Assembly: GCF_964204645.1 (NCBI RefSeq)
Contig: NC_134031.1
Coordinates: 16,045,807-16,109,806 of the forward strand
Reading direction: 5' to 3'
Origin: Tubulanus polymorphus
Lineage: Eukaryota; Animalia; Nemertea
DNA length: 64,000 bases
The notes below the pieces were generated by a model, which did not search any database, had not been told where the DNA came from, and worked only from the letters and a program-made list of their open reading frames with translations. The translations under genes were made by a program, and so were the position numbers. Positions 1 to 64,000 of this stretch are shown here, one piece after another (position 1 is the stretch's first letter; the number at the start of each line of letters is the position of its first letter).

Positions 1-3000
1 TCTAAGTCACCAGAGAAGAAAATAAAAACGCCTTCGACATCATCAACATCAGCGACGTCTTCCACATCTGTATCTTCTTCCAGTACAAAAGATAAGAATC
101 GCGAAAATGAAAGGAAAGATATGTCGAAAAAAGATATCAGCAAATCATCATCATCGTCGTCGTCGTCATCATCATCGGCTACGAATTCACTTGAAAAGAA
201 AGTTGACGATAAAGCCAAGATTGAAATGGAAAAAGAACGCAAACGGGAAGAAAATGATGTAAAGAAAGTCGACAAGAATAAACTCAAAGATAGTAGAATG
301 GATAAGGTTAAAGTTGACAGTGGTAAATTTGTGAAAGATAAGAAGGATAGTAAATCCTCTGACGTGAAGAATGACAAAAAGCATGAAAAAGTAAAAAGTA
401 ATCGAATTGACATGGAAAAAAAGGAAATCAAAGTTAGTAAGCCAGTTGATCCACGGTGTAAAGATGATGATTCAAAAAAGGAAAAGAAATCGGAGTCTAA
501 AAATTCTGAAGATGCCCAACAACACGGCAAGACCAAGTCTAACGAAGGAAAGATTAAAGAAGAAGAACCAAAGAAAAGTTCGAAAGATGATGAAATTAAG
601 AAAAGCAAACCGGATTCAAAAATTGAGAAAAAGGATAGTAAAAATAAACTAAATGAGGCTAAGGGTAAGGAAGACCATTCAAAAAAGGAAGAAAAGAAGA
701 CAGATGTGAAGAAGCCTGTCACTTCATCTTCAAAAATCGAAAAAACGAATGATGAGCAGAAATTAAAGTTTTCAAAAACTGGAAATAAAGACAATAAACC
801 TGACCAAAAAGAATCCGACTTGAAGAAAATTGCTGAAGAGAAGGATAAGAAAAAGAAGCAAGAAAAGGAAAAGAATGATAAGAAGGGTGATAAGAAAAAG
901 GATTCAAAAAAGGACCGTAAGGATAAAGATCATGATGGTAAAGGTCCTGACGGATCGGGAAAGGATAAACCGAAAGATAATGATCACGACAAAGATAAAG
1001 AAAACCGAGAGAAAGATCGCGAAAAGAAAGATGATCGAAACGACGGCAGAGAACAAAAAGATAAAAGCAAGGATGAAACGAAAGATAAAGAGGCCGATAG
1101 TGGTAATAATAACAAAGAGGGTAAGAAAAAAATGAAAGATGACCGAAAAAAGAAAGAAAAAGAAAAGAAGGACGTGGTTGTAGACGACCCGACTAACGAG
1201 GACTGGCTCAAGAATATCCTTTTAGACGAACCGGAACAGTTCACGTCTATGTACGATAAAATCAAACGACGGTCGAGTAAAGAAGCTCCGAAAACAGGCA
1301 ATGATAACGATGGGCATAAGTTCAAACAGCAGAAACGTAGCGGGAAGAATAACAACAAAAAGAGTAAGATGCCGGTGCGAATAGACTCCGACGATTCGGA
1401 TTCAGAGAATTCCGATAATTCCATCGATGTCCCCAAGCGAAACAACAAAAAGAAAAAGATGGCGTTCGACTCCGATGAGTCGGATCTGGAGATATTTCGC
1501 GCGGCGCGACAAAAGAAGAAATCTACAATGAATAAATCAGCATTTCTGTCACAAGATTCCGACGAGTCGGACTTGGAAATAATACGCAATAAGAAGAAAA
1601 ACAATGTGAAAACGATCATGCACGATTCCGATGCCTCGGACCTAGAGCTTTTTCGTGCAGCTCGCAATAAGAAGAAAATTTTGCATAAAACTGCCACGAT
1701 AACCCGCGATTCCGACGATTCAGACCTCGAATTACTGAGAATGGCTCGTAAGAAGAAAAAGAACCTGCCAAAGACCCAAGCGAGTGCTAAGTTATTCATC
1801 AGTAGTACTTCAAGCAGTGACAGCGATGATGATCTCATCTTGCCGACGAAAAAGAAGCCCTTACCGCCTGTTGTTAATAAGAAGGAGAAGAAGGCTGATA
1901 ACGCGATATACAGCAGTTCTGATTCCGAATCATTCACGCCGGTTAAATCTTCGAAATTGAAAGATCATAATAACAAGTCTGGCAAGAAGTCGATTTTGGC
2001 GAAATTAGACATGGAGTCGTCTTCGTCGGATGAAGATGATGATGATATTAAGCTGCCGCATCCTAAGAAGACCGTTACAGAATCTAAACCAAAAGTTCAC
2101 AAGAAGGAAGTGAAACGAGACGAAAGTAAAGACAAATCTAAATTGATAAAAGAAAAGTCGCCGAATAAGTTGATAAAACTGGCCGATTTGGTGAAAGAAG
2201 AGAAATCACTCAATAAGAAAGACCTTTTGAAGAAAAAGGTTGTTCAGAAAGTACACCATGTTAGTAATGATTTACACCTAAAGTCGGATATGAAGAACAA
2301 CAAAAAAGTCAAGAAAGACAAAAAGGAGTTTTCGGAAAATTCAGAGTGTACAGTCAAATCGGAGACAATCATGGATAAGAAGAAATCAAGTGAAACATTG
2401 CCCGATCATAGAAAACGTACCGAGTCCGGTGACCGTAAAACGAAAGATGATAAAATGCTAGGTCCACCCGTACTCGTAATGGAACCTAAAGACGATCAGA
2501 ATAAACAACGCAAAGACGTGAAGAAAAAGAAGAAGGAAAAGAAACGCACGAAGAGCGTTGACGAGAAAGATAAGACGGAATCCGTGAAAGAGTCCTTGCC
2601 TCCTGAAATAAATGCGGAAATTATCTCGTCGAATGTTCGATTGGGTGGAGTGTCTAATCTGAATAATGACAATGATGATTCTGGAGTTCCATTCTTTTCG
2701 TCTTCGCTGATAGCTGACGATGACCTTTCACCACCTGATCTCACAAAAAGTGAAGAACCGACGGATAAATTAGAATGGATTCCGGCTGGTGTCACTAGTA
2801 GTAGCACGCACGATGTGTCCGATGATCTGAAAAAGTCGAATAAACATAAGAAGAAACAACATGTCGAAATCGATAAAACAAAGCACAGAAAGAAACCGAA
2901 GCCGGACGCCTTGAAGAAATTGGAAAGAGGTTTGCACGCTTCGGATACAGAGGGTGATATGTTTGAGAAGGTATCCATCTCGGAAAAGTCAGATGATCCG

Positions 3001-4000
3001 TTAGGAATTGACGATTCTTCGAATCTGGTCATAAGCGAAAAGGAAGAAACGGTAATCAGCGATTTTAACGTACCGTTCAGTGACATCGAAGCGTCGATGG
3101 CCGCGCCCGTGTTCTTAGTTAACAAGGTCGAACAAGAATCCGTTCAAGTCGACCACGTGATCCATTCGGTTGAAGAGACCGTGTCGACTACGTATCAAGA
3201 GCCGGAGGTCGACGCCGCGACTCAGTTGGCGCGCGCCGTGTCAGAATTACAGAAAGATGAACAGAAGCGTTACACGCCGGAGCCGCAGCTCATCGAAGAG
3301 GTGCCCGAATACCTGCACCTCGAACCGGTACCCGATCCCGAACAGTACCCGCAGGAGACGACCGTCTTCCAACAAGAAACCGACGACGCGGTCGCCGCTC
3401 TGATGGGTATGGAAACGACGATCGTTGACGCGACGCCTCCGATCGTGCCGGATACGCGTTTGCCGTTCAACGCGTCCGAGCAGCCGACTCCTGAGAAATC
3501 GTTCGCCGATCGATCGTACGACGGCGCCGATAAGTCATACGAAGTAACCGACGAACAACCGTATCTGATTGAAGAAGAAAAAGTGCCGGTTCCTCCGAGA
3601 ACGCCCGAAGTAGTGATCGAAACGCCGAAGAAAACTGTCGTCGCTTCTTCTTCGTCGTCATCGTCACTGGCAGAATCGGCGATTATCACGAGTAGCGATA
3701 TCGATACGAAACCGTTGGGCGGTACGGTGTTAGCTATACCAGAACACCCCGATGGAAAGGCGCAGAAGGCCCCAGCCGCCATCCCGCTGGCGACTGTGTG
3801 CGTGAAACCACCGGAACAAGAACAACAACAAGAGCCGACGACGGACCTCGATACGTCGTTCACAACGGATCAGTGGTCGGAACCGGAAACGCCTGCTAAA
3901 CGAAAACGCAAAACCAAGCAACCCAAAGCCAGAAGTAGGAGGGATAGCAGACGCAGCTCAAGCAAAGAAGAACTGTTCCCTGAGCTTACTATTGAAGAAG
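1..4000 (+). CDS. SPEN: SPEN exon (large K/D/E/S-rich low-complexity exon, open from window start)
   Basis: Frame open from nt 1; donor GAAG|GTAGAT at 4001, phase 1. Confidence 0.9.
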
Positions 4001-7000
4001 GTAGATATCATAGATTTTCATTTGGTTCAATATTCGATCGTAGATATTGAATGAATTGTCATTATTTTATGCCTATTTTCTAGATACCGATCGTGTAAAA
4101 GACACCGAGGTCCAAGAAGAGCCAGCCTTGACGAATTACACGCCCCAGAAAGTTCATTCTACTGAATCGGAGAAAACGGGTACTCCTACTGCACCGCTGG
4201 AAAAAGATGACGCGCCATCAGCCGAATCAACTATCGTGGAGCCACACAAGTCAATGGCTCTTCCTTCAAAGCCAATTCCGAGTATCATGGATGATCCATG
4301 CGATGACTTTGAACCGGAATCTCCTGGTGCCTTGCACATCGATATGTCTGGTATTGAAGGTGACGAAAATGAAGCTCCAGATAATGATGATTCTGTCGCT
4401 GAAAGTTCTGAATTATCTCAGGTATGTTATATTCGACGAAGTCTGATGGTCTTATTGACGTCATCAGTTGTCAGGATGGCCATTGACCTGGGAAGGGAAA
4501 CTCATAGAATCAGAAAAGCCTATGAAGAGTTTGGGAAAATTCAGGGAATTCGACAAATTTTGCAAAAGACCTGGAAAAATTACGGAATTTGGATATGTTT
4601 ATTGACCGCATGTTTATTTATCCCATGTGATTCATTAGAAATGATAAATTGTAGAATTTTAAACCAAAAAATTCCTCTGATTTACGCCTCGGGAATTTTC
4701 TATTATAACATGGGAAAATTGGGGAATTTGTAAATTGGCGGAAAGTGACTACTCTGATTGTTCAAGTTTTCAATCTAATCGTTCTTGTTCTTACAGTTGT
4801 CCAATCAGCATACGCCGTCTGCCCGTCGTAAAGGCAAACGTAACAGACGTAACAACCAACGTAAAGATACTCGTCAGCGACCTGTTGCCGTCGTCGCACC
4901 GAATGAAATCGCTCCCACTCCCGAGAAAGTCGAAGAATTTCCCTCGAACATTCTGCAAGAAGAAAATCTCGAAAAAGACCCGAAGTTTTCCGAATCGAGT
5001 TCCGAAAGTTTTTACAGCGAGGAGAAAAGTCCGCGTATACTTTCAAAAGACAGTCCGCGTTCGGTGAGTCCGCGCGCCGGGCTGTTCCTCGATCGCGATA
5101 GCCCACGCCGTAAGAGCCCCGGACGTCAAGGTAACGTGACGCCGCCGATTTCGGATATAAAATCGCGATTGCGACCCGTCAGCAAACGTCGCCGGTCGCG
5201 CCGGTGTTCGTTCCCGGAGTACGACGATCGTGAGATCGTGCGCGACGCTCAAATACACGAAAAAGACGCGGACATCGACGCGATTGTCCGCGAAAAGAAA
5301 CTCAGCGAGTACGACTTCCGAGACGACGACGAAGCTCTCGAGCCGACCGCATCGTTCAAAGAATTCGAAAGTAAAATGGAGCGATTCGAAAAGCTGGAGC
5401 CGTTCACCAAGTTGGAGATCAAGGAGGACTTCATGAACGAGAAAGACGATCAAGATATGGAGAAGTGGACGGAAGTTTCGTTGACGGATAACGGTATCAA
5501 ACTGAAGCGCCATCGCAGGAATAAAGTACGCGTCGGTCGCGTGTTGGAGAATGTTCCACCGATCAGTAAAATGGATATCGCCGCCGATCTGGCCAATAAA
5601 CTGCCGACCCCGCCATCCGAAAGCGGAAAAGAATTATTGCCACCGTACGTAAAACTCGAGAAGCTTCAGATCGTCGAGGAAAAATTGAAAAAGGAAGATC
5701 CGAAAACAAAAGAGGACGAGGAAGACCAGAAAATAGTCGCGGTCGAAGCGCAGGCCGATGCCGCTCCGGTGCCAGTCGAAGAAAGTAAAGTGGTCATACA
5801 GATGAAACCCGATGCTGCTGCAGCTGCGGTCGAGCAGTTGGCGCCGACGCTGTTATCGACACCTGTTTCGGCGCCGGTTGCCGCAGCCGGCGGGAAAGAT
5901 CGTAAAAGCCGGCGCAATCGTAGAAAGAAGAGCTATCAGGGTGGCGCCGCGAGTCAAGCCGGCGGAGCCGACGAGCACAACGTCGATCTGTACGAATTCC
6001 GCGACGATTCCGAGTTGCAAGCGGAGGTTATCGAAATGGCGGCGCGAGCGGCGATCGAAGCCGCTGAGGATCATAAAGAAGGCGCACAAACCGGCAATGC
6101 GGTTCCTGCATCCGATGCGAAACCGGTCGCCGGAACTCCCGATCGCGAACTGATGCCGCCTCCTATCGGCACGTCGACCTCGATGACGATGTTGAAATCA
6201 CCGCCGGCCGTTTCCAGCGCAGCGCATCAGACGAAATCTCCGCAACATATCAGCGGCCTCGATCAGGTTCTGATGGAAGAGGCGCGGTCGCCGTGTATTT
6301 CGTCGGACGGCAATCACTCGCAGGACGAACACGCTCTCGTCATCGATCGCGAACGACACGACAGCCACAGCAGCTCGGACCACGTCGAAGCGCACGTGCC
6401 GCCCGTGAAGGAGAAACGCCGACGAAAGAAAGAGAAGAAGGACAAGGAGAAGAAGGAAGGCGAAAGCGGCGAGACGTCGGTCGCGACGACGACCGCCGCG
6501 CCGCCGACCGCGAAAGAGAAAATGGACGAGGCGATGAAAAACGAGTTTCTCAGTAACATCGATCGGATCATCGAAGAAGTGTCGCGAGGGAACTTCGATA
6601 ACAAGTCGATCGAAGACGACCCGGACGCGCCGCCTCGTAGACGCGGTTCACGGTCCAGTAGTAAACACGACATTCCACACGCGGAGAAACCGGTGGTTTC
6701 TAGTACACCAACAGCCGTAATACAACCTCTACACCAAGGTATTAATCACTCCATCTTGTTATCAGGGTTTTTACTGATCAGGGAAATCAGGGAATTCTGG
6801 ATTTGTTATCTCCTGTACTTGGGGGGGGGGGGAAATCAGGGAATTCAGAAGGGATTTGAACTGAAGGACCCAGTTCCACAGTTGTGAGTTAAGATTTGTC
6901 TCGTGAGTTAACTTATTGAAATTGAACTAATTTTAACAGTTAACTCTAACTCAGAACTGTGGAACTGGATCAATGTGTCTTGTTCTTGCTGGTGATTTGT

Positions 7001-10000
7001 GGCACTAGGAAACTCTTATGAAGAAACAGCCCTCACTAAGGATATCTTACTATTTAACCAAGGAATTTTGGTTAAGGGTCAGGGAAATAGGGAATTTAGA
7101 ATTCCTTGATCTGATCTGTAAGAACCACTTCTTATTCGAAAATTGCTGATTATTTATGAAAGAGTCTAATATCTTATACAATTACTTTCAGGTCCTCCTT
7201 TACCTCCTCAGAATCCATTGGTCGCTTTACAACAGCAAGGATTCTCGATACCTTCGATGGACGCGATGCAGGAGAAATCCGACGTTCCGGCGACATCGAA
7301 GTCCGACACGCACGGCGGTAATCAACCTTCGGTCGTTCACCAGTCGAACCATCGAAACGAACGAGAACGAGAGCGCGACACGTGTCGCCCGCCGTTTCCA
7401 GGGCATCATCCGCATTTACCGAATCAGCACGGAGACAAGAGCGTCATCTCGCCGATCACGCCGTCAACGCCGGTTTCGCAATATCAGGAGAGCATGAGTC
7501 GTATACAACACCAAGTAGCCGTGTCTCAAGCCGGTCAACCGGCGGCGATGAAGTCGCCGATCGGCGAACCGCAACACCCGCCCGTCGGCCAACCGTTCCC
7601 GCGTCCGGAGGAGTTAGGAAAGTTACCGCCGGGCGTCCCGGTGTCGTCGCATCAGTTGTTGCAGGACACGCACGCCGGCCGCCACCACATGATCGGCTAC
7701 CCGTCGTCGGAACGTAGCGCCATCGAGAGACAAGTTCAAATGGAACGCTGCAATGACGAGCGTCGGTTGAGCGACCCGATGATGGATCGCGGACTGCCGC
7801 CCGGCGACCGTTTGACGCCGCAATCGGCTCACTACACGCAGTCGCAGTTCGGCGACCGCGTTCCGCCGCCGCACCACGGGCAGGAACGCGTGTTCAACTT
7901 TCAACACGACCGTCCTCCGCCGGGTAGTCTGTCGCGGCCGCCGCCCGAACGCTCGCCCGGCGGTCACCATCCGAACGACCGTTTGATGCCGCAGCAAGAG
8001 CGTCAACCGTCGAAATCGCCGACCGGTAAGATGTCGCCGCGTTCCGCGATGGGCGTGCACGTCGGCGTCGTGAAGGGACAGCCGTATCCCATCGGACAAC
8101 GAGAGACGCTTCAAGGACAAGTGATCGAACGCGTTCCGAATCCGAACAATGGACAAGAACCGCCGAAACTACACAGTCCGAAAGGTGGAAATCAACCGTT
8201 ACTGTCTCCAGACCAATGTAAGTATCAGATTGAACTTAGTTTGTTTATGTGCATTAATTTGCGACAAACGTGCATTAATTCGTGACATATTTTAACTTAT
8301 TTCTTATGAAATCAAGGACCCAGTTCCACAGTTGATTTGACTCTGAATTAACTCGTTGAATATGAACTAGTTTTAACTCGGAGTTAACTCTAGCTGTTGA
8401 ACTGGATCCAGTAATTTGTGATATTTTCTCGTCTTTTATTGGATTGCGTATTTTTTTGTAGTGAAACGCGATCAGCTTCACGCTCAACAGATGGCGTACG
8501 TGAAAAACAGCGAACTGCGCGCGATGTTGAGTCAGCCGTCGCGTCTCGCCGCGCAACACCAGCAACTCATACAACAACAACTACATCCGCCGAACGCCGA
8601 ACATCACCGCCATTCGCCGAACACGGCGCAACATCGGATGCCATTCGCGATCCAGGACCGGCCATCGCACGCCGAGCCAAAGGGTCCGCTCGACCCGCGA
8701 CACGCGCACGAAGCGAAACTGATGAACGACGTCGCTGTTCGTCATCCAGGCGTGAGCGCGTTCACGTCGCCCGACGTGCGCATGCCTCATCCGGATCATC
8801 ATCCGAATCTACCGCCGGGTCATATCTTTCATCCGGAACTCGGTTTACAACATCCCGGTACGTTCTTACAGAATTTTGTTTGCAATAATTCATGACGATT
8901 CCGCTTCTGGGCGGCCACTGTCTGACCTGGAAAACCTGGAAAAAGTCAGGAATTGGAAAAAAATTATAGGAAATAATCAGGGAATTTGACAAATTTTACC
9001 AAAAACCTGTAAGACTGGAGGGAATTCTGGTAATGCTATTGACCCAATGTTTCTTTATCAATACATGATTCAATGAAAAGTTAATGAATTGTAACATTTG
9101 GAAACCTAAACATTTCTCAGATTCACTCAGGGAGTTTTGTGTAATCACTGGAAAACTCAGGGGAATTGTAAATGAAAAGTGGCGGCACCCTGCACTAAAT
9201 GTTGTGGTTCAGCTCAAATGGATTTCTATATTTCGTCGTTTATTTCACAGGTATGCCGCCGTATCTCGGTGTTCCGCGAATGGGGATGGACCCGCGAATG
9301 ATCTTCCCTCCCGGACAGCCACCGCCCGAGTATATCACTCACCAAGGGCAGCTGATGGTCGCGCCGCAGCAATACCTGCACCCGGATAACCGATTGACAC
9401 CCGAAACGCGGCCACCATCGCGCCCGCTCTCAGCCCACGGGCCTCCACCCGGGCGTCCTCCGCTGCCAGAGCTTCCTAACCATCCAGACTCGCTGATGGT
9501 TTTACTGCAGGTTAGTATCCTTCGGTTAGCTTCACGAATAAACGCTAGAAAATTATAAGGAATACTCAAAAATCAGGAAAATCTTAACAAAATAAGGCAT
9601 AACTGAGGGAATTTGACAAATTTTGTCAAAAACCTGGAAAATTCAGGGAATTTGTAAATGGTTGGGAAGTAGTTAGTTACCCTGTGTTACAACTGAAGTC
9701 GTCATTATTTAATTTGTCATTGAATGATTGTTTCAGAAATACCCAGTCATGTGGCAAGGCATCCTGGCGTTGAAGAACGATAACGCGGCCGTGCAAATGC
9801 ACTTCGTCTCCGGGAACAGTACGTTAGTGAAACTATCGATGCCCGGTATCATCGAGGGTTTACCGGCTCCTCTACGAATAGCGCAACGAATGAGACTCGA
9901 GCCGACCCAACTGGACGGCGTTTCTAAACGAATGCAGGTTAGTGTTTGTAATGTTGCAGGGGTCAGGGGAATATCGCAGAATTTCGGATTCGCTGATTTG

Positions 10001-10571
10001 TATGAACCCTGAAATTCAACGTTTATCCTTAAACTCTTTCGATTTTTTTCGTACAACTGAAACTCATGCAAATATTCAAATTCGGTCTTGTCTTTTTAGA
10101 ACGACGAGGATTATTGTATGTTATTGGCGTTACCGTGCGGCCGCGATCACATCGACGTGATGCAACAAACCAGACAGTTAACAATCGGATTTATCGACTA
10201 CCTACGACAAAAACAGGCAGCCGGAATTGTCAACGTGCCAGGTCCCGGTTCCAATCAGGTATGTAATGATAGAAATACGTTTTCTATCTAACTTTTAGAT
10301 TCTTTACTCGGACAATTTTGCGAGTCCCTGTTAGTTGAGTTAACTGTTGATGAATGAATCAATTATTTCGAAATTATGACTTTTCTAATCATAAATCGTA
10401 TTCCTAACTCTGATTTTCTCTGTTTTTTTGCAGACGGCCTACGTCGTGCATATCTTCCCGCCGTGTGAGTTCTCGCGAGCGAATCTCGCGCAGCTAGCTC
10501 CCGACCTACTGCAGAGCGTCGCCGGCGTCACCGAGGTCGCTCACCTGCTCATAGTGATCGCGACCGTGTGA
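1..10571 (+). CDS. SPEN: Split ends / SPEN (SHARP, Msx2-interacting protein)-like transcriptional corepressor; 5'-partial, 9 exons
   Basis: Exons 1-4000, 4084-4421, 4797-6738, 7192-8217, 8462-8857, 9251-9510, 9737-9937, 10100-10258 and 10434-10571 join through GT-AG introns into one open frame (8460 nt). The C-terminus is a typical SPEN SPOC domain (KYPVMWQGILALKND...LRIAQRMRLE...YLRQKQAAGIVNV...HIFPPCEFS...HLLIVIATV*). The N-terminal RRMs lie upstream of the window. Confidence 0.95.
4084..4421 (+). CDS. SPEN: SPEN exon
   Basis: Acceptor ttttctag, donor CAG|GTATGT; encodes DTDRVKD...SELSQ. Confidence 0.88.
4472..4756. mobile_element. Non-autonomous DNA transposon (hAT-like, CAGGGTGGCCACT-type ends) in SPEN intron
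   Basis: Degenerate TIRs caggatggccatt ... agtgactactctg; internal CAGGGAATT / CCTGGAAAA repeats shared with 8907-9192. Confidence 0.6.
4797..6738 (+). CDS. SPEN: SPEN exon
   Basis: Acceptor ttcttacag, donor AAG|GTATTA; matches ORF 4785-6887. Confidence 0.9.
6763..7129. mobile_element. hAT-like non-autonomous element with a nested MITE
   Basis: Ends cagggtttttac ... gtaagaaccact; internal cagggaaatcagggaatt repeats. Confidence 0.55.
6867..6971. mobile_element. ~105 bp MITE (GACCCAGTTCCACAGT TIR family)
   Basis: TIRs gacccagttccacagtt / aactgtggaactggatc; homologous copies at 8317 and 23511. Confidence 0.8.
7192..8217 (+). CDS. SPEN: SPEN exon (P/Q/H-rich)
   Basis: Acceptor actttcag, donor AAT|GTAAGT. 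Confidence 0.9.
8317..8408. mobile_element. MITE, same family
   Basis: gacccagttccacagtt ... ctgttgaactggatc. Confidence 0.75.
8462..8857 (+). CDS. SPEN: SPEN exon
   Basis: Acceptor tttttgtag, donor CCG|GTACGT. Confidence 0.88.
8907..9192. mobile_element. hAT-like non-autonomous element in SPEN intron
   Basis: Ends ctgggcggccact ... agtggcggcaccctg; same family as 4472-4756. Confidence 0.65.
9251..9510 (+). CDS. SPEN: SPEN exon (Pro-rich, leading into SPOC)
   Basis: Acceptor tttcacag, donor CAG|GTTAGT. Confidence 0.9.
9560..9684. mobile_element. Truncated copy of the same hAT-like family
   Basis: gggaatttgacaaattttgtcaaaaacctggaaaattcagggaatttgtaaat...accctg matches the other copies; left boundary approximate. 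Confidence 0.55.
9737..9937 (+). CDS. SPEN: SPEN SPOC domain exon 1
   Basis: KYPVMWQGILALKNDNAAVQMHFVSG...RIAQRMRLEPTQL. Confidence 0.95.
10100..10258 (+). CDS. SPEN: SPEN SPOC domain exon 2
   Basis: NDEDYCMLLALPCGRDHIDV...FIDYLRQKQAAGIVNVPGPGSNQ; not given in this frame in the ORF track. Confidence 0.95.
10434..10571 (+). CDS. SPEN: SPEN terminal coding exon (end of SPOC)
   Basis: TAYVVHIFPPCEFSRANLAQLAPDLLQSVAGVTEVAHLLIVIATV*, TGA at 10569-10571. Confidence 0.95.
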   Translation, partial: TAYVVHIFPPCEFSRANLAQLAPDLLQSVAGVTEVAHLLIVIATV

Positions 10572-13056
10572 ACGAAACGACCGGCACACGGGAGGATCCA
10601 GGAACGGAATAAAAATTCACGCGGGATAAAGTCGCGTATCGGAAATGACGACGAATCCCTGACCTATAGTACGCGCGTGCGTGCGCGCGCGCGCGACATA
10701 GTCGAATAATCGCGACTCTAAAGCCAGATTCATCCGCACCGGAATTATCGAAACGACTTTATTATCCGTGGAGATATTTATCGTTGAGAAAACAGGACGT
10801 ATTTAAGCAGTGATAAAATAGAAGCACGTTATGATGCATGGATTACGTGTAATAATAGTTAAATGCTAGCGGAATAGTAAACATATTAACACAGACAAGA
10901 ATATTGACGTATCGCGGATATATGTAATGTATCTAATGGTTGTGTGTATATATATATACATATATATATTGTTTGTTTAGATCACTAAATGTGTGCTGTT
11001 TTCGTGTCATCATCGGCGTCGATCGAAACGCGTTTCGGGGATTATAAAAAAGCGTTCGCGGTCGTTCCGCTTTGCGACCGGGGGGACGTGTTTCTCGATT
11101 TAAACGATGAAAAAAACATAAGTGTGCGTAAGTTGTTAGTGATATATTTGTATATATTATTCGTAAGGCGTTGTTTCATTAGCTCGCGCACCGCGTGTGT
11201 ACACGCGTACGTGTCGCTTGCGCGCTGTAGTAGCCGGCACTGCCATCATTGTCACTCTTTTCGTTTCGATGACCGCCGAGGACGTTTTCATCGCCGATTC
11301 GTTCGGCTTACTCCGCGGAGAATTTGTAAATATTTCACAATCGAGCTGGGGTTTGGGTCACGTTAAGTAAACAATGGACCAGTTCGGGGGCGGGCGGTCG
11401 TACGTAAACGTGATTACGGGGGAAATTCAACAATTGCTGTACATAATTTTATCTCGAATGATTTTCGTATTTTGGGCCATATCTACTACGTACACTTCTA
11501 GCGAAAAAACGTAGTTCGTAAATTTTTTTTTTCTTTTTTGGTTAAGACTTATTCATTCAGATTCTTATATTTTTGCTAAAAGAAGGTTTGTGCATTTTCC
11601 TTAAAACACACGCACATACACGCGCATACACAAAATTTGTGCATAGTTTCATGTGAATATCATTAAGCTTGTGCATCCCCACTTTCTGCTACTAGAAATT
11701 AAGCAGTCGTCAATCGAGAGTGCCACCAGGGGGTGTGCAAATTAACGCCATCCGTCATCCTCATTATCATCGTCATTACGACCTTCATCTTCTCTTAAGG
11801 CAGCAGCAGATTTCGCTGTGTAAATAGTTAACCATATTATTGCTATTATTATTATCATTACCATTATCGATGATATTATTCGTGATCGATGAAATTTCTA
11901 GTTAGGATGTAATTTATTTCGTATCGGAAGAAAAGTGAAAGACCATTTGCGAATTTTCGATCACACCATTATTACGATTATTATTAGCATTATAAACTAT
12001 GGCATCGAGGTAATTAGATGGCTAATTTATCATGCATACAAACACGCTGTATATAATTTATTATACTGAATTAGATGAAGAATAATAATAATAATGATAA
12101 AAGTTATTATTGTTATTATTATTACTATGGATAATGTGTTCAACATCATATAGTGTATATAGCTGGTACATACGAAAAACGCTAGTTTGTATAAAAAGTA
12201 TATATGTATAATTTGTATATAGAGGTATATAAAGGATATATGTTCGAACATCAGCCGTTGGTGTGTATATCTGTGTACATAGAACGACGAAAACGGAAAC
12301 GAAAAAACGGCTCGTCGCGAATTATCAGAGTTAATAAATTGATATTACGAAAAAAATGTGGGCTTTTTCTCCGCGCGGCGACCTCGCGCGTACGCCGTTC
12401 GAACTGTCGAGTAAAATCGGCGCCGAGAATTTTCAACGCGAAAGTACTTAAAAAACCGACCGCAGTCGGATATCCGGGCGGGCGGGCGAACTTACTCGCG
12501 AGGTCGCGTGCCGCACAATTATTTGTTATATTCCATGTGGCATAGCCTGTTCCCCCCCTCGAGGGCACCCTATTTCTTTTCATTAGTTCACGCCACACAC
12601 CCATAGCAGCTTTCGCCTTCGGATAATGTTGAATATTTTGATTATTTTTCTTTTTTTTCCGGGTTTCGTAATCACATCGCTGAACGCTTCACTCCATTTG
12701 AAACTCCCCGAGTCTCGATAATCTAATTAATATATGATATATATGTAGCGTCTGTCCGTGTGCACGTTTCCATAGTTACCAGCTCGCTTCACACGCATTG
12801 ATTATTGCGATAGATTTTTCCTTCCTTGTACACTCGCAAAATGATCAATTTGGTTTTTTAATCCTCTCGCAGTACGATGAACGTTTACGTATTTTTTCTT
12901 TTGCGCTACTGCTGCTGATTCTCGAGACAACGCGACGAAATTAGTGATTGAATTAATTAAATATCGCCGTAATAATAATAATCGCTATAGAATATTATCG
13001 AATTCGAAATACAAAAATGAGTGCAGTGTAAAATTAGTATAATATTGATTATCATG

Positions 13057-13092
<36 letters not shown>

Positions 13093-14500
13093 GTTAAAAA
13101 TGAAAATGATCTCAGTTTTCTTTGTTCGGTTTATATAAAAATGAGTGTTTAGTGTGTATATTATGGGTGAATGATTAAATGATTGTTGTCGACACTGGTT
13201 GTCGTTTATCGGTGGTTTTACTGTGAGTAATTAGTACATTTAAAAAAAAAATGAACGAAATAGAAATATTCGAATCTACTGGTTTCAGGTGTGCAGGCTA
13301 TGCTACATGTATGATTATTATTATTATTATTATTATTATGATTATGATAATTATATATTAAAACGTTTGGGTACGAACGACGCGTTGCGGAATGGCTGGG
13401 CCTCCCGAAACCGAGTCGTGGACACCAAAACCGACCGAGTCAAACGCTACAAGCTCAGAAACTTCGTAACTCGCTGTTCGTGCCCGAACGTATCTGTTAA
13501 AAACTATTATGTGTATGTACTAGTGTGTACAAGACCTTTCGTTGTCACCAGTCAGTACATAAACCGGCCGTAAGGTGGCAGCAGCTGTTCTCTCTATATA
13601 TATATATATATATATGTTGAATCGGTGATGGAATCGAACGTAGAAAAGAATTCTCGACGTTCACGCTTCCGATACTCGAATCTTTCATCAGGGAGAATTT
13701 CCCACCTTTTATCCTAGATCATATACTCAAACGATAATTCTGAACGACACGCGGTCTCGTGTCCCCGGTTTAATACTCTTCGACGACGTCTTTTCGTTTT
13801 ACCGCCGGAGTTTCTATTCGAAATCGCGAAATGTAATACCGAAACGTTTTCTTCGAGGACGCTGCTGCCAGCCGCACTTTTAACACCTTGCCACCCGATT
13901 CGTTGAAATCGTAGTACGGTTCTGTAGTACTAGTAATATAACCAACCCTCGGATGTTAAATCTTTGGTGCTAATGTATAAACATTGTAGTTCGTAGTTTC
14001 AGAAAATTATTACTATTATTATTATAGTTATGAATTAACTTTTGTGTCTTCTTTAATTATTATGTGTAAAATACGCAGCCTACAATTCACAGATTTGGAT
14101 TTTGAGTTTTGTTTCGTTTTTTCGTATTTTTGAAGTTTTTCTTGAATTTGCTTTTCGCCAGATGTTTTTTTCTTCTTCATTCGTTCGGAATCCAGATGAA
14201 ATAAACAAGACAGATTCTTATAGTGTTTGTAGCACTCGTGTGTATTATAGACGTATGAACATCTCGGCGTGTGTAGTTCTTCTGATGTATTAGTGTCATT
14301 CTGTGCTGACTGGTGGCGCCACATGTGTAGAATGTACGTACATGTAATTTGTGCAGTTTTTGTACAATACAACCGAATCTATATTTGTATTAAATAAAGT
14401 CTATTTTGACGCCGGGAACGAGTGCGAGTCGATGGCGTCGAATCTTAGAAAAATAAGACAGAAGAGAATAAAAAATTTATAAAACTATAAAAAAAGTTAT
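10572..14500 (+). promoter_or_regulatory. Putative long SPEN 3'UTR ending at AATAAA signals (14393, 14467)
   Basis: UTR-like AU-rich sequence, 9 TGTAHATA motifs, AATAAA at 14393-14398 and 14467-14472; composition changes after ~14500. Confidence 0.55.
13057..13092. repeat. (TA)n microsatellite
   Basis: Read directly; further short (TA)n and (TTA)n tracts near 10947, 13313, 13595, 20807, 27846. Confidence 0.85.
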
Positions 14501-15699
14501 CACGTTTATTTAGTTTGCTGAAGGATGCATTGTGCCTTCGCGGAGTTTGTCTTCACAGTTTGGAGTAATCATCTGAATTAAGGTCTAGTAATGGACGAGA
14601 ATAGACGCAACAGCCACAGGAGTATGGGCAACTGGATCACATATTATTCAACTATCCGTCAACAGAAATAGCATGCATATATGCCCTGAATAATTTAGTC
14701 TCTACAAAATGTTCATTATCAACCTTTTTGATTACACCTGAAATGGTGAGGCTTGCCCTCGATACCTGTATTTTGACGAAATGAATTGGTCAAAGTTTGC
14801 ATCTTGCCCCAATCCAAACAGATGGTACTGCTCCCGACTCAAAAGAGCATGCAGATTTTTGCTCCCGAATCCAAATGAAATATTTTCAAGCCCCCAAATT
14901 GAGGCTAAAGCACTTTTCAGCACATCTAGTGTGGGAAAAAGTTGCACTTTTCTAGTGAATTGCGCCCATGGTTGAAATCATGGTTGTCATGATTTGTGCG
15001 CAGGGGCTTGTATTATGTATTGTAATTAGTAGAAGGTAATCATTTTGGATCTAAGCAGCTAGTCTCCCAAACTAAAAATACGAGCTGTAACCCTCACTGG
15101 ACAGACTGACCCTTTGACGAAAATCATAAGTCATATAAAACAAATTGAGGATCATTTATATTCATAAGTGGCTCCAGACTCTTAATCAACTGAGAGAATA
15201 ATTTCATTAAGATATCGTTGTTCTTCGCCCGCCACAGTAAGATCAGCGATAATAGCATTTCAACTATCTAGTGCTGCCCCAATGTATAACGATAGCGGGG
15301 AAATCGTAAACTAACACAATACTCGCTTGCCATATGCTTTGAGCGTCGACAACTGTGGCAATTTTTTGATGATAGAATTATTCTGTAATACAGTAAATTT
15401 GTATCGGGGGTATTTCTATTTTTGTTTGGGAGGGGGCGAAGGGTGTTTTTTATTCAATGTTTTTGGATGGAAGTTCATTCAAAGATTTTAATGAATTTCA
15501 ATGAATGATAATTCATTCTGTATATAAATACTAATTTATTGCGAGTTTTGCAAGGAATAACTTGTTCACGCTCAAACCCTACTCTAAATCTCCAATTCGA
15601 TTAAAAAAAATAAGTTTAACAAGGTCGTGAACAAGTTATAAAATGGTAAGAGGGCGTGGGGAGAATATGAAATCCACTCCTAGAATGAATCAAAACTAT

Positions 15700-18600
15700 C
15701 AACATATATATTTTGTAAGTGTTTTATTTCTGCACTTAATACACGTAACATGATTAAGACTGTCATGGTACAAATCCAGCTTAGTTATTCATAAGTTAAC
15801 ATAAGCTATTAATCTACTTATTACTGTTGCCATGATGATGATAATGATTCAGACGTTAGTTCAAAAATTCTACATTTTAGACAATTTTCATCAACAACCT
15901 AGGTACAAGTGTATTTCTTGATGATAAGCCTCAACTAAACTGGTTGTATATGCATTTATTATTGCTGGCTTTACACTATATACAACCACATCTTATGATA
16001 CAGGATCGCCACTCTACTTAGCAAATTAAGTACCACAGTCTGTTTTTGGTCATTGGAAATTAAGAGATTAAACGATATAATATGTATATAACCAACCAGG
16101 TCAACGTGGTGACTTGGTAATGGTGAATTAATTGGGTACGTATATTTCTGTAGATTCCCTTTGTCACTCTGATACTCAAGTAATGCTTATTTCTATAAAA
16201 CAATCATTGAGGAATTTATGTTATAGTTTATGATCTTAGAGATCTTTGAAATTCAAATTCACTAGAACTACTGCTAGAGACTGCTAATGAAATCAATGGG
16301 TAGCTATCTTAATCATCACGAAGAGACGATATGCCAGCATTGTTGTTTTGATATTTTGGGCCCTGATCAAGAAAACGACCCTTTGATTCCGTCAAACATA
16401 GCAAGACTTACCTAGTAATAGCCAACTAATGGTCTTACAACAAATTGACGACAAAAGGTTTTTAGAACTCTCAGAAGCTCAGACAGTAGCAGATGAAAAT
16501 ACATTTGCTACTCTATGGGCATTTGAAGGTCAGGTCGGTGCAAGGGGTTAAACAGGGGGTCATAAGGGGGATAACAACATTATGGGGCGGGGTGTGGTTG
16601 GGGATGTGCGTTACGACAATTAAAGCGTTTTTTTTTCGGTGAGTGTGAAGTGCAAACTGTAGATAGATAATTAGATAGAAATGCTAATTTAATACTGCGT
16701 GTGGTACAACGAATAGTGATACGAACGAAGCCGTGATTTACAAAGCGTTTTACAACATTACGGGGGACAGTTGGCAGAGATATAGACGAGAATACAACGA
16801 ATAAAGTCAATACAACATGAAGGCATAAACTAAACTACGTATGATGATAGAGAATAGAAAGAGAGGTATCCAGGAGGATCGATTTTCTATGTTTTCAATC
16901 ATTTATTCCACCCATGCGTCTATTTTTCAAAAGACTCTCCACTTTTCCACTTTTCTGACCTCTAAAAAGCCTATTTCTTGATACTTGCAGATTTGAGACT
17001 GAATTTTAATGATAAAACATCGATGAATGCGAGAACGAATGTTTTTTTTTTCATTGAGAATATTAATTTCTTTATCCGTGGTGCCTGGACCCATCCCAGA
17101 AAAAGGGGGGTAGGAAAGAGAACATGTAGAGGGTTGACCGACAACGTGCGAGACGACAGCGCATACCTAAAACACCTTAATTAACAAACTCCACTAATTG
17201 ACTTTTACTGATAAATCCTGCCCTCTATTTAGTAGTCATGTGTCTAACTAATATCAGGGAACTGTCGCAAACAGCAAATGCTACGCATCGATTTACTTTT
17301 AGTGTTTCGAACAAGTACAAGCTCAAGATTATTATGTGGATACATTGATTTTTACCAGTCAGTACTGATACACTTAGCAATCTAAGTTGAAAACTAAAAG
17401 ACACCACTCTCCAGTGAAAGCAAGCAATTTTCCGTTATCTGATTATTTACACCCTATATTAAAGTGGCATTGAATTCTTATAAAACATAATATGACCATA
17501 CAATAAATATATAACAGACATAATCCACAGAAACGCAAATATCTCATGATGATAATGGTAATCATAATCATACGTTTTAAAAGATTTTAATAGAGCAATA
17601 CATGTATATTCTATTGAAATGTATGTTAGTTACTGATAATGATTGAGATATAAAACGCTAGTTCGATCTTTTCGAAAGTCTTGGTTGAACGCTTTTAACG
17701 AGATTGTTACACAGGACACGAGATTCAGATTTATACTGGTTCGTAGCCAGTATTTCTTCGTACCAAAAAGGGAAAGTTTCCACCATAAAGACAAAAGGTC
17801 GAAATATAGTACTATTCACAGCTCTCCCAAGCTGCAACCTAGGAGCTGCAACACAGGACGCGAATCCTAGAGATCAGACAAGACTTTTAAACGTGGCATG
17901 CTAAAGACTTGGAGTGGCAGGCGAAGTTTGTCTGGTCAGTGTGGCGACCACTTAGCTATAAGGTGACGAGTCAATCTCGGCGACGTCACAAGCTCGCAGA
18001 GTTTTTAGCTGAACTGGACTTTTAACGGCGGTTCGTACGAACGAAAAAACGAATCCCCCATGGCTACGAGCCTGATGTAAAAGGCTTTATTTCGAAAAGC
18101 CTAGAAATGCCCCAATACGTACACTTACAACATTGGAATGATGGATTTAAATATATAATTATTGTGATAAGCGTGTAAAGAATTTTTCATATTGTCGATG
18201 TAAATCATCGATTCATATCTCCGCTGTTGTATTTGCTGAAAGGGGTCGATGTTAAAGGAGAATAAATGTTCAAATAGGGCCCGGCTGACCATATAGATGT
18301 GGATGACACTGTAAGAGCATTATAAAGATCAAGATGTTGTTCAATTCATCTTGATTGGTACCATTGCCGTGACATAAGCGTTTACGTTTAAGGTTTGCGC
18401 ATTTTAATGTACAACATTTCTTAATATTAATAATCCCGCTTTGTTCCTGAATTTCTAAGGAAATATCATGATTCTCCCCCTCTTTCTAAATCGTTAATCT
18501 CTTAAACCTCATTCTTATTGACCATTCGAATGTCCACGGCTTTTTCATCGCCGGGTCAAATATGCAATACAATTCTAATGCTATATATAATATTTTTGAT

Positions 18601-19019
18601 TTATTCCACAATGCAGCAAGAAGCCTACATCGTAAATGCATATTTCTCTTTATTTGCCACAACCACAACACAAACAATTTAGACAAACTAACAGCAAGTC
18701 GAATCCTTGAAAAAAAGATATTTTCAAGGAGACAGTTTCACAGGACGTCAAACTTCACAATTGGCCAGGTTTGTAAAGCAAGGTCCGGTAACTGGACGAC
18801 AGATCCACGGGGAACTTAAGAATTTCTCTGGGGTTTTGTACACAAATAATAAATTTTTTTTACTTCTTAGATTAGCCACGACATTATGCTATAATTGATT
18901 ATTATCATATATATTTATTATCACATTCAGCTCAAAATATCGCCCACAACGGCTGCATATGTGCCGCAATTGGAAAACTGTATTTTTTCTTCGAGTTCCC
19001 AGTCTCCTAGTTCGACGAT
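15700..19019 (-). promoter_or_regulatory. Putative MEGF6 3'UTR
   Basis: Follows the stop codon; AATAAA on the - strand at 15723-15728 is one of several candidates, so the end is uncertain. Confidence 0.35.
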
Positions 19020-19078
19020 TCATCCTCCTAAGTGTGCCGGTGTGTCACCACGTTGTGGACCAGTGAATATATTTGAAC
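19020..19078 (-). CDS. MEGF6: Probable MEGF6 terminal coding exon ([19 protein letters not shown])
   Basis: Strong acceptor ttttatttcag, phase 1 compatible, TGA at 19020-19022. Confidence 0.7.
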
Positions 19079-22000
19079 CTGAAATAAAAACAACGCAAGT
19101 CTTTAATATTTCAACGAAGGATAAAGTCGAGTATAGATTCTAGCGGACCTTACTTTTTACTTCTGTCAATTGAAATTTGGCAATTTGAAAGGCTTTAGAA
19201 TACATTGTTATATTCTGAGATGTATGCTTTAATTCGTTTTGTTTTTAAGAAGATTTTGGCTGAAAAGGTTGTGAAATTAATGTCATAATTTGCCACAGAG
19301 AGTCTTTAAGTCGAAATTTTTCTTTTTTTAATGTCAGATTTCTTGTGCAGAATGTGCATAAATGGTTAAATTTCTATTTCAACCAGACAACACCGAATCA
19401 ATGAGTGCAATAATCTAGCGAATTGTACCTGCAATCTGTATTTCTAGACTGAGTGAATGTTGCTATTGTTCACAGACAAATCACAAGACAAGACAACTAT
19501 ATATTCATGTAAATTAAGTCATATGTTTTTGGTTTAGTTTTCGAGTTTTGAAATCAATTGAATCAAATCAAATTCATCAAAACAGTTTTAAAACTTCGAA
19601 CTAGTTTCTAAAAAAAATCCGCATAATTTTACATATCTTATTAGACGCCGATTATTCAAGATGATTTAAGAATTATTTAGAGTAGATTTGTCTCTAGCTG
19701 AATGATTCTCTTCGAAAAAAGGCCAAAAGACAATGAGATATAAAAGAAGCTGTTTGAATGTATATATGTAGAAGCTACTGACACAAATCACGGACACAAT
19801 ATCGAAATCCACTTTTTTGTGGATGAAGTTTACCGACGCTCCATCGCGTATCAATATGTATTACTCATAGAAAGAAGTTCTACACTAATTCATCATGATA
19901 ATTATAGAAACACCTTAATTGATCGTAGTCGATCAATCTTAAGAACAACAGATGAATTTCTTACTATACGCCCTCTGCAGTTCTTCCCAACATATTGTTA
20001 ATGTAGTCTATTTATTCATCTGCTATTCTCAATCAGCCAATTCAGAAACATCTTCATACAATTACAATGATCAGACAATTATTTTATTCAAACACATTTA
20101 CCTCCTGCGAAAATGAAAAATAGATAATCCCCTCATACGACTGAGCACGGAAGTATATTACATCTTTTTTTCGTGCTCCGATTAAAAGAAAAATCAACCG
20201 AAATATTGAATAGTCGAAGTACGATTGGCCAAGATGAAAAAAGAACTCAGGCTATACCCTATTTTCTCTGGCTTGATGGATGACAAGGGATTTAAAAAAA
20301 TCAAGTAAATGGTCAGCAAGTGAAAAGGGTTCATGCGTGGCTGCTCTACTTACTGTTTTGTGGATGTTTTATGTGATTTAGGTGTCGCTTGGGATGAAGT
20401 TGAAATTCTTCGGATTCGAGATCAAGAGATTCTTCGGGGGAAAATGAAATAAAAAACAACATCAAAATTCGCACGATAAACAAAATTCAAAAAAAAATCT
20501 AACTGAAAACATCGATGGGCTGTAATAGAAATATGAAAATGAATTACGTTTTTTATTTCAAAAGCGCCCTAGACATCGGGCATTCGTTTTGGAAACTAGA
20601 AAAATCAAGCAAATTGAAATGATCGTCTATCACCTAAGGGACGGATGGAGCGATAAGAAATTTACACGATTTCATGGTGGAAAACGGAGACAGTAAAGAC
20701 AGACACAAGATTCCAAGGGAGCAACGATAGATACCATATCATCTTTAAAACTGAGGGAAAAGTGAAGTAATTTCAAACCCAATCCCAATTAACAGTTAGT
20801 TTTCGAATATATATATATATATAAGTAAAGATGATTGCAAAAGGCATATCAATATCACGATCCCTTGGAAATAGATATTTTATTGAACTGCAAGGAAAAC
20901 GGGGAAGCTGAAAGTTGAAATCTCCAGCAATATTAAAAGTTAAGATTGTCATATAGGTTCAATGTGCTATATTTAAAGTGCAGTAGAATGGTTAAGTGCG
21001 TATGATACTTGAAAGCATGCTTCATTTGTGCAAAGGACAATAAATCACGACGACAGAGTTTTAGAATTAAAAAAAAACACATTTTCTCCTTCATTCTTCA
21101 CCGGTGGTTACCTCGTAGAGAGAAATAGTTATCCTGACCGCGTCCGTTTTCAGTTAGGCTTAGCAGAAGAGACAGATATCAGTAGATTTTTAAAGCGGAC
21201 AGTCAACAAGTAACGGGTCTGCATTCACGCCATCGCATGCTAGGTTTGGGCGTTCCAATGTGTCTGAAGCATATTAGCCGGTTTACAAAATGCATTTTCG
21301 CTTCTCTCATACTGAAGATCAAATATATTTTTGCTTCCCTCATGTGCGTACTGTCAAATACTGTCAAAATCAGCTCCAAAATGTTTAGAGTTTTCACGCT
21401 ATTGTACATACATACAGTATGAGAGACATTCGAAAAATTTGAAGGCCAGGTATTCTAAGTAACAAACTTTGATGGGATGAAGGTGTTTACGAAGCAATAT
21501 TAAGATTCCTTGCAGTTTTGATATTCATAAACATAGACTAGGACGCTGACCTACTATACATACATTTACATATAAAAGACTTGCACTGATTCACATGCGA
21601 AAAGTATTCAGTTTAGAACTGAATTCAAACTTCATGAACCAGTACAAGTACGAGTAATCGATCAATGTAGCAAAGGAGGGGAGGGTTAACATTAATTGAT
21701 ATGACCTTTCGTTAGTAAATTGGCCAGAAAATGTTAGTTGCAAAAACTTGCATCATTCACACACGTCGGCGAAAATGTTAAAAAAGATATTTGAAAACAA
21801 ACAGCTGAAAAGGAATTTTGTCATTCACATCTTTATGCGTGGTTCGAGCAATGGAATTTTGTATTACCTTCTTTGGTTTGGCATTGCGCGCCGATCCAGC
21901 CCTCTTTACACTTACAGGCGCCCGTAACGGAATCACAGCCAGAACTGTTCTCGCAGTCGCAAGTGAATGTACAATTAGGGCCGTACCTCGCTCTCGGGCA

Positions 22001-25000
22001 ATCTACAGAATATACAACAAGTCTTCATTCATTATTACCTTCAAATCGGCGTGGACACTGGATCAAATATTGCACGAGATCACAGATACGAACCTTTGAG
22101 ACATTTATTACCCATTTTACCAGACGGGCAATCGCAGTCACCTGTGATAGGATTGCAAACGGCCACATTTCCTTCACATTTACATTTCTTCTTGCATTTT
22201 GGACCCCATTTACCATCTTTGCAGACTATAAACGACACGGGAATAGTGAAACGAACGGTAATTTACGTATGAAGTCTACGTTGAAAAATACTAAATTATA
22301 TTTCGATTGATAACACACTCTATCCGTGTTGTGACGATAATGTAGAAAGAGTCCCACAATAATAACGAAAGAAGTTTACAATGTTTCCTGGAGCTAGTAG
22401 TTTATTCAACGTTTCCACTGTATTCTAATAGTCATCTTCAGGAATACTCAGTAATACAGGAATACAGTACTCCTGAAGATGACTATTAGGATATAGTCGA
22501 AACGTCGAATAAACTACTTGCTCCGGTAACATTTCTGTCTGTTTTTCGTTATTATTGTGGGATTCTCTCTACACTAAATTCTACTAATTTTTCAATATTT
22601 TACTGACCTTTTTCACATCTATTCCCACGATATCCATCTTTGCATATGCATTGTCCAGTTTCCGAGTCGCATACCGCGCCGTTTACGCAATCACAGCGTT
22701 TGCTACAAGACTCTCCGTACAATCCAGGCGGACAACCTTAAAGTGTGATTGAAAATGCTTGAATTTAACGATTAACTGAATTTCCATTGCACTGGACGTT
22801 TTGGGAAGTGTTTTCTTTTATAACTTACTGAATTCACACTGTTGCCCGTAAAATCCTGGTTTACAATTACAACAGCCAGAGAATCTACCGCAAGATGCGC
22901 CGTTCTGGCACTGGCAGTTCTGGGTGCAGTTGGGACCGAACAATCCATCTGGGCAGGGTTCTGTACACGCAGGACCCATCCAACCTATACCACAAGTGCA
23001 CATGCCAGTCTCGGGATCGCAAAAACCGCTGTTCTTACATTGGCAAATACCGCTACAATCTGGTCCAAATGTGTTATCGGGGCAAGCTGAAAATATCAAA
23101 ATTGATATAGGGAACAATAGTAAGTAAAATCCATAGGTGAACAACCTAATTTACTTAGCAACTTAGCTTTACCTCGATCGCAATTCTTTCCATAGTATCC
23201 CGACTGGCAGCCACACTGTCCTGTTACATGGTCACACGTGGCATCGTTCTCACACTTGCATTTCTTAGAGCACAAATGGCCGTAACTACCTTTCGGGCAC
23301 TTGTGCTTGCACGTCGGCCCGACGAAGCCCACTGGGCAGACGCACTGACCGGTGACAATATCACACGACGCTCCGTTTTGGCATTTGCATTTCGACAGAC
23401 AATCCGGTCCGTACATATTCACTTTACAACCTGGAAGAAGTATTCGTATATAGATAACGAATTCGTGAATAGATAATGTGTGATACTTCGGGCAGATCTT
23501 CAGGATCCAGGGCCCGGTTCCACAGTTGTGAGTTAGAGTTAACTACGAGTTAAAAAATCAGTTCATTTTCGATGTTTTAACTCTAGAGTCAGATTTAACT
23601 CAGAACTGTGGAACTGGATCCAGTTTAACAGTCGTGAGTTAGAGTTAACTCTTGGGTTAAAAATCAGTTCATCTTCAATGAACTAACTCCGAGTCAAATC
23701 TTAACTCACAACTGTGGAATTGGGTCCAGTAATTTACCTCTGTTACAATGTTTGCCTCTATGACCAGATCTACAGATGCAGTCGCCACTGATCGGGTCGC
23801 ACATGTAGTTACGCCCGCACTTGCACTCATTACGACAATTCGGACCCCATTTATCTTTAGAGCAACCTGCAATAAACGCACGCAATCAGTATCAATGTCT
23901 TCAGATCTTAAGATAAGAAGAAAATGTTCGCATCTTACGTCTATCGCACGCGAGGCCGGTGAAACCAGCTGGACAATCACACTCTCCGCTGATATGATCA
24001 CACGGTTCGCCTTGCGGGCAGCGACATTTCTGTTTACAATTCAGACCATAATAACCCGGTAAACAAGCTGCAAATCGAAAATAAACAACACATGATAGTC
24101 GTACGCAGGAACTAGAAAACAGCCATCCAACGATTTATACCTTTTTCGCAGAAGTGTCCTCTCCATCCAGCGCGGCAATGACAGTTACCAGTTTCAGAGT
24201 GACACTTCGCTTTATTCTGGCACATACATTTCTCCTGACAATCCTGACCATAGTAACCTTTCTTACATTCTACAATAACACGAATTAAAATGACTAACCT
24301 AACGCACGTGAACATGGGGTTTATGAAAGTTTACAAGTTTTTATGCAACATATCATAAGACAAGAGACAATTAGGACGTACTAGCATTGCATTTTTCTCC
24401 ACCAAAGCCAGGGCGGCAGTGACACTGTCCAGTGAATCGATTGCAGGAGAGACCATTTACACATTCACATCGTTCAGTACAATTAGATCCATATCTCCCT
24501 TCACTGCAAGCTAGAATTTCGAAAATTTCGAAATCATTATGAGTCTTGTTTTCATTCGACGTACCAACCAAAAGGTCGTATAACTTACATAATTCACAAG
24601 CCATTCCTGTCCAACCGGCCGGGCAATTACACTCTCCTGATACAGGATGACAAACACCACTATTTACACAGATACAAGGTCTTGCGCAACCCTGTCCATG
24701 ATAACCACTTGGGCAAGCTATGGAAATAAACCAGATTTAACTTTGGGTTCAAACCGTCAAATTTTAGAAGATGATTGCAGAGATCTAAGCTGCGCGCCTA
24801 CCTTGTTCGCATTGTAATCCCCTCCAACCAGGTTTACATACGCACTGTCCTGTAATCGGGTCGCATGCCGCGCCGTTTTTGCACTTGCATTTATGTCTAC
24901 AATCTCGACCCCATGTACTGGCCGGGCATCGTCGAAGACATCCTGAAAATTTAATCCTTCAACAGTAATTTGGATACGTTCATAGGAGCTTATATCGTCA

Positions 25001-28000
25001 TCATGCGAGCGTTTGAATCTTCATCTTGTAATCGATGTTCGAATTGATATAATTTATACCTGTTCCAATCCAACCTGCCGCACAACTACACTGTCCGTCA
25101 ACCGGACTACATCGGGCCCCGTTCTCGCAATTACAAACGTCTTTGCAATCGATGCCGAAAAATCCATCGGGACAAGGCTTTTCACAGTGAGTATCTCGCC
25201 AGCCGGGTCCACATCGACAAGCCCCGCTGATGTGGTCGCAATGGGCCCCATTCGCGCATTTACAAATACGCTTACAACCGGGTCCATATGTGCCGTTGTC
25301 GCATTCTGGTCAAAGCATAACGAGACTTATTATGAAATAATGAATTCAAACATCTTAGGGATGCATCTGGATGAATTGGGTCCCAAACTTACTTTCGTTG
25401 CAGCCAAGTCCGTGCCAGCCAGGAGCGCATATGCAATCTCCAGTTTGCGGGTCGCATTCAGCGCTATTTGAACAGTTACATCGCTGTTTACAATTGCGTC
25501 CGAAAGTTCCAGCCGGACAAGCTAAAATTTTACAAAACTTGTTATAAAATCGCGATATATGAAAATCTCATAATATACTGTCTTCAATCAGCGCTTTCAT
25601 TCTTATATATAGTTTTAGGCATAGGTTTTATTTAAGTTTTAAGTCTCCGTCTAAATTTTTTCAATTTCAAAATTAGTTTCAGGAAAAATTAAAATCTTCG
25701 GTTAAAACACTTTATATTCATTCATATCATTGTTAAATGATTGGAATCATGATGTTTTTCGTTTTCGTTAAACCTCAAAAGAATTAGTCGATGAAAAGAG
25801 ATGGAAATTCTAAAAAAAGATTATGCTAAAAGAAGTTTCTTTTGATTTGAGGTAAAATGATTTCAATTATTGGTTTAATCAACTTTTGCGACGATACAAT
25901 CAAAAGATGAATCATTAAACGAAAGCCATGCAAAGTTTTGCCCAGTTAGGAAGAGAGTATGAAATAAGAGAAAATAGTAAAGCTATTTCTACGAAGTTTT
26001 ATCTAAAAGAGACATTTACGTTTATAACAAATAATCGCATTTATCAAATCACAGTTACATTTAGCATTCACAAAAATACAAGAATCTGACGCCACAACTA
26101 CGTAACATGAAGCGCAGGTTTTTCCTTTTAAAACTTATTGAATGTAAAAAAAATCTTTTTAAGATTTCTTTTCAAATCTTCAAACTTTATTCATACGAGA
26201 TATTTTAGATAAAGATTGAATTAAAACCGAGAAAAACCAAGAAATTAATGAGATAAATTGAATAAAATTAAATCAAAAATATCGTTTTCTTAATCGATTT
26301 CACTGAGTTTGGTGAGATTCGTTAGCAAACTATCAGAATACGCAGTTTAAACACATTTTTAAACGATTTTAGAAATATAATTCCTATCAGATATTGAGCA
26401 TTTCCACAGTTTTTTCAAGCATGTATCTCAACATTATATACATGACGTGTATAATAGACGGACAGTATACATTGTAACAATATCAACTGCTCTGGTCTCT
26501 AACAGTTCCGTACCTCCCGGCCCTGGCCGTGCTTCATTACATGAAAATTTCAGAGAACATACAATGAAAAATCGTCTTACCATCACCTCGGACATATATA
26601 CAGAGCTTAGATTCTTGTTTCCATGGAAATCATGATACCAAGAAACACATGAATATACAATTTTCAAACGAAATAGAATTTGAAAAGTATATTTAGCTAC
26701 AAGGCGAAAATGTATATGATATAAATATTTTTGAATTAACTTGAGACATCACGACATCGAGATTTCGCCAAAAAGGAATCGTCCAAAGTGAGGGGTCCAC
26801 CCACCAATATCATTGTCAGTTAGCGGTGCCGCGGTTAAACCTGGTGTTTGTTCAGATTGTTGATGCATACCCCTATCGCATAGCTGACCAGTCCAACCGT
26901 TCGTGCAATTACATTTCCCCGACACCGGGTCGCACGTTCCTCCATTCTCGCAAAGACACCTCAACAAACACTGTGATCCATAGCGTCCCGGTGGACAACC
27001 TGAATTTGACGGAAAGCGTTGTTTTCAACGTAAAACTATCCCATACATTTCGAGGAATTATGATGTGACGCTGATGGAATTTCGTTGTTCCGACTCACCT
27101 TCTGAACAATGTTGTCCAAACCATCCCGGTTTGCAGACACATTCTCCGGTCTCGGGATTACACGTGGCACCGTTTTCACAACTACATTCATTCGCGCAGT
27201 TGATTCCCCATTTACCGGCAGCGCATTCTGCAAAACAAACCTCAAATCTGAATAGGTAATAAATGACATTTGATATCATCGAAAACCTGAATTCATCGTC
27301 CACTGATAATCAGTGATAGAAAAGAAGCTCTTCGTTTCAACAGGAAAATGCAATTTTCAATTTAAGATTATCTAGATTTCATTGATCGAAACAAATTCAA
27401 AAGATACAAGGAACAAGTAATTAGACTATCAAATACGGTTAAGTTAATTTTACAATTAGCAATACAGTATACATAATGCGTGTACAGAAATCGCGCGGAG
27501 TCCTGTATACGCAAGTTCATGAGGCTGCGTTCATGTGTAAAAGCAGAATTCGTAAGCAAACAGGGATCGATGAGAAAAAAGCAATCAAAATCTTCTAAAA
27601 ATAGATAGAGAGATAGAGAAAAAATGGGATGGGTTGGGCACATTCAATGTGGATGGAATAAAGAACTATAGCGAAAATTACCTGCGCTTTCATCCGGGTC
27701 ATCGACCGTCTGAAATGTACCTCTACACAACTACGTCATGAAATCGTCTACGATTTCACGCTAAACAATTATAAATCTGGTGGTAGTTTGTCACAGTTTG
27801 GTCAGTCACACGGTGACGGTATAGGTATATAAATATATATAGACATATATATATATATATATAGATACGGTTAGTTTGGATGTTGTTTGATATAATATGC
27901 AGTAGGAGTGAAAACTCTACGACCTACAGCGTTATATATACAGAATCTGAGACCACATGAAATCGTTCGATTCTCATAATTTCGGCAATGAATTTTTTCT

Positions 28001-31000
28001 TCGGAAATGTCCGCAGCATATTTCATTCGCTATGCATATAGGTTTACATTCGTTCGTTCGAAGTGAAAATCAACGACAGTTCAAGATCCATCGGTAAAAA
28101 CGTTTGTTGGCAATATGATTACGAACTATATAGTTCAGACGATTCTGTTTCGGTCTCATTCTACAGAAGTTTTCTCCTTTCGACGGAGCGCTTCCGTATA
28201 ATATCTTATGAGAATGAAAGCAAATTCAGTGCGGTCTTATCTACATACCAATATTCATATAACGTTCCTCTTCTTATATTTTTGTGAAATCAATATATAT
28301 ATACAGAGAGAAACTGAATTTAAATCTGATCTAATCATGTCAGATTACATCAGTATCAATTATCAAACCAATTTTGTTATGAATTGGTTTATTCATGTAA
28401 ATAGAATGCATTTCATTCCACAAGCAGATTTAGGTATTTTTGTAAATTTACTTCTTGTCATGTACGTAGCATGTTAGTATTCTACAAAAAGCCATATAAT
28501 GGAATATAGAATACGGAACGTGAATATAACGTCTAGAAATGTTTGTTTTTTCCATTATAAGTCTTTATTGTTTTGAGGAGACCATGATTAGTACTGCATG
28601 AAGCATATTTTCTGATAGAGCATATCATAACATATTCGCGGCGCGCACCCATGTGGTTAAAATAACATACTTCGCTATGCGGCGGGCTGTGAGGTAAAAG
28701 ATAGGTGGGAAGACCGGGCAATCAGATCAATATTCTGGGCCCGGAATCATCGAAATTTGATGAGATCATGCTTGGCAAATCAAAATTTAAGTCCCTATGC
28801 GAATGAACCAGTCACATTTCGGCAGAACTGGAAATTTTTGATGTAATTTGCCCAGAATTTGTCGAAGTAATCAAATCTTAAACATCGTTTGGCTTTGTGG
28901 ACCAGATTAGATAAAATTTACCGGTCTATCCCAATTATCCTTACGTGATCTGTGATGTGCTTTATATTTATTCACGTTATTCTATTGTTTTATTTATTTA
29001 CCTTGTTTGCAGTGCGGGCCCGTGTGTCCGGCCTCGCATATACATTCACCCGTTTCTGGGTCACAGCCGCTCCCCTCGCAACGACAATCCTGGAGACAGT
29101 TCAAGCCCCAGCGACCCTTGATACACGCTGGACCGAACGAAAAGAGATTCAGTACACAACAATCAACATGAAAATGGATGGCTGAGGAAAATGGGAAAGC
29201 GCTGATGATATTTGGGAATCCAGAAGCAACTGTCTTGTTTTTTTATGTCCTGTTTTTTTCGTGTTTCTTTCTGTTTTTTTTTCTTTTTATTCGTAGTATA
29301 ACAAGTGCAATGTCTGTGAGATGGTCGAGGCAAGTTTTGTATTCTATTGCCGACTTGATATTGCTGTATATCGGAAGGTGGATTCAGGTCGCTACGAAAG
29401 CTCTAGACACAAGCATGCAGACGATAATACAACATGGAAAAATTGTACGGAAGACAAAACAAAGACAAAGACGAAATAGCCTGCTACATCTGCACTAATG
29501 CCGGGGTTAATCGAAATGAATAGAATTCTAGATTTGGCGAGGTGATTTATCATCTATTCTGAAAGTTATTTCTTCAAACTAGTTATATATATTTCGAATT
29601 GAATTCATTCACCAGTTTTATACTGAATTTTATTTATAGGAAGGATGAAAAGTAATCGGATTTTGAATAGGGTAGACACACAATGGTGGTTTTAGATTAC
29701 AAGCAGCAACAGTTGAAATACGGAGGAAAACAGTTAACTTATATTTCAAGCTTTTAAAGGTTGAGTTATATGAATTTCTTCTGTTTTATTCAAGGCTGTA
29801 AGACATTCGGCGAAAAGTCTTAGGGGTCGCTTTAAAAAAAAAGAATTCTTAAGTTGCCAGCGTTGAATTTCGATAGAATCACAAAAACACTAAAGGTTTT
29901 TATACATTCGGCGGCTAAAACCTACATTTTCTATAATGTGTTAAACAGACACTGCACTTATTTTTCTCTCGATATTTTCTTATTATTTATTCGCTTTTAG
30001 AGGACCTCGCATGCAGAAGGAAAACCATCATGCAGGTTTCATATCGCGGGAATTGGGTTCAGCGAAAAGTTTTAAACAAGACATTCTTTTTTGTTGGACC
30101 GTTTATGTCAGGAATTGGCAAAATGTTTATGGAAAGTGGCGAATATCACTGCTGGAATGAGGTTTTGATAGTTAGATCCGGATTAGGAGTCATCAGCAAT
30201 GAATTCGTATTCATTGGACAATGCTACAATGAGCATTTTTAAAGTTTAATATTTATCTATTAATATGGAGCATTTTTGCATTGTCCAATGAACGTGAAAT
30301 GATACATGAATCTGAAAACAAGAAATATATAGTTTATGAAATTTATAGAAATTTGATAACGCACCTTTAATCAATCAATAACTTTAATCATATATTTAGA
30401 TGTTTTTAACTATGACATCGATGGCTTTTTGAGATAGATGCGCAATTAAGAAAATATTAAGTCATGGCCAAATTTCTTTTTATGGATTTTTTGATAGCAA
30501 ATGTTGGAAAATTGAAGAAAGAATGATTAACAGCTCTTCACAACGGGCAAAATCAAAACAGTCATGTTTTCGTATAGGATTCCAAGAATACAAAAAGGAC
30601 GAAGCAAAATGACCACGCATTTTCGCTGAGACTTTGCTTGGATTTTACCCGTTCGGTGTTGAAATACTGTTACGAAGAGAAAAAGCCAGAACGAGCAAAA
30701 AGATGAAAAAATTGGTAAGTCATAGGTCCCCTAAAAGTACCATTAACCTACACATGATAGTCCAGGCATGCCTACATGGCAGGCAGATCTCTTTTCAGAA
30801 TAAAACCATCACCTAATTGTTTTCTACACTATTCGGGAGGGGACGCATGTCAAATATCATCAGAGCCAACTACCAAATATGCCTGATAACGATGCCTATC
30901 GCCTGACGCTAAACAAAGCTCGTGAAGCGTGTCTGGTTTGTACAAATTTGAAATCATCTTTCGTAGTTGACTCTGGTATAAAAATCGGATGCTAAAAGAT

Positions 31001-34000
31001 CTCTAGAATCGTGGGAGTGATCGAAATAAAGAATCGAAAGTTCGCGTAGTAAGATATCGTCGACTTACGCTGATCGCAACGATCGCCGACCCATCCTATC
31101 GGACAATCCTGCATACATTGTCCAGTCTCGTGATCGCAGACGGTTCGCGAGCTACACTGGCACAATTTCGAACATCCTAAACCGTAGTAGCCATTACGGC
31201 ATTTGCTGTTGCATCGGGCGCCTTCGTAACCTTTCTTGCATTTACAATCACCGGTCTGCAATTGATAATTTCAAACAATTTCGATTACGGAACTGATACT
31301 TTCCTAAACCACCCGGGCAAAGTCGGTACCACGTAACGCCAGGTTTTTTGTATGTTATACCTCAGCATCACAGCCGGTAGACCTCTCCTGGTTACATTTA
31401 CACTGCTTAACGCAATTCGGCCCGTAGGTGTTTTTCGGGCACGGCAGGTTGCACTGAGGTCCGAAGAGTCCCGGGGCGCACTCGCAGTAACCGTACTTGC
31501 GATTACAATGGCCGCTAGCGCACGTCTGCGGGCAAGTCTTGTCGCAACTCGCTCCGTACTTTCCAGGCGGGCAGCCGTCCTCACAACTAGAGCCCTTCAC
31601 CCCGGGAGGACATCGACACGCACCGGTAGCGGGGTCACATCTACCACCGTTTTGACAGGAACAGATTTGGTTGCACCCTTCGCCATACATTCCCTAGAAA
31701 TACAGATTACCAGAAATTCCGCCAATGCCTGAGAAAATTCAGTTTCTACGTACGTACATGTTAACAGCAAATTATGAAAAGAAATTCTTTTCTTCATCTT
31801 AAAATTCTTGAATAGAATTCCACTTCAGGCGTTGAAACTTACCGTTGGACATGTATTATTGCACAGTTCCCCCATCCATCCAGGCTTACATTCGCAACCG
31901 TCCAGGGCTGCGTTACACATGCCACCATTAGCGCAGTCGCTACAACTGTATGTGCAATCCACACCAAACGTACCCGGTACACAAACTGCAATCACAGATT
32001 AAAACGATACCGAAATGAACGACCAAAAATGAACAAACACTTAATCGTTTGCCAGTATTACCTGGACAACTCGATTCATTCCCTTTTCGGGTGACATGAA
32101 CAAAAGTGGATAGATAGGTGGGTGGGGAACAGAGGACTCTGGTTAGTTTTATGAAAGATTTTGATTAGTAGGAACAAATCAGGTTTTCAATGCAACATGC
32201 ACCGTTCATATAAGCAATCATATCGTTATTCTAAACAATAAAATCTAAGTTTGGTTATAGAACCATTTTCCCAGAACACGGGCAACATTGTAAGTCTAGG
32301 ATGTGAGTTATCCATTCATGCAGCGTACAAGCATCTATCTATTTGAATTCACCGAGAAATGTGTCTTTATTGTCAATTATTAAGTGTATTCATGTGCGCG
32401 ATACAAAACAAAGTTTATTTCTAACTATGAGGCAAAAGCGGTGAATAGAACTTATAGATATAAGTCTATCTAGATTTCGATATTTAGAAATAAATCGAAA
32501 AAGAAACTTTTTTGTTTGTAACATAAATATAAAGGGTTTAAGCATTGCACCTGACTTCAACGATGGACTTTTGCGCGGTCCTTTTCTCTGAAAGAAAATC
32601 CCTTTGTATTCGATGTATATAAATAATGGTGCACGATTATAGAAAAACGCTCGAATAATGAAGAAAAAAAGAAGAAAATGAAACTGTGCATTTTGTGAGA
32701 CGAATGATGCTTTAGTGTTTGAGGTTTACCTCGGTTCACTTTTATTCCTACTCGGCAACATTTATATAGCAGCCACGGCAGCAGCAGCAGCAGCAGCAGT
32801 AGTAAAGAAGAACATTGATATTAACATTGAAGGGTGTTGGAATATTGAGGCTATGAAAACTAACAATGATCGTGGTGTGGATTCTAGGTAAGGATAAACG
32901 ATAACATGATGAAAGGTTTTTTGAATATTGGATCTTTTGAGAAAGCGGAGTTCGAGATTTTAATATGTTATGTTGAAATGTAGAGTTAAATGACGTAGAC
33001 AAGTTCTATGCCTGAAAAAATCGGTTCAAAGTTATTAGAAGTGATATCATTTGCACGAAGAGACTTTGTATTTTCAATCGTCATTTCATGCGTGGAACGC
33101 GATCATGCAAAAATAGATATCATTTTGGGAGACTTCTTATTCTGATGGATGTTTTTGAAAAAAGATAAAAGAGTTTCATTCATTCCATTTATTTCAGTCA
33201 TTGAAAAATGGGAAGAGAAAAACATTCGGTGCAAGAAGACAAACATGGTGAGATTGATCGGGAAAAGCTTGTGCTGAAAGCAGATTGTCCTCGCGGCTGG
33301 ATTCATGCATGGACATAATATAGACGAAATGTCTTCATTTCACTGCGCGTTACGTTCGTCCAAAGCGCAGTTATAGAATGAATAAATCGTATACATCTTA
33401 ATGCTGAAAACGTCACGATGCATGCACAAAAACATGACACAAACAACAAACGACCAAAACGTTAACAATGAAGGAGAAAAGACGAAGAAATCTATGACGT
33501 TAAATGACATGAAATTTTCAGGAAACAGGTGATTGCGGAATACCATCACGATACAGGCATAACCTTTATACCTCTATAGAGGTACAGTTTCTTCAAGTGA
33601 AATATTTGGAAGCTTCATATACTGATAACCATTTGTTCTTAAAGTTAATATCTTCTTCGATTCATTTTCTTAAACAGGTAAAACCCTTGGCATACTAATG
33701 ACACTCTGTATGTGTACTATACCTTTGATTTTAATTCCTACATTTAGAAAGCGTAAAATGTACAGAAAGTCTAAATGATATATACTGATTAATATTGCCA
33801 TCTTTTGTTATTGTATTATAAGTTCATTTCAAGAGAAATGATGACACTGTCTGTGTTACTAATATCAACTCTAAAAATGTCCCAAATGCAAAATCAAGTT
33901 TTAAACGCACAAATCCTTTGGAAATCCGGGGAATCATTTGAATCCGGTGCCAACGTTCTAGTTCCATATTTCTCACGGTGGAATTAAGAAGTATTCAAAA

Positions 34001-37000
34001 CTATTGAACTGATTCTGAAAACCTTGCATTTGAAGCATTTTATCTGTTTTTTTTAAGCCATGCATATAAATTGCCAAAATTACTACATTTTAGATCTTCC
34101 GGAGACAACCGTTCCTTTTTCTGCACGGTATGGACATTTATATAGATAATACGCAATGATTCAACAACTAGAACGCTTGAAATTAAAACGCGTGCTTTCT
34201 AAATCTTGAGAAAATATTTGATAATGAACGAAAATATCGCATTGCTGGTGGTGGTTGTAGTGTACTTTCGGAAAAAGCAGGGGACTGTTTGATAATTTTA
34301 GATCCCAATTTGACTCAAGATTCAAAATCACACAACGTTTACATACGTTTGGAAAAATATGTGACACCAAATATCTGTTATAGATCCTGAACTAGAACAT
34401 CGTGAATCCATTTATAATATCAGGACCGACTTCTCAACTGCGTGAACTTACCGACTTGAGTTGCCGGCTGCATCAACTCTTCGTGTAGATCGAGATTTTC
34501 GGTCATCGGAATGATAGCAGGCGGTGTCGTTTGGTATCGAATAGTGCCGGGTAACAGATCACCACGTACCGGTTCATTTTCATTACCTTTCAGAGAAGGA
34601 GCGGCTGAAATGGAAAATGAGTGTCGTTAAAGATACAAGGTCTACGTTTAGAAAACTTCGTTTTAACGTGTTCAGACATATCCCTCATTTCGTACGCATA
34701 CCGATACATCGTTTTCCATCCTCAGCAATGATATAACCCGCGCTACATATACACTGATACGAGCCTTCAGAGTTGACACATTTCTGTTCACAACCGGCGC
34801 GATTATCTTCACATTCATTTATATCTGAATAAAAAATAACAAGAAATATCAATATTTGTATAGACGATGTTCTTTGTGAGATTGACGCCTCTTTTACTGA
34901 AAAATCTGGTAAAAACACGAGCATAATTCCTATCTATCATTACACGCACCTTCACAGCCGCAGCCATCTGAAGCCAAACGAAATCCTGGTTTACAACTAC
35001 AACTGTATCGACCGACTGAATTATGACATAGTTGACTGCAGCAATCTGTCCCCTTGTTACATTCGTCAATGTCTGAAACAATCAAACATTCAAAATCCAT
35101 ATGATGACGTGAGTGAAGAAAATCGAGTTAGGAATAAAGAGACGCGAGATTAGATTATTCTCTATTGCTCCAAATTATACATAATTCTTTTTAGCACAAA
35201 GAAAGATAAGTATACCTTTGCACGTTTTCCCATCAGCTTGTAACATGTATCCCTTGTAACAGGAACAGATCGGGCCGCCAGCTCCGTGTTTACAAACGTG
35301 GTCACAATCGCCATTGTCGGTTTTACAGTCGTCGACCACTTCCACCTCAATTCCTGCGGATTAACAAAATACGTACAGATCTAAGATGCCATTTCTCGAA
35401 ATCGTTTTATTTCGAGTATAATCGTACATATACGTAGTAATCGTTTACGGGACTTAAACCCCTCTATTTCTAGACATCTTACCTTGGGGTTTGTGATCTA
35501 TTTTTATGCAGCGATAAAAATTCAAGAACAATTTGCATGTTTGATTATAACATGTATCGATGATAAATTACGAAACCTAGTCGCACAGCCGTGTATTAAA
35601 TGCATATTACTTAGAATTTGAATTGACAGCTGCGGAACTTTACTAACTCGACTAATTGAACGTGCAAAGAAACAAGATATCTTAGGAAGTTTCTAATGCC
35701 TGATATTGTCATCAAGCAGTTAGGATTTACCAAGGCGATTACTGTGTTTTTTTCAGTTTTTATTTCAAATGTGATCGATCTACAAAAGCGTGAAATGATA
35801 GTGAAAATCGACATGCAATGAAAGCCTACATACCTGGCAGTTTTTTAGGTTTAGCTAAGTGCGGCAAAGGGCAAGACAAAAACAAGTGCATCTATCATTA
35901 GTAACTTGTTCTAAATGACGTTTAAAATGTTTTCGTTGTTAGCGAATTTCGTATAGGCGGGTTATACAAAATGCGGACGACACGGCTATTGATTTCTACA
36001 TTCTAGCAGGATTTATGGTCGCCTGGTGATAACCACACATATCTACGTTAGGATGATGAGATTTTGATTTTTAAACAATTATGCATCTTCGGTTAAATGA
36101 TTAGGGAGTTAGTTGGACAGGAATAGTCTTATGGCACCCTATCATGGAAAGGCGTGATTTCTTATTCTGATTTCAACATGGATACTTCGAAAGTGTTATA
36201 AATGCAAAATATGTGCAGTCAAAGCTCGTTATAACGCCAGTCCTGGGACTGTTAAAATTTTGGCGGTATAACGAGCTTTGACTGTATGCGTGTGCAAAAA
36301 AGCTTAATCACAACGCCAGGCCATGGTGAAGTTCCATTGAGAGTAATGAAAGACCAAACAGGCGCATACCACCATTTTTTGCGATGAATAATATCTCACG
36401 CTGAAATGCTCGTTTTCAGCATAACTTACGGTAACATTTTCCATCCATTCCAGGACTGAAGCCTGGCAAACACGTACAAGCGAAACTACCCTGAGTGTTT
36501 GCGCAGGCCTGGCTGCATCCACCATTAGCTGCTGCGCATTCATCTATATCTATTGAACCCAAACAAGGACAACCAGATTGAATAAAACGAAATGACAAAA
36601 ATAGAAATTATATACCAATAAAAGAAGGAAACTTAACCGAACTCACTCGCTGGAGCAGAAAATCCAAAAATAGAGTAGGATTTCGAATTTTGACATACCG
36701 CTGCCAGTTTGAAATTTGGGAATTTACATTTGACTCTTGAGTTAGATATACTCTTACTCAGCTTCGGAGTCGAAATGTAACTAAAAATGTGGAACCTGGT
36801 TCGAAACCAGCTACAACTACTCCTGGACAAAATCAAACTAATATAAGGAGAAAGATAGGTAAAATAGTAGATGAACTATAGCAGCCACTATATCATCGCC
36901 TACCTTCACACGTTTTTTTATCTTGTCTCAGTCTGTACCCTTTATAACATTGACACCGAGCTTTTCCCGCGTAGTTGACACATTTCTGTTCGCAACCGGC

Positions 37001-40000
37001 GTTATTAACTTTACAAGGATTCACTTCTGTAAATAAGCGTTCGAAAAAAAGAACTCAGATAAAAAACTATAAGCTTAAGATTATATCGAACCCTTCATCT
37101 TCAAGAGTTCATTCACTAGGTCTTTTCTTTGGTTTCTCGTCAATTGACTTAATGTATGATTCAAGATTCGGAATGATTTAGATCCTGAAGTGTTTATGCA
37201 ATCTTCCAAAAGATTCTAAGTAATCTGCTTCATATGAAACGGCGTAATTATAATGTCATAATATCATCACCGATTACTTACGTATATTAGCATTTACATC
37301 AGCAACTTTTAGTGTAAATACTTTTGAAACAACATTCCGTGGATAACAAATGACGCAATTCGAATGCAAATTCAAAAAGCAACGTACGATATTCAAAAGA
37401 AATTGGTGCAAAAATAAATGAATGAAAGGGACTCTTTTATATACACCTACCCTCACAGGACTTAGCGTCGGCAGCTAGTTGATAGCCCTGATTGCAGCCA
37501 CATTGAAAATGTCCATTAAAGCCGGGCATGCAAAGCTGCTTGCATCCGCCGTTGTCAACGTGGCAACCACCATCCGCTAGATAACGAGGAAAACAGAAAT
37601 AAAAGGGTGGAAATAAAACAAAAACAAGGGGAGAGGGTGGGTTCGAGCGAGAGAGAGAGAAATTACTGAAAATTCTGCGAGGGCAAAAGAATGGCACTAA
37701 GACTACACTCCGTAACTATTGATAGGAAGGCAACAGCTATTGGAACTATTGACACGAAGGGAAGTGAGCATTATAATAAACTACTGAATTTAGCTTGTTC
37801 TTTTCTTATTTTCGACGGAGCAATTACATCCCTTTATACATAATTGAGTTTGCTTGCTGTATTGGCGTTAAGGGTCGGTTTCCTATTCAACTGTGTTAAC
37901 GCGGGAATTGGGCGATTCACGATAATTTGATTAATTAATGAAATGGGACTTATAGCCATCGTGGCGCGGTCAGATATACCGATTGATTTCTTTCCCTAGG
38001 GGGAAATAACTGATCGGACCGAAAGTTTAAACAGTGACCAGAAAATTCTTGTCTCATATGTTAATGGCTGAGCGTCTCCCGAGTAGCAACTGTTCGAAAT
38101 CTGTAAGCATCTTTTGGGACATGTTTATTCATAAGTTGTCAAAGATTTCGTCTGTTGGCAAATATGACCTTTCGCATGTGGGGGAGGCTGTAGAAAATTC
38201 ATATCGACCAGATATTCCTTCGTTTCTATATAGTATGATTAATGAAACATGGGAAATATATTCATTGGTAAATGTAGGCAAGACACTTCAAATCCGCACC
38301 CATTATTATCGAGATAGCAGGCGCGCCGAGCCGAAGTATTTTAAGAAGTCTATTAAAAGCGAAAATGCGTAAATCGACTTAATGGCTTTTGCTGTAAAAC
38401 TGATGCTGTACTCGGTCGATTTTTCAGACTGGCGAATTAAAGACGAAATCCCGTCGTGACCGACACAATAGCCACGACTCGAGGCAAAATCTGCCGAAAT
38501 TGCTTCCAACGTCACGAGTATGTATGCTATTCGAACAAACAACGAACGTCGATCATTCATCCGATTGGATTAGATCGGGAGATCCGTTGACATGGCTATT
38601 TGGATTAGTGTCGCAGAGATCAGTGAAACAGTCAACTAACGACGGATACACGCTTCACTTTGAAGTAGCCCATAGAACGACAATAGTTCCGCGTCCTGTT
38701 ATACTAAAAAAACGTATACCAAGAAATACGAGCGGGCTTCGATGAGAACTCGTGCGAACTACTATTGAACAAAACTACAGACTCCGAACCACTTCGCTGC
38801 TGAAATCGTTGGTGAACCCGAAACACGGCAAATTAGAGAAATCAAGGACAAAAAGAGCGGCACTAAATATAAATGCTCTCTTTTTTCTCACACTTTTCAC
38901 AGGGATATAGCAAATTATCAACTGCTGATATGAATTCTGATACATTATCTCTATACGCAGTGCAATAATTAACCGTTTTGTATCTCGTCTGTGACATAGA
39001 ATCATCAAACGCGCGCGACATACACTGCGGTCAGCATGACGCCAGTCATCCGAACAAATCGATGCCGCATAGATTTTTTAGACAGTCAGATCGACTGATA
39101 AACTTCCGGTTACATTTGCAGCGTCAAAAAATGTTTGACATCACGCGATTTGATCGCCTAAAGCCGGGGCTTCATGAATAGCGGCAGTGAAACTCTCTGC
39201 CGCTATGAGCCACGGAAAACTGAACTTAGAATCATATTACCGCCGTATCTTATTCTTTTTTCTTTTCTCTTTTTTTAACACCCTCAACCTGCTAAGCGCC
39301 ACGAAGGACATTATGAGTGGGTTTCTTTTTCCCAATGGGGAGAGACCAGAGAAGAACCTTCGACCAAGAAACTCTGTCGCCACCAGGGTTTGAATATCTT
39401 TTTCTTTCCGCCAGTTCCTTATTTATCATTTAAAAAAGCGATCCTAAATTTCAAGTATATCCAAGTTCATCGATTTCGATATGGGATTTTGCGCCTCAAC
39501 TTTCGAAAAAGTAAACAGCCCGATACTATAAAGGCGGGTGACGCGAAGCGATTGCCGACAGTTGTAAGGCCGACTTACAACCGTCTCAATGCTTATCATC
39601 GTGGTATTTCATATAATTAGTTTTCCGGTTTATCATCATTACATGCGTTATCTATGTAGATTTTCTTTAATTCATCGTTAAAGCTTATAGTACTTAATAC
39701 TAGAATACTTTTCGCCGAAAACTGTTTATCAAATATCACAGGGTCTTCGCCCGATCGATATTCTCTATCGAATTTGATTTCGAGTTCGATTTCTCTTTAA
39801 TCGGCGCATTAAAATCTCACGTCATCTTTCCGACGACAAAAACGGTCGATAAATTTAATCATTGTTTGGCAACGCATCTTCCAATTACTGATACGAAACG
39901 ACGACGGAAAATCTGTGACGTTTTCTTTCGATCCGTCGGCGTTATTGTTGACATCGGTGGCCAATCAGATTATAGGGTTTCGCAGACGCCGAATAAATCC

Positions 40001-43000
40001 AATACCGGGATACAGCGCCGAGGATCCTCCAGATTAATGGATAGCTACGTTGAACAAACAACGATTAAAACTGGCTATAATTGCGTTTTAGCCCAGACGA
40101 TGACAAAAATATCAACCAGCTCATTAGACTTTGTTCGTTGGAACTTTTCAAAATGCGAAGAGCCTTTCGAGATATTCGCGCTTCATATCATACTGTAATT
40201 GTGAACATCGCGTGCAGCGTTTTTATGACCCAAAATCGATACATATTCGAAATATAAATGGAAGCAATAATGTTGTCTTTTACGAGCTATGTTCGTATAA
40301 AAGGCGCTGACGTGAAGAGGTTCTTGAATCCGTCATACGAATTGTGTAACATGACATTATTTCGGAATAAATTCGATCGAATGCGTTATTCTGATATATC
40401 ACTATAATACAAAACAAGACCGTCTGGGGAAAATGATTTTCAGAGAATGTATACATGAACATGAACTGTATTTCGACTGGTAATATCCGGGATGCCGAAA
40501 CTTATGCTATATATTTGAAGCAATCTATGACCAAGTTTGAGCTCAGAGAAGTTTTCTTTAAAGATAAGCTTAGGTCTGCCTCTAATGGCCACCAAAGAAC
40601 CACCGAAGTCGGCTTACGTCTGGCTTTAAAGATGGAAAAATGTCCGCACAATCTTCAACGAATATCCTATTCAAAGATAATCAATCAACACGATATTAGA
40701 CAACGAATCGAAAAGAACATCACCGCAACCGCCTGCGAACCATTGAAAATAAAGAGATTTCACGGCGTATCGGCCTCATGGACTTGTAACTTGACAACGG
40801 TCGCTTCGATTTATAATATAAAGTCAAATAGCGGCGATAGAATTAATTTCATCGTATACTAATACATCGTACTGGGAATAAATATCGACTTGTGATTCGC
40901 GTATAATTCGATCAAGTAGTTCCTCCGATGCGGAGGGATGAGCGCATCAATTGTATCCGCTGCGGCTGCGACAAATTCCGGCGCCCGATCAGTAAATGCT
41001 CGAATCGATATCCCCGCCGCCATGGTTATTCGTCATTCGCTGTTGTCGATATGAAAGTTAGAAAAAAAGCCTAGCAAAATCCTGACATTTCTGTATATGT
41101 ATTTCTAATTCGCGTTTTGGAATGCATCGATAAGTTGTGTACTAGAGAAATGAATGTCATTACAGGGGCGGATCTAGGGTATGATTCAGGGAGGGGCGCA
41201 CCCCCAAAATAGGGCATATCATATGATTAAAATAAAAGGGCATTGGAAAACATTAACTCGTTTTTTTGGAGATACAGAGAAGAAGTTATAATTAATGAAT
41301 TTAAACTTATTTAGTGTAATGTTTCAATGTTTAATGTCAATTTAATGTTTTTGTTTTCCCGTAAAATTAAGGGCAACTTGATATTTTGACCCGCATCTGC
41401 ATTCAAGTAGGTACATGGTTACTAAGCTCAGGGGCCCTTCAAAAGTTGGTTAAAGTAAACCATCCTTACAGTGGAGTTTTGTGTCAGTTTGTTTGTTAAC
41501 TTCAACTTGTTATCTTCTAACTTATTTTTTCAAAAACTGCAGCTCCTGGGCTTTCTGGGTGAGCGCATCCATCCATGAAATCATTTACGATTCAGTGATG
41601 ATCAATTTAAGATGAAATTCTCATGAATCTGATGAATCTACTCATTATCACGTTACAGATATCTGAGCAAACCCAGCGTTGATGATATAATTAACCAGTT
41701 GAGTAGCGTTGCTTCATTTCACAAGTATTTCATATCATTGGACTGCGAGCTTTACTGCTGCTGGGATCAAATGATAGTCGTACTATGCGATAATCCCATT
41801 CAGGGTTTCTCAAACGTATCATTGATAATCATTTCTGCCTAGGTTTCCAGAGAGCGAGGCACTGATTGGTCTATATCGAGAAATGAATCTTCTGATTGGT
41901 TAATGAGACTGTTGATTATTGGTTGAAGCTAATCCCTGATTGGTTGTTATCGACTGGTCTCGTCGGGGGCTATCGAGAATTCAGAGGTGAAAACTGAGTC
42001 ATAACTTGTTATGCAGAGTGATCTAGGGGGTTTGTTGATATGTTTTTCTTGAGATTGTGTCAGTAAATAACACTGTCTGCAAACCTCGACCGCGAGATAC
42101 TGTAAAAAAAATCGCCTGAAATCACGATTTATGGGACGGGTTTATTGATGAGTCGAGACTCAAACGCAGACGAACTTTCTTCATCTCTTTCACAATCGAT
42201 ATCAACCAGTTTGATAACTTTACGACCGCCGCGAGATCGCGCAGAGAAAATCATACGCGCTCTGATTTTTCATTTCTCAGAAAAATATTTTCCTTTCTTT
42301 GATCCCGTTCATTCGCATTGATTAATGGTGGCCATTACTGTGCGAAAACTGCGAATGAAAGAATTATTGCTGAATTTGAAAAAATCCATTTCGTAACAAT
42401 TTTTCTGAATCATAGAACGCTAATAAAGATTTTTTCGAAAAGCATCTATTTAGCAGGGCTTTTAATTTTCGAAAACGATTTGGTAAATATTGAATCGATC
42501 GGAGCAGAAAGAAATTATATGAAATGATGAATTTCAATGAGCGTAATTTAAAAAAGATCCGTTCTTACGGTAACCCGTCAAAACGTGGCAGAAATGTTCG
42601 ACTTGCCGCGAATGGATTAATGTTTGCTGATCATTATATTCTCGAGAGATGCTCGATCGTGATTGGTTGACACCGACGTTGTTTAATCAGACGAGATTGG
42701 ATTAACCTGACTTTATGGGACAAGAGTAATCTCCCTTATCTCGTCACAGAGACCGTAAAAATAACCGCCGAGTAACCCCCTAATTTATCAACGCGGCTAT
42801 ATCCACAATCGGACACGAAAATGACAGCGTATTTCTCAAAGATACGATCACAATTCTAATGAAGTGCGGGATGAAATAAGATAGGTATCCCCATTAGTGG
42901 AGTCCTTGAAGAGACAAGCGATGCAATATTACTTACTACATGTCATTCGTTACATTAGATGTCCACGTCGACGCGAATGCAGCATTTTGACAGACGATTC

Positions 43001-46000
43001 ATGAGAAATATTCCGCAAGCTCTTAAACGGTCCCCAGCTATTTATCGCCGCAATTTAATATTCACGAAACAAGATCCTTGGTGGAGGCCTATTTGCAGCT
43101 GGTTGGCTCTAGAACTTAATTTTTCATATTTTCAATGGTATAAGTAAGTATAGGGCCTGTATTTTGTATTTTGTAATTGATGTCAGAAGACCTACGTATA
43201 TGAGGTGTATGAAAAGTAAGACAGAACAAAAAAGCGAAACGCACTTATTTTCAATCGACTGTATACGCGCTGATTGAGTTTGACAACTTCGGATGTAATA
43301 GAATAACGTTATCAGTTGATATTAGAGAAGTCAGCGGTGAAATAGAAACACAATACAAGCTACTGTTTCAAAAACAACAAATGACGCCAACGCATTAACA
43401 GCAACATATATAGCGACTTCAAAATAAAACCCGCTCTGTTTACAAGTATGGAACATTTTTACGATCATCGAAAACATTAAAAGCTGGTGAACATTGCCTT
43501 AGGAGGAAAACATGTTTCAAGATCGCAACTGTCTCTTGGCCACCCACAGAGAAACACTTAGTTCGTAGTTTGTATAGGTTTAGTCAGGGCCATCGACGAC
43601 ACGATCTTCATAATCGAAGAAATTGAAGACCTCTGATGAAATTTTAAGGACATTAACGTAACATCGAGGGGATTGACCCTGATTCATTAACCACCGAAGG
43701 ACGGACATAACTGGCCGAATTCTGCGTAATCAATAATTTAGGTAACTAGGTTTGTTGTGTGCCTAATCAAAACGTTTCTAATCTACGAATCAATCGGTGT
43801 TAGTTGATACGAAACGTTCGCCATTCGTATCACACCTTGTTAAACGTTATTTGACAACGATTTTGATTTCGACGCCGATTACAAGACCAATATCGAACAT
43901 CGGTAGTTCGTATTTCAAAAGTTTCAGCAAATGTTTATGTTTGACACTAAACTGTTTGATATCATATTCGTGTAAATATTTTCGTATGGCTCATTGTTGT
44001 TATTTGACTTCCTTATTACGAGTTCATTAAGGCTAGGATTGGAGACCTGGGCCTCGCGTTAAATTTATACAGCCAGAAATTGCAGATCTCAATATGATTA
44101 AATCAAATTATGTATTTCTGACAGATTCAATCTAATATACCGATTATTCTGGAACAATTTTCAATGTTATCTATTTTCAATTGTTATGTAACTTGGTAGT
44201 ATCATGAATGGGGTGTAATGTGTATGGATGTGAGTGTGTGGCCGATTGGGCCTTCTAGGTCATAAGTTTCTTTTAACTTCACCAGTCGCCCAACGTCTTT
44301 TTACAATATTTTGTATAATCTTTGCCACTTCCTATTGTAATTTAATTTGTGAGTAAACATTATCATTATTACAACTCTCAATGAAAAAAAGTTAATGATA
44401 GAATATTTTTAGATACTATCCATCGCTTATTGAACTCTAACTTGTTATTGTTCGTTTATTTAACAAGAACCTGTACATTCCATAAATGAAGAGAACAAAT
44501 AAATACATCCATCAAAAAGCCAATACCACGAAGTATTGAAATGATACGTACATTGAGAAAATAAACGCTTATATGTATTCAGCATATAAGAAATTCAAGA
44601 AATCGAACAGATTTTGTTGAGAACGAAAGTCGGAGAAAGGCTTAGATTTTCATATCGAATAGGCATCTAGATAGGAGAACCTATGGATCTATAGGTTTGG
44701 GATAGGTTATTGCTAAAAAAAGGTAAAGAGGAGCAAAGGAACGAAATAAATTCTAACTTACGGACACAGGATCTTCTGTCTGGACCGAGTCGTTGTCCAG
44801 CCGGACACTCACATCTGTAACCACCGTGAGTGTTCACACACCTACCCTGACATCCTCCATTCGCTTTGGCACACTCGTCAACATCTGGAAGTAAAACTCA
44901 ATACGATAATACCATAAATATTGATATGAGAATCGTCTTGGTGAAGATAAAATTTCTTTAGACTTTCTGAATTTTGAATGCCCAAGTCAAATATGGATGC
45001 GAAAAGTGGGATATGCCATTACTGGATAACTAGGATATTGGGAGAGATATTTTGCATAATAGTTCTTAGATTAAAGATGTTCTGGGTCATCCATGCATAT
45101 AGTAAAGAAGCTGAAAACCATAAATGATAAATGATACATTTTTTCAGCTTCATTGGACATGCTGGCTTACGATGGAATGATACGTTGATATCATAAAGAC
45201 TATATAGGAATTATTTGTTTTTATAGTCTATCATAATACTTTTGTTCGGTGACAAGACAGTGATAGCTGTGTCAGATATTTCTGAGAAATGTTAGTTCCA
45301 ACACCACGGACGAGTATAGTAACATGATGGAGCCATTACCAGAAATACAGGTCTGCTAGTGAGAGGTAAGTCCTCAAATGTGATACTAGTGATTCTCGAG
45401 TCGACTGATTACAGATACAATCTACGACATCTTTTCAACTATATCAGTCAACTCTTTGGCCCTAAGCCCCCACTGCATTTTTGGAAATGGCTCCACATTT
45501 CATTAACACAGGGAACACGGCACTCAGCGGACATTTTAGAATCACGGCAAACAAGGTTAGTTTTTACTTTTCGTTTAGCGATGCGATACCTTTACAATGA
45601 AAGCCATCCTCGGCCAATAATAACCCGGTCGGGCATTTACAAACGAATGACCCGACCGTGTTATGACACGTTATTTCGCAGCCTGCGTTATTCTCAGCAC
45701 ATTCGTTTACGTCTAAAATAGTAAATTTTTACAATCATTGAAATAATGACACGTGATGAACCATACGGAAGCCCATGTCTAAAGCCACGCGCTGCTTAGT
45801 CAGTTTTCGAATTGAAACAGTTTGAACTTTGATAAGGCGCTATAAAAATTTTCGAAACAGTTCAGACTGTCTAGAGGTTCAAATTTCTTTCACTACTCGG
45901 GACAATGATGGGCTCATCAAAATTATATGTGCAGCAGTATCGCTAAATCAGGTTTTCGAGTTCGATTTTTTTTCAAATTTTTGCTGATTCCAAATACCTC

Positions 46001-49000
46001 TCTACTGGCCGTTAATCGAGCAATTTCAGACACTGCGCCATTCATAGCGGCCTTATCAATCTCGGATGTAGTAAATTTGAAAACTGACTTTTTATATGAA
46101 GGCATCTGAATACATCGTAGCATTTTTGCAGCAGCAATGGTTAGCGCAGCCATGCAGCGAACCAGCGCCCGCTGGTCGAGGCAGTCAGTCAAGACAACGT
46201 ACACAGGATTCGGGCGCGGGCTGGATACCTTTGCAATGGATACCGTCGTAAGCTAATACGAGACCAGCTGGACATTTACAGTAAAATGAACCGATTGTAT
46301 TACAACAGTTCACTTCACAGCCGCCGTTGTTTTCAGCGCATTCATTTTTATCTAAAAACAACCAAACGGGAAAAACAACAAAAAGACACGACAACATCTT
46401 TTAAACAGAAAATGTTTTCTTTTTTCATACAGGATTTTCGTTGCTTCACAAATATTTTGGACACTTACCTTATGATATTCGGGGTTTGGGTGCGTATTTT
46501 TATTATCAATGGGGAATGATTTGGAAATTTATCCTAAATTGTGCACATCAAGCATAGTCATCTTTTATCTATATAATTTATGACATAACAAACTCTGGTT
46601 GATATAAAATCTTCAGAATCTTCGGAAAAAAATACCGCTGATTGTTTACTGATAGCCAAAGCACACGCTTTCATTTGGAACATTTTCAAGTATTTCGCGA
46701 AGAAAAAGTGGACGTTCTAAATTTAGCGAATGAATGTTACTGTTTACAAGTTTATGAAATAGATTCATTCTACCTGAAGTTGACTAACGCCTAGTATATG
46801 TAAAAACGAAAGTTCTTAAAAAGTTTCTTTAACTGTATATAAAAGTTCAATCGAAAAGTCTGCTAGATAGAACGTTCACTCATGCGTAATCTGGGTGTTT
46901 TAGTGGAGCATCCAATTCTGAATAAAATAAATGCGAACCTTAATATGTTAATAATGGGACTCGCTCTCTCTGAAGTGGATATGTATTTTCTAGGTATTTT
47001 AATGATTTTTCCTCCATACTGCGGCTAATTAGCATCGTTTAGCATAGAAATATTTCACCTGACCAGCACAAAAGCTTTGCCGCAGCATTCAGGAGAAAAT
47101 AAGTCGCCTAATGATAACGTGTAGAGTAAACCTAGTTGAGAAGTCCATAATTCAGTCCCGGAATCCAGCGTACATTACAGTTTTATTCTGGCGTTGAATG
47201 ATGCAACGAACTATGTTGATGTTAGCTTCGTCTGTACGGCTCTAATATAGAATCACTGACAAATATCATGATGTCAGTTTTGGTCTCGTTATGAGAATTG
47301 CAAGCAGGAATACACTCTCGTGAACCCGCATGGACACTCCTTATTAAGTGTAAAAGTGATATAAAGAAGCCGTATAATCCAGAGTGGTCTCATACAGATG
47401 AACGATCGTCTTAACAGTCCACTTCAACGCGATTGTTGGTCGATGTATATATACCCTGAGTAATGTCACCGTTTCTGTCGGCGTTGACTGTTAAAAGTAT
47501 ATCGACAAAAAATATCGATTTATGCACGAGCGTCTACTTTTCGAAAAAGATACGATTTATCAACTAAAAGCTTTTTCAAGTTGACACAAGTATGATGATT
47601 CATAAAACGAATCGGCAGAAAGGCCAATGAGGTCAAAGCTTCGATTGGGTAATTGCGCAATGTCGCGCTATTTCTGTTGATATTTCCCGAACGGAAATCC
47701 ATCAACATTCTGTGATCAATTCATTGATGCACTTTAAATTCCTAATAGACATCTCGTGAACTGCGTTTTCCTGTCGGTGTTGCGGCAACAGGCGCCGTCG
47801 GTATCGTGTCAGTCAGATTATATAGTTCAGATTTTACGGAGGGTAGGAAATTATTGGTATCACAAACAATAAGCATAAGGAAGCAAACTGGTCTACAACT
47901 CATTTGAAGAAGAAACCACACAGAAAACTTCAAAAGTTTCGAAAATGGCTCTTGGCATTATAGGTCGAAACGTCAATACGTCAACCCTCTATTAGTTTAT
48001 CTTCATAATTATGGGTTTTTCCAAGGGTCGAAAAGGAGTGCAAGGAACGTTTTCAATTTACAATTTGTGTCGATGTTGATTCACAGTTTTCACGGAAAAT
48101 GGGAAAGTCCGTAAATATTTACTGGCTCAAATCTTATAACGGCTCGGCTAAGTGTTGTGTTGATATTTACTGATTAATACAACATTGTATATCACACAAT
48201 AACACATACACAATCAAATTCAAAACCACGATAATTTCAGTAACTAAACATTTTGATATATAAGACCAGTCTGAGCCCGATCGGGTTCGACGAGAGCGTA
48301 TAGAAAAGGCTACGGGAAGTTCAAGGCACTTGACTCGGCTGGACCATAACTTCCTCCGAGTTCAATCAGCGCTGATATGCGGCAAATGTTAAATCCCCAT
48401 AACCTGATTAACTGTATATGTTAGAAATTCGATCAGTCATAACACTATATGATATCCAAAATCAGGGCCGCGGAGAAACTCTAGAATTCTGGTGGCTGTA
48501 TTTAGAATGTAGAGGACCTCCAAAAGTATATCCGTAGGAACATCACTTTACAAACTATTTACCGGTGCATCAGATGTTTATACGATGGAGACAGTTATAT
48601 TTTATATGATGCATTAAGAAAGCACGAAGAATGTACAACTTCAGGTTTCAAAACCAATGTTACTTTCATCGTGTAAACATTTTGCGGAACAAAAGTGATC
48701 CTCAAGGGCGATCAATCAGTCAGTAAAAAGTCTAGGTTTTGCCAGGTTTATCACATCAAATCCTTTTTAGCGAGCGGCTTACCGACGCGTTTACAAGTAA
48801 ACATTTACACAATGCTCGGTAATCTTTCTACAATCAATCAAAAATACATCAGAATTAACATTTTATTGTGACAACAACGCTAGGAATACGTTTTTAACAC
48901 CGGTAGAAATACAATTCAGTCTCTCAGGAAGGTTCTTTATTGGTTTGTGTTAATCTGTGACCGGCAATTTTGTTCCTATTCACAAAATCGTCGTTTTTGT

Positions 49001-52000
49001 TAGTCTTCTTTCCGCATAGACGTAAACACAAGTTTAAAAACACACGCAAGAAACAAACGAAGTCATAAATATGAAATCTACGCGTCTTGATGATGACGGA
49101 GGAACTATTTACGCAGGGTTTTAGTGGCGTGAAGTAGCGAGAAGTTACAAAAATAGAACATCTTGAACCTGTCCTATTAGTTACGCGTGTTGCGTAAGTG
49201 TCACTTTTACAACTTTTCCGCCGCGAAGAAATAAACCGGGTTTTCTGTAAGTTTGTATACTTTCCAGCGATAACTTCGCAATAACGTTAAGAATATATAA
49301 TATGCGCATTTAATAACCACTTTGAACAAGGAGAAAACGCGAATGAGTTTCTGATCATAGTACGTAGGTTTTTCCTTAAAAAGAAACTGAGCTAGCTGCG
49401 TGCCAACTTTCAATAACATGGGAACCTTTTTCTAAAGAAATCTGGCGACATTATCGGTGATTCATTGCACATTTGTCCGGTTTTGAATGAATAGGAAACA
49501 CCGCGTACGCTATTGTGACACTAGTCTGGTCAGCTCAGCAAGTTATTCATGTCACATGACGTACACACGCAACCGGTTTAGAAGTGGCCATTATCAAACC
49601 TGCGATATATATCCACTGCAGGTTGCTGTACCGCGCTACGCACGAACAGACTGACCGGACACCACCGTCAAATGACCAACCATACTTCGAATATTGATAC
49701 AAACTCTACTTCAAACGATGAAAAGGGATAGGGCTTGAATAGTACGAATTATGCTAAGATATGTTTCCAATATTCTCTCCTGTTTCCAGACCTCATCCAA
49801 GGCCTCTCGTGTGTGATTTTTTCCCACCTGACGATGGTGTTCAGGAAGCGTTTGTAGTATCAGTCAACTTTTATGTAAAGATTACTGTCATTTCATGTTC
49901 AGATTTTATCTCGAATTTGTATCGTCTAATTTGATAGATCTACTTAATCACGTAACAACAACTTGAAGGAGGTGAGATATATTACTGAAGGTAATGGACC
50001 GAAAAGCATCCTGTCGACGATTGTTAGTAAACAACGATAAATTTGTAATATTTCATGGAAATGTATTTTACAATGAGTGACTTCTGTATAGACAGAAGAA
50101 TATACAGAAATGGATAAAAAGGCTTTCAGCGCCAGTCGCAGTGGAAATAGGGAAAACAGAAAAAACTAAATCAACATGTACAAAGAAGCAATGAAAGAAA
50201 GTGATGGTGGCTGATTCGTATAGCAGGGATTTCTGGGACCTTTGTCATAAAAAAAAGGAAAATTGAAAACAACGGAATTACGATTCACAATAGTAAATGT
50301 TGAAATGAAAAGAAATTCATATCGCTTACCATATTGACACCTGGGTCCTTTGAATCCGGGGGCACATTGACACGGGTTATTCTGGTCGGCTGTACAGGTA
50401 CCGCCATTAAAACATCGACTACTATCACAAATTTCTGCAAACAAGAAACCAACAAAATTCGTGATTAATGTTGATGCGAGCTCATTTACAATGTTAATGG
50501 TCTTGAACTTGAAAATCCGAGTGCGAACGGATTTTTGCTTTCAGACGAGGTAGATAAGGTATCGCTTAAAAAAATATAATTGCTTTGCTCTTCATAATTT
50601 CATTAATACAGCTTCATAAAAAGTTGGCCGTGCGAAACACGAGGATGATGAATGGGGTAAGCTTTAAGGTAATGTATAAAGGATGAAAAAAGACAATGGC
50701 AACGTTACATAAAACCATACACAAAAGCAACTCATGTACACAAGGTATACGGAATACAATCATAAAGTCATAACATATAACAGGTTATTACGTAAACCTT
50801 TTGTGTGAATTGCGCTAAAAATATGATACATGCCACATTAAAAACTACCATTCGTGCTGACAAATATCTCAAAGGTTTTTCCCGTAGACTTTTCCTAGTA
50901 ATACGCACAGAAATATGTTTTGTCTGTCGGTCTTTTTTTCTACAAGAAATGTAGGGAAATTCTACCCGAAGTCTTCATAAAAACATTGATAGACTTCGTA
51001 CTCATTTCTTCGATGTAAGTCTTCATTATCTTAGACAAAAACAGATGGCCCATTATCTATTTTCATAGAGTCTTTTGTAAAGCAAAAGATCCTGTTTTTG
51101 ATAAGTTCATTTTAATTTCCCCCGCAACGCAGAAATTTGAAATTTAAAATCCAAACAGGTGAAGATGTTCCATCAAATGAAAGCCAGTACAAACTGTATC
51201 AGCGTATACAGAAACTCGGGAATACCGCATGACCTTGAGATACAAAATCGGTCAGATATACACCTTAAATCGATTCAGATCTCCTCACATCTTCTTACGC
51301 ATCATTGATGTAAAAAAAACTCTCCGAGTTCAGGTATAAAAGATCCCGCGTTTCACACACTTGTTTTACAAGTTAACACCAAGTACTTTCCCCCTTTAAA
51401 CATATACAACATCCAACAAGTAGCTCTCATAGTTCGCCGCACTGAAGGTGATGAAGTTTTTATCTCGGATCAAAGTGAAACTATTAAGTCATCGGAAGGA
51501 CGAGTGTTTACATAAACTGTAGAAAACTGGTTTTCAGTTTTGAGTCGGTGGCGAATCGTGAGTTAGGTGTAAAAGTCTCAGTTAACTTTACACTAAATAA
51601 CTCACCGACCATCGACCTACGAATCTATGTACCGGTAAATCGAAACGGATTCATTCAATGGAAAAGGAAATCGTTGAAAAATAGTTATCATATACACGGA
51701 AACGAAAAGGATCAGAAATCGGTGCAGAGCGTTGCACTGGCCCATATATACATAATACGATGGCAAATGAACCTCGATCTGTTGAATCGCGATTTATTTT
51801 AAGAACGGAATTTTCAAAAATAAAACACGTGATAACTCAAGACGCTATATCAAAAATAAAACATGTGTTGTTATACTGTGAACGTAAGGGAAGGTAAAAC
51901 TATATAATGTCTGATCAAACATTACCCGCTATTTCTACTATCTAAGTCTGGATGTGAAAGAAACCGAAAAAACTTTACTACTTGCTTTTTAGATGATATT

Positions 52001-55000
52001 TCATACTTCAATCAGCGTTTTATACGAAAATGATACCAACATTATATAGTAACGTAGCTTGAGAAATTTTGAAAATTGTAGGAGTTGTTTAGGGGAGGGC
52101 ATTTTTAATTCTGCGAGCACGTGTTTGCAATCGCGCGTATTTTTTCGACAGCTAATTGGCTTGTGGTGGAATCTTTACCTTCGACACACCTCGTTTGCCT
52201 GAAAAATTTGCCTAATTATGAGTAAATCTATTAGTATCATCGAAAATAAACTCATGGTTACCCGCATATAGACAGATAGGGCAGACACGTGCGGTAAGAA
52301 ATAGTTGCTAACTACGAGGAAATAGAAAAATAATTCGCCTGCTAAATTGCTATGTAATCCCGCAGATTTCGGAGTTGTAAATGTTGCGCGAGACCCCCGT
52401 AGCGTAGGCGAATTTTTGAAATTATCGGTATGAACGTTGTGTCTGCCAATGGATAACAATATTGTTTTCATGGTTTAGAAAATGAAGCATATTGGAAAAT
52501 TCTCGTGAATGAATTTAATTTGATAAATGTTGGTGTAAATGATATAAATAGAATTTTTAATGATATAGGTTGTCAATCGGAATTGGTAAATTTGGGGAAG
52601 TATATCCAATCGGGATTTGGATATTATATTTAATTTGATGCCTGTAGTTACAGTTTGTGCAGTACGGTGCTTGTCTCGTGCACTTTTTCTTTTAAATACT
52701 TTTGTAACTCTGGTATTGTATATATGTATATATTGTTTTCTTTTTCTACTGTTTCGGTGTTCATTGGCGATCATGTCATTTGATTATGTTGAAAAAACTA
52801 ACTTGTAACTTGTAACTTGTGATAAAATGGAAATAGTCACGACAGTGTTTAAGGACATCTCCGTAAAAGTTATTTACTGCAGAATAACGCCTTCACTTTT
52901 GCTTATTTGGACCCATCCCGTCGAATCTCATGTCGCGCGTGAACAAGTTGACAAATTTACTTCAATATCGGCCACTTCAGAATCACATATAAATATATCG
53001 CTATGGCAACGGCATTGATTCGGCAGGCAATTCGGACTCATCTCTCATCGACAACTCATCTCGGGAATGAGAAAGTTTCGTGGGACATCTAGAATATCGA
53101 GTCAATAAAACTGTCGAGCGATATTCATATATTGGTTTATCACGCTCGATGCGCGGGATCAAGAAGAAAAGTTGCGCGGTTGATTTTGAAATGGCTGCCG
53201 TGCTGTCTGATCGATATATTGCCACTGGAGTCATTCAGTGATGGATGGGGATTGAAGTTAGATTCCAATAACTTTGTTCTAGTGGTTGCAACGAGCTCGT
53301 TTCGCATAAAATTCAGTATCTACGATATGTTTTATGTTTCACAAGATAAGAATTGCCACCACGTAAGATCATTTTTTAAATATATATTTTCAATTTCGGT
53401 TTCATAAAGAAGTTTGCTTGAAAGATATTCGCTCTAATTACTCGCGATTTCGCTGTGAGTTTCAAAAATGCTAGAAAACTTAGTTAGATAAACTGATTGA
53501 ATTGTCTACTACTTAGTTTAAAAAAGAATCAACAGCGATAAGAATCTAGATGAATCTTATACCAGGAAACATTTGACGACATTGGCAAATCTAATGTGCG
53601 AAGAAACGGCCCTGCCTCCGTATTCACATCCAGATATCCCACGGCCTCTGAGTGAGAAGTGAACTGCAATTTTGACCAGAGAAAAATCTACAGTAACAAC
53701 CTCCCGCGGGTCAAATATCAAGCCGTTTTGGATGGTTTTTTGTGTAATGTATATGACAGTTGTCTCGTACGACAAGCAACAACCACGCAGAGCACACGCA
53801 GTACGAAGTCAATCAAATTAAGTCTCAGAGTGCCCAATCAGACAAACCCATCAGACACTTTGTCTACCAATAACACCAAGACATAAAGTCACTCGATATC
53901 GAATCATTTTGAGAAATTGCTACATCAGAGGGACCCATTGTATCGACATGTAACGAACTAATGGCGCGCGGTATATACGATCATTCAGAGTTTATGCATC
54001 GATTCCTAATAACATCAGAAAATGATTTGTCTCTCTTGCAGCGAAGAAAGAAATTAACTTCTTACGACAAATTCGGCTTAGATCGTTCTCGAGTAGTGTT
54101 TCATACAGATACATAAACATACATATACGTATAAATTCATGATTAGTCGGTATTCAACTATATCAGTAATCTGAATCACGGACGAACGAGCGTATATCTG
54201 CTAAAGGGACATTTCTATCTCACAACGATCCATTTGCGAATGAGCCTTTCAAGTGAAACTGCCAGTAACCAGCCGAAGAAGTTAAGATACGTTCCGGGCT
54301 CGGGGTTTAACTGTTACTTACATATGGTTGATAAACTGAAATTATCTCGAAAGGAAGACCATGCAGGGGCGGATCCAGCTTATCGCTATTACCTCTTGAG
54401 CCGTACTCACGAATGTAGAAGTGCCCTTCTATTTTTCAAGTTCTGGTAGAAGTAATTTAAAATGGCCAATTTGAATACCGGTAATTGAAAATGGGTAAAC
54501 TTCTTACTTTTTATGAATGATTTCTCTTAAATGGGTCAAAATATCATATTTTGTGGATGCAGAGAAGGATTTAATGCCCCAAATCGATTCAGATAGAATC
54601 TCAGAGCTCTGCAAATTCAAAACTTTCTGTGATATAGGTGCCCTTCCATAGAACTGAGCAGTATTTAAAAACCTAAGCTAGATCCACCCGTGCCATTGAT
54701 TCTAAAATGGCGAAATTTAATAAAGTATTGCCGATTAGAAATGACAGTTTCTTCGGGCAAGCTCGCGGATCGACGGGTCAGAAGGTCGGAGTTTGCTGTG
54801 GTGTAGTTAACACCGTTATTAGTAACGGTCTGTTTCGATTTACAGTGTCACAACAGGGTCATTTAAACCGGGTGACTGTCGTGGTATGTTACGTAATTGC
54901 ATGAAACGTTGATCAGTAAAGTTGATGCGTACTTTAGTGGCCAGAAATAAACCCCGGGATTCCCTCACAATGACAAAAACTGAAGAAAAAAAGGACATCA

Positions 55001-58000
55001 CGTTTATTTTCTAAAAAATTTCTATCTAATTTTTAGGCTTAGAAATGATACTTGTCAGATGTATTGTTTGCAATTACAGGAGGGTGGAATTGTCAAGTAA
55101 TTGCGCCCGGAAATAGTTCAATATTGATTGATATAGCGATAATTATGTCACTGATATATCGCCGTCATAATATCTATACACAAATCAAAAATGAGTTCTC
55201 TGTAATGATGAGTAAATACGCATTTTACAGCGAAGATCAAAACGGAAACCGTAATTATGTGGCATATATCACCTTTTTACAACAGAAAACTGTAGATATC
55301 GCATATGATCAAGATAAATCCCAGAATTTAGTGAATTTGGAAAGTTACAAATGGATTCAAGGTTAAACGACTTAATTTTTTGGACAAACGGACATAATTT
55401 TATGAGATATAAATCTCTACCCAGAACAAAGTTCATACCTTTCACCGAGAGACTCTTTGATAAGTTGATTGATAACTTTTTTTATGTACCGTTTTGAATT
55501 ATGATATATTGTGCAGTAGTAATACATATACATATACAAAAAAAGATGGAGGTACGCATGAAGAAACCTAGGGTTTACAAGAGGATAGACTGAGGATCTT
55601 GAGAGTGATAAAAGACTGATAAACTAACGGCTGATATGAAATTGTGTACTGATTGACTGATCGGACTTCGTGTGAATATTTTCATCGCGCAGGATTAAAC
55701 CATTCACATAAAACATTTATCGCTAGCGATCGAAATTCATTACATCTATACATCTATCATAGACACACAATTACGTCCGTCATCATCACAACGACTGAAC
55801 CTTTTTAAATATAACGGCTGTCACTGGGACGAGTTCTAATTGACAGTGTATATGTATACGCAACCAGTCAGTCGTCGGTCTTCAAAACCGATTCACTGAG
55901 CAAACAACCGGCTAATCGAATTAAACGGTAATCCCGACACTGCGTATCGCGGGTTCGGACCGCGGCGGTTCGAGACGCGTTATTATAACGCGATCGGCGA
56001 GGTTGATTGATCGAACCGTCGTGCGATACGATCGAAAATGTCGATCTAATGGGAATAGATCACCGGATAAACTTAGATTACAAAGATGACTTCTCTGAAT
56101 TATATATATATATATACATTGCAGCTGATCGAAGACACAGAAAAGTTTCCCTGCGTACCATTTAGTAAAAAACCAGAGACTTTAGAAAAAGTAGTTTATG
56201 GTAACACTGTATTCGTTTTGGGCTGGTTTTATAGATTGTGCTGACTTACACCCGAGGCGAACTCGATTCATACTCATATTCAGTCAAGTTGATTCTTGTC
56301 TATAAAACTGGCCCAAATTTTAATTTCGTTTCGATTAAAACTAGAATCTTTGATGTCTCCAAAGAAAATTGATACCTTGTTTCTCATTTCTGCTGAGGTT
56401 TAAAAGTTGACCCAGCCGGCCGCCTATCTACCCTGTACATTACTTTTTTTTAAAATCATGATAAGGCTAACATAGTTACAGACTCGGCAGCTATAGAAAT
56501 GAACTGATCACATATTTTATTACAGTTTACTAAAGCGACCCGGCCGGAGAAACAATGTATCATTTATCTAAAGCCTATAAGGTCAATTCCTCGCGGAAAA
56601 ATCCTAGTTATTTTTGTCTCTCACGGACCTGCACTCTTGACAACTCAATTCACATTTTTTCACAATATGACGCATGCATAGAAAAAAATATTTCGGGATA
56701 TCAAAGCGGCAATCAAAAAACTGCGAGTACGATAAAACATGATGAAAAGGTTATATACAGGGCAGCGGTGTACTTCTGATATAAATATTATGACTAGTCA
56801 TCATATAGGCAGATAGATAAATGATATTATTTGGTCCTGCAAACAATGAGTATCTAATTTTGTACCGAACGAACGATAAACAAAAAGATGCCGAACAAAT
56901 GAAATCTTTTTTCACACAGAAAGAAAAACCTTTCCTCCAGTTTTCTGAGGTTCGCATTGTAAAGACTTGTATTACGAATGTGGTTTATATGTTGTAATTG
57001 GGCCATATTGAAAGTAGGGGGTCGAGCATGAATCAAGTCTTTCGCGTAAAGGGATATACGTATCTATCATTATTATTATTTAGTCCGCAGGTGGGAGAAG
57101 GATGAATAAAATAAGCAGAATTCTAGAACTCAGTTCGCGACAAAATTCGGTGACACGTATTACTTCCATGAATGCAAAAACGAAGATCCCTGCGTCGTTT
57201 TGGAGATTTTTTTTCAAAGCAAGGAGTCGACGAAGAACAAATACTGGCTATACTTTTCCCGAACCTCTACGCGAAATTTCCCCCGAAAGCTCGCGCGATA
57301 GAAATATGATAATCATTTCCGAGCGAATTTGTGAAATCAGAAGAGGTTTATTCGCAGCGAGGTCAAATATTTCGATAAGGGGTTGCAGAATTAGCCTACC
57401 GAACGTGACTTTATGGTATTCGTTTAATCGCCGTTTATTTGCACTCGTGTAAACCCGAGAATCTCTCTGCACTGAAAGCCGACATTTCCTGATGACACGT
57501 AACAAATACCTTATTTCATATCTTCATTCGCCCGAGTATAAAATCTTATTGTTCCGAAATTACATTCTTTTAATGAGTATAAAGTACCGCGAAAAGTAAA
57601 GATGACGATAAACATCAAGATGAAAGGTTAATAGTAGCAAACCAGTTTTCGTTTTTTAATGTCAGCTAGATTTAGCCATTTGCCATACTTTTATTTTGTC
57701 ATTAAGTATATCCTGAAACTGATTCAAATTTTTTACAAAATATTGACATAGGTTATGTCGGCATATTTACATAAAGGATTTACTTGACTATTGGTTGGAT
57801 ATTGATTTTCCAAAATTTGGGATCAATGTCTCCAGTTATTGTATCGTGTGAAGGATAAGCCTTTATGATGTAATAGATAATTTATATCGATTCGTATCAA
57901 TCCCGAATAAATATTCTGACTCGATATCGGTGTAAAGGTTAAACATAAATCTGAAAGCTAAATAAGATAGAAAGAGATGGCAGTTTAAACCTGGGCTTTC

Positions 58001-61000
58001 TCTATTCGACATGATATAGCTATTGGGGAATTTTAATGGGCATAAGCTATTGTATCTTAATGATTAAGATCTTTGAAAACTAATACAAAAGAACACTCTC
58101 AGGCAGCTCAGAATGGCTGACGAAAGGGCAGCATTTACTAAAGTGAAAATTGATTCAAATCCAACATTAGACCAATATCGCGTTTGAAGTATTCAATAAA
58201 TCATGATTATGAATAAAAGGTTCAAAAGAGAGGGGTTTGAGTTTGTTTACAAGTTCGAGGGTATAGTTTGCTTTCATTTTGAGAAGGCCCGCGCGTACTT
58301 AATACTGCATTCTGCTTATAGAGAAAATAGAGCATATGACCAGAGAAAATGAATCGCGATTGCATATTCAATGTTTCTTTATTCGAAACGTAACAGTCGC
58401 TCACACTGGGAACCTGAAATCCTGAAGCTGTTTGTCACAAATAGCACGACATTCATCAGCGATCCAAGCCTCAATTATAAGGACACCACGCTACCGGTGC
58501 TTTGTGACAATAAAAAAAAAAACTGTTTTTCTATAATCGGTGAAAGGACGGTGCACAGTTGATTAGGCACTGTATACATAGGCAAGAATACAACCAGTCT
58601 TCCTACTATCATTTCACAAACACGTTTAACGCAGTAATTTCTCTTCAAAGGAATTTTTAGATTACGGTGTCTCTAATGCCTTGTTTACTTGTTTTCGTAT
58701 GAACATTTCGTGCTTGAGCATAGTAAAAAGAAAAATAAGCAATAGTAAAAGAAAAATCTTATTAAGGCCGTGGAGATTTAGTTGGTGGAGAAATGAATGT
58801 CTAATCGCTAAGTCAATCTTCAGGTCATTTATACGAAATACATTTACATATACCGATTGCAGCTTAATTAGCACCTGAATTAGCGCTGGTGCGGGCATTA
58901 TTCGAATTCATCAATATTTCATTTCAAGAGATGTGACACTAGAAGTAATTTTGACTTGGATTCTCACCGCAGATATATATGTCAATAGGTGATACATAAG
59001 AGCAGTACTTAAAATACTTCCTTCGGTGTCATATTTTAAGTGCACTAAAGAAATAGAACATATTATTTATTGTTCAATTTTATATAGACGATATCGAAGT
59101 ATAAATAGCCGTGTTAACTGTACCGTGGCAGAACGTGAGTTTTCTGTAACGAAAAATTACGACGCCAATATCATTAACTTCAAAGACCTTAGGTCTTTCT
59201 GGGAAAGTCAGAAATATTTCTTGCCTTATTCGATTGTTTTAAATATTGTCTTATTGTTCTGATTAAAACCCCCAAGAGGCAAATTCCGTCTGCAAGAACA
59301 AGGGAAGTAGTATTATTATGTATATGTGATTCCTAAGAAGGTATAAAAAGGGGTGCGATTCCTGTGGGGAAGGTATCTCTGCGTAAAGATCTTTTTTCGC
59401 ACGCTTTTTCGCACCCTTTTTCGCGTAAACCCCTTCTTATGAATCGTACATATCACGGACACTACTTTCAGGCGCAGATTTTTGGAATACCTTCTCAGGA
59501 AACGCGTATATGATACTACTAAGAGATGATAGAAGATTGGAAATTTTGTCAAACTGATTCCAACCATGGACTCTAAAACGAAGGCTTGTCGAATGACTGC
59601 GCACACAGATACTTTATCTACAGCTGATGCTTACGTCATTAATTCATTGGCGAAATTTGATTAATTAAGATTGGATCGATTGATTAATTGTTCGCCGTAA
59701 ACGCGGATGAATTAAAAGTTTATCTCACGTGTAGTACCCTTGATACACCCCTTGATACACAGCGCATCATCAATGAATAATGACGTAACACTTCACGAAC
59801 GTGCGAAGCTTCTAGTAAAGCATAGTACCAGATATAGCAGAAATTGTCATCTACAATTACAGATATTGTAACAAAAACTGACGGAAAAAAGCTAAAACTA
59901 TAAGGAGTGATATGATGCGAAAAAAATAAGTCAAAATTTTGAATAATTCATTGCTTAAATGGAACGCGAGTAACTAATAAGTGTGTTTCGAAAAATGGGG
60001 TATAACGTAATGGATCCCACGGTCGAGTAGCAGATGAGACAATGATGAATATCTAATTTCTGAACAGGCTACAACATTTAAACATCGGTGACAACATCCT
60101 CTTACCCTTATTCTTCGGAGGGTTTTTCGGCGAGGTTTCCGTCGTTCCTGTTTTTTTTTTATGTGGTAGCGATTAAAAAGTTGAAACAAATGGTGTTGTT
60201 GACTTCGATTCGAAATATGTCGAGATCAGATCTCACGAGTTAGTTGGGGGTAACCGACGGTTTTATTCATTTTTTATTTCTTACTTACGTTGAAAACAGC
60301 CGCTATCGCCGTCTCTTTGTTTCCATGTCTCGCAGCATTTATACTTAGTAACGTACGTCCTGTGGAAGGTTTGTCGGTACGTCGTGTAGTATCGTGTCCT
60401 GAAAATAGCAGTCGAATAAAACATACCGATACTCGAATCCGCGTGAAAATGTAGATCAAATGATGTCCCGCTATTCGAATTTTATACGATGGAATTTATC
60501 AAAATGAAACCACAACGATTTGGTTGTATTTTGTATCGTGATTTTCGATAAGTTGGTGAACTTTGTCGAGAAAATTGTTGTCCAGATTTCTGGTTACATT
60601 ATCTCGGTAGCTTACCGTGATTCCACCTGATGACGGCCGTTAGTCAACAACCGAAACGTTGTGGTTTCAATTTGATAAATTCTATCGTATGAAATTCGAA
60701 ATGTAACAATTTGAAAATTTGACGACAGGACGTATATATTTCGACTGAGCTCTTTGCATTTTTGGGTTTTAGTAATTGGATTGGGAGACCGGAGAAGTAT
60801 TTGGCGTGTGCGACCTTGCCATTTGCGCGAGCGATTCATACATCAAAGAAAAAAGGTTTCGATATCAACATCATCCGGTACAGATACGAGGGAACGGATA
60901 ATATTAAAAAAATACTAGTCCGAACGCACATTAACGAGCTATATCCTGTACAGTTAACAGGAAAGAATGTACATCAATTTAATTGAGAGCTACTCGAAAT

Positions 61001-61693
61001 AATGATGATTACTCATAATATTTTCATCATATGGATTTTGCATTCGTACTCCGCACTAGAGCTGAAGCATATATAGAAAAGCTCCATATATAATAGCAGT
61101 TACGGTAACTCCGATTTGTCGGGGTAGGGTTTGCGGTGCCCGAAGAGATAATTTGAACCCAGTTCCACGGTGAGAACGAAAATCAAAAAGTGATTTGCAG
61201 TTACTAAAAAATGAAATCTCGGAAAATACCCAATATATGTATATAAATGTGTATTTATATGGATATTTCAGTATTTTAGTGCTGTGAACGGTTCTGTTTA
61301 ATATCAATTATTCAGTTGTTGACGAAGTAGTAAATTTGATATATGTGATAATTTTCATGTCAACAACACTAATAGATCAAGATAATACGCGCCAGTAGTT
61401 AAATGTTTATAGTTAGAGCTCTGTAAATATGGGAGGTGATTGTTTGTTAAACCCGGGTTCCGCGAGGTTGTCAATTATCGACATTTTTTGGGGATTTAAA
61501 GATTGTCTTTAGGTTATTTCATCGATAACCATGTTTGGTTTATCATATAACTTACCTTCTTTCGTATCCGACACACCAGTTTCTCATATATCCGCAGTTT
61601 GGTTTCCATACTTTGACTAGTTGTGTAAATGCCCGCACACACGGGCGCCGGACTCCCAACATCTCCACCTCCTGATACGGGCAAACATTTGGC
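19020..61693 (-). CDS. MEGF6: Multiple EGF-like domains protein 6 (MEGF6) orthologue; 5'-partial, 32 constitutive exons, ~1560 codons
   Basis: All 32 exons join in frame with GT-AG sites. The EMI domain ([55 protein letters not shown]...KCC), the motifs [23 protein letters not shown] and LASDGCGCE, and the linker followed by laminin-EGF repeats follow the vertebrate MEGF6 layout as I recall it. No transmembrane segment was seen. Confidence 0.9.
20354..20431 (-). CDS. MEGF6: Candidate MEGF6 cassette exon, 78 nt ([26 protein letters not shown])
   Basis: Long pyrimidine tract ttttttatttcattttcccccgaag, donor gtaagt; open, symmetric phase 1-1. Confidence 0.65.
21868..22002 (-). CDS. MEGF6: MEGF6 exon, last laminin-type EGF
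   Basis: [44 protein letters not shown]. Confidence 0.9.
22094..22225 (-). CDS. MEGF6: MEGF6 exon, laminin-type EGF
   Basis: [43 protein letters not shown]. Confidence 0.9.
22341..22573. repeat. Long inverted repeat (~105 bp arms), probably Penelope-like pLTR derived
   Basis: Left arm 22341-22448 is the reverse complement of right arm 22466-22573, with scattered mismatches. Confidence 0.85.
22468..22511 (+). ncRNA. Minimal type I hammerhead ribozyme motif (Penelope type)
   Basis: TACTC-CTGAAGA-T-GACTAT(taggat)ATAGTC-GAAA-C-GTC-GAATA: conserved core, 6-bp stem II, GUC triplet. Confidence 0.6.
22608..22736 (-). CDS. MEGF6: MEGF6 exon, laminin-type EGF
   Basis: [42 protein letters not shown]; uses an AAG acceptor. 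Confidence 0.9.
22829..23086 (-). CDS. MEGF6: MEGF6 exon, two laminin-type EGF
   Basis: [31 protein letters not shown]...GFYGQQCEF. Confidence 0.9.
23173..23430 (-). CDS. MEGF6: MEGF6 exon, two laminin-type EGF
   Basis: [31 protein letters not shown]...GYYGKNCDR. Confidence 0.9.
23511..23726. mobile_element. Tandem dimer of the same MITE, flanked by a CAG duplication (PIF/Harbinger-like)
   Basis: cag[ggcccggttccacagt ... gaactggatccagtttaacagt ... actgtggaattgggtc]cag. Confidence 0.8.
23738..23866 (-). CDS. MEGF6: MEGF6 exon, laminin-type EGF
   Basis: [42 protein letters not shown]. Confidence 0.9.
23939..24067 (-). CDS. MEGF6: MEGF6 exon, laminin-type EGF
   Basis: [42 protein letters not shown]. 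Confidence 0.9.
24141..24269 (-). CDS. MEGF6: MEGF6 exon, laminin-type EGF
   Basis: [42 protein letters not shown]. Confidence 0.9.
24382..24510 (-). CDS. MEGF6: MEGF6 exon, laminin-type EGF
   Basis: [42 protein letters not shown]. Confidence 0.9.
24589..24717 (-). CDS. MEGF6: MEGF6 exon, laminin-type EGF
   Basis: [42 protein letters not shown]. Confidence 0.9.
24802..24942 (-). CDS. MEGF6: MEGF6 exon, laminin-type EGF
   Basis: [46 protein letters not shown]. Confidence 0.9.
25060..25305 (-). CDS. MEGF6: MEGF6 exon, laminin-type EGF repeats
   Basis: [31 protein letters not shown]...[10 protein letters not shown]. Confidence 0.9.
25393..25521 (-). CDS. MEGF6: MEGF6 exon, laminin-type EGF
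   Basis: [42 protein letters not shown]. Confidence 0.9.
26581..26613 (-). CDS. MEGF6: Candidate MEGF6 33-nt microexon ([11 protein letters not shown])
   Basis: AAG acceptor, donor ATG|GTAAGA, symmetric phase 1-1, encodes RGD. Confidence 0.45.
26871..26999 (-). CDS. MEGF6: MEGF6 exon, laminin-type EGF
   Basis: [42 protein letters not shown]. Confidence 0.9.
27099..27227 (-). CDS. MEGF6: MEGF6 exon, laminin-type EGF
   Basis: [42 protein letters not shown]. Confidence 0.9.
29002..29127 (-). CDS. MEGF6: MEGF6 exon, laminin-type EGF
   Basis: [41 protein letters not shown]. Confidence 0.9.
30649..30666 (-). CDS. MEGF6: Candidate MEGF6 18-nt microexon (LFQHRT)
   Basis: ~40-nt pyrimidine tract with TGC ending gtaacag, donor CGG|GTAAAA, symmetric. 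Confidence 0.55.
31069..31255 (-). CDS. MEGF6: MEGF6 exon, laminin-type EGF
   Basis: [28 protein letters not shown]...GWVGDRCDQ. Confidence 0.9.
31361..31693 (-). CDS. MEGF6: MEGF6 exon, laminin-type EGF repeats
   Basis: [28 protein letters not shown]...STGCDAE. Confidence 0.9.
31843..31985 (-). CDS. MEGF6: MEGF6 exon, laminin-type EGF
   Basis: [47 protein letters not shown]. Confidence 0.9.
32779..32799. repeat. (CAG)n/(CTG)n microsatellite
   Basis: cagcagcagcagcagcagcag; reads as UGC repeats in the MEGF6 pre-mRNA. Confidence 0.85.
34452..34604 (-). CDS. MEGF6: MEGF6 linker exon (contains RGD)
   Basis: [50 protein letters not shown]; tttcag / gtaagt; 153 nt, phase 1-1. Confidence 0.85.
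34702..34824 (-). CDS. MEGF6: MEGF6 exon, cbEGF
   Basis: [41 protein letters not shown]. Confidence 0.92.
34950..35072 (-). CDS. MEGF6: MEGF6 exon, cbEGF
   Basis: [41 protein letters not shown]. Confidence 0.92.
35216..35353 (-). CDS. MEGF6: MEGF6 exon, EGF
   Basis: [46 protein letters not shown]. Confidence 0.92.
35834..35854 (-). CDS. MEGF6: Candidate MEGF6 21-nt microexon (PKPKKLP)
   Basis: actaat branch point, tract cttgtttttgtcttgccctttgccgcacttag, donor CAG|GTATGT, TGCATG ~17 nt downstream. Confidence 0.7.
36216..36284. mobile_element. 69-bp hairpin MITE (Tc1/mariner-pogo-like CAGTC ends)
   Basis: TIRs cagtcaaagctcgttataacgcca / tggcggtataacgagctttgactg; TA on the right flank, TG on the left. 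Confidence 0.75.
36430..36549 (-). CDS. MEGF6: MEGF6 exon, cbEGF
   Basis: [40 protein letters not shown]. Confidence 0.92.
36904..37026 (-). CDS. MEGF6: MEGF6 exon, EGF
   Basis: [40 protein letters not shown]. Confidence 0.92.
37282..37305 (-). CDS. MEGF6: Candidate MEGF6 24-nt microexon (VADVNANI)
   Basis: AAG acceptor, donor gtaagt, symmetric, TGC motifs upstream. Confidence 0.45.
37451..37576 (-). CDS. MEGF6: MEGF6 exon, EGF
   Basis: [41 protein letters not shown]. Confidence 0.92.
44762..44884 (-). CDS. MEGF6: MEGF6 exon, cbEGF
   Basis: [41 protein letters not shown]. Confidence 0.92.
46229..46351 (-). CDS. MEGF6: MEGF6 exon, cbEGF
   Basis: [41 protein letters not shown]. Confidence 0.92.
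50330..50434 (-). CDS. MEGF6: MEGF6 exon, EGF
   Basis: [34 protein letters not shown]. Confidence 0.92.
54364..54692. mobile_element. hAT-like MITE with CAGGGGCGGATCCAG ends
   Basis: caggggcggatccagctt ... aagctagatccacccgtg (15/18 TIR match); a related left end occurs at 41163. Confidence 0.6.
60289..60398 (-). CDS. MEGF6: MEGF6 exon, EMI domain part 2
   Basis: [36 protein letters not shown]; tttcag / gtaagt. Confidence 0.92.
60474..60700. repeat. Inverted repeat (~54 bp arms), probably Penelope-like derived
   Basis: ttcgaattttatacgatggaatttatcaaaatgaaaccacaacgatttggttgt pairs with acaaccgaaacgttgtggtttcaatttgataaattctatcgtatgaaattcgaa. Confidence 0.75.
60623..60664 (+). ncRNA. Minimal hammerhead ribozyme motif (Penelope type, partly degenerate)
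   Basis: CCAC-CTGATGA-C-GGCCGTT(agtc)AACAACC-GAAA-C-GTT-GTGG; stem I CCAC/GTGG. Confidence 0.5.
61556..61693 (-). CDS. MEGF6: MEGF6 exon, EMI domain part 1
   Basis: [45 protein letters not shown]; ttttcag / gtaagt. Confidence 0.92.
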
Positions 61694-62380
61694 CTGAAAA
61701 AAACCCGAATTAATAGAGCAACTTTTAAAAAACCGATAAATTAACGACCAGAATTATTTATGAGTTTAAAAACGATATCGTATTTAGGGCCTATTCAGAA
61801 ATTAAGGTTTTTGAACATTTTTGCACCCATGAGACATGAAATGTGTATCATACAATAAACGACTCCTAACTAAGTTCTATTTTGCGATCCCCGACATTGC
61901 AGCATCAATATTGACTATTAGTAATAAAGAAGTCAATTATCTGATCAACGAAAGTCGACGTAGCTGCATCAATGAACCACATTCTCATTAGTCAATCATA
62001 CTGGTGATTCGAGAGTAGCTGAGTTCATGGCGTGGGGCATTTTTTTACGAAACAGTTGTAAATTGATGTAATTCATCGGCTGTAACGAGAGTTACTACAG
62101 CGCGAAAACTCGGGCAGCCGAGCATCAATCAATCAGACAACGCTGTATCTCATCATGCCGATGAACTAATATCACTCAATTCAACTACAATGCAATTAAT
62201 CTTTATTCTCTAGTGCCAGAATCAGATTTCTGTGAGATTGTTGACGCTGTTATGCTTTGAAATCGGAGAAAATTGTATGTCTAGGATGAATGTATGTAAC
62301 TTTTAATAGAAATGTGATCATGCAGGCTAATGCGGGTAATGTTTAGATGTTGAACTGAAGGCATTGGCTAATAATAGACG

Positions 62381-62558
62381 ATATGATTCAAATACGATTT
62401 AGGATTCAAAAGATTATACTTTCTCTATAGAACCAAGAACCTAGAGAGTCTATGACTATGTATAAATCAACTATGATTCAAACACAATTTAAGATTCAAA
62501 AGGTTACAGATTTCTCTAGAACCAAGCATTTCTACTAGAGAGTCTATAACTATGTATA
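62381..62558. repeat. Diverged tandem duplication of a ~90 bp unit
   Basis: tatgattcaaa...gattcaaaag...tagaaccaag...ctagagagtctat.actatgtata occurs twice. Confidence 0.75.
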
Positions 62559-64000
62559 CATTTGCTGAGTCTAACGTCCCATAACCCTCCGTGACATCTC
62601 CGCGAACCCGAGCCCTCATCAGTTACATCGGGCTCTCATTTACAACACGGATAGAAAATATGATTTTCTCCTGGCGGTGGTCGTGATGAGGTGGTTTGGC
62701 AAGAAATTCTTAACGAATTAGCATCGTCATACAAATGAATCACAGCGCACGCATATAGGGGCCAGTTTACTGAAACTTCCACCGACAATGAGAATAGAGT
62801 CGGTTAAATTCATTACAGCCGATACAAATTCCGACAATTATTGGTCAACCCGTTGGAAGCAACAGTTCTCGCCGCAATCGGGCGAAATTCGATTACGGAA
62901 ATAGACCGAAAGCAAGTCATTCATTACTAACAACTCCGAAAGTCAATAATAGCGGTTGAAGATGAGGAATGGAAGAGGGCTAAAATTCATCATCTGATTT
63001 AATGCAATTTTCACCACGCTCCCAAATTATCGATTTATACCTATGAATCACGAAGGTTTCGTGAGCGGCGATGTCGGGGAATGACCAGATCCCCCGATAA
63101 CCCCTCAAATGAAAAGAAATACCGTTACCATTCGAATCTATCTCTCATGGGGCAATAAAATATCGTGTTAACGCGAAGTAAAAGAAGAGGGAAATGGGAA
63201 CACATGACGAAATAACAAATCAAACAAAACAGCGTTTCTGATGTAAGCATGTTTGTCTTATCATCGATTAGATGGAGTGAGACTTATACAACTACCAGTA
63301 CTAATCTTGCGAATAAAAACTTTTATTGGATTTTAGGCTTGAAGTTGGCTGGCTGGTGGAATGCCAATGAACCATTATTTCACCGGGCAAAGCTGATAAC
63401 AGGTACTTTTCTTAATTTTCACGTATATACAAATCAAACCATCGTATTCATTTTTGTGAATGTTGTATTTTTCGAAAAAAGCGCCCTGGGTCTGTTTTTA
63501 TTACCAATGCTTGCAAACACGATGATAAATTATCATTAATTGATTGGAGCCGAGGCGATTACGGGCGATTGACCCGTCGATCGTCGCGAGTGGTTTTGCG
63601 CGGTGGATTTTGACAGTAAAATTACCTCGGTACAAACGAATACGCGTATAGACATAACCATTAACGTAAATGGTTGGCAATATATATGTATATATTTATA
63701 TACATATATACATTAAATGATCAAGTCAACGAGGACAAAATAAATATCGCTAAAAATTCCCGCTAGCAGGGATTTGTTTCGGGCATCTGACCAATATTCA
63801 ACATTATTCGAATGAAATTGTTTCTTGTGTACTTAGCGGCTAGACACTATGTACATACTCAAAAAGCTCTTCCTCGGTGGCCTGGTACAAGGAAACACAC
63901 TTTAGATGAAACGTTATATCACAATGGACCAAACACGTTCTCTGGTCATCCTTGGTCACAGATGATCTCTAATAGCAAAATTATAGTGGCTAGATTTGCA

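What the first reader, a model, noticed from the sequence alone, without database searches (positions are those of the whole stretch)
20102..37305. Hidden battery of frame-preserving microexons between the EGF modules of MEGF6
Seen: on the - strand, at least ten short AG...GT-bounded segments are multiples of 3, stop-free in phase 1, and sit in introns between domain exons: 37282-37305 (24 nt, VADVNANI), 36647-36649 (3 nt), 35834-35854 (21, PKPKKLP), 35483-35497 (15, HHKPQ), 32730-32747 (18, GIKVNR), 32062-32082 (21, GNESSCP), 30649-30666 (18, LFQHRT), 28249-28272 (24, EEERYMNI), 26581-26613 (33, [11 protein letters not shown]) and 20102-20104 (3 nt). Most have strong donors (gtaagt, gtatgt, gtaaga, gtgagt), TGC motifs near the acceptor, and often an atypical AAG acceptor set off from the pyrimidine tract. 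They concentrate in the mid-sized introns. Known: this architecture resembles bilaterian neural microexons controlled by the eMIC domain of SRRM2/3/4. Inference: a combinatorial splice code tunes linker length, charge and binding motifs along a secreted EGF-repeat protein. I do not know of such a system described for MEGF6. Some candidates will be chance matches.
Basis: partly seen in the sequence, partly recalled or inferred. Interest (0 to 1): 0.85.

Follow-up and report, generated by a model that had tools for sequence, protein, structure and literature searches.

The report
Hidden linker microexons in worm MEGF6
An invertebrate gene for a long EGF-repeat matrix protein hides about eight tiny in-frame exons between its domains; one is conserved in a flatworm and mussels carry their own at the same places, so the protein is probably fine-tuned by optional short inserts, though no RNA from this animal was available to prove it.

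Summary
All ten segments exist as described inside a single-copy MEGF6 orthologue (probably a ribbon worm, per earlier scan notes). They are more than chance: 11 strong-donor, 3n, open, AG-free-zone segments in 12 kb against 2.2 expected from this genome, two 3-nt exons against none in 400 kb, and a sense-strand excess of RBFOX UGCAUG motifs. Comparative evidence is new here. The 18-nt exon 32730-32747 (GIKVNR) has sequence homologues in the same intron of Macrostomum lignano MEGF6 and of an unplaced animal. Two mussels conserve three UGC-led microexons in the same two introns, and Mytilus has two database isoforms that swap an RGD linker exon for one of them. The genome encodes an eMIC-type SRRM. 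Limits: no RNA runs exist for this species, so inclusion, neural specificity, eMIC dependence and combinatorial use are untested. Only 4 of 10 have a nearby TGC, and 32062 and 30649 are statistically weak. About seven or eight of the ten are probably real. It works like the PTPRD meB and teneurin-3 EGF7/8 linker inserts. I found no paper on MEGF6 microexons; the scan noted other microexon arrays in this genome.

The parts
61556..61693 (-). EMI-domain exon 1 of MEGF6 (e00)
   Evidence: 64% to Mytilus MEGF6 residues 36-81 and 53-66% to vertebrate MEGF6/EGFEM1; Pfam gives no hit on the half domain
60288..60398 (-). EMI-domain exon 2 (e01)
   Evidence: 50% to Mytilus MEGF6
34702..50434 (-). Ten phase-1 symmetric EGF and calcium-binding EGF exons (e02-e11)
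   Evidence: EGF_CA and FXa_inhibition hits on e08 and e09
37282..37305 (-). Candidate microexon, 24 nt (or 39 nt from 37320), intron e06/e07; my estimate 0.55
   Evidence: donor 8.3, 109-nt AG-free zone before 37320, no TGC, no homologue found
36647..36649 (-). 3-nt microexon, intron e07/e08; turns the junction C-E-D-I-D-E-C into C-E-A-N-I-D-E-C, changing the first calcium-ligand position; estimate 0.8
   Evidence: acceptor 11.9 with TGC at -8 and a GTGAGT donor; class seen 2 times in 12.9 kb and 0 times in 400 kb of control
35834..35854 (-). 21-nt microexon (PKPKKLP), intron e08/e09; estimate 0.85
   Evidence: donor 9.2, TGC, 35-nt AG-free zone, UGCAUG 17 nt downstream; mussels conserve two microexons in this intron
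35483..35497 (-). 15-nt microexon (HHKPQ), intron e08/e09; estimate 0.88
   Evidence: donor 10.8, TGC, 77-nt AG-free zone, single-copy DNA
34452..34604 (-). Linker exon e12 with an RGD motif; its mussel orthologue is absent from one of two database isoforms
   Evidence: RGD in window e12 and in Mytilus P0278; P0077 lacks the exon
33723..33737 (-). Extra candidate not in the finding, 15 nt (GIKIK), resembles 32730-32747 (10/15 nt); estimate 0.55
   Evidence: donor 7.2, acceptor 6.9
32730..32747 (-). 18-nt microexon (GIKVNR), intron e12/e13, conserved in sequence in other animals; estimate 0.95
   Evidence: Macrostomum L058:30573-30590 GILADR (11/18 nt) and L057:2425-2442 GIIAHR (13/18 nt), same length, same intron, GTAA donors, TGC-led acceptors
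32062..32082 (-). 21-nt candidate (GNESSCP), 76 nt before e13; N-x-S sequon and an unpaired Cys; estimate 0.45
   Evidence: weak donor 4.2, no TGC; mussel has a conserved 21-nt exon with an N-G-T sequon in this intron but no sequence similarity
31986..34451 (-). Intron e12/e13 with six UGCAUG (RBFOX-type) motifs
21868..31985 (-). Nineteen laminin-type EGF exons (e13-e31)
   Evidence: EGF_laminin hits on e14 and e17
30649..30666 (-). 18-nt candidate (LFQHRT), intron e15/e16; estimate 0.5
   Evidence: good pyrimidine tract, 62-nt AG-free zone, weak donor 4.6
28249..28272 (-). 24-nt candidate (EEERYMNI), intron e16/e17; estimate 0.6
   Evidence: donor 6.8, 39-nt AG-free zone, no TGC, single copy
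26581..26613 (-). 33-nt candidate ([11 protein letters not shown]) adding an RGD and an unpaired Cys, intron e18/e19; estimate 0.75
   Evidence: donor 7.9, 81-nt AG-free zone (class 3 vs 0.16 expected), single copy, no homologue found
26514..26531 (-). Extra candidate, 18 nt (ARPGPG); only 49 nt from 26581, so the two could hardly be included together; estimate 0.35
20354..20431 (-). Probable 78-nt tail exon
   Evidence: open in phase 1, GTAAGT donor; inferred
20102..20104 (-). 3-nt microexon in the C-terminal tail (S becomes R-G); estimate 0.8
   Evidence: acceptor 12.2, donor 9.2; class absent from 400 kb of control
19022..19078 (-). Probable last coding exon, ending with an RGD-containing tail and a stop
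   Evidence: AATAAA at 18919; the Seison homologue P0014 also ends in RGD

Best explanation
Most of the segments (about seven or eight of ten) are real, usually skipped cassette microexons of MEGF6. SHOWN: the sequence features, the excess over chance, phase compatibility, one exon conserved across distant animals, conserved microexons and alternative isoforms in the same introns of mussel MEGF6, and an eMIC-type SRRM in this genome. INFERRED: weak acceptors make skipping the default, and cell-type factors switch inclusion on: eMIC/SRRM234 for the UGC-led exons, RBFOX through UGCAUG, most likely in neurons or muscle. Every domain exon is phase-1 symmetric, so each insert lands in a linker and leaves the folds intact. 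The inserts lengthen or charge a hinge (e08/e09, e12/e13), alter a calcium-ligand junction (36647), or add an RGD, a sequon or a free Cys. This would change the shape and binding of a secreted rod-like matrix protein, as teneurin-3 insert A does between EGF7 and EGF8. The two hot-spot introns are old; most individual peptides are lineage-specific.
For: Enrichment over shuffles, antisense and genome control. Length mod 3 is 10/2/3 vs 117/100/102 in control, P=0.018. 32730-32747: the best match among 1303 same-length AG..GT pairs in 438 kb is in the orthologous intron of L057 (15/20), and the Macrostomum match (13/20) is one of only three at that level. In two mussels the only strong intron-to-intron alignments (E<1e-6) are three 3n UGC-led microexons; the 21-nt one has 4 of 4 changes at third codon positions, and the 33/36-nt one differs by exactly 3 nt. 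Mytilus isoforms P0077 and P0278 swap the RGD linker exon and the 21-nt exon. UGCAUG 11 vs 3.2+-1.7, reverse complement 4. SRRM_C split over two exons with the core intact. Four candidate regions tested are single-copy. Published eMIC features: weak 3' splice site, long AG exclusion zone, UGC (PMC8797185).
Against: No RNA from this species; the three runs found are DNA and show no joints. Nine of ten candidates have no sequence homologue in the loci available, all of which are very distant. The conserved exon was not found in mussels, Clonorchis, Seison, a tick or a fish. Six of ten lack the nearby TGC. The region and rules were set after seeing the candidates. Nothing here tests tissue or protein function, and many microexon deletions have little phenotype in zebrafish (PMC12626420).
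Confidence: 0.7

Rival explanations
1. Only a core of three to five is real (32730, 35834, 35483 and the two 3-nt exons). The TGC-less candidates are cryptic sites picked by eye, so there is no large battery.
For: All 8 conserved instances in other species have TGC; non-conserved mussel hits mostly lack it and occur at background rate, 6 sense vs 4 antisense per 16 kb. The weak-donor class is not enriched.
Against: The TGC-less strong-donor class alone is 7 vs 1.6 expected, P=0.001. 26581 has an 81-nt AG-free zone and encodes RGD in a protein with two other RGD sites.
Confidence: 0.15
2. The exons are real but constitutive or broadly included small linker exons that gene predictors miss, not a tissue-switched code.
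For: Earlier scan notes describe genes in this genome built from many tiny exons (not checked here). No tissue data.
Against: Acceptors are far weaker than those of the gene's constitutive exons. Both Mytilus isoforms skip microexons A and B and differ in C. RBFOX motifs cluster in these introns. 26581 and 26514 are too close to be included together.
Confidence: 0.1
3. All are chance AG..GT pairs or non-coding splice signals (decoys, recursive sites) in intron DNA.
For: AG..GT pairs are abundant, and one 10-kb control strand reached 12 under the loosest rule.
Against: 3n bias, strand bias, conservation of 32730 in the same intron of other animals, and synonymous-type change in the mussel equivalents.
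Confidence: 0.05

Closest known systems
eMIC (SRRM2/3/4)-dependent bilaterian neural microexons (PMC8797185)
   Same: 3-33 nt, frame-preserving, weak 3' splice site, long AG exclusion zone, UGC near the acceptor in four cases; the genome has an eMIC-type SRRM.
   Different: Neural enrichment and eMIC dependence untested. Six of ten lack UGC. Donors are strong (as in mammals) rather than weak (as in fly). That paper finds only four exons at equivalent positions between fly and mammals, whereas one exon here keeps its sequence between distant animals.
Teneurin-3 splice insert A between EGF7 and EGF8 (PMC11058771)
   Same: A short peptide inserted in the linker between two EGF modules, acting as a spacer that changes flexibility and contacts.
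   Different: One insert in a membrane adhesion protein with structures solved; here up to about ten sites along an apparently secreted protein, none tested.
PTPRD/LAR mini-exons meA and meB (PMC12598525)
   Same: Several tiny exons in an ectodomain; meB adds four residues to a domain hinge; combinations set ligand choice.
   Different: Ig-domain receptor with known ligands; MEGF6 ligands and combinations are unknown.
Mussel MEGF6 (Mytilus galloprovincialis VDI53712.1 and VDI53713.1)
   Same: Same exon structure, RGD linker exon, microexons in introns e08/e09 and e12/e13, alternative isoforms in the database.
   Different: Peptides unrelated to the window's; three conserved microexons found, not about ten.
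Micro-exon genes (MEGs) of schistosomes (from own knowledge)
   Same: Symmetric tiny exons diversifying a secreted protein.
   Different: MEGs are built mostly of microexons; here they are minor inserts in a conventional domain protein.

Membership tests
MEGF6 orthologue | N-terminal EMI domain, then EGF and calcium-binding EGF block, linker, laminin-type EGF block, in collinear order | tested here: met
   exon-by-exon matches collinear with Mytilus, Macrostomum and vertebrate MEGF6; Pfam EGF_CA and EGF_laminin; single copy
MEGF6 orthologue | Signal peptide and no transmembrane segment (secreted) | tested here: inconclusive
   first exon lies upstream of the window and was not found in 30 kb by a simple scan; the predicted tail has no hydrophobic segment
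Cassette microexon | 3-51 nt, AG..GT, frame-preserving in the intron's phase | tested here: met
Cassette microexon | Included in spliced RNA of this species | not testable with these tools
   no RNA run; X1-X3 are DNA and show no joints
Cassette microexon | Conservation in orthologous introns | tested here: met
   met in sequence for 32730-32747 only; by position for introns e08/e09 and e12/e13; not found for the rest
eMIC-dependent neural microexon | Weak 3' splice site with long AG exclusion zone | tested here: met
   acceptor scores -3.9 to 2.7 for the eight longer candidates; AG-free zones of 35-109 nt
eMIC-dependent neural microexon | UGC close to the 3' splice site | tested here: inconclusive
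   met for 36647, 35834, 35483, 32730; absent within 24 nt in the other six
eMIC-dependent neural microexon | eMIC-bearing SRRM2/3/4 gene in the genome | tested here: met
   G000:C2:27.84 Mb, two in-order exons with the conserved core; each below Pfam's cut-off alone
eMIC-dependent neural microexon | Neural-enriched inclusion and loss on eMIC knock-down | not testable with these tools
   no tissue RNA or perturbation data

The most novel reading that the evidence does not exclude
Spiralian MEGF6 carries an old, cell-type-switched splice code: eight or more linker microexons, one conserved in sequence between this animal and a flatworm, are combined independently to set the stiffness and the number of integrin-binding RGD sites of a secreted matrix protein. 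This would extend microexon codes from synaptic receptors to the extracellular matrix.
Probability: 0.25. Interest if true: 0.75.

Novelty: new member of a known kind. Interest (0 to 1): 0.55.

Why it matters
Microexon codes are known mainly from vertebrate and fly neuronal proteins, and individual microexons are rarely shared between distant animal groups. Here a poorly understood matrix protein has two microexon hot-spot introns shared with mussels and a flatworm, and one exon conserved in sequence. This gives a ready test in Macrostomum (RNAi, transgenics) and in mussel RNA-seq of whether microexons tune extracellular EGF rods and toggle RGD sites. It also shows that database MEGF6 models miss these exons.

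Tried and rejected
RNA evidence: one run search and one read lay (31800-37650) gave only DNA contigs, with no joints and an exon left uncovered in X2/X3. Polymorphism: none of 33 listed variants falls in a candidate, but only about 2 would be expected, so this is uninformative. Protein searches found no close relative of this species; the best single-exon hit is 67%. The JGI metagenome scan gave only weak, non-orthologous hits. Same-length homologues for the other nine candidates were not found in mussel or Macrostomum introns. The 18-nt exon was not found in mussels, Clonorchis, Seison, tick or Gambusia. The tree did not place L057 (81/68 with Macrostomum, long branches). The mussel e05/e06 insert has no counterpart in the window. 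A transposon origin was rejected for the four regions tested. Paper searches found no MEGF6 microexon report.
Full report
Gene. The minus strand carries a single-copy MEGF6 orthologue. It has two EMI-type exons (61693-61556, 60398-60288), ten EGF or calcium-binding EGF exons, a 153-nt linker exon (e12, 34604-34452), nineteen laminin-type EGF exons, and a probable tail ending at 19022. The 30-exon core is open for 1499 codons with 256 cysteines, and all introns are phase 1 except the two around e14. Exon-by-exon comparison is collinear with Mytilus, Macrostomum and vertebrate MEGF6. Earlier scan notes call the animal a ribbon worm. I did not test that; the closest named relatives in my data are mussels (60-62% on e14).

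Observation. All ten segments are real AG..GT, 3n, stop-free phase-1 segments. Seven have donors in the range of the gene's true exons (6.8-10.8 for six of them, plus the GTGAGT donor of 36647, which a matrix trained on this gene underrates). The eight longer ones have acceptors at or below the weakest true acceptor. Only four have TGC within 24 nt and four have AAG acceptors, fewer than the finding implies.

More than chance. In the mid-sized introns, strong donors are doubled relative to shuffles (30 vs 15.4+-3.6), and those whose nearest AG gives a 3n open segment are 12 vs 3.2+-1.7 (0/200) and 1 on the antisense strand. The long 5' introns show no excess. I then applied a fixed rule built from published eMIC features (PMC8797185): donor >=6, 3n up to 36 nt, open, 25 nt free of AG. 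It gives 11 hits in 12.1 kb against 2.2 expected from 395 kb of the same genome (P=2e-5). Lengths split 10/2/3 by frame against 117/100/102 in the control (P=0.018). Three-base exons with a strong acceptor and a consensus donor occur twice here and never in 400 kb of control. The RBFOX motif UGCAUG occurs 11 times (3.2+-1.7 expected), its reverse complement 4 times, and six copies sit in intron e12/e13. The weak-donor class holding 32062 and 30649 is not enriched. The region was chosen after the fact, so these P values are optimistic, but they point to roughly eight or nine real elements.

Conservation. (a) 32730-32747 (GIKVNR) has an 18-nt counterpart in the orthologous intron of Macrostomum lignano MEGF6 (L058:30573-30590, GILADR, 11/18 nt) and of an unplaced animal contig (L057:2425-2442, GIIAHR, 13/18 nt), each with a TGC-led acceptor and a GTAA donor. 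Among 1303 same-length AG..GT pairs in 438 kb, the L057 match is the best, and the Macrostomum match is one of three at its level. The database model of the Macrostomum protein omits it. It was not found in mussels, Clonorchis, Seison, a tick or a fish. (b) Two mussels with exons about 75% identical share only three strong intron alignments (E<1e-6), and each is a 3n UGC-led microexon: two in e08/e09 (18 nt; 33 vs 36 nt) and one in e12/e13 (21 nt, all four changes at third positions). These are the introns that hold the window's best candidates, though the peptides are unrelated. (c) Mytilus galloprovincialis has two database isoforms: one has the RGD linker exon, the other has the 21-nt microexon in its place. 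I did not see the RNA behind those models. (d) The fixed rule recovers all eight conserved instances, all with TGC; I had seen them before applying it, but did not tune it on them. Intron lengths also correlate between the window and a mussel (rho 0.67, P=0.012).

Regulator. The genome has an SRRM gene whose C-terminal eMIC core is split over two in-order exons. This makes eMIC control possible, not shown.

RNA. None is available. The three runs are DNA: there are no joints, and X2/X3 leave exon e08 uncovered and carry a recurring 12-mer that looks like a proximity-ligation linker (my recollection). Inclusion, tissue and combinations are therefore untested.

Mechanism (inferred). Weak acceptors make skipping the default, and eMIC and RBFOX factors would add the exons in particular cell types. 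The inserts fall in linkers: basic, proline-rich spacers before the conserved R-I-E-V-E-V strand at e08/e09; a D-to-A-N change at the first calcium-ligand position of e08; short basic peptides before e13; and an RGD plus a free cysteine at e18/e19. RGD also occurs in e12 (shared with mussels) and in the probable last exon (a Seison homologue also ends in RGD). A spacer-and-motif role matches teneurin-3 insert A between EGF7 and EGF8 (PMC11058771) and PTPRD meB (PMC12598525). Many microexon deletions have mild effects in zebrafish (PMC12626420), so a strong function should not be assumed.

Verdict. It is a new member of a known kind. I found no paper on MEGF6 microexons. The neural, eMIC-driven, combinatorial reading remains a hypothesis. 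Interest 0.55.

Noticed in passing
window:1-10550 (+): Convergent neighbouring gene with long low-complexity ORFs and a C-terminal SPOC-domain exon (9737-9937, PF07744, E 1.6e-12); probably SPEN/split ends. From memory, human SPEN and MEGF6 both lie on 1p36.
   Followed up: partly
window:33723-33737 (-): Extra 15-nt candidate (GIKIK) in intron e12/e13 that shares 10 of 15 nt and G-I-K with the conserved 32730 exon; possibly a tandem duplicate.
   Followed up: partly
window:47455-47487 (-) and 19154-19162 (-): Further candidates passing the rule: a 33-nt segment in intron e02/e03 and a 9-nt segment 75 nt before the last exon.
   Followed up: no
window:34452-34604, 26581-26613, 19022-19078 (-): Three RGD motifs: linker exon (shared with both mussels; vertebrate linkers often have RGE at another position), a candidate microexon, and the probable last exon.
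   Followed up: partly
L003:2581-2598, L005:87556-87573; window 32062-32082 and 26581-26613: Microexons that add a single unpaired cysteine recur: conserved in mussel microexon A and present in two window candidates. They could allow isoform-specific disulfide links.
   Followed up: no
L058:30290-30310: Second TGC-led 21-nt candidate (GYRLHVK) in the Macrostomum e12/e13 intron, not in the database model.
   Followed up: no
L005:81428-82438: Mytilus MEGF6 has two non-EGF exons between e05 and e06; no counterpart was found in the window's 7.2-kb intron.
   Followed up: partly
window:45590-46351 (-): Exons e03 and e04 are close copies of each other; Mytilus has one exon at this position, suggesting a lineage-specific exon duplication.
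   Followed up: no
window:35845: One contig of run X2 leaves the reference inside candidate 35834-35854; probably a ligation chimera, but an insertion allele is not excluded.
   Followed up: no
G000:C2:27842190-27844770 (-): eMIC-encoding end of the SRRM2/3/4 gene, two exons 2.3 kb apart.
   Followed up: partly
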